From Lepidodermella squamata (Eukaryota; Animalia; Gastrotricha), in contig JBLDXI010000033.1 of the NCBI GenBank assembly GCA_047495785.1, forward strand, positions 1,116,001-1,180,000: a stretch of 64,000 nt of DNA, given 5' to 3'. The notes beneath the pieces were generated by a model that ran no database searches, was not told the DNA's origin, and was given only the letters and a program-made list of their open reading frames with translations. A program made the translations under genes and the position numbers. This document shows positions 1-64,000 of the stretch, one piece after another (position 1 is the stretch's first letter; each line of letters opens with the position of its first letter).

Positions 1-2008
1 ATGCCAACATGTACCAGACTGTTCGTTATCCTAACTCTAATAGGTAAAATCAGCTGATGAATTCCTTATTGCAAATTCCACCTTAAAACTTATAGGAAAT
101 GTACTAGCTCAAGACGATTATTCGGTCGATTTAGGTCGCAGGTGTGAGGGTGGCCAACTAAGCGATAGTTTCCGGTCTATCGCTGATTGTCAGCAGGGCT
201 GTTCAAGAAATCGAGATTGTGCCGGTTTCAATTGGTACCCAACTCAATCTCGTTGCGTTTTAGCCTCGATTAACTGTCGCACTGCTCGAAGCCGAGATTC
301 TGATTATTACACGAAGCCAAACTCCAGTCCCTCGCCAGTGGAAGCGCCGGAGCAACCTATTAGGCAGCAATTGACTAGTCCTAGTACGAATGAGGGTCGC
401 AAATACCGAGTAACCCTAGGCTATACGTGCCAAGGCGGGGAAAGTCGATCGATCGGCCAAGCGAGATCGACGATTCAAGAATGCTTGAAGCTATGCAGTG
501 TTACAGCAGAGTGTTACGGGTTCACCTGGGACGTTTCGATTGGCCAGTGTTACCTAACTACAGGGCGATGCTACTTCTCGCCGAGCAATCAATACGTGTT
601 TTACATCAGGCCACCTACGGAATTTGGTCAGCGGAATAGTAATCCAGCGGATTTACTCGCCGCCCCGAGAAATTCAGTTGTAAATCAATTCATCAGCCGG
701 ATAAACTGGGCGCAGAGTAATGTGCTACCTGACTACCGAAGCGGAACCGGCTGGGCTTGTTCCGGGGATTTATCGTCTCAAATAGGGCCGTCAATGTCGA
801 CCGCCCAGGAATGTGCAGCCATCTGTGACTTGGCTGCTAATTGCCAGGGTTTCACGATCTATCTACTACAACGGCGTTGTATTGTTCGAACTACTGATTG
901 CAAAATCGAACAGTCGCAGTGGTCTATCCTATATCGAAAGCGATGGATGACCTATGTGACAGAGGTTCCGGTCACAACGCCACAGCCTGAATCTCTCATC
1001 CCGTCGGCTCTGAACGCAGAACCTGATGATATGAACTGGAATAGGCAACTGTCAATCTCGATACCGGGGTATCAGATAAATTTAGGTGCTAACTGTTACG
1101 GCACGCGGCCAATTTTTCAACTACAGACCAATCTGATGGATTGCATGGACCGTTGTAGTAAAAATGTTGATTGCGCTGGTTTTAATTGGAACTTCGACTC
1201 GAATTTATGTGTCCCACTTAATGGCGGTTGCTCAATAGGTGTCGACCCTCAATTTGCGTATTATAGGCGAGAAGGAATGGCGAAAACAACTCGATACCCC
1301 ACTACAACCGAAACAACGACTCGGACAACAACGGTACCAACCACTTCAAAACGATGGGAGGAATATAGGACGACCCGATGGGAGGAATATAGGACCACCA
1401 CGCCTCGTACAACTACTACTACTACAGAGCAACTACCGCAGGAGAGATTTAGCTATTTTACTCGGAACGAAACTAGATGCATGAATGGGAATGCTCTTGG
1501 TCCAATTTTAACCAGCGTCGAAGAATGTATTGAAATGTGCAATAAGCTACCCGATTGCTACGGCTTCAATTGGCGACCCTTCGAAGGAAAATGCGCGGCT
1601 CGCGACCGAGATTGCGTCTTCAGCGCAACTCCTGGAACAATTTTCTACGAAAAATCCAGCGCGACTTCTGCACCTACTTACTATGAAAGATCGACAATTT
1701 CAACCACCACAACTGAACTAGCGACTACTGTCTCTTCTACGGCGTTGAACGCTGAGGAGGAAGACTCGGCGCTGAATTATGCCGACTACAACGGTATGAG
1801 GTGTTCCGGTGGCGTGAAAATCGGCGAGATTTTGCCGAATCTCGGCGATTGCTTCAAAATGTGCGATCGATTGCCGCAGTGTGCCGGCTTTAATTGGCGT
1901 CTCAGCGATCGCGTATGCGTGGCACGCACGAGCCAGTGCGAGACAGGCCCCATGGTTGATTCGATTTTCTATAAAAAGAAAAAGACGCAAACCGCTGAGC
2001 GTGATTAA
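1..2008 (+). CDS. Secreted multi-PAN/Apple-like protein A (6 mini-PAN modules, Thr-rich linkers); exons 1-43, 96-2008
   Basis: ATG at 1; phase-1 GT-AG intron 44-95 joins signal peptide MPTCTRLFVILTLIG/NVLAQ in frame to ORF 338-2008; six C-x13-17-C-x3-C-x5-CxGFxW-x5-6-C-x6-C repeats. Confidence 0.85.
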
Positions 2009-2238
2009 CTAGACGCTTATATTAGGCCTTGGCGATATTAATAAAAAATCGGCAAATAAAATATGATGTTTTATATTGACATACAACATGTATAATACCC
2101 AGCTTATCATTTTTGTGCAGCTGTATAATAAAATTCCTTCAAGCGCATTTTTTTCCCACGTAATCTCGAGAACGTATCTAAAAACTTTGGCTTCCCCACA
2201 CGAGAGGTTATGATCATCCAACCTATCCAGGCTCAGTC

Positions 2239-4084
2239 ATGAAGCTGCAATTAATAGAATTAATAGCTAATTTCTTCCTTGGTAAGTGAATAAATAATAA
2301 AGCCAAAACATTTTTATTTCAACTTCAATAAAGGATGCGCTTTTGCCGATTTTTCCCCAAAAGTTGGTTACCGATGCACAGGTCGCAAAATTGGCATGAC
2401 AAGTACCTCAGTTCGGGAATGCAAAGATTTTTGCAGTGAATTAGTCGGCTGTTATGGATTCAACTGGGACATGGCTTCAGGAAGCTGCTACCCAACCTCA
2501 TTTGGTTGCAGTTTTGTGGCCCTACCTCAATTTGTTTATTTCAAACGGCAGGAGCTAGATTTTCGAGTCAACGAAGAATCGAGCAGTCAAACCACCACTA
2601 CTCAACCAAACATCGTCCTTAACGACCAAGTTTCTAAAGCTGAATTGCCCAACTATAAACCAAGGCCGGGTATTCGGTGCAACAACGAAGAAATCGCGCG
2701 ACTGACTCCGAACGATAAATTGGTCGAAATTTGCATTAGGATTTGCGAATTTCGTGTTGAATGCACCGGCTTCAACTGGGATAGACGATTGAAAGAATGC
2801 GTTATTTTCGACTCTCGCTGTAACGAAACGAGAGATCGAGGTTTCCTTTACTACAGCAAGCCAAGAAATAGGCCGATTTTCACACCAAATCCGGCCGGGC
2901 TGGTCGCATCGATGCAGGAAATATTGATCGGGCAAATCGATTGGCGGAGTGATCCTAATTTTCCTGGTTACCGGATCGGCTATGGCTGGGCTTGTAACGG
3001 CGATGCATCCACCTTGATTCAATTTTCGAGTGAAGGTCCGCTGAATTGCGCCGCGATTTGTGATGCGAATCCTCGTTGCCAAGGTTTCACGCATTACTTG
3101 AAGCTAAATTATTGCATTGTAAGGAGTGTGGGTTGCAAAATCGAACTGGCGCCTGGGGACGGTTCTATCCTATATTGGAAACCTTACAAGTTACAGGTTT
3201 TTACAACAACCGAGTCGACAATGTCGACGATTGAGGAGGCTGAGGACGATTTGATTGTCCCTAATTCAGAATTCGTCGCTAAATTCGGCGAGAAATGTGT
3301 TCAAAGCACCGATTTATTTGCCTTCCAAGGCTCTTTATTCGGCTGCATTGATCGATGCAATCGACGAAAAGGTTGCAACGGATTCAATTGGAACTACGAA
3401 GCAAATGAATGTAAAGGGGTAGGGGATACCTGCATAAAGGCTGAGAATTCATCTTTTGTCTACTACCATCGGCCTGAAACAACAACTACACTAACTACCA
3501 ATGTGCCCTTAGCTACGCAAAATCATCTGTCAAATGGGTACAAGTCGATGAAAAATCAGCAATGCATCGGAAGTAAACAAATCGGCACAGCAGCGACGGA
3601 TATTTTCCGTTGTATTACTTACTGCGATTTTTCCGACGAATGCTACGGCATCAACTGGACTCCGAATGTCGAATGCTATGCTATCTCTGGATCGTGCAGC
3701 TTCAAAGATCAGGAAAATTCGATTTTTTTATTGAAATCTTCAGAAGCGGGTGATAATATTTTCGAATTTATTTCGGCTTTAATCAAGCCATCAACAATTG
3801 GATCAAATCATGTTACGACTACAACTAATTCACCGGCAATTTCCTGGGATTTGAACCCTAATTTTTCGGCAATTATTGGCTACCGATGCGCTGGTGGAAA
3901 AAGTGAAACAATCGGAGACGTGGTATCTAATTTGGACCTCTGCTTCGAGCTATGCATAAAAAATAAAGACTGCTTTGGCTTGAATTGGCGGCCCGAAGAA
4001 AGCCGATGTGCAGCTAAAACGCAAGGATGCGAATACATGGTCAATTATGCGACTGTATTTTTCGCGAAGAAGAATATTTCTTAA
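2239..4084 (+). CDS. Secreted multi-PAN/Apple-like protein B (6 modules); exons 2239-2281, 2334-4084
   Basis: ATG 2239, MKLQLIELIANFFLG/CAFA signal; intron 2282-2333 (gtaagt..aag) in frame with ORF 2396-4084; same Cys repeat. Confidence 0.85.
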
Positions 4085-4109
4085 CATTTTGTTTTAATAT
4101 TTTGAGTCT

Positions 4110-4230
4110 GGCCTTTACGCTATTTGCGCAACGACAAAAGAGCAAGGACATTAGAGCAAATTAGAGCCATGACCTTAAAAAGTTGCCCATTTGTCCTGCT
4201 CATTTGATGTTGGGCAAATAGCTTAAGACC
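4110..4230. repeat. Imperfect ~120 bp foldback (possible small MITE)
   Basis: Left arm ggcctttacgctatttgcgcaacgacaaaagagcaaggaca versus reverse complement of the right arm ggtcttaagctatttgcccaacatcaaatgagcaggaca. Confidence 0.6.
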
Positions 4231-4664
4231 GTAAAATGTTATGCCCGGTTTTTTTAAGTAATTTTGAGTTGATAATAAACACTACGTTGTCTTGTTTGTT
4301 GTCTGATGAGCGTGTTCGTGCAAGAAATTATCTTGTAAAGCGGTTGGGGGAGTATTAGAAGACTTGTTGCTTAACTTCTTGACATTTTCGAGAATTACCT
4401 ATACTTATGATATTATTAACCCTATTTTTGCAGCCCACCCCCATGTATGTAATGTAGGAATGAACAACTCGTGCTGAGCCTGACCGCTGTCCAATGCTGT
4501 AGGTACTGCAGAAGAACGAGTCAAGAAATTACAACACGCTCGTATTATTCATAGAAAAATTAATCTGCCATGTAAAAGGCTAAACCTTCCATACTATCTA
4601 ACTAGTCAAAAACAACTAGCGGTTTAGAAAAAAAATTTGACACTAAAATGTTTTTGTAGGTATC

Positions 4665-7600
4665 ATGTTGTTACGCCCGAATTTTATTTTTACCTTAATC
4701 CTCCTGGTCAAATGTGTTAATTGTCAATTTTACAACGCCGAAAATGGCCGGCAGTGTGCGGGCGGGGAGGTTATCAGCGACTCCTTGGCGACTCAAGGCC
4801 AGTGCACCGATGTCTGCGACAAAATTCGAAATTGCATTGGATTCGAGTGGAACGTCACATCGGAGACTTGTACGCCGAAAGCTGGCGATTGTCAAATTTC
4901 GCGAGACGATGGTTACATTTTTTACCGGAAACCAGGCTACGTTCCACGTGGGTTGAACCCCGAATTGAACAAAACCCAGGAGGATGAGAAGTATAAAATC
5001 AAACTCGGCTATCGATGCAGTGGTGGTTACAGTAAGGTGATAGGCGAGTCGAAATCTTCGACACAGGAATGTCGAGACTACTGCAATAACCGGCCTGATT
5101 GTTACGGATTCTCCTGGGATCTATCGTCCGGAACTTGTTACGCAACAACCGGCAGTTGCATCTACGAAAACTACCCTCAATTCGTGTTTTTCATTCGACC
5201 ATTATCAATTGGGAGAAAACTTCTCAACTCTGTCACGGCCCCTACGCTGGGCGAGAAGCCCGATCCGCGGAGAAATTATCAAGAAATCCGAGGGACATAT
5301 TGCACTGGTGGATCTAGTGTGGCTCTGTCGAACCCTGAAACTGAATTCATAAAATGTATGGAGGTTTGCGAACCGCCAGGTAACTGCATCGGGTTCAATT
5401 TCAACCGGAAAAACCGAAGTTGTACCGCGGTTTCTGTTGGCTGTGAGATGCGTCTTGATGACGGCTGGTTTTTCTATGGCAAAATCGCTCAGCTAATCAA
5501 AACTACTTCGACCACCCCCTCAAGTTTAGCAACGCCAGTTTTAGCCGGGAATTCAAGCCAGCGAGATTCAACTGCTTTTTATCTGGCTGTTGGTGGTACC
5601 CAATGCCGTGCAGATCCAGGGGCGATTCTTGCGAATGGGCAGGCTGTCGATTATTGCCGCCGGTCTTGTGACTTGATGAACAACTGTGTCGGCTTTAATT
5701 GGTATGCTGCCATTGAGGTTTGCTCCCTTGTCGCCCCGGGCTGCGAGGAAGCTCGAGATCCTGACTACGTCTACTACAGAAAGGAAGCGCCGCCCCAAAC
5801 CATAGGCCTACCACCGCGATTCGTTATGTCTTACCAGGACCAGGTCATATCGCGGATCAAGTGGACAGAAAGCAAAGTCCTGGAGGACTACCGGTCAGCT
5901 GTTGGATGGGCCTGTAAAGGGGATTTATCTTCGCAAATCGATGCATCTCAGAACAACGCCCAGATCTGCGCTTCTATTTGTAATTCAGCTCCGAAAGGGG
6001 CCTGTCAGGGCTTCACAGTCTACCCAGCTAGACGGCTTTGTGTTGTTCGAACTATCGAATGTAGGATTGAGCAAGAGGAAAGGGCGATTCTTTACCGAAG
6101 GAAGGAGATGACTTATGTAACCACCCCTCCTACAACGATATCAACAACCCCTGCGAGCACAACCTTACCCGGGTCTGCTACCATTCCTAGAGCAATCGAC
6201 GACGAGCCAGTGGATGATAGCTCGAAAAAGATAGTCTTCAACGGAGGGGATTTCAAAGCGTATTTAGCTAGAACTTGTATTGGGTCGAAGCCGATTTTCA
6301 AGCTGCAGATGTTTTTGTACGATTGTTTTGACCGGTGCGCTACTTACCCGGACTGTGTTGGTTTCACCTGGAATCTGGAGCTGAGTCAATGTACGGCCAC
6401 AAGCCAGGGCTGTATCGTTACTGATAGCAATGCCGAAAGCGTCTTCTACCTTAAAAATTCTCAGCGGGAGTATGTAGGGTTCAATTCTGAGCCATCGTTA
6501 CCGTTGGAACCAAGTGTTACCATTATGGCATCTTCTGTTGGCTCTACAATTACCCGGATTGCTACAAGCAGTTCAACTGATACAACAACTACTACTATTC
6601 CGACTTCTTCAACTGCCACTACTCAGCCTAACATTATGATAGGCAATGGTGGCTTCAAGGCCTTTGTCAACACCAAGTGCAAAGATAGCAGTGTAATCGC
6701 GCTGCCGTACCAAGACATAAACAAGTGCATCTCAGTTTGCGAATCAACACCCGGGTGTTACGGCATCAACTGGGAACCACTAGGCGAGTGCTCCGCGATC
6801 ACCAGGGGTTGCATGCCCGAGGAAGATAAGTCGACCCAGTTTTTGGTTCGAACATCTGATCCTAAGGATGACATCACCAAGTTTCTTGCTCAGATGCTTG
6901 AAATCATTAATCCTATCGGAGAGACAACGACGACTACGAGACGGAAGCTCATCAATCTTGGATCAGCTACAACCACTCGGAAAACCACGACTTGGAGTGA
7001 ATATTATGATAACGACGATGACACAACAATAAAGCCTACAACTCGCGGTACAAGTTCAGCGAGAACAAATTCTCAGAAGTTTACCACGGTTAATGATGAT
7101 GAATATTACGACTATACTGATGAGACAACTGTCGGCAGAAAAACGACGACTAGGCCGACTTCGTCAAGCTCTCAAACTGTTGGAACAACTACTACATCTC
7201 CAAAGCCGGCAAGCAGTCCGAAAACTTTGCCGACTTCATCAAGCCCTCAGACTGCTGGAACAACTGCTCCAACTCCGAAGGCGGTAAACAGTCCTTGGGA
7301 TGAGAAAAATGAGAATTACATGTCAGTCAGTGGGTTCCGCTGTGCAGAAGGAAAAAGTCAAACTATTGGCGAGGTTATCTATGATTTGGATATATGCTTC
7401 GAAACTTGTATCAAGGAAAAAACTTGCTTTGGATTCAATTATCGTCCTGATGAAGACCGATGTGCACTCAAAACCAGTGGCTGTGAGTACATCAGCGATA
7501 GGACTGCGGTTTTCTTCAAGAAAAAGGAAACGGCGGGAATAATTTTCAGAATTAGCTCGACTACTTCAACGAAGATACCTGAGACTACGATTTCAGTTGA

Positions 7601-8531
7601 GCCGGTAACTTCTAGAAGGACTACTAATGCAACTACGCAGAAAGCTACTACCACTACTACCACTACTACCACTACTCGCCCATCTACTCTGCCTTCGACT
7701 TCCCGAACTGTTCCAACAACCGCGAGCTCAACATCAACTACCACACGAACAAGTACTACTCCGACCACGACATCCAGGACAACTTCAACTACAATTACTA
7801 CGAGTCCTAGGACCTCTACTACGACTACGACTCCTAGAACCACTTCTACTACTACGACTGTTAGACCTACTACTACCACGACATCACCAACAACAACTAC
7901 AACAAGAGCAACAACGGCTACAACAAGAACAACGACAACTACAACAAGAGCAACTACAACTACAACAAGAGCAACTACAACTACAACGAGACCCAGGAGT
8001 ACCTCTACAGTTCCATCAACGACCTCTTTCACGACTTTGGGGCCTGTTTTAGGCGGTTACGGAATCAAGCCGAACTATTCACCAAATCTGCTGTACAAAT
8101 GCGCAGATGTTAATGATTTTAGCTTATTCGAACTTGTCACTACCCTTCGCGAGTGTTCGGAACTCTGTGACGTCATCGCAAGATGTGTCGGCTTCAATTG
8201 GCGGCCGGAAGAAAGGCAGTGTCGCGGTGTTACCGATAAATGCATATTAGCTTTCGATATGAATACGATTTTTTACCGGAACAACAAAACATTAGGCCTT
8301 TTGCGGGTTGCAACAACAAGATCATTGACGACTCGAACTACCACGACTACTACGCCGGAGAGTATTCTAGAACCGGCAACCCTTGTTGGAATCATTCGAA
8401 GGCCCCGGCCGACTCGATTTGTTCAAACTACTACTTCTGAGCGGCCTATGGTAGTACTGGGCACCCAACAGGAGCAAGAAGATCTTCCTGCGTATCTTAC
8501 GGAGGAAAATAACGCTAGCATGGAAGATTAA
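4665..8531 (+). CDS. Secreted multi-PAN/Apple-like mucin-like protein C (9 modules, long Thr/Ser tract), single coding exon
   Basis: 1288-aa ORF with signal peptide MLLRPNFIFTLILLVKCVNC, nine 6-Cys modules and a PTS-rich tract at ~7560-8040. Confidence 0.9.
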   Translation: MLLRPNFIFTLILLVKCVNCQFYNAENGRQCAGGEVISDSLATQGQCTDVCDKIRNCIGFEWNVTSETCTPKAGDCQISRDDGYIFYRKPGYVPRGLNPELNKTQEDEKYKIKLGYRCSGGYSKVIGESKSSTQECRDYCNNRPDCYGFSWDLSSGTCYATTGSCIYENYPQFVFFIRPLSIGRKLLNSVTAPTLGEKPDPRRNYQEIRGTYCTGGSSVALSNPETEFIKCMEVCEPPGNCIGFNFNRKNRSCTAVSVGCEMRLDDGWFFYGKIAQLIKTTSTTPSSLATPVLAGNSSQRDSTAFYLAVGGTQCRADPGAILANGQAVDYCRRSCDLMNNCVGFNWYAAIEVCSLVAPGCEEARDPDYVYYRKEAPPQTIGLPPRFVMSYQDQVISRIKWTESKVLEDYRSAVGWACKGDLSSQIDASQNNAQICASICNSAPKGACQGFTVYPARRLCVVRTIECRIEQEERAILYRRKEMTYVTTPPTTISTTPASTTLPGSATIPRAIDDEPVDDSSKKIVFNGGDFKAYLARTCIGSKPIFKLQMFLYDCFDRCATYPDCVGFTWNLELSQCTATSQGCIVTDSNAESVFYLKNSQREYVGFNSEPSLPLEPSVTIMASSVGSTITRIATSSSTDTTTTTIPTSSTATTQPNIMIGNGGFKAFVNTKCKDSSVIALPYQDINKCISVCESTPGCYGINWEPLGECSAITRGCMPEEDKSTQFLVRTSDPKDDITKFLAQMLEIINPIGETTTTTRRKLINLGSATTTRKTTTWSEYYDNDDDTTIKPTTRGTSSARTNSQKFTTVNDDEYYDYTDETTVGRKTTTRPTSSSSQTVGTTTTSPKPASSPKTLPTSSSPQTAGTTAPTPKAVNSPWDEKNENYMSVSGFRCAEGKSQTIGEVIYDLDICFETCIKEKTCFGFNYRPDEDRCALKTSGCEYISDRTAVFFKKKETAGIIFRISSTTSTKIPETTISVEPVTSRRTTNATTQKATTTTTTTTTTRPSTLPSTSRTVPTTASSTSTTTRTSTTPTTTSRTTSTTITTSPRTSTTTTTPRTTSTTTTVRPTTTTTSPTTTTTRATTATTRTTTTTTRATTTTTRATTTTTRPRSTSTVPSTTSFTTLGPVLGGYGIKPNYSPNLLYKCADVNDFSLFELVTTLRECSELCDVIARCVGFNWRPEERQCRGVTDKCILAFDMNTIFYRNNKTLGLLRVATTRSLTTRTTTTTTPESILEPATLVGIIRRPRPTRFVQTTTSERPMVVLGTQQEQEDLPAYLTEENNASMED

Positions 8532-8881
8532 GGCTGAAATATATTCTAATTTTTTCTATGATTTTAATTAGCCGCTGAAATTAATTTTAACCGCTTCAAC
8601 CGGTGAAATAAACCAATGATGGAAGAAGATTTTAACTAGTTTTGCTATCATTCATTGTATTACTCCCCGGGAGAACCTGTAGGTATGCGTCACCCGAGTG
8701 AAAATAATAACAAACACGTATGCGAAGTTAAATGCTGGATGTAACCTTGTATAAAGATGCACTGCCAACAATAGCTCGTGCGTAGCGTGCATTAATCTTG
8801 ATGATGTTGAGTTCCTTATGACTTTGTGGTTCACACTATAAAGAACAGTGTATTCTCGTGCCACCTTAAAAAATAATATCC

Positions 8882-11800
8882 ATGATCAGAATCATAATTT
8901 TATTGCTGATAGGTAAGTTCTAATTAACTCCCAAACTCACAGTCCACTTTTTGTCTCTTTTCAAGTTTATAAAGTTGGCGCGGAGCTCTACGACGCCGAG
9001 GAAGGTTGGAACTGTGTTGGCGGCGAGTATCTGGACGGCGAAGACCTAAGATCCCGAGGCGAATGCGCTGATTTTTGCGACAAACTCGAAAACTGCATTG
9101 GTTTTAACTGGTTTCAATTGAGATTGTCATGCGAGCCGAAACTCAACGACTGTTTACTGATTCGTGACCAAAGGGCGTATTTCTACAGAAAGCCCGAAAA
9201 TACCTCTGTTGTCGTCGATCCAACAAAGGAAAAGTATCGGATCAAAATCGGTTATGGATGTAACGGAGGGCCAAGTAAGCGGCTTGGCGAGCCACGGAAT
9301 AGTGTTGCCGAGTGTCAGGATGTCTGTAACAGCTACTTCGATTGCTACGGGTTCACCTGGGATGTAATGGCTGGTCGGTGTTCAGCGACAACTGGAGGAT
9401 GCATTTTCACTCAATACTCTCAAAGCGTCTTCTTTATCAGACCTGAGGGTATGGTCAATTACGTGAAACCTACCACGGAGAAACCTCAAAATTACCGAAA
9501 CAACTACCAGCCAAACCCTGGTTCGATTTGCTTAGGCGGGACTAGTGTTTTTTTGTCACAGTTCCAGAATGAAACAAGCAGATGCATGGAGACATGTGAG
9601 CCGCCAGGAAATTGCATCGGTTTCAACTACTTCAGGAGTAACCGGACTTGTGTCCCTATTTCTGTCGGATGTTCACTGCGGACATATGCTGAGGGTACTT
9701 TCTACAGTAAAATTGCTCAATTGATGAAAACACTCGGAACAACCCCGCCTAGAATCCTAACAGCCGCTACCAAGTCAAGCTTACAGCACAATCCTTCGGT
9801 GTATGTATCTGTCTTGAATACGAGATGTCGGGTGGATCCGAACGCAATTTTAACCACAAATCGGGCAATTGATGCTTGCAGGCTGATATGCGATGAAAGA
9901 TCCGACTGCATCGGTTTCAACTGGGTGGCTGCAAACAAAGTATGCAGCCTATTACCCCCTGGTTGCCTCGAAACCCAAGATCCTGATGTGGTCTACTACC
10001 GAAAGGAAGAAGCTCAACAATCCACGCCTTTGCCAGCAGTTTTCAACGCGCTATCCCTTCAAGATATTATGATTAGCCGAATCAAGTGGTCGCAAAGTAA
10101 TGTCCTGCCTGACTATCGAATGGGAAATGGGTGGTCATGTAACGGTGATTTATCAACGCAAATCGACGCCTCGCAGAACATGGCCCAGGCTTGTGCTCAA
10201 ATTTGCGACAACGCCCCACCTGGTCGTTGCCAGGGTTTTGTGGTATACCCGCTGAAGAGGCTATGCATAGTCAGGACTGTTGCGTGTAAAATTGAGCCGG
10301 AAGAAGGGGCGATACTTTACAGAAAAAGATGGTTGACCTACGTTACCGAACCTCCAAGACGGCAAACTACACTGTCCCCCTCCGCAATAACCGCACCGAG
10401 GCCATCCAATAGAGAGCCTGATTCTCTTACAGATAGAATGGTCGTAGAGGACACGCTGTTCGACGCTCATCTCAGCGCCATTTGTTTTGGGTCAAAAGTG
10501 CTCTTCAAGCTGAAGATGAGCCTTCTAGATTGCATGGATCGATGCAGTGAGAAGTTTGAGTGTGTCGGGTTCAATTGGAACCTCGAGACCGGCAGCTGCA
10601 ATGAAATGGCTCCTCGCTGCGTGGTTGTCGACACAACCCCTGAGAATGTATTCTACCTGAAAAACGCCAGGAAGAATGATGTGAGCATCCACGGTGATTT
10701 GACAACTACACAACGAACGTTTAGACCTCCGAATGGCTACCGACCGAATATGAACATGGGATGCACTGGCAGCAATGTGATCGGGAGCGAATCCTACGAT
10801 ATCAATCAATGCATTTGGATTTGCGATGGATCTGACAATTGCTTCGGAATCAATTGGATACCCCAAGGACTTTGCTCGGCCGTTGCTAAAGGGTGTGAAT
10901 CTGAAGGGGATATGATCTCGCATTTACTCGTGAAAACCGACGATCCTGAGGATGACATCAGAGTCTTTATAAGTGCAATGAATAGGACCACAACAACTGG
11001 GGCACCAACTCCTCCGTCCGACGTGATTGTGGTTGCTCAATTCCCGAACTATTGGCTCTACCCTCAAAGGCGATGCGTGAGTACCGATGAAGAGGGAACA
11101 ATAGGAGACCCTATAGTGGATTTGAACCAGTGCTTTGTGACATGTAACTCCTTAATGGATTGTCAGGGCTTCAACTGGCGATTGGATGAGAATCGTTGCT
11201 TACTCCAGGCTAGAGGTTGTCAGGTTACTGGTGAAAAAATCGCGCTTTACTATGAGAAGCGATTTCAGCCGACTGTGAAAACGACTAGGACAACCAGAGC
11301 TTCGACTACGCCCACTACGACTACGACGACGACTACGACGACTTCTGCTACCACTACCACTACCACTACTACTGAGGCTACAATGGCTCCAACTGCCAGA
11401 ACAACCCCAGCTATTACCAGGCCTACAGTCACTTTTACAAACAGACCACCAGTTTTCGCTACGCAAAGCAGGTTCTCATCGTCAACTTCATTCTCCACTT
11501 TTAGGCCAACGACAGGCACTACCGCAATGTGGAAATTCACTGTTCCAGATGAGTATTGGGACAAACACTTTAATTATTCACCTTTCGTCCGCTACCGTTG
11601 CGAGGCTGGGAAAAGTGAAGTTGTTGGAGACGTCAAACTGAGCCTGGATGAATGTTTTGAAATGTGTGAGCAACTGCCGACATGTGACGGCTTCAACTTT
11701 CGAATCTCCACCTCGAGCTGCATAGCATGGACGAAAGGCTGTGCGTTCACAAAAGACAACAATTCGATTCATTATCGTAGAATCTTTTACACAACGACCA

Positions 11801-12015
11801 CGAGGTCTACTACCACAACGACCACGACTACCGAGGCCCCTAGTACTACCTCTACGACAAGAAGAAGCACTACGACTACGGCTTTAGAAACCACCGAGCC
11901 AGAAACACTTGAGCCTGAGACGACCACGCGGACGACATTAAGGCAGCGAATTACTACTACTACTACTACACCTCCGGTAGCGACTCGCAGGCGACGAACC
12001 ACGCCGCCAAAGTAA
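8882..12015 (+). CDS. Secreted multi-PAN/Apple-like mucin-like protein D (9 modules); exons 8882-8912, 8966-12015
   Basis: ATG 8882, MIRIIILLLIV/YKVGA signal; phase-1 intron 8913-8965 in frame with ORF 9118-12015; colinear with protein C. Confidence 0.88.
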
Positions 12016-13234
12016 TGAAATGCGGCGCAATCTCACAAGTTTTTCTGTTCCTATTTATTTATCAGCCTTAATAAAGACTGTTTCGTGAAAATGAATTGAC
12101 TTTTTGCAGCTTTGATGGTATAATTTGATCACTTTTTTACCCCAGCATAGGTGAGAAATCACTTCACACTTTCGTCTCGCATTTAACCCAGGAGCTTGTA
12201 CCGAGTTCGTACTAGTAAGATTAGCCTTTCCGGATGGTATTTTCGGAACATTTCGAATAAGCCTTTCTAACAGCCATGCTGGAATAACCTCCAGCAATCT
12301 ATCCCGCTTCATCTCCCTTTAGGTAGAAAGCCTTATTAAGTAGGCTGTTATGCAAGATTGGTAGCAGTTTTTCGCCCTTACATCGACTTGCACTTGATTG
12401 AAGCAACAAACACGAAATCGCGACGAACTGTGCAAGTTTTGTTCCGGTTCGAAATCAAAACACGCTGTTCAAGTCGCATTAAATGTTTACCTTGATTGCA
12501 TGCATCTTTGCCCTTGTTTACAGCTAGATATAACTGGCCCATTTATACTATAGCGGGCCCACGCGCGACACACCGCACCCACACCGCACTGGCCGATGTA
12601 ATGTACAGAAAAAAGCGCCGGACAGTGCTCAATATAGAAGCGATAATTGCTGCGAATTAAAACAACATCTTTGCTCTCATATAGCGATTTACATTTATAC
12701 GGTATAACCTAGCTGGGTGGTTTACCATAGGTAATAAAGGAGGCGAGGAATACGGATGAATGCTAATATGAGAAAGAAGCGAAGTGAAAAAAAGCCGACG
12801 AGCCGATGCACTCTCCAGGTTACTAGATTGATAGTATGATAGGTCTCTTGTAACTTTTTTACATTGTAATATAATTACTCGTATTTCGCTCAAAATCCAG
12901 GAGCGCATGTCTCAAAAATCTGAGACCGGGAAGCACCTAGGTTCCATCTCCATAGTTATCGATAAAAAGCCATCGTTCTCCGGCAGAGAATTATTTGCCA
13001 CCACTAAACAAAATAGGAGCGCGTGTTTGTCCAGAGTCGAGGGGGAGTCTTAGCTAGGATGGGATGGACCACAGCTGATAGTTTGTTTACAAATTGTTTT
13101 ATTAGAGCCGCTGCTTGTTTACGCTCAGCCAACAGCGGCAAAACCACATTCGTAAAACCTGGGGATAGAATATATTTTCGTATTATTTATAGGTGTTGGT
13201 CGTTCTTAATTTAAACCTCGATTTCGCACGTAAA

Positions 13235-13654
13235 ATGAATATGCACCAGAGGATCTATGGATACGCTTTGATGATAGTCGCTGTTATGATTGGTCTGGTC
13301 GCCTTGTTCCTTGTCGCTGTCGCCGCCGAATATGACGACGCCGAGGCAAGAATTCAGGCCGATGCTCGAACTGTCGAGGAGTGGAAAAACCGGCCGAAAC
13401 GGGGATCCTGCAACCCTTGCAAACCGAATTGGTCATCATGGGGCGTCGCCTTATGCCAAATCGATACAACATGCCAACCAGCTGCTGGAGTTTGCCGCGT
13501 TACGTGTGGAATTAATGTTGGAGGTGTTTGTGACTTCTCGTACTCTTGCGTGCCTTCGATCGCCATCGTAGCCGGGGCGTCAACGGTCTACGCTACCTTC
13601 TCAACAGTAACACTGCTTACTATTTGTCTTTTCATCGCTTTGAAGTCAACTTGA
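13235..13654 (+). CDS. Small Cys-rich secreted or membrane-anchored protein (signal/TM, RPKR site, 8-Cys domain, hydrophobic C-tail)
   Basis: ATG 13235 within ORF 13193-13654; hydrophobic N-segment, acidic spacer, RPKR, CxxC..C..C..CxxxC..C..C, C-terminal hydrophobic stretch. Confidence 0.7.
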   Translation: MNMHQRIYGYALMIVAVMIGLVALFLVAVAAEYDDAEARIQADARTVEEWKNRPKRGSCNPCKPNWSSWGVALCQIDTTCQPAAGVCRVTCGINVGGVCDFSYSCVPSIAIVAGASTVYATFSTVTLLTICLFIALKST

Positions 13655-13910
13655 TATCTCACAAACACGAATATTCTGTCATTATCTGTTTAAAAACCTC
13701 CCGTCATAAAATGCCTCTATTTTTCTGTGCGCTTATTTTTCTGACAAAATCAGCAACCTGCAAAGCTCTCACCGATTAAATAAAAAATTCGTTTTATTTT
13801 TGAATATATAACAACGTAATTCAGTTGATACGCTATATATAGTAAAAACACGCGAGATCTCTAAATATGCAGGAAATATAGGCCGTAGAAAACTCTTAAA
13901 AAGTCTTTCT

Positions 13911-16084
13911 TCACGATGAATTGCTAGTTTGCGACAAAACACTCGTTGCCGGAAGGAATGATGAATTTTTACGTGGCGGCACTTGCGGCGGCTGCAGTTC
14001 AACGTTAACCGATTGCGCCTTCACCAGTGTTTTAGCCGGATTCGGCGATCTCGGCGCTAGTTCTTTTGATGGTGATGATGAGTTCGATGGGAAGAACGAA
14101 TTGCTGCCTGACGTGAAGGCCGGGCTTTTAGGTGATAGACCGGGTTTGTTAGGAGATGCTGACGATGATGCTATTTTAGGATGGGCCGATAGCGGAGGAC
14201 TCTTCTCGAAAGAACTCGGCTTGCTGCTATTCGCGCTCCGAGAGGGTGAAGCTAAGGATAGGCTAAGGGAAGTGAGTGGTAGCTCAGCAACTCTACCCCT
14301 TCTATTCGGCCCATCCTCCATCGTTGAAGATGTCTTTCGAAACATATTCCTCAGTCCAGATTTCAACTTCTGCCCTATAGCGTTTTTGTTTTTAGAATTG
14401 CGAACAAATTTTCCGTCGTGAGTTGCATCAAAGGTACGACTGTTAGCTGCCTCCTCTGCTAATTCAGCGGGGATGTTAGGCGCAGATTTGACTAAAGATC
14501 GTACAGACGGTATGTTGAGGGTAGGCGAAGATCGACTTGAATGCGCCAAAGCTTCAGCGGCACGATTCCCACCCGGGCTATTTGCATCGTTTAGGGAGGA
14601 AGATAATTGCGACTCGTCTATGGAACTAGAATCTTTAACTGATACTAAAAACGAGATTGATAGTGATTGATGAGACGGGGATGGAAAGCACTTACAAGAA
14701 ATGTTTAGACGATTGAAAACACAATGCAGACCAGCGTTAATTGATGTGTTTACGGATTCGTCTTCAGGCACGTATGACTGGCTAGTGTATCGCTCAGCTG
14801 ATTCGCCGTCAAAGAACCATTTCGACTGCGCAGACGTATTAATTGTACCAATTAATTCAATAATTATTAGATTAATGTGATTGGAATCCTAAAGGGCTAA
14901 TTGCCAAGTGACAGTTGTCTTAAGGAGTGTTTCGAGTTGGAGCGATCCCATGAGTTTTTAATTAAGCTTCTAATCGATCAAATTAATTCTTTAAAAGAGC
15001 CCTTTTACGTCTTTTCTAAAGGTGGGGTAAGTGTCAACAGCTTACATGGGTTAAAATAGTTTGAATAATGGTGCATTGGTCCATGGCATCGGCCGCACAT
15101 TGGTTGATGTCAGCGGCTGGGCTGCGGCGAGCGACCGGCGATCGCAGCGGCGACGACCCGAGCGACGGCACATCAGTCGAGTGACCGGCACTCAGCTGAT
15201 TTTGCACGACAACGGGCTTGCGCATAAGGGTTGGTCCGAAAATTATCGACAAGTTCTGCACGTCCATTTTGTTGTGCTCAGCGTGCGTCGCTAGCAGCGC
15301 CAAGTGATTAGCTACGTACTTCAAAGTGTCCTGATTGCATCGCGGCATTTTTTGCAGGCACTTTTTCAAGGCAATCATCCGCGATCGATTGCATTTCAAG
15401 CGATTAGCCGTAATAAAGGCTTCGTAGGAAGCTGTATAAAAACAAGAGATCAAAAACGGACGCGCTTGATCGTAGAATGACTTACAAAACGGGAACAAAG
15501 GGTCGGGCAACTCACGAAAAAACTGTTTCAAGGCAGATGTGTAAGCAGCTACGTCACATCGACTCCCAGGCGGAGCTTTAATATAGACCTCATAGTTGTA
15601 CTTAGTAGTGTCCCATCGCTTCAGGATCGACCCTACGGAGGAACTGTTACCAGGCACCCTGTAAAGACCTACAAAATCCGCTCCGTGCTTTTCGATCATC
15701 CGCGCGCAGAAATCAACAAAAGCTGGCACGTTCTAGAATTGAAAAAAATGTTAAGGAAGATTTTTTTGAAGTTAATTAGCAACTGACGGCGTTATCTGTA
15801 GAAGGATGGCATTTACTCAGTTCTTTCCCGAGTTCGGTTGGGGATTGCTGGGATGATTGCTGACTTTTCGAGCTTTTGAATAAATGGTGCCTTGAATGGC
15901 CGTTTGTTAACCGTTTCGATTGCTGGTTTTGCCATTCTTCAATTTTCGCATCGTGCCCATCTACGTCTCCATTCGCTGGCGAAAGATCTGACGGGCTCTT
16001 GTTGCCAGAACTGTTGTTTGATGCCGAGAAGACAGGTAGGTGCCAGCCACTCATTTTAATTGACACAAAATTAGCCGAATTCAA
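13911..16084 (-). CDS. RhoGAP-domain protein with Ser/Pro-rich disordered C-terminus
   Basis: VPAFVDFC..GLYRVPGNS (arginine finger), SALKQFFRELPDPLFP, NKMDVQNLSIIFGPTLMR; introns 15733-15787, 15432-15485, 14826-15045 and probably 14645-14695; the true 5' end may lie further upstream. Confidence 0.9.
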
Positions 16085-18172
16085 TTCATGGTTTTATCGC
16101 CTGTGCGTCAAATTTAGACATATTCATGTTAAAAAAGCTGAAAATAAAAATTATTAAAGTCATAGCACAGCTCTGCTGAACGGGGGCCGCGCATGAAAGT
16201 CAATACTGTTATCAACGTAGGGGCAGCAGAGCTACTCATTGATTTTTTATCTGTTTGACGAGCGTTACTTTAGCTATGCACATATTTATTTTAGCTTTTT
16301 TAATTTAGCTAATTCAACGTGAGCGCTTTAAAATAACGAGCGAGAGAGAGACACACACAAGCTCGCACGTTGATTTATAAAAACAACGGCGCCATCAAGG
16401 CCCAGCGGGAGTCGCATTATAGAAAAAATTCGCATACTTTTTATCGAAATCAATCTAGCATTCAGAAGGTATAATCAGGTGTGAGCATTTATCCAGGCTA
16501 AGCCGAATCGGGCCAGTTGCCCAGTTAAAAACTATTCCATAAGAGGCGATAGCAGTGGGTTCGTGATGGGATAGGCAGACATGCACCTCATGTGGTCAAA
16601 ATGATTCAGCTGTCAGTTGTGGGATGGAGAGTGCCGTCATTGAGTAAAAAAACGCCATGTTGATTTAATAAATGGGTTGTCATGTCCAGGCCAGCGTAAC
16701 TCAATAAGGTGAACAAAAACTGTTATCAAATTAGATAGTGACGCCGTCATAACATGGTTTTCATATAGATATATTTGATGAGTGATTCTAGATTTGATTT
16801 TATAGGCCTGCGTCCCTGTAAAAAACATGAATCAACCGTTGTTTCAACTTTGAAATTGGTTGCATGCCAAATCTAAGGTATAAAGTGTGATTCATATCAA
16901 ATTTTTCGGAAAAATGAGGAATCAGAACGATTAAGCCCTAGAGCTATGAACTTCCGCAGGGTTCAAGAGAGTCCTGAGGGTTCCTATACTCCGAGCAATT
17001 TGTCGCGGTAATCAAATTACGAGATTTCAGTACTAGATGGCGGCACGTGGGACAGGCTATACAGTAATCGGAAGAATAATTTTCTGATAAACATCACGCT
17101 GCGACAATTTTTTGTGTAAAATATAAGCGGCGCCGCTGTAAATCGCGAGAAGCGCCACCATGGCGGAAGTCGATAAACCGACTGCTGTGCTGAGTTGTGA
17201 AAAAATTTCCTTCTAATACGATTATAACTGAGTATTTATACGCGGCGCAATGTCACGCATGAATGGCAGCAGTTTGGAAGCAGCAGCTAGTTTTTCTATT
17301 ATTGTAATGACGAGGCATATGAATTGATTTTTCGCAACTTTCACGCATATAGTCGTTCAGTCGCCTTCAATACAATCTATTTCGCAATACAAAAGAAGAT
17401 ATGCGCGGGAGAAGTTTATAGATAATCTAAATTGTCGAATAGTTAAAAGAAAATAACACTTATAAAGCCGTGAACAATAAAAATTTGATCAATAAAGCTA
17501 TTTTTAGCCAGATTTAATCATTCTGCCCTTGAAAGCAAGGGTCAGAAGAGGTGCTCTCGAGGGCGGCGCGGTTATTTTTCGTAAAATAGGAAATGAATGG
17601 CTAAGTTGTGGCTCAATTCTAAATTATTACGCCCGCAGATGATGATAAAAAGAGACAAGACGAGCTCATTTACAATTTCATCGAGAATAGATGGGGGCGA
17701 TTATGAAAAACGTGGGCATGTGTTGCCGGGTAGACGGGAATGTACCAGCACAGCTGCATAAAAATATAGCCAGCGTGATTCATGCGTCTTAGTACCTACT
17801 GAAAACTGAAATTATTCTGGATGTAAGTAATAGGGAATTTTTTGCCGTCTAGCCACAAGTGTTGATCATTGCCTTGCATATCAACCGATCGGGTATCTCC
17901 TAGGGATGAGAAGATCTAGATATTTCCCATCCCTTGGACTAAAGCTATGCTTAACTACGTCTAAAACCCTGTATGTAATCCTCTGTGCGACACTTATCGA
18001 GCTTGTCTCTACAGAAACCATACAAGGTGTGGGGACCCGACGATCACGCCATGAATTTCAGGTAAGATTGCCGCGGTAAGAATCCGGCCACTTTGTCAAC
18101 CGCTGCACCGGTCATACACCAATTTTTATTCTGATCTCGCAAAAGTTACAATCGATTTCATTCTAAATCCAG

Positions 18173-18876
18173 TCAAAAGTCAGATTCATTCAGCTCAGCA
18201 ATTTCCATGAAAGTAGCTTTCAAGTCTCTGAAAAAGCGTTGCCATACGTTGCAGACATCACGCGCTGGGCACAGTGTCTCCATTTCACTGTCAGTTTTAC
18301 CTAACATCGGCTGAATATGGAGTTGGCGTAATATGAAAGCCTCAGTTGTAATCAAAGCTTGGATCATCAGCTTGGCAGGTACTAAATATTTCTCCTTGTG
18401 AACTCCGATGAGGCAATGGACACATTTAGCGAGTGCGTCCGGTCGTTCCAGTCTCAGTAAGCATCGCTCTATCCCTCCTAGGAGTATCATCCCGAGGTGA
18501 CGAGCAGCCCACGGGCAGTCTCCGATTCGTTTGTACTTCGAGCTAACTCGCCATCGCTCTATAGTTTCAGGATAATCTGTCGAAACTCTAAAATGATGAA
18601 TGTCAAAATTAAACACAGATTCACAGATCTTATTAACGCAGACCTTTCCCACAGTTGCTCAGCGATTTCTTCACGCTTAGTTTTGATATGCCGATCGAAG
18701 GTTGTAAGTAACAGATCGATTTCAAAACGCTCGTATGAAGTCGTAACTTTTATTTTTTCAGTACCAAGTCGGTTTCGTTCTTCGACAGATAGCGTTCGGC
18801 TAACCAAAATTCGATCAGTTGGCACTGCACTGACCTTGTGAGACATCAAAAAACTTTCATCTCTAAGACTACCCAT
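18173..18876 (-). CDS. Divergent globin 1; exons 18876-18644, 18587-18173
   Basis: Spliced LWER/VSTDYPETIERW fits the B-C helices with C2 Pro; phase-2 intron at B12; E7-like His (ARHLG), F8-like His (GVHKEKY), H-helix W..FF. Confidence 0.75.
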
Positions 18877-19174
18877 TCTCGATAGCTAAAAAATTCCGCG
18901 AGAAAGAAATTGTGGCAATATTTAGTTTATCAGAGCATGCAAACCGTGTATTAAACACCTTCTTTAAGTCAGAGAGTAAAAAGTCGATAAGTTGGTCAGG
19001 AAAATCCTAGATAGACCTGAATAATAAGAGGAGAGGAGAACACCTGGTTTTCTTACAGAATACCCTAGTCAAGCTATCGGTGAGATATTAAGTAGAGCAA
19101 GTTCCGCTCGTTTTATAATCAAATAAAGCAGTGTGAAGTGTTGCGTAGGGCTCTTGACAGGTGAATTCGCTGAT

Positions 19175-19905
19175 TTATATGTCAAGGATCGATCCTATCA
19201 CGTACCGGAACATATGTGACCAGCACAAGCATTCACGGCAAACTGACAGGCCCTTGTCCCGATGCCCGCGGTGCAGTTCCTCCATCAAGATATGCTCTGA
19301 TGCCTTGACAGCGCATGCCATCTGCCGATCAGTGACGCCGTACTTTTCGAGGTGTGAAACGACCAATTGCTTCATGGCCATCCGCATCCGCTCCCCGGAC
19401 AAGTCGCTAGGTGCCACTCGTAGGAGACATCTTTCAATGCCACTTAAGACCAACATGCCGAGACCCTTCTGAACCCAAGCATCGTCAGGGCGGTATTCGT
19501 GCGTTCGCCCTTTCATGACACTTTCGTAAATCTCAAACGCCCCAGCCACCCGTTTTGACACACTAAATTTAATTATACGGTTGAATTTGAGTGAATCAAT
19601 AAATGAACTTACCTTTCGTGGATTAGGACAGCGACCGCGTCTCGATTTCGTTTGAATTTTTCGAAGTTCTCACGCATTGCTACGACGTCGGTATCAGTGA
19701 AGCAAAACCTTGAATTTTCTTTCATGTAATCGGCGATTAGAACATCTGGGTCGATGACGTCTGCCTGGTTCAACTCTGGCGGCCCGGCTGCGGGTGGTAG
19801 CGGGCTTTTTGACTTGATGCGGTCCTCCTCGTCTTCGTCTTCTGATTCTTCGACAACAAACACACCGTTGCTTGACTCCATCTTTTGAGATTGGGTGCTT
19901 CCCAT
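19175..19905 (-). CDS. Divergent globin 2 with N-myristoylation-like MGSTQS start and acidic extension; exons 19905-19613, 19562-19175
   Basis: Paralog of the neighbour (shared LGM..L.GIERCLLR and H.EKY.V); same phase-2 intron position (19563-19612). Confidence 0.72.
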
Positions 19906-21509
19906 TTTCGAGCTTTTATATACAGCAAAGAACAAAAAAGTTGCGATGGTTAAAAACTTAGCACTGAACTCCTCCGCGAACGAAGGCTTTTTTAGCTTCA
20001 AGAGTTTCGTCTTTCAAATGCGCTTTTAGTTTATTGATTACTTGATAGTAACTCCTCACCTTTCAATTTCACGATTTACAGAATTGATACCCTTTCACCC
20101 GTTTGCTAGTGTATCTTCATGAAACACTTTACAAAGCGGATATAATCAGAGAATACACGTTTTGGGCGTGGGGCCAAGCTATACATCATTTATCGATAAG
20201 GAATTTTCGGCGCCTGAAAACTTGAGAATAGCTTTCCGAGGGCTATGTTTCCTCTTTCAGCAGTGAAATTTTACAGTGCAAAACTTGTTTCCCTTCAGAT
20301 TCTCAAACAAGGAATGAAATTTATTAAAAGTGATATCTCCAATGGTGCTGCAGTTGCAGTTCGTTTGATTTGAAGCTCATCAATCTCCCATTCGCTTCTG
20401 CTTCAGAATCACTCTCATGAATGAGAAGGAACGAAGGTTTTTCTTTAACTGCAAACGTATATTGGGCTCTCCAGTGTCACCTGCAAACTGATACTGCTCA
20501 TCAGTAGCCACAGCAATGATCGCCTCGACTGGTCAATTTTTACCTCACAGCCAAAAGTCTTACTCTGATATTCATTTTTTGATGGCAAACCAGTGTGATA
20601 CTATATTGAACCTATCAAAACAGTAAGACCCGAATCCCAGATGAATGCTTTCCATGGCCGTATTGTTGCAAATCAAATGGAAATCAATTCTAGACTTTTA
20701 AAGCTGAATATACGTTGAGTATGGTTGGCCCTAAAAAGTGTGCCATGCCCAAGAACAAACATTAACAAAAAACGCAGTGAAATAATTGGTTCCGTGACCC
20801 AGTTTTTCCTTATATCCGCAGAAAAATGGGATAATGCTTATCCTCACCTGACAGCAGGGATGTTTTCTCATCTCGAAACCTGTCAGTTGCAGCTAGCGCA
20901 ATAAATCAGAGATCCTCTAATGATCTAGCATCTACTTCGTCTTTTGCTGACTGAGCAGTAGAAAATGTGAAATATTTATTTATCGATCGATACAGCCGGA
21001 ACAGTCCAGTTATAAGCTGACGTATGCATGAAATAGTGTCGCCGAAAACATCAGGCCACATAGCAGATAAATAAATACGCATATGATAGATGATGTATAA
21101 AAAACTACTACTAAAAGATCCAGCAGCATTACTACATTGCGAGCATGGGAAATGGCATAATATAATGGCTCGAGTTAGTCCGTACCTATGTTTACTTACC
21201 CGTTCATTCCTACGTCTCGACTACAACCTATTACGAGCACAAGGCACAAGGTATTTATCCTTATCCTATATTATATATTATGCGCAATTCTCATGCTTTT
21301 CAGTATTCATGTTGCGAGTGCTAAAAGTGAGAAGTGTGAGTTGCTTACAAGCTTTTAATGAGCATCGCATAAAAAACTCACTTCTTTTCACCTTCTCTCT
21401 GACCCTCTTTTCATCTCATAGACATTTATGCTTTCAAGACGCACCTATCTGTTTTTATTCAATTTATTACTTCGAAGTTATAGGAAATTAGTTATTTATA
21501 GGATTTTTG

Positions 21510-23579
21510 ATGAAGGCACTAAGACGCTTTGTTCGAGGCAAGAGTACTGAAGCATTAAGGCGAGATAGACACAGGAGGCATTCAATCAACGATCCGTCCG
21601 AACAACCCGGGGAAATTCTCGATGCTGGCGTAGCAACTTCCCACCAAGTTCGCGGCTTCATCGTCCGCCTTGAGACGCTACTCGCCGAAACTGATCACAG
21701 GTCGAAAGTCGCATTTAAAAATCTGGAAATTCGCCACCTTCTCGGCAAAATTCTGGCATTATCGAAGTCAAACCATCACATATTGACGGAAAATGCAGAG
21801 ATACACAGTTGTCTGCCGAAGGTATTAGGAAAATGCGTCGTTGGTATCGATGCAGCAACCGTGCTGGAAGACAAAGAAGCGCTTGATTTTACGAGGAAAG
21901 TCACCGATATCATCGCAAATTACTCCGACTCCTGCGAGCTTTTCTCCCGAACCCTGGCAACTGAAGTTCAAGGATTACTCAAATGGATCCTGGAGATCGT
22001 TGGCTCAAAGTCAATACACAGCTCTTTAACTGTCAAGAAATCTAAAGTAATTTTCTTTAAGGAGGATTTTTTCCATAATTATTCTGAATCCTAGGAAATC
22101 GAAGATCTAGTCGAAAATTGCCTCATGTCCCTTCACAACATAACGAAATTTCCTGAAACAATTCATGCGTTTAAGAAGTTCGAAAGTCTTCACGTAAGTC
22201 TACCAATTGAGATTGTAATTTTTCAAAATTTCGGCAAATTTTAGGCTGTGAAATTTTACCTCTGCTGTCCTTACGATATCTTACTATGCCTCGCAATGAT
22301 TTTCAGCGCCCGCATCGTTGAAGACGATGAAAGTCGACTTCTAGCCGAGGATTTGGGCGTCACTACTTCCTTTATCAAAGCCCTTAGTACCGCTCTTCAA
22401 GATTCGACCGGGAAAACTTACCTACCCGGCGAGTTATCAGCAGCCGAAATCGCTAATGGAATGCGGCTTCTGTTCATTCGAGATTCAAATAAAGCGAAAT
22501 TCGTCGCCGAAGGGGTTCTGCCCCTCCTGGAGAAGATGGTCATGTCGGAGAATGAGGAGGAGCAAATGGCGTCAATTCAGTGCTTATGGACCCTTTCATT
22601 CAGTGAAATTGAACGAGTCAAAATTGTCGCTATGTCGGAAATTCTTAGCCAGCTAAAATTGATAAGTATAACCTCGCAAAATCGAACTCTTCGCGTCAAA
22701 GCGACAAACGCTTTGGTTTTCATTAAAAACGGCAAGACCGGTCTATTAAAGCCAAGACCGTCGCTGCCTTCAGTTTCATCGGCGGATTCCAAGGTCGACG
22801 AAGCAACACGACCGCCGGTAATTTTTATCAGTTACTGTCAAAAGCAGCAACCGATGGTGTTGAGGATTCGAGAATCGCTTCGAGCAGCTAATTACGAGTG
22901 TTGGATTGATACCGAAGAAATGCATGGCTCGCTGCTTCAAGCAATGGCCGATGCGATTGAACGATGCTCTGTCGCGTTGATGTGCTACTCCGAGGACTAT
23001 AAAAAGTCGAACAATTGCCGATGCGAGGCTGAGTATATATTTCAGCTAAAAAAGCCGATTGTCCCCGTGAAAATGCAGAAACAATACCAGCCGGACGGTT
23101 GGCTAGGAATCATCATTGGAGCTAGGTTTTACATCGACATGTCCCTAGCGAATATTCCTTATGTCGAAGCGTCGCAGAAATTATGCGCGGAAATAACGAA
23201 TCAAATGCAAATTGCGAACAAACTTAACAAAGAATCTTCGAAATTGGTGGTACATGCAGTTTCTAAACCACCGCAAAAAACCGCTGTTTTCGCTGCCTGG
23301 TCAAATGCAGACGTCCAAAAGTGGCTTCGAGAAATTTCTTTGTTAGTTTTTTGTTATTCCTTGGGTATAAATAAAACTATGATTTTTCACAGATCTTCCC
23401 CGGTTCTTGAGAAGCTGGATGGGAACTTGCTGTGGACTCTTCACGAAATGAAAATAAAGGCTCCCGAGTCGTATTATTCTGTTCTTTCGAGATCTCTATT
23501 TGAAGCAACAGGAGATCTGCACAATTTGCTGCAACATATTTCTGCCCTTGATAGGCTATGGCAAACAATTGAAGAGTGA
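21510..23579 (+). CDS. ARM-like repeat / TIR (TIR_2-type) / SAM-like protein 1; exons 21510-22046, 22095-22193, 22245-23341, 23393-23579
   Basis: ARM-type motifs (LMSLHNI, GVLPLL..QCLWTLSF), TIR box IFISY..WID..AIE..SEDYKKSNNCRCEAEY..PIVPV..DGWLG, SAM-like WSNADVQKWL; splice phases consistent. Confidence 0.88.
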
Positions 23580-23886
23580 TAAAAAAATAATAAAGCATAA
23601 TTTATTTTTATTCAATAATTTTACAAATTAAAAGTGGCATTAGTATGATTAATAGTTCAAACATCGAAGCTGCTACTTGAGTCTGTTTTTTGCCTCGGTG
23701 ATATGTTTGCATTAATTTTTCGTCACGCACTATATAACGCCGGGTGAAGGTGACACATGCATTTTTTTTTTACTTTTTAAGAGCAGCATACCACACGGCT
23801 TGATCTTGTGATCTTGTGCGGCATTTTATACTAGCCAAGAGTAATATATAACGCCGTGTAATTTTTTTCTAATACTTTCAACTAAC

Positions 23887-25859
23887 ATGGATAGCCGAGT
23901 AGCTAATTCTCAACAAGTGCGGCAGCTTATTCTGAAATTGGAGTCCGCCGTCGGGGTTATCCACTCGAAAATTCCAAAAGATGTACGGAAAGACGAAAGT
24001 ATCTGGGACCTTCTACGACAAGTCGCTGGGCTATCAAAGCTACACAACGAACTAATCAGTGAAAATGCTGAGATTAACAGTTGCCTACCGAAAATTCTCG
24101 AAAAATGCGTAATCGGCATTGATGCAGCTATCCTACTTGAAGATGCTAAGGCGCGGCAGTTTGCCCAACTGGTTATCGATATTATATCGAATTATTCCGA
24201 CCACTGCGAGCTCTTCTCTCGAACCCTAGCTTCGGAAGCGCTAGGTCTGATCAAATGGCTGCTGGAAATTGTCAGCTCAAAATCTATTCAAATCGTCATG
24301 AAAACTAATAAGGCAGGCAAATGATTAATTATTCTTCGGCTGTTTTATTCTAAATCAAAAAAATCTCTCATTGTTAAGGATATTCATGCTATTGTAGAGG
24401 GCTGTCTGATGTCCCTGCACAACGTTACCAAGTACCCTGAAACATGGCAATCATTCAAGGCCTTTCAATCCATTTACGTGAGTTGGCAATGAGCAATTTA
24501 AATCCAATTTTCAAATTTTAATTTCAGTCCGTAAAATTTTATATGACGTACGATGACGATAAACTGCTGTGCCTTGCGATGATTTTCGCCGCCAGAATCG
24601 TCGAGGATTCCCAAAGTGTCCGGCTAGTTGAAGAGCCCGGTGTCGTGTCATCCTTTGTGAAAGCCTTGGGTTCAACATTGGAAGATACCACTGGAAAACA
24701 TTACCTACCTGGTGAACTATCCCCGGCAGAAATCGCCGATGGAATGCGGCTGTTGCTGATTACCGACGCGAATAAATCGAAATTTGTCGAGGAGGGTGTG
24801 TTGCCCCTGCTGGAGAAGATGCTTTCGTCGAACATTGTTGAAGAACAACTCGCTGCGGTTCAAAACTTGTGGACCCTTGCGTTTGGCGAGAAGGAGCGGG
24901 CGAAGATTAATGAGCAACCGAAAATCCTTACCCAACTTCAATTCATCTCCGAAAATGCTGAAAACAACTCGTTGAAGCTCCGAGCTTCTAACGCCAAGGT
25001 TTTCATCGAACACGGGTACCAAATGACGAAAACTGAGACGGAAAAGCCGGTTGAAACAGAGGGAGATGAAGCGCCGAAACCTCCGTTGATTTTCATAAGT
25101 TATTGCCAGCGACAACAGCCGATGGTTTTGCGAATTCGAGAGTCACTTCGACAGGCCAATTACGACTGCTGGATCGACACCGAAGCCATGCATGGCTCAA
25201 CCCTTCAAGCAATGGCTGATGCTATCGAGCGGTGTACAGTCGCGCTGATGTGTTATTCCGAGGACTACAAAAAGTCGAATAACTGCCGATCTGAGGCTGA
25301 ATACATTTTCCAAACGAAGAAACCGATTGTCCCGGTGAAAATGAATAAGGACTACAACCCTGATGGCTGGCTGGGAATCATCATTGGCGCTAGATTTTAC
25401 ATCGACATGTCTCTTGCCCATATTCCTTACATCGAGGCGATTCAAAAGTTGTGTGCTGAGATTACGAATCAGCTGCATATTGTGAATAAAAAACAGGCGG
25501 AAATCGATGGCACAACTGCAGTAGCTGTCCCAACTCCTCAGGCCATTGCCGCTTTGAAAAAATCGGGTGTCTTTTCATCTTGGTCGAACGATGACGTTAA
25601 GAAGTGGCTCAAAGAAATATCGCTGTATGAATTTCAACTAAATTTTAAACTTGGGTATAATTTTCATTTTTTTAGGAATTCCGAAGCTTTCGAAACTCTG
25701 GACGGAAATTTGTTGTGGACACTGTTTGAGATGAAATCAAAAGCTCCTGAATCCTACTACAACGTCGTGACCAAGTACTTGGGGCCAAAAGCCAGCGATC
25801 TGTCCAGCCTCCTGACTCATTTATCAGCTCTGGATCGACTCTGGCAAACTGTTGAGTAG
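23887..25859 (+). CDS. ARM-like repeat / TIR / SAM-like protein 2; exons 23887-24312, 24379-24477, 24528-25624, 25676-25859
   Basis: Tandem paralog with the same intron positions (99-nt exon 2); first donor inferred to be GC from homology. Confidence 0.87.
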
Positions 25860-26164
25860 AAAAAACTCCTCATTCCATTTTCAAAAGAATTTCAATAAAA
25901 TTTCAGTTTATTGCGCAAGCTACTGGTAAATTGTTAATCATGTATAACAGAAAAATGATTAATTGTCCAAATATTTTGTATATGTTAACATCATTTTTCT
26001 CCGCATTTCATATAATAATAAGACGCACGTCATCATCGGCCATGCACATCATGAAACAGTTGTATCAGCGACAAACACACGCTAAAACAAGAGCAAATAT
26101 CATGCCGAAATAGTAAGACAGCTGAGCTCATGTTAATGCATGTATAAATTGGCAGTTTTTGAAC

Positions 26165-26310
26165 GATTTTAATCAAACGCGAAAGGTCCTCCGAAAAACG
26201 TGCGCGGAAAGTCGAAAATTTGAACCGTGAGGCTCAAATGGTGTTGAGGAAGAGGGGAAATAAAATCATTCGTATAAAAGCAAACGAGGACCTTTCCGTG
26301 ATTAAAAATC
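26165..26310. repeat. ~25 bp imperfect inverted repeat pair in the putative 3' UTR of the receptor gene
   Basis: gattttaatcaaacgcgaaaggtcctc versus reverse complement of the right arm gatttttaatcacggaaaggtcctc. Confidence 0.55.
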
Positions 26311-26563
26311 AATTCGCGTAATAAAGCTGGTGGAGATTTCTGTTTCGCGCTCGGAAAATATCGGCAGTAGAATTCGTCATGAAGATGTGATTAATGTAAA
26401 CGGCTATTGGACTGATAATGGTGTATAATGTAATACGAAAATCCTTAGTTATTTACAGTGAGGAGAAAATTAAAAGAGACGAAAGACTTGTCAGAAAAAT
26501 TCATTAATTTTCCGTATTTTTCTCAAACTCGATTTCGATTTGATTTTTATTTATTCAATATTT

Positions 26564-29500
26564 CTAAAATTTCTGGTGGCCAATAGCAGCGTCGAGGCGC
26601 GTGTTGTAGACAGCTTCGTCCTGCATCTCAACGTGATTCATGTGCCCGGCAATGGAGCCGTTCGTGTTGGCTCGCACCGCCTTCGAATACATGACATTTT
26701 CATGCTGCAGTTGCTGCGACGACCGCCGGCGGGATTTTTTGTTCGACCGCCCGACCAGTTCCGCATCACCGCTGTCGTCGCCGAAATGCTGCGGGTGGTG
26801 GTGCGCATGGTGTGGGATGCCATTCGCGCTTCCGTTACCGGTCACGTTGATATATACGCCATTTGTATTCGGCGGCAAATCAGTTGCAGAGCTCACTAAT
26901 AAAAATTAAATAAATTTGAAAAATCGGAATATTATCGAAAAATTCAGCACAATCTATAGAGCTAACAAATTATTAGAAAAAGGGGAAAATTATTAGCTAC
27001 CATATCCGGGACAATATAGGAGGTCACAACACATGCACATTTTTTATAAAATTCTCGCGATTTTCCATGCGGTGACCAGTCACCGATTTTTCAGTCGCAA
27101 ACTATAGGTGCAATAATTTTCAATTTTTTCTCGAATATTTACCAGTGCATCGCGAACAAAAATTGAAATATAGCGCAGCGTGTTCCCTTTAAATTATTAC
27201 CATAACCCACAATTTGCAATGCAAGAATCATCGATATTAATTAAATGAAAAACTAAAGGTATAGGAGATAAGCAATCGAGCTGCAGTGTCTGCGTCTAAT
27301 AGCAGGCGGATCAACTTACAAATTTCGTCCGTAGAAAAGACCATTACTAGTCGAGGAAATTGATAATAGGAGTAAATCATAAAAATTCAACCGAAATAAA
27401 TAAAGGGTAAAAATAAACGAAAATTAGTAGGTAGGAAAGCTATAACCCAGTAGAGGCTAAGGATTAGTATAAATTAAAATACCTGACGATTTACGATTAG
27501 ATGGCGGGCTGTCGGTATCCGACGCATAGGAAGACTTTCTGCCCTTCCTAAAATTGAAAAAAAATCAGTTTTTTTCAAAATCACCCCGACCAAAAAACTC
27601 ACATTATAATGAATATTACGAGAGCAGTTAAGCATATTGTTAACACCACTGCTCCAACGACTAGTCCTATAAGTAGGGTCATGTCAATGCCAGGAACTAA
27701 AAATTTAAAAAAAATATTAATATATTTTTTAATTTTTTTGAAAATTATTTACGAGGTCCTTTCGTCGCCATAGCTGCTTCGGGTTCCAGCCTGAACGGGA
27801 TCAGTTCAGACGGCGGGCTATCGATTTGTTCGTTATTCCGATAGTTGATGATAGTATAATACGGCAAATTCAGCATCAACCGCGTGATGGTAACATTTGT
27901 TTCCAGCCCAGTCACTGTCAAATTGCGAATGGGATAAGCGCCTTGGGTCGATGGGTGCTTGTCGTAAATTCGAATCATATAACGCTCGACCGAATCGCAT
28001 CCTGTGTCTTTTTGAGCAATGGGCGACCACGCCAGGACAGCGGTTGAAAAATTTGTATTGGCAATTCGCGACCAATCAGCCACCCTGATGTTAATCACCT
28101 TGGCAAACGGTTCTGCGAAAAATAAAATAAAAAAATTAATAGATAAATTGATGAGAAATTTAAAACTGCCACCTTAAAATTAATCTATAGGGAAATTTTT
28201 CAAATAATTAATAAGCGGACGAAACAAGAGACGAGACCAGAGCCGGCCGAGTTGACACAAGATTTTAAAGATGTAAGCCCTCTGCCGAAGAGAATTAGTA
28301 GAACAGACAATAGAGCTCTAATTTTTGAGGAAAAAAATTCGAAAATTAGAGCTCAAATAACAACGAATATAAGGTGAAACGAGTGAAACGATCACACGGA
28401 CACACGAGAAATAAGCCCGCGCTAACTTCCACACGGTGTCTTGAAGCGAACGGAGGGCGATCGCGCCTGAAGATGCGTCGGGCCGATGCGAATCAGCGTA
28501 ACGTCATAGAAGCTATTCTGCGCCATTTCGTAAAACTGAATCGCCGAGCAGTTATCGACCTCGGGCGAGCCCTGTGTCAACGACAACAGCCACGGGCGGC
28601 ATGTCGCGTTAACACCTGGCGCTGTTACCTGAATCATTGGCAGTGGTTTAGGATGAAATGCATTTCGCGGTTTTTTTTATCTCTTTACATTAGCGTCGAG
28701 CGTCCAGCCTGTAGCTAGGCTGGTAAAAAGCAGGCGATATCCGGTGACTGTATTTTCTTCGTAGCCCGGGTCAACGCAAAACTCACCGCGGCGGTCCCAG
28801 TTAACGATCACGTGACCCGGGCTTGAAGGGTCGAGAAGGACGACAGGCGGTGTTGTCATATCGGTAATATCTAAAATCAGTGTTACAGCAGGGCCACAAC
28901 GGATGAAGGGAGAAAGCCAAAAATGAATACGAATATTAGATGAGAAATTTGAAATAATATATTTCAAGCCCATGAAAATTCAAGAGGTTCTACAATAATT
29001 GATGACCGATAGATGAAACGGGGATGAGAAAGAAGTCGTCAGACTCGAGATCGATTGAGAATTTTAAGGCCTGAAAGTAAGCAACTCACTCTCGCAGGGT
29101 GTCTTGAAAATGGTGACAGGCGACATTTTTCCGACTCCGCCTTGACCCTCACGAATCGCAGCGACCGAAATAGCATATCTAAATAAAATGAAAATTATTT
29201 AAATTAATTCATAGTTATTAATACAGTGTGTCCCAGACGTTGCGCAGCTATTTTTTAATTCGGCAATTTTTTGTTGGAAATTCAGCTAATTATATTGAAT
29301 TAAACCTAGCGAGAGAATATTCCATCATTTACGCGATTAAACCGAAGAAATAAAAAAATTACCGGAGAAAACCCGGAAAACCGCGATGGTAACTGGTTCG
29401 ATAATTTTCGGTATTTTACCCGGTTGGACTAAATTTCTCCGGATTTTTTTAATCAAATTAACAAATGACATACTTTATTAATATTCCTGGTATTTTTTTC

Positions 29501-30832
29501 AAGTATTTTTCTGACTTTTTTAGCCATTTTAGAGTTTCATTGCTTGCGTTACTTATGGGACACGCTGTAATACTAATTATTACCATGATTTTATAAAAAT
29601 AAATTACCTAGTATTTAGCTGGAGAGGGCCAATACGTTTCTGGCAAAGTTGAGCCGCAGGGCATGCAACCGCGGCTGGAATCTCGGTTTTGCCATAAATG
29701 CCCCAGTCTTCGCTTTCTTTCCGAATATAAACGTAGTAAAAATCGACCGGCCCATCGCCGATATCGCCCTCTTGGAATTTGCGCCATTTCACGGTGCGAA
29801 ATACATTAAAATCAGCCTCGGCTATTTGAGGCGGATCTGGCACGACCGGTAGCGTGAAGACGTGCGTCAGCGCCCATTCCGAGGCGCGACCTGTCTCGCC
29901 GTTCACCGAACATAAAATGTACTGACCACTTTCTTGCACATTTAAAATATCGATTGTCGCTTCAACGGCGGATGGCGTAAGAGCTGTCACCTATTTTTGT
30001 TAAATCAAATTTTTGTTGTCCATCTTTTCTAATTTTTTTTCGATTCAAACCTTAACGTCTCCTGGTATTCTCGTCCCGTTGGAAAATTCGAATCGAAAAT
30101 TAGCTGCGTTTGTCGGTGGCGGAAATCCAGACACGAGACAACGCGCAGCAGCCGTTTGACCCGGGTTCACTTCATCGATCGTAAAGTTGTAAATGTGAAG
30201 CGCGCTTTTCGGCTCTGTATTCAAATAATTAATATAGCAATAATAAACACACCATGTGATAAAGGTAAACAAACAACGCTTAATAATAATTACGCGCAGG
30301 GCTAAAAATTTTAAACGGTATAATTACACCTACGCCCTATAGCGCGCGTATAAACAATCGAAAAGCCAGCGTAAATCGATAGATTCAATTATTAAGGAGT
30401 GAAGGCCTCGATTGAACTCGCACTCACTTTTCGAGTAGAATAAATTTATGCCGTTTTGCTGCGGCGCCGGGCAGCCGTCGATTGTTTTCGGATAGCATTT
30501 GCCGTCGGCTGTCGACACTGTGAATCCGCGACACTCGTCGCCCTGCGACAAGCAATACCGGGCGCATTCTTCCAGTGTGATTCCGTCACCTCCGTTAGCG
30601 CCGCAAGCCGGGCAAAAGTAAGGCGATGGCAGCAGAAAATTTCCTGGGCAGTTGCCATGCAATGTTTCGAATATCGCCTCAGAAGTTTCGAGTTTTTCAT
30701 CTAAAAATTCAGAATAAATCAATTTTAAAAAATCCTCCTTAATTTTATGATAGAAATGAAAAACGCACCGTAATGCAGGCCATCAGCAAGAGTTGTGACG
30801 AAAAATGACGAGGCTATTAATAATATTAGCAT
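26564..30832 (-). CDS. Single-pass membrane protein: signal, PAN, Ig, 3x FN3 (Tie-like ectodomain), TM, short kinase-less tail
   Basis: Signal MLILLIASSFFVTTLA (ATG 30832); PAN exon 30700-30428; Ig CLVSGFPPP..SGQYILCSV; FN3 with GDGP and REGQGGVG; TM LLIGLVVGAVVLTICLTALVIFII (~27605-27680); stop at 26564. Confidence 0.8.
29224..29567. mobile_element. Tc1/mariner-type MITE in an intron
   Basis: TA|cagtgtgtccca ... tgggacacgctg|TA; 11/12 terminal inverted match, TA target duplication, no coding capacity. Confidence 0.7.
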
Positions 30833-32417
30833 GTCGAGTCTGAGGCGTTGATGCCGATGTGTTCTTTGAAGTTGTAGCGGCATTTCCGCCAGTCGTGGCT
30901 GCGTTAAACGTGCGAAACAGCGTAACGTTATTCGAGGCAAAGTTCAAATTCCAGGTCGTCTCACGCTCTTTATGATGAGGCTCACGAGGCAAATATTTAT
31001 CAATAAAACATCTATAAATTGCATAATAATAACGCTAATGACAACGCCTATTTACAGGTACCACTGTGGCCTCGCCGGTCGGTTTTAATACCTAGTAATA
31101 AAATGAGACATTAGTCATACGAAGTAATTCAAGCGAATGGGAGTTGATTTACAATTCAAGGCACAAGGTCAAAGCTGTTATTAGCGAAAAAAAGGCCTAG
31201 TAATAAGGCGGTGACAATCCATGCGTGGATTTTCTGGGCCACAAGCTGGAAAAGAGCGGCTCGAGTTAACAATCACAACAAACAATGGTAATATAGCGGT
31301 GAAAAGACGCAGGTAAGTGGAAGAAAAAGTTCGTAAAAACACTACAAAACTATTACATCATAAACGGCAAAATAATGACTGAACATGTCTTGTATTGTGC
31401 TCAATTTTATTGTCGCAATATTTTGACGCGTACCGGTTTCTTCGTCTTCTGAAGAAGAAGAAGCGCGCAGCCGCCGAGAGGCTAAACGCGAGCGAGCGAG
31501 CGCGCGCGCAAGCCAAAAGGTGAGAAACGCGCTAATGAAAAATAATGCGAAAATATCTAACAAGCTACACGCGAAAATTCGAGACATAGCCGCCGCGTCC
31601 GTTTTTCAATGGCGAGTGGAGAGAGAGAAAGCGGAGTTGTAAGAAGACGGCCGGCGAATAAATTTTGTATGTCGTACATCTACAACAAGGCCGGCTTTAC
31701 GGCCAGATTACATGCTATAAGCTAGTGATAAATAATTAAAACAAAAATTGCAAAAATGCGATTTTCATCGGTCAGGTGTACTTCATACGAAACACATCGT
31801 TATAACACTGCGAGGAGAAAAACTTAATGACATCGTTATCGGCTGCTTTTCAGCCCATACACACACACACACAGTGACCTGACCCAATTTAAATTGGATC
31901 GCATGCGAAGGCAAAATTTTTGTTTCGCACTTGCAAGGAAAAAATAACGTAATCCACCTAAATGAGAAATTAAAACTGTGAATTGAAGAGATCAAAATGG
32001 CAGCGTAAGTTGTAGCGCGGATTTTATCACTTTACCGTGAAAAGATTTGTCAGACGTGAGACAAGCATCAGCAGGGGGCCAAATGGATGGATAATAAGGA
32101 GGATGCTGTCTGAGAGCGAGACAAGACGACGCCGATGCTTAGCAAGAGATCGTTGTTGTTGTTTTCGTTGTTACTGCTACTACTACTTGTACTACTACAC
32201 GGGCTGGTTTTACTTACGATGAGTTGGTTGCGGATCGCAACAAGCGGCAGTGATAACGGTGGACCGAATCATCGCCAAACGGCGTGACTCAAACACATAT
32301 CGCTGCGGCCATTGTTGCTGGAGCTTCATGGTCACGAACTCTCTTTCGGCTCGCGTTAAATTACATTGTTTTTGGTGGTGGCTTTACCTACGTGTGTTTA
32401 TGCGGCCGTTTAATGCC

Positions 32418-32441
32418 TATTATTATTATTATTATTATTAT
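32418..32441. repeat. (TAT)8 microsatellite
   Basis: Direct reading of the sequence. Confidence 0.9.
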
Positions 32442-35400
32442 TGCTATACAAGAGTGTTCTTGGCTCGCCGGCCGTGTGATGCTGAACAACGTTTCGTTTA
32501 CAAACACATGGGCACATAAGCGAGGCGCCTATAATATTAATAGTTGCGTATACCTTGCCTACCTACCTGCTTGGTGAGTAGTATTATAGCCGTTGTCACT
32601 CACGACAACGAAGGACGAGGCGGGTATGGCGACGACGACGACAACGACGACTACAGAACGTGTGTACACATATCTCTCACGCTACACGGCCAAGAAATAA
32701 GCAGGGAGGGAGCTTTGTTTGCTGTATTTAGGCTGGCGAACGAACGCACGAAACGCGACATGGGAAGACGAGTGGCGATTTACTATACAATAAAGCCGGT
32801 GATATATATAATGAAATTCGGGCGTGGTATAAGAAGGGACGCGGAAGACAACAACTGTTTACAAACCGGGCGAGCATCACTACCGGCTCGGTCGTAATAC
32901 AATATATTATCATACCTGTTTTATGAATATAACGGGTTATAGCAACTGTCTGTTTGGTCGTTCGGTACCGGGCGAGTCGTGCCTCAAGCGCACGAGTTTT
33001 TGTTTACTATTGACCCCGCGGTGTTATTGATCCCACCGGTATGCATAATCACGATTAGAATGCGGGCAAATATTGGACCCGCAAATATCCACTATCCTTA
33101 AATCGCGCTCAATCGAATTCGACAAAAATGTTGTAACTATATTCGCGAAAAATAACTAAGAGACAAAATGCGAAAATAAATTAGAACGAATAACAGGTGA
33201 TAAAGGAGACTCCTAGCCATAAAGGATGATTACGCCAACGAGTGATTTTCTCACGATTTCGGCACCAAACTTTGCGTGAAAAACAAGCGATGATCCGCAC
33301 TGGGAAACACGGACTCGCATTAATAATTGTTTGTTGTTTTTCTTGCCTCGCGATTTGGAATTAATTTCTGCGAAAAAGTGTTTTCCTATGGGGCGCAAAA
33401 GATTCAAATTGCAGGGTTAACGGCTGATCAACAAATAATTAGCCGCGCTGCTGTAAGAGGTAATAATAATGAAACGAATGAGAATGCGCTGCACCTGCGC
33501 GCGCGATGAAAATCGGGAAACACGCGTGTGTGAATGCGGCATGGGCGGATTTGGCGTGGCTCAACCGCCGCGCCAACAGCAGCAAATCGACTATACAGAT
33601 AGGCTATACCTGTGAGCACGTCGCCGCACAAGTTGTTCTTTGACAATTGCGTGTGGTGAACGACGGACGCGGCGTCACTCAAAAACTGGCGCGCGCGCAC
33701 TCGTCAATTACCAGCGCAAACATGGCAAAAAGTTCGCTGGCTACAATCATGTCCCACCCTTTCAATGTATACTATGCGTGATTTTGCGATGAAAATGCTA
33801 CGGCTCTAATTCACGTAATAATATTTCCCCGGCGCTTCGGCGGTTCGTGTTTGATTGTTACACAAAAGCATCTATAAATAATAAAGAGATATATATACCT
33901 AAAACAAGAGAAACAGTTTCGAGCGTTTACCCGCCGTATTGTTGACCAATAGACAAGAAAAAGGAATCTGGTCAAACGCGCCCGCTAAGAGCTGTTTTCC
34001 CGATGGGGGGCCGCACACTATCGTCTTAAGAATGTCATTTTTGCGAGTGGAAACAATAATAACAACAATAACAAGAAGCCGGTCATCCCCGCAGGTAACT
34101 GATATAGGTATTGTCTCGCGCAAATTTTAGAGCGTGACGCAATTGAAAAGTGCAATCTAAACAGTATGGCGAGTCGTTGGGCAAACAAGTGATGACTTGG
34201 CCGCGCCGGTTCCGCCTTTTTCTCATTCTTTGCGGCGATGAGCCGCAGTCATGTCACTGTGTCATTTCTCGTCTCTGGTATAATGATAGACACGCGCTGA
34301 CTCGAAAACAAGATTGTTTTTTCCTCCCGCCACTAGGCCGGGCTACAAAACAAGCAGCGCTATTCACGTTTCCTGAGCGCTCAGGGGTAATAAAACAGAC
34401 ACAATGACATTGTTCATTCCTGACTTCATGTCGCTCCAGAATGTTTCATCTTGATCTACCTCTGAATCACGAAAAGCACACAAAAATGGCTAGAAGTTGT
34501 ATTTCGCAAACCTAGGCGACGAAGCGAAAGGTAACCTCGAGTGAAATTCTTATATCGAGATAGGCTTACTGAGGTGATGATAGAAATGAACTGCGGAAAA
34601 ATCCGAAACATCAAGTTCTCGTGATCATTTTTGATGCAGTTTTTTTTTAATAAAATTACCCTGTAAATAAGAAAAAGAGAAGATCAAAGTGAGCTACTGC
34701 AGTACTTACTGTCCTTGATAAAATATCACCTGACAAGCGCAGGAGGTGTGAAATGTCCGCTTGACTGAATCCTCTTGTACTTGCTCAGGTAGAAAAACGG
34801 CCCGATCTCTTGTTAGGTTCTCAGTACAAGTAAATTTTTCGTGCGACATTACCGTATGGGAAGGTAATGTTAGAAAAAAACCCATGTTTTTCGAGGATTT
34901 AAAATGAGTCCTAATTCAGAAATGGATGATTTCTAGAACGAAGGTGTGCAAGGTGAGCTCCGATTGATTGGTAAAATTTGGCGATTTCATGATTTTTACT
35001 TGATTTTTGGCGAACGAAAACATTATTGACTGAAGTTGGACAATTAGCGGGCTATTCTGGACACGCTCATTTGCATGCGGAATGGCATTGTGTATTTTCA
35101 GTATTTTCTGAACTTTGAGTCAAATTTGGAAAAAAATCGCGAACAGATGGCGTTCAGGAGAAATTGAGAAAATTACATTTTTGCGCAGCCGCATTTATTA
35201 ACTGCTTAAAATGTAAAATTATAGCCGATGTTCACCTGAACTGCAGGTGAGTGCCCTGCAAAAACCAATTGTTGGATCTTCATTTTTCTTTCGATAATTG
35301 ACAAGCAACGTTCTTAGGATACCCATGCAAATTTTCGTCTCAAAATGATTGTTATTTTGGGAGATGAGAATTGACATTTGAGTTGCCTTGCTTATAACAT

Positions 35401-35965
35401 TTCTTAAAAATCAAGTATAGCTCCAATCACCTTGGAACTTGCGCCGTTCGAAAGCTCAACAAACGGGGAATTTTATGCAACAATTCCTTTATTTTATCGT
35501 ACGGCGTTACAAAGCTATAGAGCTGAAAAGCTGAAGTGTCCAAATTTATCCGGCGCTGGTACGGTAAGCAGAAAAAAGTCTGGGTCAAAAAATCTTCACT
35601 TTTTATTACAAAAACTTTCCATCTTCAACAAATTCGAAATCGACAAATAATACAATGAAATATGGTTGTGATTGTCGATAAGGCAGCAGAGATAAGGCAT
35701 CAGGTTGAGGCATCAGCATGAAACGCGCAAGAAAGTAAAATTGTACAACAAAAACGGCCGCAATATAATTTTTATACACAGCAATAAACAAAATCTTCGC
35801 GCGCTTTTTAAGCCAATAGACACCGCATTTTTTATGATTTTCATCGTCGCAATAATAAATAACGAGTATGAGTGAAATTCACATTTTTTAGATTTTTTCT
35901 ATATAATATAAAAAATTCAGACTGGGTTTCGGTATTTGATGAGAATAATAGATATGCAGGTATTT

Positions 35966-38900
35966 TTACACGCTATGTAACACCTGTGATGCTTTTTTCA
36001 CTTTCGCCTGAGCTGTGCCGAATAAATGTTCATCACTCTGCACGTTCGGCCCTACGCATATCGGCGTATTTGACCATTTCCCGTTTGGTAGACAGCTGAT
36101 GAATTCGGGCCCTTCGAGTTGCGCACCAGGTTGCCGACACGAAAATTTCACTCGGTCGCCAACTATCGAATCTCGACCAGCGAAATTCGGCTGATTCCGA
36201 CTGTTAGGTATCACAGGTATCCTGCCACAACTCCCTGGGAAAAAATCGTTAATAAAATAAAAATATTGATAAGTTTAATAATTGACTCACGTATGCATTT
36301 AGGCGCTTGGCTCCAGGTTCCATCATGACCGCAAACCGATTTTAGCGGTCCTAATAGGACATGTCCAGGGTGGCAGAAGTAGAGCACTGACTCGCCCTCG
36401 GTATACGTAGTCGATGAACTCGTGTTCGAGCTGTTATTAGCAGCCGATGAAGCAACAGTGGCGGCTACGTGGTGTTGATGCGAGGCTGAAGTTCCATGCC
36501 CGAAGGACGAGCTTCGAATCACTCGGGCGTTGATAACCTCTGGCGGTTGGGGACAGGGCCGGCGGCAAACGGCGACTGGAGGCGCCCATCGGCCGTCGAT
36601 ACCGCAACTTGCCATGTTAGGGCCGGAGAGGGAGACGCCGGATTCGCAGCCTAAAATGACTTTATCGCCAGGTTTCGAATTGCCGTAGTACAACTTGATA
36701 ATCTTGCTGTTTGGACTCGGTGGGAATTCGCCACAACCAGACACTAAAGAAAAAAGAATGAGTTTTTTAAATAAAATAAATTATAAAAAAATACTTCAAT
36801 ACTTAATTGAAAATTTGAAAATGTTGAATTTTATGGAAAAATTTCAAATTTCAAATTTAAATTTCAAAAATTGTAGACAAATCCAACTTAAAATTTCAAA
36901 AAAATTCTAGAGCAAATGATCACTTACTTTCAAAGGTGTAAGCCATGTAAATGAAAGCATCAGTCAAATCCGAGGTCGATCGAACTTGTACCAGCAAATC
37001 TGTTGTATTCGTCAGTATCGTGACATTATGCTGCAAGCCGCAAAGCACGGCATAGGGCTGCAGCACCTCTGCCATCGCATCCGTAATTGTCACGTTATCA
37101 GTCATACAGCTCTTCACGCCTGTTTCATTCGCCAGCTTCATGTAGTCGATCGTTAGCTTGACGTAGTGAAGCGGCGGCGCTTTGATTATCCACCGGCAAA
37201 TGCGCGCCGGGTTCGGCCATTCGATGATACCCGATGTCGAATCAGACGCCTCGGTAACATCCGTACACTCCTTAACAGAAATCTCCGTAGTAGTCGTGGT
37301 AGGTTCTGTTGTCGTAGTCGTCGTTGTAGTCGTACTCGGGGTGGTCGTAGTCGTCGTAGTCGGCGTTGTAGTTGTAGTACTTGTCGTAGTCGTTGTTGGA
37401 GTGGTCGTCGTAGTCGTAGTTCTGGTTGTAGTAGTCGTAGTCGAGGTTGAGGTCGAACTTTCATTATCGTCGTGAATGTGGTAGAAATTTTCGTCGTCAT
37501 TATTCGCCGGCTTTGTCGTCGAGGTCGTCATCGCTTTCCGCCTCCCTTCCTTCTTCCTCAAATGCTCCATCTGCTTCCGCATATTTTGGTAGTGATGACT
37601 CATTATCTCACCAATCGGCCTGTTCGCCAGGTGTTTCGGTAGATTAGCCAGGTCGATGACGGGGATAGTTTCATTCGCATTGTCGGTATCATTCAGCGAC
37701 TGGTTTTCCAACTCAGCGCTACTCGCCGAACTGTCGACGGACGAAATCGTGAAAATTATCGGCTCCATCTTCTGCGAGCCATGCGCCTGTTTGTGGCGAA
37801 GTCGCGCCTGGGCTGGCGTCGTCATCCGGGTAGTTTCAACCGATGGCTTCGTCACTAGACAATCAACAATTTTGTAGTGAAATTTGAAGCCTTCTCCCTC
37901 CTGCACGTGGTTCGTATTGAAGACGGTCGTCAAGTAATTTGAGGTGGATTGGACTGGTAGCAGGGTGTCTTTAGTCTCATCCGAGCCGCAATATTCAGCG
38001 ACGACCGCGGAAAATACCGAACTGCCGTCGTGAATGGTGACCCGATCAGCGTCAGTGCAGGGTGACAGCCTGACGTAGTCAGCCTGGAGCCGGATGCAAC
38101 GACCCGGGTACGCCTGGATGGTCCAGTAGCAGACATCGTTTGGGAAGTAAGTCTTCGACGAATGGCGGCTCGGGGACGTGAAATACCCGCTGTCGTTGCC
38201 TAGGGTGTAAGCCCGGCCTAAACAGGGTTCGATCAAAGGCCCGACATGGTCCTCCCCGGGCAACGTGGTCGTAGTTTCCGGGATAGCCTCGGCACACCTC
38301 GGCGGCTGGGTCCATTTGCCATCAGGTAGGCAGACAATCCTACGCTGGCCCTCGATTCTATACCCCTCCTGGCAGCTGTAAATCGCAGTTAAAACGCCTC
38401 GAATCGAATGATCGAATCTGATAATTGCGTTAGCAACAACAGGCGGGTAGGAGCAGAAAATCGTAGCCGGGTCATTCGACGGAGCCGTGTCGTTCGACAT
38501 CGGCATCGGGGGTAGGGATGGATCGCCGGTTCCAATCGTGCCGTTTGACTCGTGAAGCGTTTCCAGGGTCGACGAACTCGGCATCGGACTCATCTGGCCC
38601 TCGAAATTGTCGTTTTGAGTCGGTTTCAAACACTCAGGCACCGTCGACCAATCGCCGCTTTCCATGCATGTGATCACCCTGTTTCCGACCAATTTATGGT
38701 TAGATGATAGGCACTGGTACCAGGCGGTCGCGCCAACCCGGACTGAGTTGAAAACGACATAGGCATTAGGCACCCTAGGCGGGCGGCCGCACATTCGTTC
38801 AACGCATTGCGGGAATTTGGTCCAAGTCAGGTTACTCTGGCAGTAGACATTAGCCGGGGCGCCGCTGATGACGTAGCCAGGCGCGCATCGAACTTCAGCC

Positions 38901-41900
38901 CTTGAGTGGGGCAGCAGCTCGTTATACCAAACCATTCCGTTTTGAATGTAAGGCGGAACAGGGCATGTTAAGGGGGCCTGTGTTGTCGTAGCCTGCCTTT
39001 CATCCAAATGAAACGACAAGGGCGAATTGCTGTTCGCTATGAAGGAGTTACTCTCGACCAGGCCGAGAAGTGGATCGCGTTCGTAGTCGTTGAAATCAGC
39101 GCTATTCGCCTCGCCGTCGTAGTAATTGAGCGGGTACGGCGTGCAGCGAGGTGGCCGGGTCCACGTTAAATCATTCTGGCAACGAATAGCTGGTTCGCCC
39201 TTGAGTTGGAACCCGGGTATGCACGAATACGTGACCTGAGTTCCGATCTTCAAATTCGTCCATCGGCTCATTGATGAGTATTCGATTTCAGGCGGCAGAT
39301 CGCACGACGTTTCGAGGCATTTCAGCGACGTTTGGCTCCAGGTTCCATTTTGGAGGCAAATCAGCCGGATCATGGTACCAGGTCGGTCGGACGACGGCCG
39401 GCACCGATGGAGTGAAAACATCGCGTCACCCTTGGGGGTCGATCCGTAGTGCTCCAGAGTCGCTCCAGGGATGTTCGGCGGAGGTGGGCATTTATTACCC
39501 ATGAGCGCTAAAAAAATAAAAAAAAAATTGAAACTAAAATTAAAATTGAATTAAAAAAAAATATAAAAAAAGAATTGAAATTAAATTAGTAAAAATAAAT
39601 TAAAAAAATAATTAAAAATTAAAATTAAATTTAAATTTAAAAATTAAATAAAAGAAAAATTTAAATTTAAAAAAATTACGTTGACACTTCGGGATTTTAG
39701 TCCAGATGCCCGGTGGTACACATGTGATGGTACCGGGGCCTTGAAGCTGGAACCCGGATGAACAGGTGTAAATGGCTTGATCTCCAACCTCCCCAGATCC
39801 GTTGTACATCATAGCCGCATTTGAGATAGGCGGCGGCCTCTCGCAAAGTTTGCGAGCTGAATTGAGAAAAAGAAATGAATTTACTACTTTTGTTCAAAGT
39901 CTGATTTATTATCAACTAACGTTTGCACGCTGGTGTTTGAGACCACAGGCCATTTTTACCGCAAATAATTTCGTCATTACCAGTCAAGCTGTACCCGTCA
40001 TCACACGTGTACAGCGCTTTCGCCCCGTAGGCGATTCCGGAATAGGAAACCACGGCGTTGTCGATGATTGGCGGCTGGCCGCATGAAAACCCGCCGACCA
40101 CCTCCTCACACCTGGGCAGGACCGACCATTTACCATCCGCACCACAGGTCACACTGCGATTTCCCTCCATTTTGTAATCCTCGTCGCAGGTATAGACCAC
40201 AACAGTTCCAGGCTTTTGACTACCTGATGTTCGCATAGTCGCGTGGTCGACCTGAGGCGTAGGTGGGCAGGTTACGAATTCAATCGGAATTTCAACAACA
40301 GGCCGGGCTAAAATCGCGTCATCCATCCGACTGCTTATCATCATAACTGGCTGTGTCGGTAACGGGATGCATTCAGGCGGGCTGGTCCAGCGCCCGTCCC
40401 GTCGGCAAACAATTTTTTCCGGGCCATTACGGCCGAAACCAGGTAGACACGTGTAGATCGCCTCGGAATCAATTTTCCCAATACCGTCGAAGCGAACCTC
40501 GCTGAATTGAATTTCTGGCGGTTTGCCGCATGGCGGCGGTTCGAGGCACATCGGCGGCTCGGACCAGCGACCAGTTTCTAGGCAAGTTATCGTATCCTCT
40601 CCCTCCATATCAAACGCCTCATCGCAGGCGTAAGTCGCGTTTGAGCCGACAGTTAGTGTTGAGTAGTTCATTTTACCGTTTTGAATCTCAGACGGGCGAG
40701 GGCACGTGACTTCGAGGCATTGAGGCGGCGCGGTCCATAGCAACGAATCACCCATGCAGTAGGCCTTCTTACTACCCCGCATCTGAGTCCTGTTCAGGCA
40801 TCGGTAAATCGCGACGCTGCCTGGAGCTGTTGAGTTGAATTCGACCTCGGAATGGGCGATCCTAGGCGGTTTCCCGCAGCCTGTTTGCAGTAAACAATGC
40901 GGCGGCTCCTCCCAGGTGCCGTTTTCCAGGCATTTCGAAACCTGCCGTCCGATTAATTGCAGCTTCATCTCGCCCTTAGCCAAGCATTTGTACACAGCGA
41001 GAGATCCGACAGTTGTCAACGAATAGAAAACCTCGCCGTGTTCGATGTTAGGCGGCGGCGGGCACGACTTGTAAGCGTCAATGCAGCGGATCGTCGGTTT
41101 TTCCCATTGATTAGCGCCGATACAGTGGATAACGGGTGTTCCTGAGCTGGTTAAACCGTCGGCGCAGGTGTAGATGGCGATCGAATCGCGACCAGTGTCG
41201 GAGTAGTGGTAGGTGGCACCGGGAATTTCGGGAGGAGGTCCGCAGAGTTCGTACCGAGAAACCTCGACACCCTCGTAATCGGCAGGGTCAAAATTATCAT
41301 CCAGGGAATTCATCACCTTAAAAAGCCAAAAAGGATCTGGTTAGAATATCAAGGTGAAAATTCATTTTTCCGAATTTTAATTTTTTTTATTAATTTGAAA
41401 TATTTTCAAAATTTTCAAATAATTTTAAATTTCGAAATTTTAAATACTGACAAAAATCCCGTTCCAATGCTCTATTTTTCCTTACCTTTCCAGACTCATC
41501 ATATTCCGGCTCGAAATAGGGAGTCGTAGTGACCGTAGTTGTAGGCGTAGTTCTCGTTGTTTTCGGCCTTGTCGTAGTCGTTGTAGTCGGCTTGGGAGTA
41601 GTTGTCGTCGTAGTAGTGGTAGTTGAAGTCGTGGTACTCGTCGTAGTCGACGTACTTGTCGTAGCCGGCTCAAATCTCGGACCAGTCGATCCGACATACC
41701 GCGACGATTTGAACATATTCTTAACCAGGCCTGATCCTCGCGAACCAGCCGCCGCTAAATTCTCTTTCGGCACCGGCAGGGGTTTGCAATACGGCGGCTC
41801 ACTCCAATCGCCATCTGGCAAGCAATCGACGATTTTTGATCCAATTAATTCATAGTTATTGAAACACTGGTAGATCGCTAACGAGCCGGGTAGCAGCGAC

Positions 41901-44900
41901 GAATAACTGACGATGGCGTTCGGAATTTTCGGTGGATCTGGGCAGGTTAAGATCAGCGGAATCGTCGTAGTCGGCGTTGTAGTCGACTGAGTCGTTGTCG
42001 TAGTTCTTAAGGTGGTTGAGGTCGATGGCGGAATCTGGCAACTCGGCCCTGATGACCACGTTCCATTCGCCATGCAGGTGATGAAAGACGCACCCATCAT
42101 AACGTAACCAGGCAGGCAGATGTAGAAAGTTGTCGAGCCGACTTTAGTCGCTGAGTAGCCCATCGAAGCGTTGGGAATCGGCGGGGGTGGTCCGCAAGAT
42201 TTAGGCCGGCAATGAATGTCAGTTATCGTCCATTCGCCGTTGTTTAGGCACTCAATCCGCGGCTCAGACTCGCCAGCCATTTCAAACCCGTCTTTACAGG
42301 TGTAAGTCGCAACTGAGCCGATTTGAACTGATGAAACGTCGACATCTCCGTTGGAAATGGGCGGAGGCGGTGGGCAGAGAACGCTGAGGCAAACGGGTTG
42401 AGATTCGTTTGTAACGTCCTTGCCGTCCAACATTTGCCACTTGCCGCTTTTGGAGCATTTCAGCTGCGATTGGCCCTTCAGGGTATAGCCTTCATCGCAT
42501 CGGTAGGTTGAGACTGAATCGATTGAAAGCGACGGGAAGCTCACTCGGCCATTCAGCAATCGAAGCGGAACAGGACAACGAATTTCTAAAAATGATTAAA
42601 AATATTTTTTAAATTTTTATTAAAATTAAAATTTAATTTAATTTAACATTTTGTTAATTTTACTTTTTATTTTTTTTCAAATTGAATTTCAATTTCAATT
42701 TTCAAAATTTTGAAATGCAATTTTTGAAACTTTTCAAATTTGATTTCTATTTTTTTACAATTCATGAAATTTTGCAAATTTTAACAAACCTATGCATCTT
42801 GGAAGAGGCGATGTCCAGAGTCCACCCGGTCCACAAGTGATTGTATTATGGCCATCTAAGATGTAGCCTTCATAGCACGCATAGTTAGCGATCGAGCCGA
42901 CACTAATCGATTCGAAATAGACATTGCCGTTGGCGAGCGGTGGCGGGTCTGAGCAGGGCGTGTTCGCAGCCCGGCACAGTGGCGCATCTGTCCAGGATCC
43001 GTCCGATTGGCACGTGACCACACTTTCACCCACTAAGACGTAGCCGATATCGCAACGGTAGGTCGCGACCGATCCGACTGATAAAGCGGTTAACGAATAG
43101 ACCGCATTTTGCCGGGTTGGGGGCAGTAAACATGTCATTGGAGGTTCTGAAAAAATTGAGAATAAAAATAGGAATTAAAGTCGGAAAAAATCAACTGACG
43201 TTCACAAGTCGGGTGCTGTTCCCAGACCCCAGATTCAAGGCATCGAATGGTCGGAGATCCAATCAGGGCGTAGGTATCATCGCAAGAATACGTCGCAATA
43301 CTACCAGCTGAAACCGATTCGAAAGACGCGAAACCATGCTCAGGGTCGGGAGGAATCGAGCACTTCACGATGCTCTCTGAAAAATTAGGAATTAAGATTT
43401 TTCAAGAAAAACTCTGAGACTTACTCCTGCAATCAGGTGGAGAGCTCCAGTTTCCACTCGCCTCGCAAAACACGATGCCCGAATGGTTATTCGCGAACTC
43501 CCAACCGTTCTGGCACTTGTAGGTAGCAATCGAACCCGGGGCAGTTGAAGCATAGGTAACAGTGGCGTTTACCACAATTGGAGGTGCCGAACAACCAGCC
43601 GGTTTATCCACTGGAAAAAATTGTTAAATTTCGGATTTTTTTAAATCTAATTCCTTACTTGTGCAGCTAGGCCACTCCGAGTCCCAATCGCCGCTTTCAA
43701 GACATGTGAGCATGGGCGATCCAATCAGGGTAAAACCAGGTTCGCAGCTGTAAGTAGCCGTGGCACCGACCGCTAGTCGAGTGAACTCAACAACTCCATT
43801 TTCGACAAAATTCGGCAACGGGCAGATGACAGGCTGGCACTCGGGCGGCTGAGACCACTTGCCGGCCGTGTTACACCGAATCGTACCCTCGCCAACCAGC
43901 TTCATACCCGGCAGGCAAACGTACTCGGCATAGCTGCCAGGTAAACCGGTCGGTTTGTTGAGGATTCGGCCGTTTCGAACGGGTGGCGCTGGCCCGCAGA
44001 GGCCGGATGTCACCTCGAGGCAGAGGGGCGGGTCGGTCCATGTTTTGTTAGCCTGGCACGTGACTATGCTGGAGCCATGCGGGTTGAACCCATCCGAGCA
44101 CCGGTAAACTGCCGTAGCGCCGACCTCGCGATTCGGAACTGAAACCATCGCATTCGGGACAATTGGTGGCTCAGGGCAATAGACTGGTCTATGGGTTGTA
44201 GTCGGCTCGGTTGTAGTAGTCGTTGTCGTCGTCGTAGTAGTACTAGTCGTAGTCGTTGAAGTCGATGTTGTAGTAGTCGGCGGCTCGGTTGTAGGAGCCG
44301 GTGGCGGGTAGGGTGGGTACGTCAACTCAGCCGCTGTTCCTTCAACCTCAATTTCCAACTTGCTCATAGTTACAGCCGAGTCGAGATAGGCGATAGAACC
44401 AGACCGTTGGCAGGTCGGCGGTAGAGACCACGTGGCATTAGGCAGGCAAATCACAATGTTCGAACCAATCAGTTCATAGCCCTCTTCACACGCGAAAATC
44501 GCGACAGATTGAATTTCGGTCGAAGCGAATGATGCGAGCCCGTTTCGAACTTTGGGCGGGGAAGGGCAAAACAGCTTTTTCACAGCTGGGAAAAAATCAA
44601 AATTAAAATTCGAAAATTATTAAGGTGGAAGAAAAATTACGATTGCATTTAGGCCGTTCCGACCAGCCATTAGCCGCCGAGCAAAAAGCAACCGAAGGAC
44701 CTTCTAGCTCATACTCCTCAGCGCAGGTGTACATAGCAATTGACCCGAGAGGGGTTGACCAGAAGGTCGCGCGGCCGTTGTCAACGTTGGGAGCCACGTC
44801 GCAGACCGTATTTTTCGCCTCGCCTTTGCACACTGGCGGATCGGGTGTCCATTGGCCCGAGTTGAGGCAAAACAGGACGGACGAGCCTTGCATTGTGAAA

Positions 44901-47900
44901 TTTGCATTGCAGGAGTAGACAGCGACTGACCCGGCTGTGATATTATCAGGCGAGCTCACGTTACCGTTCGGAATCGGAATCGGAGTTGGACAGATATTGA
45001 TTTTCGGAATCACGATTTCTAAAAAAAAATCAATAAAAAATTGGGTAAAAATGTTTAAGGAGGAGTATTACTCTTGCAAACAGGAACTTCGGACCATGTC
45101 CCATTTTCGTCGCAAATCGCAGCTTTCGGACCTTCAAGGGTGTAACCCTCATCGCAGGTGTAATTAGCCGTTCCGCCAACGTGATGAGACGACACCTCGT
45201 AACGGCCGTTCTCGACAGAGGGCGGCGAAAATTTACAAATCGTCTCGTTCTTCTCCGGTTTGCACTCGGGCAACGACTTGAATGACCAGTTACCCGTCGC
45301 GAGGCAAAACGCCATTCTTTGCCCGACTAGATGGAACCCGGAGTTGCAGAAGATTGTCAGGACCGACCCGGCCTCTTGCCCTGTTGCCTCGAAATGGCCG
45401 TTAGACAGTGGCTCCAGTAATGGGCATTTGACAGGGGGCGGAACTTCGACGCATTCAGAGTTGACAATAGACCACTGGCCGTTGAGTTGGCAAACGGCGG
45501 TGTCTTCCCCGACCAGTTTGTACCCGGTATCGCAGCTGTACGACACGACATCGCCCGGGGTTCTGCCGGTCACGTGAGCCGTTCCGTGTGGGACATTCAT
45601 GTTAGGCTCAGGGCACATTGGCATTTCTCGGATGCATTTCGGCGCCTCCTGCCATGAACCGTCGGCTAGGCAAGAGACAGTTGATGATCCTTCCATTTTG
45701 AAGTAGTCGTGGCAGTGGTAACTGGCGATGGCACCGATTTGAGTCGAAGAGAAGTAGACATCTCCGTTTTCGATTTTCGATGGGTTTTGACACTTGGGAC
45801 CGGCTATAAATTGAGAAAATGAATTACTCAAAAATATCCGAAAAAGGTAGGTTAGAAAAAAATCAGATGTTCTAGAAATCAGAATTTTTTCAAAAAAAAA
45901 AATAAAAAAAATAGAGATTCATTGAAAGCGAGAATTAAAATTTAAAATTATTAAAATTTAAAATAAATCTTGAAAATTTCTTAAAAATTTGAAAAAATTC
46001 ATTTTGGAAATTTGACCCGCGTATTCAATTTTTTTAAATAATTATTTTTAAACTTACGCTCGCAAGTTGGCAATTGGCTCCATTTTCCGTCACCCTGGCA
46101 CAGCACCATAGACTGGCCCCTGACCTTGAACCCAGGATTGCAAGCATAGACCAGCGATGTGTTGTAGGAATACGCCCCATTGGAATTATCAGACGCCACG
46201 AAACCGTCCTTTAGCTCGGGCAATTTCGATGGGCAACGAAGCGGTTTGCAGTCAGGAATCGGCTGCGACCACTTGCCGTCGTCCTGGCACGTGATGAACC
46301 CATCCTCACCGTCTTGGAAAATGAACCCAGGTTTGCATAGGTACTTGGCAACGGCCCCGGTGACGGTTTGCGTGAAGGAAATCGCCGCGTTCGGGATGGT
46401 CGGCGGGTCCTGGCAATTTGCCTCTCGCGGCAGAAATTCGTAATCAAGCTGGAAACCCGGTTCATCACTCGCCTTCTTGCCAGACCTAAAGGTGACTAGC
46501 ACTTCATTCGACGTGGTTTTAAGAATCTTCGGTTGGCGGTATGATCCACAAGCTGCGAGTAACATTCTCGAGCCAAGATGCGGGCCATCGAAAATTTTCA
46601 AGCTATCATCGACGCATGCCATGGACTTCGCAATACTGCTGTTGTTCAATGTCAGCCGAATAACCTGATTAATCGGCGCACGGAACAGCCAGAAACACGT
46701 GTCTTCAGCGTAGTAGCGGCCGTTTCCGAAGCCGGGCGATGTGATGCGGCCTTTTGGCTGCGTCATAATCGCAAAGTATCCGTTGCATTTCGGACTTTCG
46801 CACCGGTCTGATACCATGTAGTCAAGGCCGATAATCGCATCGCGGCGCGATTTCGGGGTCGAATCTGAGATGAAGCGGATGAAAAGCGACTCGCTGGAAC
46901 TAGCGACTGAAACAGGTGGCTTCGACATGCGGTTGAAGATCAGCTCTCCGGTCGAGAACGAGTTCGGGCCGTCGTAGACTGTCAGTGTATCGGCGACTCC
47001 GTTCGGAATATTGAATGAGCCGAAAAGAAGTCGGATGCATTTGCGGGGAGGGGCGCGGATGTCCCAGTAGCAGTTGTCATCGGGCAGGTAATTCGGGCCG
47101 ATTACAATCGTACCAGCTGGTTCTGAGAGAAGCTGAACAGATCCGTTGCAACGCTCACCCGAAAGCCCGGAAACTGCGGCTGAAACGGCGCCGGGTTTAG
47201 AACCACCAGATTCATAGAAAACACCGTTCGGATGGTCGGATTCATCACCTTAAAAATTCGAAAATAAAATCCCACAGTTTTAGAAAATATGCAAATAATT
47301 ACTGAAAAATTGATAGTGGATCTTGAAGCCGGAATAGTAGCGGCCGACGATTGTTTTGAAGATGATGAGAACATCGCTGCCGCTCGACATGAGGTGGAAA
47401 GGCTGGTGTTTGCCGCAGAATTGGCCGATAACAGGTGAAGCAACGGCATGGGCGCCGTCGTAGACAGTCACATTGGCGAACGAGCAGTTGGTATCACTTT
47501 CCGAGCTCACATGCATCGACATCACTGCAAGCCTAAAAAAAATTCGAATAAAAAATAGTTTAAAAAGTTTCGATCAATTTTGATTCAAATTAAATTAAAA
47601 TTTCAAAAATTTTCAAATTTAAATTTTAAATTTTAAATTTTATATTAATTTTCAAAATTTTCAAAATTCATTATAATTTAATTTTCGAAGTGCGCTTTCA
47701 TACATATTTATGTATGAAATTTTTAACTTTCATACATATTTATGTATGACAAAATTAACTTTCATACATATTTTTTTTCATAAAATCGTGTTTTTTAGCC
47801 AAACTGTGATTAGGAATTGGGGTTGGGGGTTAGGGTTAGGTGCCAGGGTTCGGGTTAGGGTTAGGGTTAGGTTTAGAGTTTGGTTAGGGTTCACGGTTAA

Positions 47901-50693
47901 GGTTTAGGGTTAGGGTAGTTCGAGTTTCGGGTTTCTACAAAGTTCGATTTTTGGGCCCTTACGCTTCCCCAATAACCATTTTCATGCGGAAAAAATTGAC
48001 TACGCTTTCGGAATCCCGTTTTTCTTTCACATAAACCGAAATCTAGTCATCTGGCATTTCCCTAGTGTTTTCAGCTCAAATTTAATGAAAATAAATATGT
48101 ATGAAAGTTAATTTTGTCATACATAAATATGTATGAAAGGTAAAAATTTCATACATATTTATGTATGAAAGTTGGCACCCTTTAATTTTTATTGCGAAAA
48201 AGTCACTTACTTGACCATCTGATTAGGTCTTCCTCGAATCAGCCAGTTGCAGTGTTCGAAATCTACCGGCATGACATCTTCGACTCCGTAATATGGCGAC
48301 AAAATGTAGCCACTGGTTTCAGACAAAACCCGCTGTTTGCCTTGGCAACGTGGCGCGGGACATTCGGCCAATGTCGCCTCGACATGAAAACCCTCATCCG
48401 TCCGCTCCAGGCCCGTCCTTAGTGTGATAAACGCCTCATTACTCGCAACAGTAATATCAGGCGGCGTCGATCGGCCACATAGCGCGGCTAATCGGTCTGA
48501 AGTGTTAGTCGGTCCGTCAAAAATTAAGGTGGTCGCATGCTGGCACCCATCACCCATTTCGAACTTGACAAAGTGCAGTTTGATACAGTGGCCTTCTTCG
48601 CCGCGAACCGACCAATGGCATTCGTCGTTCGGGAAGTACATGCCGGTGTCGAAGTTCGGACTTTTGATATGAGCAGTGCCTTCGTCGCCATGCGTGACAT
48701 TCACGACATTAGTCCGGCCCTGGCATGTCGCCTTTTTCGGGCGGGGTGTTGACGGGGTGGAAACGGGGGTAGTTCTAGTAGTCGATCTAGACTGGGTAGA
48801 CTCAACTCGAATTTCCGGTACAGTTTCAATCGCAACTTTCGGGTTCTGACTCGTGGTAGTCGTAGTAGGCGCCGGTTCAGTGATAACCTGCGTCAATTTT
48901 CGGTAAAATGTGTACCCTGGGATGTGAACCGTCCGGGTGCATGTGTCCGATTTGAGGAAGCACAGATTTTGCTTATTATTAGCAAATGCGAAGCCTAGAC
49001 AGCGTTGGGTCGAGTTGCATTTAGCCGCGCAGTCATTCAGGTCGAGGGACATTGGCCCTAGGACGATGTTGCCCGGGCAGTTGCCGACAAGGCGCTCGTA
49101 GCCGGGCGGTGGCGGTTGGCTGTTTTGCCACGCGGCTAAATTCGTGCGGTTCAGCGAGTGCTCACAGTAGACGCGGTTAATCTTCAACACATCCATCTCG
49201 CTAAGAGTCTGCTTATTGCCGAGAATTATGTCCGGAAACAGTCTGTGTGTCACCTGGAATAACAGACAAAGCAAAATTAATTAGCGTCATAAAATTTTAT
49301 TCAAATTTTACCGTTGGCTTAGTCATGTCTGTCGAGTAAGCATTGCGCCTGTAGTGCATGATTGATTCGAAATCGTAAGGATCGTCCATGTGCTCGGTGA
49401 CCGGGTCCGAGTACGACGAGAATCGGTCGTCGAGGCCGGTTTGAACGTTCTCCCAGTGCACGGTGACGTAAGTGTCACGGTCAAGGCGCGACGTTTCGTG
49501 GTGGAACCCGAGCACGTGCATCAATAGGTGGGCAATGATGTCGTTCTCAATGCAGCCTTCGCCTAAATTCATCACCGCCGGAGCACTGTGCGGCTGAAGG
49601 CCGAAAGTCGAATAACATCTAAACAATTTCATGATTTTAAAAAAGAAAAATATTTCATACGAAAAACGAACTCTACTAGGCTGTTCGAAATTAGCAAAAT
49701 TGCGCCATGTTCTTCGATTTGATCAGATTCTTCAAAACTTAGGCAAGTCGGCTTTTCGAGATCTTGCATAACCTTTCGGATATACTCTTTCTCAATAGGC
49801 TCTGAAAAAATCATTAAAGTAACATTTTGTTTTATATTTCGATGATAACTTACGAAAAACTGAAATGAACCGGTAAAGAAGTGTTGCGGTCGGCCACCGA
49901 ACTGCACTCGAAACGGGTAGGAGTCGAGGTCCTACTCGGGACACTTTCGCGATAGCACTAGACCATGCGTCGGGGATTTCAGTGGGTGCCGCAATATCAC
50001 CTTGCACCAACTCTGAATAAAATTTGACGTGTAATTAAGGCGGATTAATTTTGGAAAAAATTACCGTAGCACATGTCGTTGTACACACGAATATTGTCAA
50101 CAGAAATGAAACCGCCTCCAAAGCCGAGTTGTAGAGACTTGAATAGAAGCTGAAAATATCAAAAATTCGGTGAAAATTCGAGAAAAATAAATAAATAAAT
50201 CCACCTTAAACATGTAAACATCTTGAACATTGACAAAATCAACATCGCAAGTCGTATCGATGGCGCTTCCGGTTTTCGACCACAGCAGTTCGTTCTCGGC
50301 GTGCTTTTGGCTAACACTAACGTTGAATTGAACATTCGAGCCGCGTATGCAGTAATTAAAGGCGACGCACACGCGACCGGAAGCGACGTTGATAAAATCC
50401 GTCGACATGGTCGATTTGCGGCGGGCGCGCGTGCGCAAAAAGTCAACACGTGAATGCGCGTTTGTCATGTAGCGCATTATTTTCGCCCGTTCTTCCTTTG
50501 ACCGCGCCGCTATTTCCTTTGTCCGAAACCATCCAAATTTAGTGTCGTGTAAAATTGCGATATTGCAAAAATCGGAATCGAAATCGCAGCCGAAAATGGT
50601 TATCGCGTTCGGGTTGGCTGGTACGAAGCTCTTCGACTCAACCAAAGTCGATATGACAGTTAAAGCGAGGGTTTTTAATAAATTGATCAGCAT
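35966..50693 (-). CDS. Giant secreted mosaic protein: signal, MAM, inactive astacin domain, PAN, ~6 CUB, ~36 Sushi/CCP, several Thr-rich tracts (multi-exon, roughly 4000 aa)
   Basis: ATG 50693 with signal; MAM CDFDSDFC; pro-region VQGDI; HLLMHVLGFHHETSRLDRD and SIMHY; CUB SPNF..Y..C.W; many C..PP..Y.C..G..C...G.W..P.C repeats; the junctions checked (e.g. 47249, 41316, 36234) splice in phase. Confidence 0.8.
47690..48180. mobile_element. Foldback/MITE-like element with ~95 bp terminal inverted arms of tandem palindromes
   Basis: Arms at ~47690-47787 and ~48080-48180 are reverse complements built of ttcatacata-tt-tatgtatgaa units; located in the longest intron of the giant gene. Confidence 0.8.
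47819..47915 (+). repeat. Degenerate interstitial telomeric-type (TTAGGG)n tract
   Basis: gggttagggttagg..gggttagggttagggttaggtttag..ggttagggtt..tagggttaggg. Confidence 0.85.
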
Positions 50694-52083
50694 TGTTTTT
50701 TCGGGAATTAATGTGTCATTTAATAACAATTTTTTCAACAATTATCTGCGCTGATCTAAATAATAGAAAAAAGTTAATGGGGCATGCATAGGTAGGTTTA
50801 ATTTGCATCCGCTCTAGAAGAAATTCTATGGAAATGTAAAACATGGTGAACTTTGGGGCATCAAGGTTGGAGAAAATACGGCCTCATTTTTATTGCTAGG
50901 TAAGAACGCATTAGTGAGTTATGGAGTGTACCGAGTGCGATGGTAAAATTTCATTATTATTACTACCTAGTACCTGACGCTACTGGCGACGAAAGTTGTA
51001 AAGCAGGAACAAGGTGAAGCTGCTGAAGTAATATCAGATATAGCTGATGTAGGCCGTATAACGTTATGGGGTTACAACGCGCGAGGTGCGCAATATAATG
51101 CGATGGAAAGTACCCACGGGGCCGCGACCCTTTAATAAATCGCTTTTCACCATCGCCTTGTGCGAAACGGCCGTATCACGATCATGGACGTATACCACCG
51201 TGTTGTATAGAGTCATCATCGGCGTCATTATGCGCAGTTTCCGCGCGCGCACTTTGATGACACCTTGTATATGCGCGAATATATGCGCGCGCGCAATAAA
51301 AAGATGCGCGCACTGGCACCGCGAAAGGCCATCTTCACTAATAATAGATTGAATAACGCTGAAGCATACAGCAAGACGGGCTTTTTGCACCACTAGCAAA
51401 ACGCTAATTTCCCGTTTAGCTGACCAGCGCGACGATTGCGCATTTTTCGGCTTTTTCGGCAACTACAGCAGCGCGATGAAAATTGCGCAATTAATTTCAT
51501 TAACGCTTCTTCTTCCTTATCGAACAATACTGGAACGCCAGTCTTCTTGTTACCGCACCGGTTAAAATCTTGTTAAATTAATCGTGATAAAAATAGGTCA
51601 GTCATACAAGTAATAACTGGTGTGCGATTGTGCAAGCCGTAATTTGCTGTTCGCCTTTCTTCGCCGTTTTTGTGTTCACATCATGCGACAAGGTTAACAG
51701 GCGGCAACTCGAGACCTGTGAACATGACTATTACAGTTGTACCGCAAAGCAATCATTAGAACGTCATTTGCGCCGTGAATAGCTGAGTGAATTTCACCAA
51801 GTGCATACATCGACTATTTCGTGTGTGTTTTCCTGTCATTTTGTGATGAGAAATATTCAACGGCGTGTAAAAAAAATTCTGATAAAACTGATAGGTATAC
51901 CACGTCGATAAAGAAATAATATAATAAGGAGAATTTTCATTTCTTGAAATCATTTTGAGGAGCAGAGTTTTGGGTAAAGAACAAAGGCGTTCGTATAACT
52001 AATCGATGCAAAAAATTTTGCAATTAAATGTGGCCGGAAAATCAGTATAAAGTATAAAAAAAATATGGGCCAGATCCCAAAAA

Positions 52084-52200
52084 GAGCACGCTTTTGGCAA
52101 CGTGGAATTGGCGCAGCTAATATTTTTTTAAGGCGCAGCACCTTTGTTCGATTGGCTTCGCTGCGCTCGGCCACGCCGCGAATACGGCTATTTAAAGCCT
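52084..52200 (+). promoter_or_regulatory. Proximal promoter of sHSP-1 (inverted CCAAT ~52151, TATA-like TATTTAAA 52189)
   Basis: Block conserved upstream of both sHSP copies, ~100 bp before the ATG. Confidence 0.55.
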
Positions 52201-52289
52201 GGAAATCGAAGTGAAATTCATCAACACTTCAATCGCTCTAATAAAAGCTTTATTTCTTCGTTAATTTTTTGAGTCTTCCGAATTTCGAA

Positions 52290-53119
52290 ATGGCCGCTTT
52301 CTACCCGACCTCGACCTACTGCCCGTCGACCATGACTGGCTACCCGACCATGATGGACAAGTACGCCAAGTTCGACTACTACTCGCCAATGAACACCACC
52401 GGCTACTACCCGGGTATGCCCACCGCCGGCCCGATCAACGTGCCCACCACCCCCTTCGCCCGCCCGATGACCACCGGCACCTACGGCTACCCGACTACCT
52501 TCGGCGCTAACACCTGGTTCAACACTCCCTCTGACAGCCTGTGCAACATCGCCTTCCGCCCGTCGTCTGAGCTCGAGAAGTATACCCTGTCGAACCCAAT
52601 CCGCAAGATCGACAACCAGGGCAACCGCCAGCTGTACCTGTGCTTCGAGCTCAAGGGCTTCAAGCCTGAGGAGGTCTGCGTCACCTTGAACAAGGCCGAG
52701 CGCGCCGTCATCGTCGAGGCCGCCCACGACGTCAAGGAGGGCAAGGAGCACCAGATCTCCCGCAAGTACTCGCGCAAGTTCGTCCTGCCCGAGGTGAGTA
52801 GTTCATCGAAATTTCAACCAACTCTAATCTAATGCTTTCCTTAATCTTCTAGACCCTTGCCAAGATCGACCTGACCAAAGTTGAGCTCAAGTCGTGCCTG
52901 ACCCAGGAGGGCTACCTCGTCGTCGAGAGCCAGCTGCCGAAGATGACCACCGAGGAGATCGCCAAGTCGCCGATGATGACCGGTCTCTACAACAAGATGC
53001 CCTACGCCGCCGGCATGGCCCCATCTCCCTACTACCCGGATGGCTTCCACCACTGGTTTTTCGTAGTTGTGGAGCCTGAAGATCCTAAGGCCGTGCCCGT
53101 CACCGTCAAGACCGCCTAA
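52290..53119 (+). CDS. Small heat-shock protein (alpha-crystallin domain) 1; exons 52290-52793, 52853-53119
   Basis: FELKGFKPEEV.V..VEAAH..ISRKYSRKFVLPE/..LKSCLTQEGYLVVE..P; C-terminal V-T-V (IXI-like) motif; strong GC3 bias. Confidence 0.9.
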
Positions 53120-53403
53120 ATCAGCGCGGCTGTTTCGGCTGTTTTGCAATAACTTGTTGTGTGATGTTAAGCAGGATCAAGTGATATAGGTTAATGCATG
53201 CACGAATTATGAAAATAAAATTAAGTGCGTGAATTTCAAGCGTTGCTCTAAAGATATCCAAGAAATTTGAACGTTGATTTGCCAATATAATACGTTCCAG
53301 ATTCTTCTTTACTGAGTATCAAAAGCTAGAATAACAAGACGCAAGACCTCCAAGCAAATTGTTGCTGGAAATGTATGACAGTTATCCTAAAAACGAATGT
53401 ATA

Positions 53404-53983
53404 CCGTATATTCCGTAATAGCTTCATATGCCCGTTATTTTACCGGCCGTCCCGTTTACAACCCCCTTTCAAAGGCCTTCGAAAAAATTGAGCCTCATAC
53501 TCGCAATATAGCTAACCGCGATCTAAATATTAAATCAAACTTTGAAAATCGCATTTAATAATAATTGCGCATTCTTTTATGAAATTTCGTTTCTGAGGCG
53601 TTTGATGGGCGCGTTTGATAGAAAATGGCGAAAAATAGCAGAGTGAGTGAGAGAATTTAAGCAACGAAAATTGCCAAACTAGCTATCGATTTCCTAGCAT
53701 CCATCATTTGAAAAAAACTTTGAATTTTAAATTTTCAAAAAGTTGCATAAAAATGGCTGAAAACTCGCTATCTAACGATGAAGTTCTAGATTTTGATGAA
53801 ACGTTGTTGACTTTAGTTCGAGAATTATCAATTTATTCCAATTTTTACTCAATTTTAATACTTGAAAACCTGCTTTGAAACAATAAGGTCGCATGATCGC
53901 AGTTGTAACACGTCTCTTTTACAACCCCCTTTTTCGGAGCTTTGAAATTACAATGCCCCCTGAAGCTATTACCGAAAATACGG
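53404..53983. mobile_element. Tc2/pogo-like MITE between the sHSP genes
   Basis: TA|ccgtatattccgtaatagcttca ... tgaagctattaccgaaaatacgg|TA; 21/23 TIR match; CCGTA termini as in Tc2/pogo-type elements. Confidence 0.8.
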
Positions 53984-54341
53984 TATATCGTATATCAAAA
54001 GGCAATTCTCCCACTAGCCGATTAGGATATCTTTTTGCATCTCGGCCAAGTCAGTCGCGTGCCTGATCACTAGAACGCCGGTTTTTTTTGTGCATCAAAT
54101 TTGTTTCAATTTTAGGCAAGCCGTTCTGTCGCCCACCCAGCGATACACGACATAGATAATATGGGGCATATTCATTCATGAAATCATGTTGAGGAGCAGA
54201 ATTCTGAGGAAATAGATATAACCAAAAGGGGGTTTTTAATCCCATATGATGAAAACAAATTTGCAAAAAATATCTAAGATTCATTATAAAGATTCTATAT
54301 ATCAAAAAATCAATGGAATATTGGCTGGTACCCAGAAAAAA

Positions 54342-54463
54342 TGAGCACGCTTTTGGCAGCGTGGAATCGGCGCAGCCACGAGCTAATAATTTTTTAAGAC
54401 GCAGCACCTTTGTTCGATTGGCTTTGCTGCGCTCGGCCACGCTGCGATTGCGGCTATAAATAA
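54342..54463 (+). promoter_or_regulatory. Proximal promoter of sHSP-2 (inverted CCAAT ~54417, TATAAA 54455)
   Basis: Near-identical to 52084-52200. Confidence 0.55.
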
Positions 54464-54551
54464 GATGGAAATCGAATCGAAATTCATCATCGCTCTAATA
54501 AAAGCTATATTTCTTCGTTAATTTTTGTGTCTTCACTTTCCGAATTTTGAA

Positions 54552-55288
54552 ATGGCCGCTTTCTACCCGACCTCGAACTACTGCTCGAGCACACTGACTG
54601 GCTACCCGAACATGATTGACAAGTACGCCAAGTTCGACTACTACTCGCCATTGAACAGCACCCGCTACTACCCGGGTATGCCCACCACCTGGTTCAACAC
54701 CCCATCTGACAGCCTGTGCAACATCGGCTTCCGCCCGGCTTCGGAACTCGAGATGTACACCCTGTCGAACCCGATCCGCATGACCGACGTCGAGGGCAAC
54801 CGCCAGCTGTACCTGTGCTTCGAGCTCAAGGGCTTCAAGCCTGAGGAAATCACCGTCACCCTGAACAAGGCCGAGCGCGCCGTCGTCGTCGAGGCCGCCC
54901 ACGACATCAAGGAGGGCAAGGAGCACCAGATCTCCCGCAAGTACTCGCGCAAGTTCGTCCTGCCCGAGGTGAGTACAATCATCGAAATTTGAATAAACTC
55001 TAACTTAATGCTTCTAACTTGATTGCCTTAATCTTCTAGACCCTTGCCAAGATCGACCTGACCAAGGTTGAGCTCAAGTCGTGCCTGACCGAGAAGGGCC
55101 AGCTCGTCGTCGAGTGCCAGCTGCCGAAGATGACCACCGAGGAGATGGCCAAGTCGCCGGAGCTCTACAGCAAGATGCCCTTCGCCGCCGGCATGGCCCC
55201 CTCCCCCTACTACCCGACTGGCTTCGACCACGTCTTCTGGGTACCTCTTGGCTTCAACCCCAAGCCCGTCACCGTCAAGACTGCCTAA
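54552..55288 (+). CDS. Small heat-shock protein 2; exons 54552-54968, 55040-55288
   Basis: Recent paralog of sHSP-1 with the same intron and a shorter N-terminal region. Confidence 0.9.
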
Positions 55289-55559
55289 ATCAGCGCGGCT
55301 TTTTTGACTATTTACCAAAAACTTGTTATGTGATGTTAAGCAGGATCAAGTGATATAGGTTAATGCATGCACGAATTATGAAAATAAAAAAAATATTTGC
55401 GTGAAGATCAAGCGTTGATCCCAAGATATCGGAAACTGAACAATTGATTTGTTGATTTTACGAAAATGAGGCTTTCTAGATTAATTAAAGATTCTTTACT
55501 GAGTCATACAAACTAGAATAACAAGACCAATTACGACTAATTAAAGAAAAAAATGGCAA

Positions 55560-56973
55560 TTAAGTAGATGCAAGCGGCTGCAGTCCTTGCCAGCTTTCAG
55601 TGTTCAAATTTGTTTTGATCCACTGCAGATACTGGCAGACTCTCTGGTACGCATCAACATTGTTCGCACTGCCACAGTCGGTGTGAAACGAAAGGATACC
55701 CTCAATGTAATACAGGCCAGTAGTAACATCGCGACAAGCCAACGGTCCGCCATTGTCAGCCTATAATATGCGATGGTGATGGCAATTATTAATTTGCAGA
55801 ACAATAAACAGAAAAAGATGAATATACCTGACATCTCGGCTTATCAGCGCTTGTAGCTTTAGCACAGACCATATAACCAAGAGCTGCAATAGTTAGCTTT
55901 TCTTTGTAGCGATTTTGATCTAGGCTTCTAATCGAGTTGGAACATCTATTCGCCTCCAGTAGAAATTGAGGCGATTTTTGCAGGGTTGAATTGCCTTTTA
56001 TATCTGGATTGTCGTAGTTTGTAGACCAACCACTCGACACGCACATTGTCCTTCCAGGTAAGGAATTAGGTCCTTCGCCCAATATGGAACAAGCAGTTGG
56101 TAGGCAAAGAGGAAGGACCGCATTCGTGTAATCAATATCTGCAAAAATGAGGCTGAAAATTAGAATTTTTTATAGCAATTTTTACTTTCAGTTTTGATGA
56201 GTGCAACATCATAACGACTGGAACCCTTCGTAAAATTTGAATGAATGACATTAGATGTCATCTCAACCACGACCTCTCGCGATTCAGTTTTTCTCGATTC
56301 GCTCCGTTTTATAGCTCCAAGATGAGCCGTAATTTTGCTAGCTTCAACAACGCAACTAGCGGCCGTTAGAATTGTATTTGTGTCCAATAAGACTCCACCA
56401 CATGTTCGCTTCCGGTCTGATCCTGTGTCGACCTCTAAACGAACTTGCCACGGTATTTCGAACGGCTGAGCTGAGAAATTTGAGTTTGAAACAGGCCGCC
56501 GAACTGTGTTATTTGTCGTGCTGAAATAATTTGGTAAAGTGCCGCATTTCGCTTGCAATTCCACGTATTTTGGGCCATCTGCAGCCAGGCCTTGAACCGG
56601 CGCCAGCGCTTGGGTTCCATTACCACCAGCCAGGCAAGGGCCGTCATCGCAGTAGTACTTGATTGGAACCGACAAAGCGCGATCTGAACCGCATAAATAC
56701 TCGCAAGATGGAGGAGGTGGAGGGGGACTTGGTACGAAATTTGATTGATAAACAGATCCATCCGGCCAATAGCAAATCGATCCAGCAGGGCATGGTGGTG
56801 GAGGTGGAGCCGGCTCATAAACTATCTTGGTCGTAGTTGGTGCACAGCCATTTACACCTTTTTCAAATAAATGACAATTTTTTCTCTAAATCTTTGTCAA
56901 TCTCACCTTTGCAATGTAGCAGGAGATTACAGATGCTTAAGAACTTAAAGGCTTGAGCAATTTTTAGAGCCAT
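55560..56973 (-). CDS. Secreted trypsin-like serine protease homologue A, catalytically inactive, Pro/Cys-rich N-region
   Basis: Signal from ATG 56973; PWQV, CGGVLL, LTAASC (His lost), YDVALI, CVSSGW, RCQ/ADNGGPLAC (Ser lost), YLQWI. Confidence 0.85.
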
Positions 56974-57161
56974 TTGTGAAATTAGCTGACACGAAAACTG
57001 GCATGCTGAACCTCATTCAACACGAAACGTGTTTAGCTTTATTAAAGACTGAAAAAATAAGTAGTATAAACAGCAGAACGGATGCATCGAAACCGGATAG
57101 CTTCCACTCATTCAAATTCAAGAATAAAAGATGGGGGAAGTAGCAATAAGTTATTCAGTTT

Positions 57162-58569
57162 TCATCCGGCCAGTGATTGCAATCCTTGCCAGCTTTTAGC
57201 GGATAGATTCTGCTGAATCCACGGCAGGTATTTACAGATCCTTTGATAAGCTCCAACATTTCTAGCTGCGTCTTTGCAATTCGAGTGGAAGGAAAGAGTA
57301 CCCTCGGCGTAGTATAATCCTGTAGTCGGGTCTCTACAGGCTAATGGACCTCCAAGATCGGTCTGAAAAAATAAAAAAAATTCAAGATAAATTTGAATAA
57401 AAAAATCGTTTTTTTTTTACCTGGCAACGCTGCTTTCCTTGGTTTAAATTTCTCGCGCAAAGAAAATTCCCTGATGTTCCGTTAAAAGACTCCTTATATC
57501 GGTTATTTGGCCGTCTGATTGATGCCTCGCAGTCCTTTTGAGGGAGAAGGGTCGCGTAGCTTTTTTGAAGGGTCGAATTTCCGGGAATTCCGTCGTCGTC
57601 GAACCACGTCGACCAGCCACTCGTGACGCATCTCGTCGTTTTGTCTTGACCACTTATGCCAGACTCCGGAGCTGCGCAGCTTACAGGCAAGCATACCGGA
57701 AGAATTGCGTTGGTAAACGACTCAAGGGCTGAATATAAAAAAACAGAAATAAAAATAATTTATTTTCTGATAATTTTACCTTGAATTCTCACGAGGGCGA
57801 TGTCGAATTTACTTGAGCCCTTCGTGTAATTCGGATGAATCAAAGTTTCAACTACGCCGGTTTGTACCTCCCCGAATTCGCCAACCAATCCTTTCTCGCG
57901 ACTATTTGAGCCAAGAATAGCCAGAGTCTGACTCGCTTCGTTCGTCCTACAACTCGCCGCCGTTAAAATAGTAGTATTATCGAGTAAAAGCCCGCCGCAT
58001 GTTTTAGTCACGCCATCGCCCATTTCGATTTCAAGACGAACTTGCCATGGAAACTCGTTTGGTAAAGCTGAGAAATTGCCGGCAGCCGTTGGCCGCCGGG
58101 CGGTGTTGTTCGTTTCATAGGCGTAATTAGGCAAAACGCCACATTTCGCATACATCTTCGAATAACCGATGCCCGTTGATTTATCCAGAGTTTGCAGGCT
58201 GTTAGCATCGACTGGTTGTGTGTCGCCGGTGGAGTTGTCCCCGCCGAGGCAAAACTGGCCGACTTTACAGACAAACTTCATTCCGATGCCTGAGAATTTG
58301 TCGAAGAAGCAAAGAAAGTCGCAGGGTATGGTTTTAGTTATGACTACGGGTGGCTCGGTAACCGTCGGGTCGTAAGGTGATCCGTCGGCGTTGCGGCAAT
58401 CATAGCCTTTGGGACACAGTGCTTTCGGAGCAGCTGTAATAACCACAGTTACGGTCGTCGAACAGCAATTTGAGTCTAAATTGCTCGAAATTAAAATACA
58501 ATTGGAAATTCAAATAATTGCTTCACATTGGATCAGCTCAAACAGCAGGTAAATCAGTGCAAGTTTCAT
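57162..58569 (-). CDS. Secreted trypsin-like serine protease homologue B, catalytically inactive
   Basis: Signal from ATG 58569; EFPWQV, CGGLLL, LTAASC, FDIALV, RCQ/TDLGGPLAC; TGA at 57162-57164. Confidence 0.85.
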
Positions 58570-60674
58570 AGTCGGAACGGATGTGTCAACCCGCTTGCCA
58601 AATTTTAAAAGCTTCTAATTTGTTGAAGCTAAATGCTGAAATAGTTTTTTCAACGGAATGATAGTTTTTGCCGGCTCCTCTTTACAAACTCGTTGTAGTA
58701 CTTAGGTGTGCGCTTGGTTAACGTGGCGTGACCAGGCAAGTTTTTTTTTGAATACTATCCGCTTTCTTGGCCGCTTCCTTTTTAAAGATATTCTGGATAT
58801 GTTCATCTTTCTTTCCTGATAAGAAAAAAGAGAGAAGCCCAAAACGTCGCGCAACTTAACCCATTAACGCCAAACGGCATCATGTCCTGCCACCCTTTAT
58901 TTAAAAAATCCTGTAGGGTGACTACAACCCCAGGGTGTCTAAAAGGCATATCTCCGCATTGGGAAATCGTATAAATTCGGTGAAAACGGATGAATGACCA
59001 GTGTCTCGTAGGCTTGGTGATGAGCTAGGAGCAGTTTTTGGGACTGTCACCAAACTGCACTAAAAAGTGTCATAAAAATCAATTTGGCACGAAGTATCAC
59101 CTTTAACCCAACTGAATGCATTCCTAAATAGATCTTTTCAACTGATTCTAAGCTGATCTACTTTTTCTTTAATAGCGGCTTCCTAGCAATCACCGTTCTT
59201 AAGGTAATCGTCTAAGTGTGACAACAGGTTAGGTCACGTGACAACTTGACACTGGAATATCTCAATAATTGTAGATGATATAAATATGCGGTTTTCACCT
59301 TCTAAATACCCGCATTTTCTCTATCGGAAAAGCACGTCTCAATAGGGAAAGAAAAAGAAAAATATTTTCCGAAAACATTCTGGGCATCAAGTGTCGCGCT
59401 TTGTTAACTTTGTGCCCATCTTAAATGTTTTGCGCCACGTTTTGATTTTGTTTGCGCGCTGTTTCGAAATCCTGTCCAAGGCCCAAGAAAAAAACGGCTT
59501 TGACAATTTTACTCTTTTTATTATTTCTATCTTGATTTTTTGTCATCATGCTGGCATTGACACCACAAATATGAATAGTTAATGTTACAGCGTAATTAAT
59601 CATAACAATAATATATAATGAAAAGGATGCAAAGAAATCGTATAACAATATATAGCTGATTGATTATTTTTTAGGCGCATCGTTTTACAATTTTTTTTCA
59701 TTCGATTCCGCTCATATTTTATACACAACAAGATTTCCTCGAAAAAATCATCCAACAAAATGTGCTTGTATGATGGTAATGCAGGGCACGGAATTAATTT
59801 CTATATTACAACACGTTAAATTCGAGCAAAAAATTGGGAGAAATAAGGTAAAAATTCAAATTTATACAAATAACAACAGAAAAACGGTGTTTTCTTGCCT
59901 TGGGTCACAGAAATTTGACGACAAATAATTTTTTTTCATCATTCAATTGGTGAATAAAGGCTGGTAGAGTTATTAAAGAATATAAAAGCGGCACAACACG
60001 CTCTGAAAAAATCTAACACAAAATAACGGATGCACGGAGCGTTCATCTGCAGTAAAAATTATTCATTTTTACATATTCACAAGTTTTTCTATTCGATAGA
60101 ATTCGGTGGGAAATAAAATCAGGCGTCGATGATTTCAGGTTGTTTGTTAGTGTTACAATATACTAAAAACGGGTGAGTTTTTAAAACTCGGGTGTCTAAA
60201 TGGGTTCCGTTTGACCCGCGGCGGGGCGATCTCTGTTGCACTTTGAAAGAAGAGTATGCGATTTATCGATTTTTCTATATCAGGCACAAATTATCGGTGA
60301 AAAATTGTACAAGAAGTTATTTACAGAAATTTTTCAAGTCTACAATTTTTCATTTTATAACTAAAATCAGTTATTAATTGTTAGTTATATAAAGCAGAGA
60401 AGAAGATAAGGAGGAAAAACAATCACAGACGAGACTTGTTGTTGTTGTTGCAGGAACGCGAGCGGAATATTTTGTCTAAAATTCATGTCAGCAATTTTTC
60501 ATTCGTTGAAAACATTCAAACAGTCGACGGGAGATTCAACAAATTTAGTACAAAAATTCCCAAAAAAATGGCAGTGGAATCTGTTTTTTTTGGAAAAATT
60601 GATATCGGAATTGAAATGTAGTAAAGCGTTGCATTGTTTTTTTAGTCATCCTATAGATAGTAATGGTCTGCTTT

Positions 60675-63600
60675 TCAAAGCACGAAATGCTTGATAAGGC
60701 TGTCGAGGTCGTAACTCGCGTAATTACGCGCCGACCGCCGCCGCCGCTTCGCCGATGACTGCGTATTCTGCGAACCCGAGTTGGGAGAACACTGGCCTGG
60801 CACGAGGCCAACTTCGTCGATGGCTGTGTAGCCAATGAAAGTTTTGCCTTGACGGCTATCGATGATCACCTGCAAAAAAATCAATATTTACAAATTAAGT
60901 TTTGAATATTCAAAAAATTCAAATTTTCAAATATTCAAATTTATTCAAAATTTCAAATTATTTCAAAATTAAAAATCAGACAACTTCAAATCTTAAAATA
61001 TTAAAATTTTCAAAATTTTCGAACTTGAAAATTGAAAGATCGAAAATTTATATTCCATATTTTTCGAAGTTTTAATTCAGCGTTTGCCCAAATCTGAAAT
61101 TTCAATTCTGATTTCTCGAATTTTGAAATATTTTTCCGAAAAATCAATTTTTCACCAAAATCACCTAAAAATCACTTTTTAAAGAGACAGAATTTTTTGC
61201 AAAAAATCCTACAAATGACCTTTGAAACCAACGTACGGTAAATTTTGAAATTTCATTTTTTCAAAACTCATTTTTTCGATTTTTTTTAATTTGAAATATT
61301 GCTTACATTGAATGATTCTGTTGCCACGATAGTGACTGACTCGCGAGCCCAGCCGTTTTGCGACGGCGTGGCGACAATGGACCGGATAAGCGACTCCTCG
61401 CCATTAGCGTTCGACTGAAGCACCGCCAACCGGTCCGGCTGTTTGTACCAGCCATTCATGCGGTAGTAGAACACGAAACACCACGTGCCGGCCGGCACCG
61501 GCTGGCTCACCAGCCGGCTCGACTCCCACACGTTGTCCATCATCGTGCCGCCGAGCAGGTAGTAGAAATGCTCGTCGCGATTTTCGCGCGATTCGTGCCC
61601 ATCGCCTGGGTTGTGCTTCTTCCAACGCGCTTTATTACGCGCGTCCTCCTTCCACGTGCACATATCCACCTCAAATGTGCAATACAGCATTTTCGAGTCG
61701 AACGGGCATGAGCCAGATTTCAGGTAAAGATCATCGATCGCGATATCGCTCTGGAAACCATCGCCAACTTCGCCTTCGAGAACAATCTGAGAAAAAATTA
61801 AAAATTGAAATTGAAAATTGAAAAAATTGATCGAAAATAAAAAGTTTAAAATTAAATTAACAATTAACAATTAAAAACTTTGCAAAAATTTCAAAATGTA
61901 TGAAAATTTAGAAAATCACGTGAAAAAATTGGAATTGAAAAAAATTAAAATTAATTGAAAAATTAATTAAATCCAACTTGAAAATTAAAATTAAAAAAAT
62001 TTAATTAAAATAAATTAAAAATTGAAAAATGTTGAAAAAATTTCAAAATTTAAGAAATTGTTTAATAATCACGTGAGATCCGGCGTCGTCGTTGGCGATG
62101 TTGAGTTCGGCGCTGAGCCATTGCGCACCCTGTTGGCCGCATCGCTCCCACAGCAGCCGTTCGTCCTGGTTAGCCTTGGCGTGATAGACGCGAAGGCAGC
62201 CCATCTGCGAGCCGTACATGAAGTACCAAAATTGGAAGCAATAACTCGCAGAATTCTTCATGAGCGCCTTTAAAATTCGCGCCTTGTCGCCCTTCTTCTG
62301 CGGCGAGGAGCCTTCGATGAAGGCGTAGGTGCCTAAAATTTATAAAAAAATCGTTAATTATCGGAAAATTAGGGCATGAAAAATTACGTGCAAATTAATG
62401 TGAACTCAACGATTAAAATTATAAAAATAAATTCGTGCAGTTTTAATTGATTAAAATCAACGAAAAATCACAACGAAAATGAGTTGAAAGTGTCAAAACC
62501 AAAACGCAAAGTGATTAAAATTGACGGTTAAAAAAATTCTGGAATTGTTACTGTACCTATCATGAGTGGATTGACCCCGAAATAGTAACTGAGTGAGACC
62601 CACTTTGAAAGGACTGGCGTGTGATAAGGTTTGATATGTTTTTAAATGGGCCGCGCATGCAGATGAGGCACAAGTTGACAAAAATAATATTAATTATAAG
62701 CACCGTGAATATAGGTTAAAGTTAGTATCATTTAAAATTGTGACTTTTTTCAAATTATTAAATTTTAAAAAATGCAAGGAAAATACCTTTCGCTTCACCA
62801 GACCCGGCGTAGGTGTGGTCGAAAGACGGCCCAGTGCCGTAGGACGGGGTTGGTCCACGGTTCATCTGCCAGTCGAAAATGTCGCCGAAAGAATTCTTCC
62901 ACGCGCAAAAGTTGTTCGCCTCGAAATCGCAGAAATCATCGTCCGCATCGGTCGGGCCCAACTGGCACGTTTTCGGCGAGTACGAAACTTGGACGTCGTC
63001 CAACGAAATGGTGCCGCCAAACGTCGGCTGCCCGGCCTCGGCTTCGAACGCAATCTGGAAGAACGGGCCCTTTGGAATAATCGGCGCTTGGCCGCTGAGC
63101 CACGCGTCGCCAAAGTTACCCCGCGCCTCCCAGATAACGTCCTCCTCGAGGCCTGGGTTGATGACAACCATGCGCAACACCCCGGCATCGACGCCGTTAA
63201 CGCCGAAGAAAAATGTGATGCAGTTGACGTCGTAGCTGAAGTAGCGGCTTAGTAGTCTAGCTTTCTGGCCTCGCTTCTGAGGCTGGCCGGTCATTGTGTA
63301 GGCGTAATGGCCGTTTGTGTCACCCCGGCTGTGATCGACCGCCGGCATGGTTGGGTGGCGCTGGCGCACGCTGTTCGGCGAGTATGGCCCGTAAATGTCC
63401 CATGAAAAGTCGCTGTTCGGATCACTGCCCCAGCCACACCACGTTTGCTCAAACGAACAAGTCGCTGTAAAAACATATTGTGAAGTTTTACGAGCTGTAC
63501 AGTGACCACAAATGAAACATCAATTAGTATCGAGGGTAGAAACATTATTCGAGATTAAAAAAGGGAAAAAAACAGGGGCGAAATTCTTAGAAATAGGCAA

Positions 63601-64000
63601 GCTATAGGCGTTTTCATCACCTCCAACAAAAAAATGCCATTAAGCTGGTCGAAAAAAATAAGTCAAGGCGGGATAGGTTTTTTTTGTTACCTTTGATTAG
63701 CATGTTCAAGTCTGCGTTAGTGTGGTTAAAATCTTAATTAGCATGTGCCATGCACGAATATATAAAAGGCGCGATCATTTTTTTAGAATGATAATAATAA
63801 TAATATCTGTGGTGTGATTATATGCGAGGTTCAGCGGCGTGTTTTTTACCTGACGTAATGTTCGTGCTACCATCAACAGGTGTGGCCCCGGCACCTCCAA
63901 CAAGGTTTACATTGACAGGCCCACCTTTTGCTGATGACGTTGCGCCGACAATGGGCAGCAACACGGATGCTGGTGTCGCGGTATTGCCGCCTTTTATTAT
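60675..64000 (-). CDS. Multi-MAM-domain protein, 3' part (at least 3 MAM domains; 5' end beyond the window)
   Basis: CSFE..CGW, GPSFDHT, CFQFWYFMYG, IAIDD, CTFE..C.W motifs across five spliceable exons; stop at 60675; frame open to the window edge. Confidence 0.85.

Follow-up and report, generated by a model that had tools for sequence, protein, structure and literature searches.

Gene models, splicing and transcription at the locus

Positions 21510-25859 of the window, a 64,000-nucleotide stretch of Lepidodermella squamata contig JBLDXI010000033.1, run exactly from the ATG of one gene to the stop codon of a second, with both genes, and all features described below, on the + strand (gene 1, 21510-23579, four exons; gene 2, 23887-25859, four exons). 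By count, the products are 639 aa for gene 1 and 601 aa for gene 2. Exon borders were set by combining the reading frame with the GT..AG joints that contigs of run X1 show. Contigs of this run that skip the intron were found for every intron of both genes, showing that run X1 is RNA; across the intergenic bins (23556-23863) its cover was zero, with run X2, which is DNA, covering all of them.

Exon 1 of gene 1 (21510..22046; 179 codons), placed by frame, translation and an X1 joint with its donor at 22046/22047, encodes a basic N-terminal extension of 36 residues, which gene 2 is without, and then an alpha-solenoid. The 'LHN' motif of the family armadillo (ARM) region sits in exon 2 (22095..22193; 33 codons; joints 22046>22095 and 22193>22245, both GT..AG), as read from the translation against the family consensus. 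Exon 3 (22245..23341; 1097 nt) was interpreted by Pfam TIR_2 and by alignment to the family, and it encodes, in order, canonical ARM repeats, a linker, a TIR_2 domain with the motif NCRCEAEY, a second linker and the first SAM helix. The translation of exon 4 (23393..23579; joint 23341>23393, GT..AG) completes the SAM-like domain and reaches the stop codon, and an AATAAA poly(A) signal follows at 23589.

Gene 2 is built in the same order. Its exon 1 (23887..24312; 142 codons) encodes an ARM/HEAT-type alpha-solenoid, as judged from an AF2 model, and is followed by a 66 nt intron (24313..24378) that is best read as GC..AG: the X1 joint was reported at 24308/24375 with 5 ambiguous bases, and a shift by 4 gives GC..AG with the frame kept. 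Exon 2 (24379..24477; 33 codons; joint 24477>24528, GT..AG) is 58% identical to exon 2 of gene 1. Exon 3 (24528..25624; 1097 nt), assigned by AF2 model, VIA matches and Pfam TIR_2, is 65% identical to its counterpart in gene 1 when used as a tblastn query, and in its model ARM repeats (residues 1-165) precede the TIR (187-327, with NCRSEAEY) and the first SAM helix. Exon 4 (25676..25859; joint 25624>25676, GT..AG), assigned by comparing the family tail profile with SAM domains, again completes the SAM-like domain and carries the stop codon, with AATAAA at 25894. A bacterial or contaminant source is ruled out by the spliceosomal introns. The neighbouring genes, none of them obviously immune, have products with PAN, Sushi/CUB and RhoGAP domains.

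Membership of a widespread invertebrate family

The two genes belong to an already listed invertebrate ARM-TIR(-SAM) family. With clustering at 50% identity, at least 150 clusters matched over about the full length with E < 1e-98, and with the limit set at E <= 1e-30 the number of matching proteins was 1828, which bears out the expectation of an earlier note on this DNA that similar architectures exist in other invertebrates. Members were found in echinoderms, hemichordates, amphioxus, molluscs, annelids, nemerteans and rotifers. Almost every one carries the label "uncharacterized", and the full-length members matched came from sea urchin, hemichordates, amphioxus, molluscs, a nemertean and rotifers. 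BLASTP with exon 3 matched 156/156 family proteins (best 1e-60 to 1e-66). The window proteins share with the catalogued 'ARM-TIR' proteins, which are widespread in marine invertebrates and absent from vertebrates, an N-terminal armadillo region, a TIR domain and an apparently cytosolic location; the C-terminal SAM of the family is usually missed by single-sequence Pfam scans. Gerdol et al. 2017 (Dev Comp Immunol 70:145) are said to count ARM-TIR among the 'ecTIR-DC' families. ARM-TIR proteins have already been catalogued in the Aplysia immunome (PMC9334734), and literature searches found no biochemical test of them.

Identity between the gastrotrich pair and any sampled family member is only 35-41%. 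In a quick IQ-TREE family tree the two genes are sisters (SH-aLRT 99) and nest, on a long branch, in a 99%-supported clade with P0002, P0083 and P0115. P0002 and P0115 are relatives from metagenome contigs. Besides its long branch, the pair differs from the family in three nearly invariant TIR residues, which are changed in the window TIRs (His>Leu/Val, Trp>Gln and Gly>Asn).

Domain composition of the encoded proteins

Each protein starts with an armadillo-repeat solenoid of ~340-375 residues. With Pfam on single exons, exon 1 stayed without a match in both genes and Arm was not matched in the window proteins, so the ARM assignment was made through structure and family profiles. An AF2 model of gene 2 from exon 3 onward (mean pLDDT 85.6) was aligned over its residues 1-165 to designed ARM proteins and beta-catenin (VIA Z 17-18, rmsd 2.4-3.0 A, ~150 residues), with importin-alpha also among the matches at Z 17-18. 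The model of gene 2 exon 1 was all helical (mean pLDDT 87.6); its VIA matches were all of ARM/HEAT type, the best of them, WapL (Z 11.7) and APC-ARM (Z 11.0), lying below the decisive level for helical repeats, Foldseek with this model gave no match at E <= 0.001, and BLASTP of exon 1 against the family proteins gave essentially no matches. The family ARM profile matched designed ARM (5e-48), Vac8 (7e-38) and beta-catenin (1e-23), all canonical ARM proteins, SARM1 being absent among the 60 matches listed, and the family N-terminal profile matched designed ARM proteins at 4e-7.

The TIR domain was recognised directly by Pfam TIR_2 (PF13676; gene 1, E 3.8e-22; gene 2, E 2e-21). In VIA the gene 2 TIR model matched Hydra TRR-2 (Z 17.7), SPARTA (Z 17.1) and the SARM1 TIR (Z 16.4; rmsd 2.1 A over 123 residues), and signalling TIRs (Hydra TRR-2, MyD88) were matched as well as enzymatic ones. 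Against solved structures the family TIR profile scored best with Cat1 (7.6e-9), followed by RPS4 (2e-4), TIR-1 (3e-4), SARM1 (3e-3) and MyD88 (4e-3), and a defence library (PADLOC) yielded weak matches to bSEFIR, TIR-SAVED and ThsB, the latter two at ~1e-3 to 1e-7. By sequence the family TIR appears to lie closer to prokaryotic defence TIRs, Cat1 being its best solved match, and SPARTA TIR-APAZ ranks among the best matches in structure (Z 16-17). Cat1, TIR-SAVED, ThsB and SPARTA are active when oligomerised, and their partners are CARF, SAVED and Argonaute modules, whereas the window genes are spliced animal genes with ARM and SAM. No death domain of the kind found next to the TIR in MyD88 was matched in any exon translation (Pfam E <= 1).

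A single SAM-like domain at the C-terminus is supported at the level of the family. The window proteins alone gave no significant SAM match in Pfam (SAM_2 at E 0.21), and their SAM was modelled only with a 17-residue intron read-through; the assignment comes from profiles. Pfam SAM_1, SAM_2 or SAM_3 was matched by 20-24/50 family tails; a profile of all 50 matched PDB SAM domains throughout the 60 matches listed, including the SARM1 SAM (2.3e-5) and the polymer-forming TEL SAM, with the SMS1 SAM and not that of SARM1 as the best full-length SAM match among the matches listed. The tails follow the pattern W..DV..WL ... DG..L ... APE.[FY]Y, and those of the window proteins align to the family tails after intron removal. 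The X1 joints, Pfam TIR_2, the AF2 model and the family profiles together bear out the earlier description of the two genes as a tandem ARM-TIR-SAM pair.

Divergence of the two copies

No other part of the proteins comes near the TIR in conservation. Between gene 1 and gene 2 the TIR differs at 15/131 aligned residues (88.5% identity), close to the ~14 of ~128 that the earlier note had counted by hand, and the domain-wise identities between the copies (ARM parts 52-61%, SAM parts 63-69%) agree with its statement that the TIR is less diverged than the ARM region. Against other family members the window TIR is 34-52% identical and the ARM part 11-31%.

Synonymous sites between the copies are saturated (pS ~0.8; ARM dN 0.31-0.38), so dN/dS per domain was not computable and polymorphism counts were used instead. 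Between samples, coding variants were 33 synonymous versus 5 non-synonymous (33/38; from 40 variants listed of ~100), and codons 22-30 of gene 1 exon 1 carried synonymous variants only. Both genes are under purifying selection, with the ARM region under laxer constraint; the 'diversifying sensors' proposed earlier find no counterpart here, as the synonymous saturation and the 33 versus 5 variants give no sign of diversifying selection. Pseudogenes are ruled out, both genes being spliced, expressed and under purifying selection. The two genes are best explained as old, lineage-specific tandem duplicates.

A candidate NADase active site

The residues that are nearly invariant in the family cluster at the position of the TIR NADase active site, comprising S-Y in beta-A, D..M.G in the BB-loop and S..CR.EAEY in alpha-C. 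The last of these, present as S..CRxEAEY in most family members, reads NCRCEAEY in gene 1 and NCRSEAEY in gene 2. Alignment pairs the first Glu of CR[CS]EAE with the catalytic Glu of three TIR NADases (Cat1, RPS4 and C. elegans TIR-1), an equivalence based on HMMER alignments and not on residue-level superposition in fold tools. The retention of a catalytic-type Glu that had been read from the sequence is thus upheld in both genes. In the gene 2 model this residue, Glu 256, lies on helix alpha-C (251-262) in blocks of mean pLDDT 95-97, and across the family it is Glu in 49/51 TIRs. The same Glu is also present in non-catalytic TLR TIRs, making it necessary but not sufficient for catalysis.

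Both window genes keep the BB-loop Asp and Gly corresponding to SARM1 D594 and G601, together with a Ser six residues before the Glu; family-wide, the Asp is invariant, the Gly is kept in 92% and the Ser in 98%. D594 and G601 are important in SARM1 (PMC8266388). The nicotinamide-site ring is held by W638 and F603 in SARM1 and by W146 and I119 in the flax M protein (bioRxiv 10.64898/2026.02.03.703613). Alignment to TIR-1 and the family columns place Asn at the W638 equivalent (four residues before the Glu, where Cat1 has Trp) and Thr at the F603 equivalent (G-S-T-L, BB loop), and the equivalents of SARM1 R569/R570 are Cys-Gln in the window proteins and Gln-Trp in the family. As far as sequence can indicate, NAD+ cleavage by the ARM-TIR-SAM pair is plausible.

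Functional interpretation

Our preferred reading, held with moderate confidence, is that the pair represents an oligomerisation-gated cytosolic TIR effector of a widespread invertebrate family, for which cleavage of NAD+ is plausible. The SAM domain would mediate self-association, a role borrowed by analogy from SARM1, and the ARM solenoid would bind a partner or ligand and may restrain the TIR, autoinhibition again being suggested by SARM1. Clustering of the TIRs would then switch on the output, for which we favour NAD(P)+ cleavage or an NAD-derived signal via the conserved alpha-C Glu, in a binding pocket that would differ from those of SARM1 and plant TIRs. The data establish gene structure, expression, the folds of the domains, membership of the family and the pattern of conservation, while oligomerisation, autoinhibition, enzymatic activity and a role in immunity or cell death are inferred.

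The same proteins could instead act as non-enzymatic adaptors or scaffolds, making TIR-TIR contacts with Toll-like or IL-1R-like receptors or adaptors while the ARM and SAM domains recruit partners, which we regard as rather unlikely. Surveys have proposed adaptor or regulator roles for ARM-TIR-type proteins (PMC9334734, PMC6321704, PMC6836662), and such a role would fit the lack of the aromatic and Arg residues found in the NAD+ site of SARM1, a TIR model that matches Hydra TRR-2 (Z 17.7) and MyD88 no less well than enzymatic TIRs, and a MyD88 sequence score (4e-3) close to that of SARM1. Yet S..CR.EAEY and the residues of the BB loop are kept across phyla more strictly than a loose interaction surface would usually require, several of the best sequence matches are enzymatic (Cat1, RPS4, TIR-1, TIR-SAVED, ThsB), and Pfam found neither a death domain nor another known adaptor module.

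An enzyme with a substrate or product unlike those of SARM1, acting on another nucleotide, directed at nucleic acids or working as a signal-only cyclase, and possibly with a non-immune (neuronal or developmental) role, seems improbable. Nucleic-acid-directed activity has been reported for some plant TIRs. The Glu is kept here while the pocket residues differ from those of SARM1 and plant TIRs; the absence of obviously immune flanking genes also suits this explanation, as does the observation that TIR relatedness does not predict the product, with several animal TIR clades unstudied (PMC13142454). Against it, an alternative substrate is without direct evidence.

SARM1, dSarm and TIR-1 share with the window proteins the ARM, SAM and TIR_2 domain types, the Glu (paired in alignment with E642 of SARM1 and the catalytic Glu of TIR-1) and the Asp and Gly of the BB loop, and the SARM1 ARM region is of similar size. 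The order here is ARM-TIR-SAM with one SAM, however, against ARM-SAM-SAM-TIR in SARM1; the ARM region is of the beta-catenin/Vac8 type, unlike that of SARM1; the TIR sequence is no closer to SARM1 than to MyD88; and the equivalents of W638, F603 and R569/R570 are not conserved. Of the earlier description as 'domain-permuted SARM1-like', the ARM-TIR-SAM architecture stands, but the relationship does not, given the ARM and TIR profiles and the single SAM. SARM1 orthology is ruled out by domain order and profile scores, and the resemblance is one of domain composition only. That the family is a true SARM1 derivative with its TIR moved in front of the SAM is very improbable: the three shared domain types, the top Foldseek rank of full-length TIR-1 and SARM1 with the whole gene 2 model (E 1.3e-4, but rmsd 25-31 A), the SARM1 SAM match to the family SAM profile and the SARM1 clusters listed at 0.90-0.92 by an atlas feature search speak for it, whereas the ARM profile leads to canonical ARM proteins (1e-23 to 5e-48) with no SARM1 among the 60 listed, the TIR profile puts SARM1 below Cat1 and RPS4 and level with MyD88, there is one SAM and no tandem pair, and the best full-length SAM match among those listed is SMS1.

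Significance for animal TIR signalling

An atlas of TIR domains, available as a preprint (PMC13142454), points to several animal TIR clades that are frequent in non-model invertebrates yet entirely unstudied. The present analysis corrects the earlier view in two respects, with no rearranged SARM1 and no sign of diversifying selection at this locus. We know of no animal TIR protein other than SARM1 that is known as an enzyme. If the family members are plain adaptors, the finding is an ordinary one. The large family, the cross-phylum conservation at the NADase-site position and the self-association domain nevertheless make it a good candidate for animal NAD+-cleaving TIR signalling beyond SARM1. 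We tentatively suggest, as possible though short of probable, that the ARM-TIR-SAM family is a second animal enzymatic TIR lineage, independent of SARM1, switched on through SAM polymerisation and with a remodelled pocket (Asn and Thr for Trp and Phe) that could give another NAD-derived product or accept another nucleotide, present in many invertebrate phyla and lost in vertebrates and, to our knowledge, from insect and nematode model species. The locus itself contributes two gene models, both confirmed and expressed, from an animal that has been little sampled, and as ancient tandem paralogues they offer a clean example of which parts of these proteins are constrained.

Two spliced genes lie in tandem

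Two + strand genes, gene 1 (21510-23579) and gene 2 (23887-25859), occupy the stretch at 21510-25859 at a spacing of 307 bp (23580-23886); their exons were placed by the joints in the contigs of sequencing run X1 together with the reading frame. Gene 1 has exons at 21510-22046, 22095-22193, 22245-23341 and 23393-23579, and gene 2 at 23887-24312, 24379-24477, 24528-25624 and 25676-25859 (all +), giving by count proteins of 639 aa and 601 aa, respectively. The six short introns were skipped by the X1 contigs at exactly the places that the frame requires, and the two intergenic bins spanning 23556-23863 had zero X1 contig cover; contigs of a second run, X2, covered introns and spacer equally. X1 therefore behaves as RNA and X2 as DNA. 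Five of the introns are GT..AG introns of 48-51 nt each. The first intron of gene 2 measures 66 nt; its joint in the X1 contigs has 5 ambiguous bases, and the best placement is 24313-24378, with GC..AG ends. The counterpart in gene 1 has GT..AG ends and is shorter by 18 nt. Both genes have an exon 3 of 1097 nt, intron positions and phases all agree, and an AATAAA follows each stop (23589 for gene 1, 25894 for gene 2). A tblastn search found no third copy in the window, and no loose contig ends were seen in the comparison with X1 and X2 contigs.

At its N-terminus, gene 1 carries a 36-residue basic extension (21510-21617) with an RRHS motif, which is lacking in gene 2. As the listed variants at codons 22-30 are all synonymous, this extension is coding, and it may serve in targeting or regulation.

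Both proteins combine ARM, TIR and SAM-like parts

The earlier note had read both genes as encoding ARM, TIR and SAM-like parts, and this was borne out by the spliced X1 contigs, Pfam TIR_2, structural models and profiles of the family, that is, of the invertebrate ARM-TIR(-SAM) proteins matching the pair. Search queries and structural models were taken from single exons or from uninterrupted stretches of the window. TIR_2, which matches nearly every TIR clade (PMC13142454), was found with E 3.8e-22 in gene 1 and 2e-21 in gene 2. The stretch window:24528-25856, which runs from exon 3 of gene 2 through the in-frame third intron, read as 17 additional residues, into exon 4, was folded with a 97-sequence family alignment at a mean pLDDT of 85.6. 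Residues 185-314 of this model align structurally to TIR domains, including those of Hydra TRR-2 (Z 17.7, rmsd 2.0 A over 122 residues), SPARTA TIR-APAZ (Z 17.1, 2.3 A over 130 residues) and SARM1 (Z 16.4, 2.1 A over 123 residues). PADLOC models gave weak matches of the window proteins to bSEFIR, TIR-SAVED and ThsB.

Upstream of the TIR, model residues 1-165 align to designed armadillo proteins, beta-catenin and importin-alpha (Z 17-18, rmsd 2.4-3.0 A, about 150 residues), and an ARM profile of 50 family members matched designed ARM (5e-48), Vac8 (7e-38), ODAD2/ARMC4 (3e-28) and beta-catenin (1e-23). Gene 2 exon 1, folded with family N-termini, was modelled as an all-helical solenoid (pLDDT 87.6) whose best structural matches were the ARM/HEAT proteins WapL (Z 11.7) and APC-ARM (Z 11.0), followed by mDia, CNOT9 and CTNNBL1, Z scores this low being indecisive for helical repeats. 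The family N-terminal profile matches designed ARM proteins (4e-7), ZYG11B, Vac8 and APC. Given these model and profile matches, the N-terminal ~340-375 residues form an armadillo-type solenoid throughout, degenerate in its opening part but canonical close to the TIR.

In the window proteins by themselves, Pfam SAM_2 reached E 0.21 only, and the window SAM was modelled only with intron read-through. After intron removal the window tails align to family tails, and for a profile of 50 such tails the 60 listed PDB matches are SAM domains throughout, with SMS1 SAM at 5.6e-6 (about full length), SARM1 SAM at 2.3e-5, and Shank and TEL/ETV6 also among them. Individually, 20-24 of the 50 family tails match Pfam SAM_1, SAM_2 or SAM_3.

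The likeness to SARM1 is one of composition

The pair is SARM1-like in composition only. The description of the proteins as a domain-permuted SARM1-like module held for the domains present, but order and the ARM and TIR profile scores spoke against a closer likeness. Unlike SARM1, the window proteins are ordered ARM-TIR-SAM with a single SAM, and SARM1 was absent among the 60 matches listed for the family ARM profile. The family TIR profile matched Cat1 (E 7.6e-9), RPS4 (2e-4) and C. elegans TIR-1 (3e-4) ahead of human SARM1 (3e-3) and MyD88 (4e-3). Full-length TIR-1 and SARM1 were ranked first by Foldseek for the three-domain model, but with an E of only 1.3e-4 and an rmsd of 25-31 A, so this match reflects shared domain types and not a shared arrangement. 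According to a TIR-domain atlas posted as a preprint in 2026, the SARM1 TIR falls within a bacterial lineage, apart from other animal TIRs (PMC13142454).

The ARM regions are under laxer constraint

Between gene 1 and gene 2, identity was 52.5% in exon 1 (dN 0.38), 57.6% in exon 2 (dN 0.34), 60.6% in the ARM part of exon 3 (dN 0.31), 88.5% in the TIR (15/131 residues differ; dN 0.08) and 63-69% in the SAM (dN 0.18-0.32), in agreement with the earlier observation that the TIR is more conserved than the ARM region. Synonymous differences are saturated, at ~0.8 in almost every segment, so the duplication is old; throughout, dS exceeds dN by a wide margin. The 40 differences of the window from runs X1 and X2 that had the best support included 38 coding ones, 33 of them synonymous; the 5 replacements lay in ARM or linkers, with none in the TIR. 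The proposal that the ARM regions are diversifying sensors is therefore not upheld, dN and the 33/38 synonymous variants pointing to laxer constraint. Other family members are 34-52% identical to the window proteins in the TIR and 11-31% in the ARM part; judged by sequence identity, the gradient holds across phyla too.

Surroundings of the pair

No obviously immune genes were seen near the pair in the window. Upstream, four large PAN-domain ORFs of 556, 562, 1288 and 965 aa (338-12015, +; PAN_1 E 1e-16 to 2e-21) look like a tandem family of PAN/apple-domain proteins. The ORF at 15034-15729 (-) encodes a RhoGAP domain in full (E 2.2e-35) and neighbours an ORF at 13911-14771 without a Pfam match. 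Downstream, on the other strand, runs a series of Sushi (CCP) and CUB ORFs, one also with PAN (36211-49274, -); these ORFs are probably exons of one very large gene, or of a few, encoding extracellular proteins.

The pair belongs to a widespread invertebrate family

A word-indexed search found relatives of no better than 36% identity, in sea urchin, the hemichordate Glandiceps, snails and a rotifer, several with Arm matches above threshold and weak SAM matches. Exhaustive profile search yielded 1828 proteins at E <= 1e-30, and all 150 matches listed had E < 1e-98, most spanning nearly the whole profile. Named members, almost all labelled 'uncharacterized protein', come from Dimorphilus (annelid), Saccoglossus, Glandiceps, Branchiostoma (3 species) and Tubulanus (nemertean), to which a feature search of the atlas added clusters from molluscs and rotifers. 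As a lead only, two Arm+TIR_2+SAM_2 atlas clusters (feature score 0.92) have few labelled members, mostly green algae (Chlorophyta); an ARM-TIR-SAM-like architecture may exist outside animals.

In a quick tree, gene 1 pairs with gene 2 (SH-aLRT 99). A long stem leads to the pair, whose well-supported clade also contains three metagenome-contig proteins and is adjoined by the nemertean sequence. One of the three, P0115, ranks among the closest relatives of the pair and is directly preceded by another ARM/TIR_2 gene of the same orientation on metagenome contig ERZ27333047:k141_428686 (L002:1832-4007 and L002:6001-8160), so tandem pairs recur in the family. P0115 and another relative, P0002, were each called as one uninterrupted ORF.

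Immune-gene surveys name ARM-TIR-type proteins without assigning a function, as with the 11 'ARM-TIR' genes counted in the Aplysia immunome (PMC9334734), and an expressed TIR-SAM combination is recorded in amphioxus (PMC2575513). 'Evolutionarily conserved TIR-domain-containing' families without vertebrate members are attributed to Gerdol et al. 2017 in the placozoan and bivalve papers that cite it, and the TIR atlas holds several wholly uncharacterised animal clades (PMC13142454). Our literature searches turned up no paper on the biochemistry of ARM-TIR proteins. Gene 1 and gene 2 are new and divergent additions to an invertebrate family that is catalogued but functionally uncharacterised.

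Prospects for NADase activity

The alpha-C motif reads NCRCEAEY in gene 1 and NCRSEAEY in gene 2, and the suggestion that it retains the catalytic Glu agrees with the alignments to Cat1, RPS4 and TIR-1, in which the catalytic position is matched by the first Glu of CR[CS]EAE. This residue sits on helix alpha-C of the confident model, and a Glu occupies the equivalent position in 49/51 family TIRs. Nearly invariant in the family are S-Y (strand A), W.D...M.G (BB-loop region) and S..CR.EAEY (alpha-C), including the equivalents of SARM1 Y568, D594 and G601, mutation of which lowers activity (PMC8266388). The nicotinamide-site ring is held by F603/I119, L607/L123 and W638/W146 in SARM1 and the flax M protein TIR, respectively (bioRxiv 10.64898/2026.02.03.703613). 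By contrast, the TIR-1 alignment places Thr, Met and Asn of the family at the SARM1 F603, L607 and W638 positions, and where SARM1 has R569/R570, the family carries Gln-Trp and the window genes Cys-Gln. The same Glu is also present in non-enzymatic TLR TIRs. With the Glu and active-site residues kept on one side, and the changed ring and Arg positions and the Glu of TLR TIRs on the other, the prospects that the family would cleave NAD(P)+, possibly with an altered pocket, are about evenly balanced. For the family as a whole, it is a worthwhile question whether animals have in these proteins a second lineage of enzymatic TIRs.
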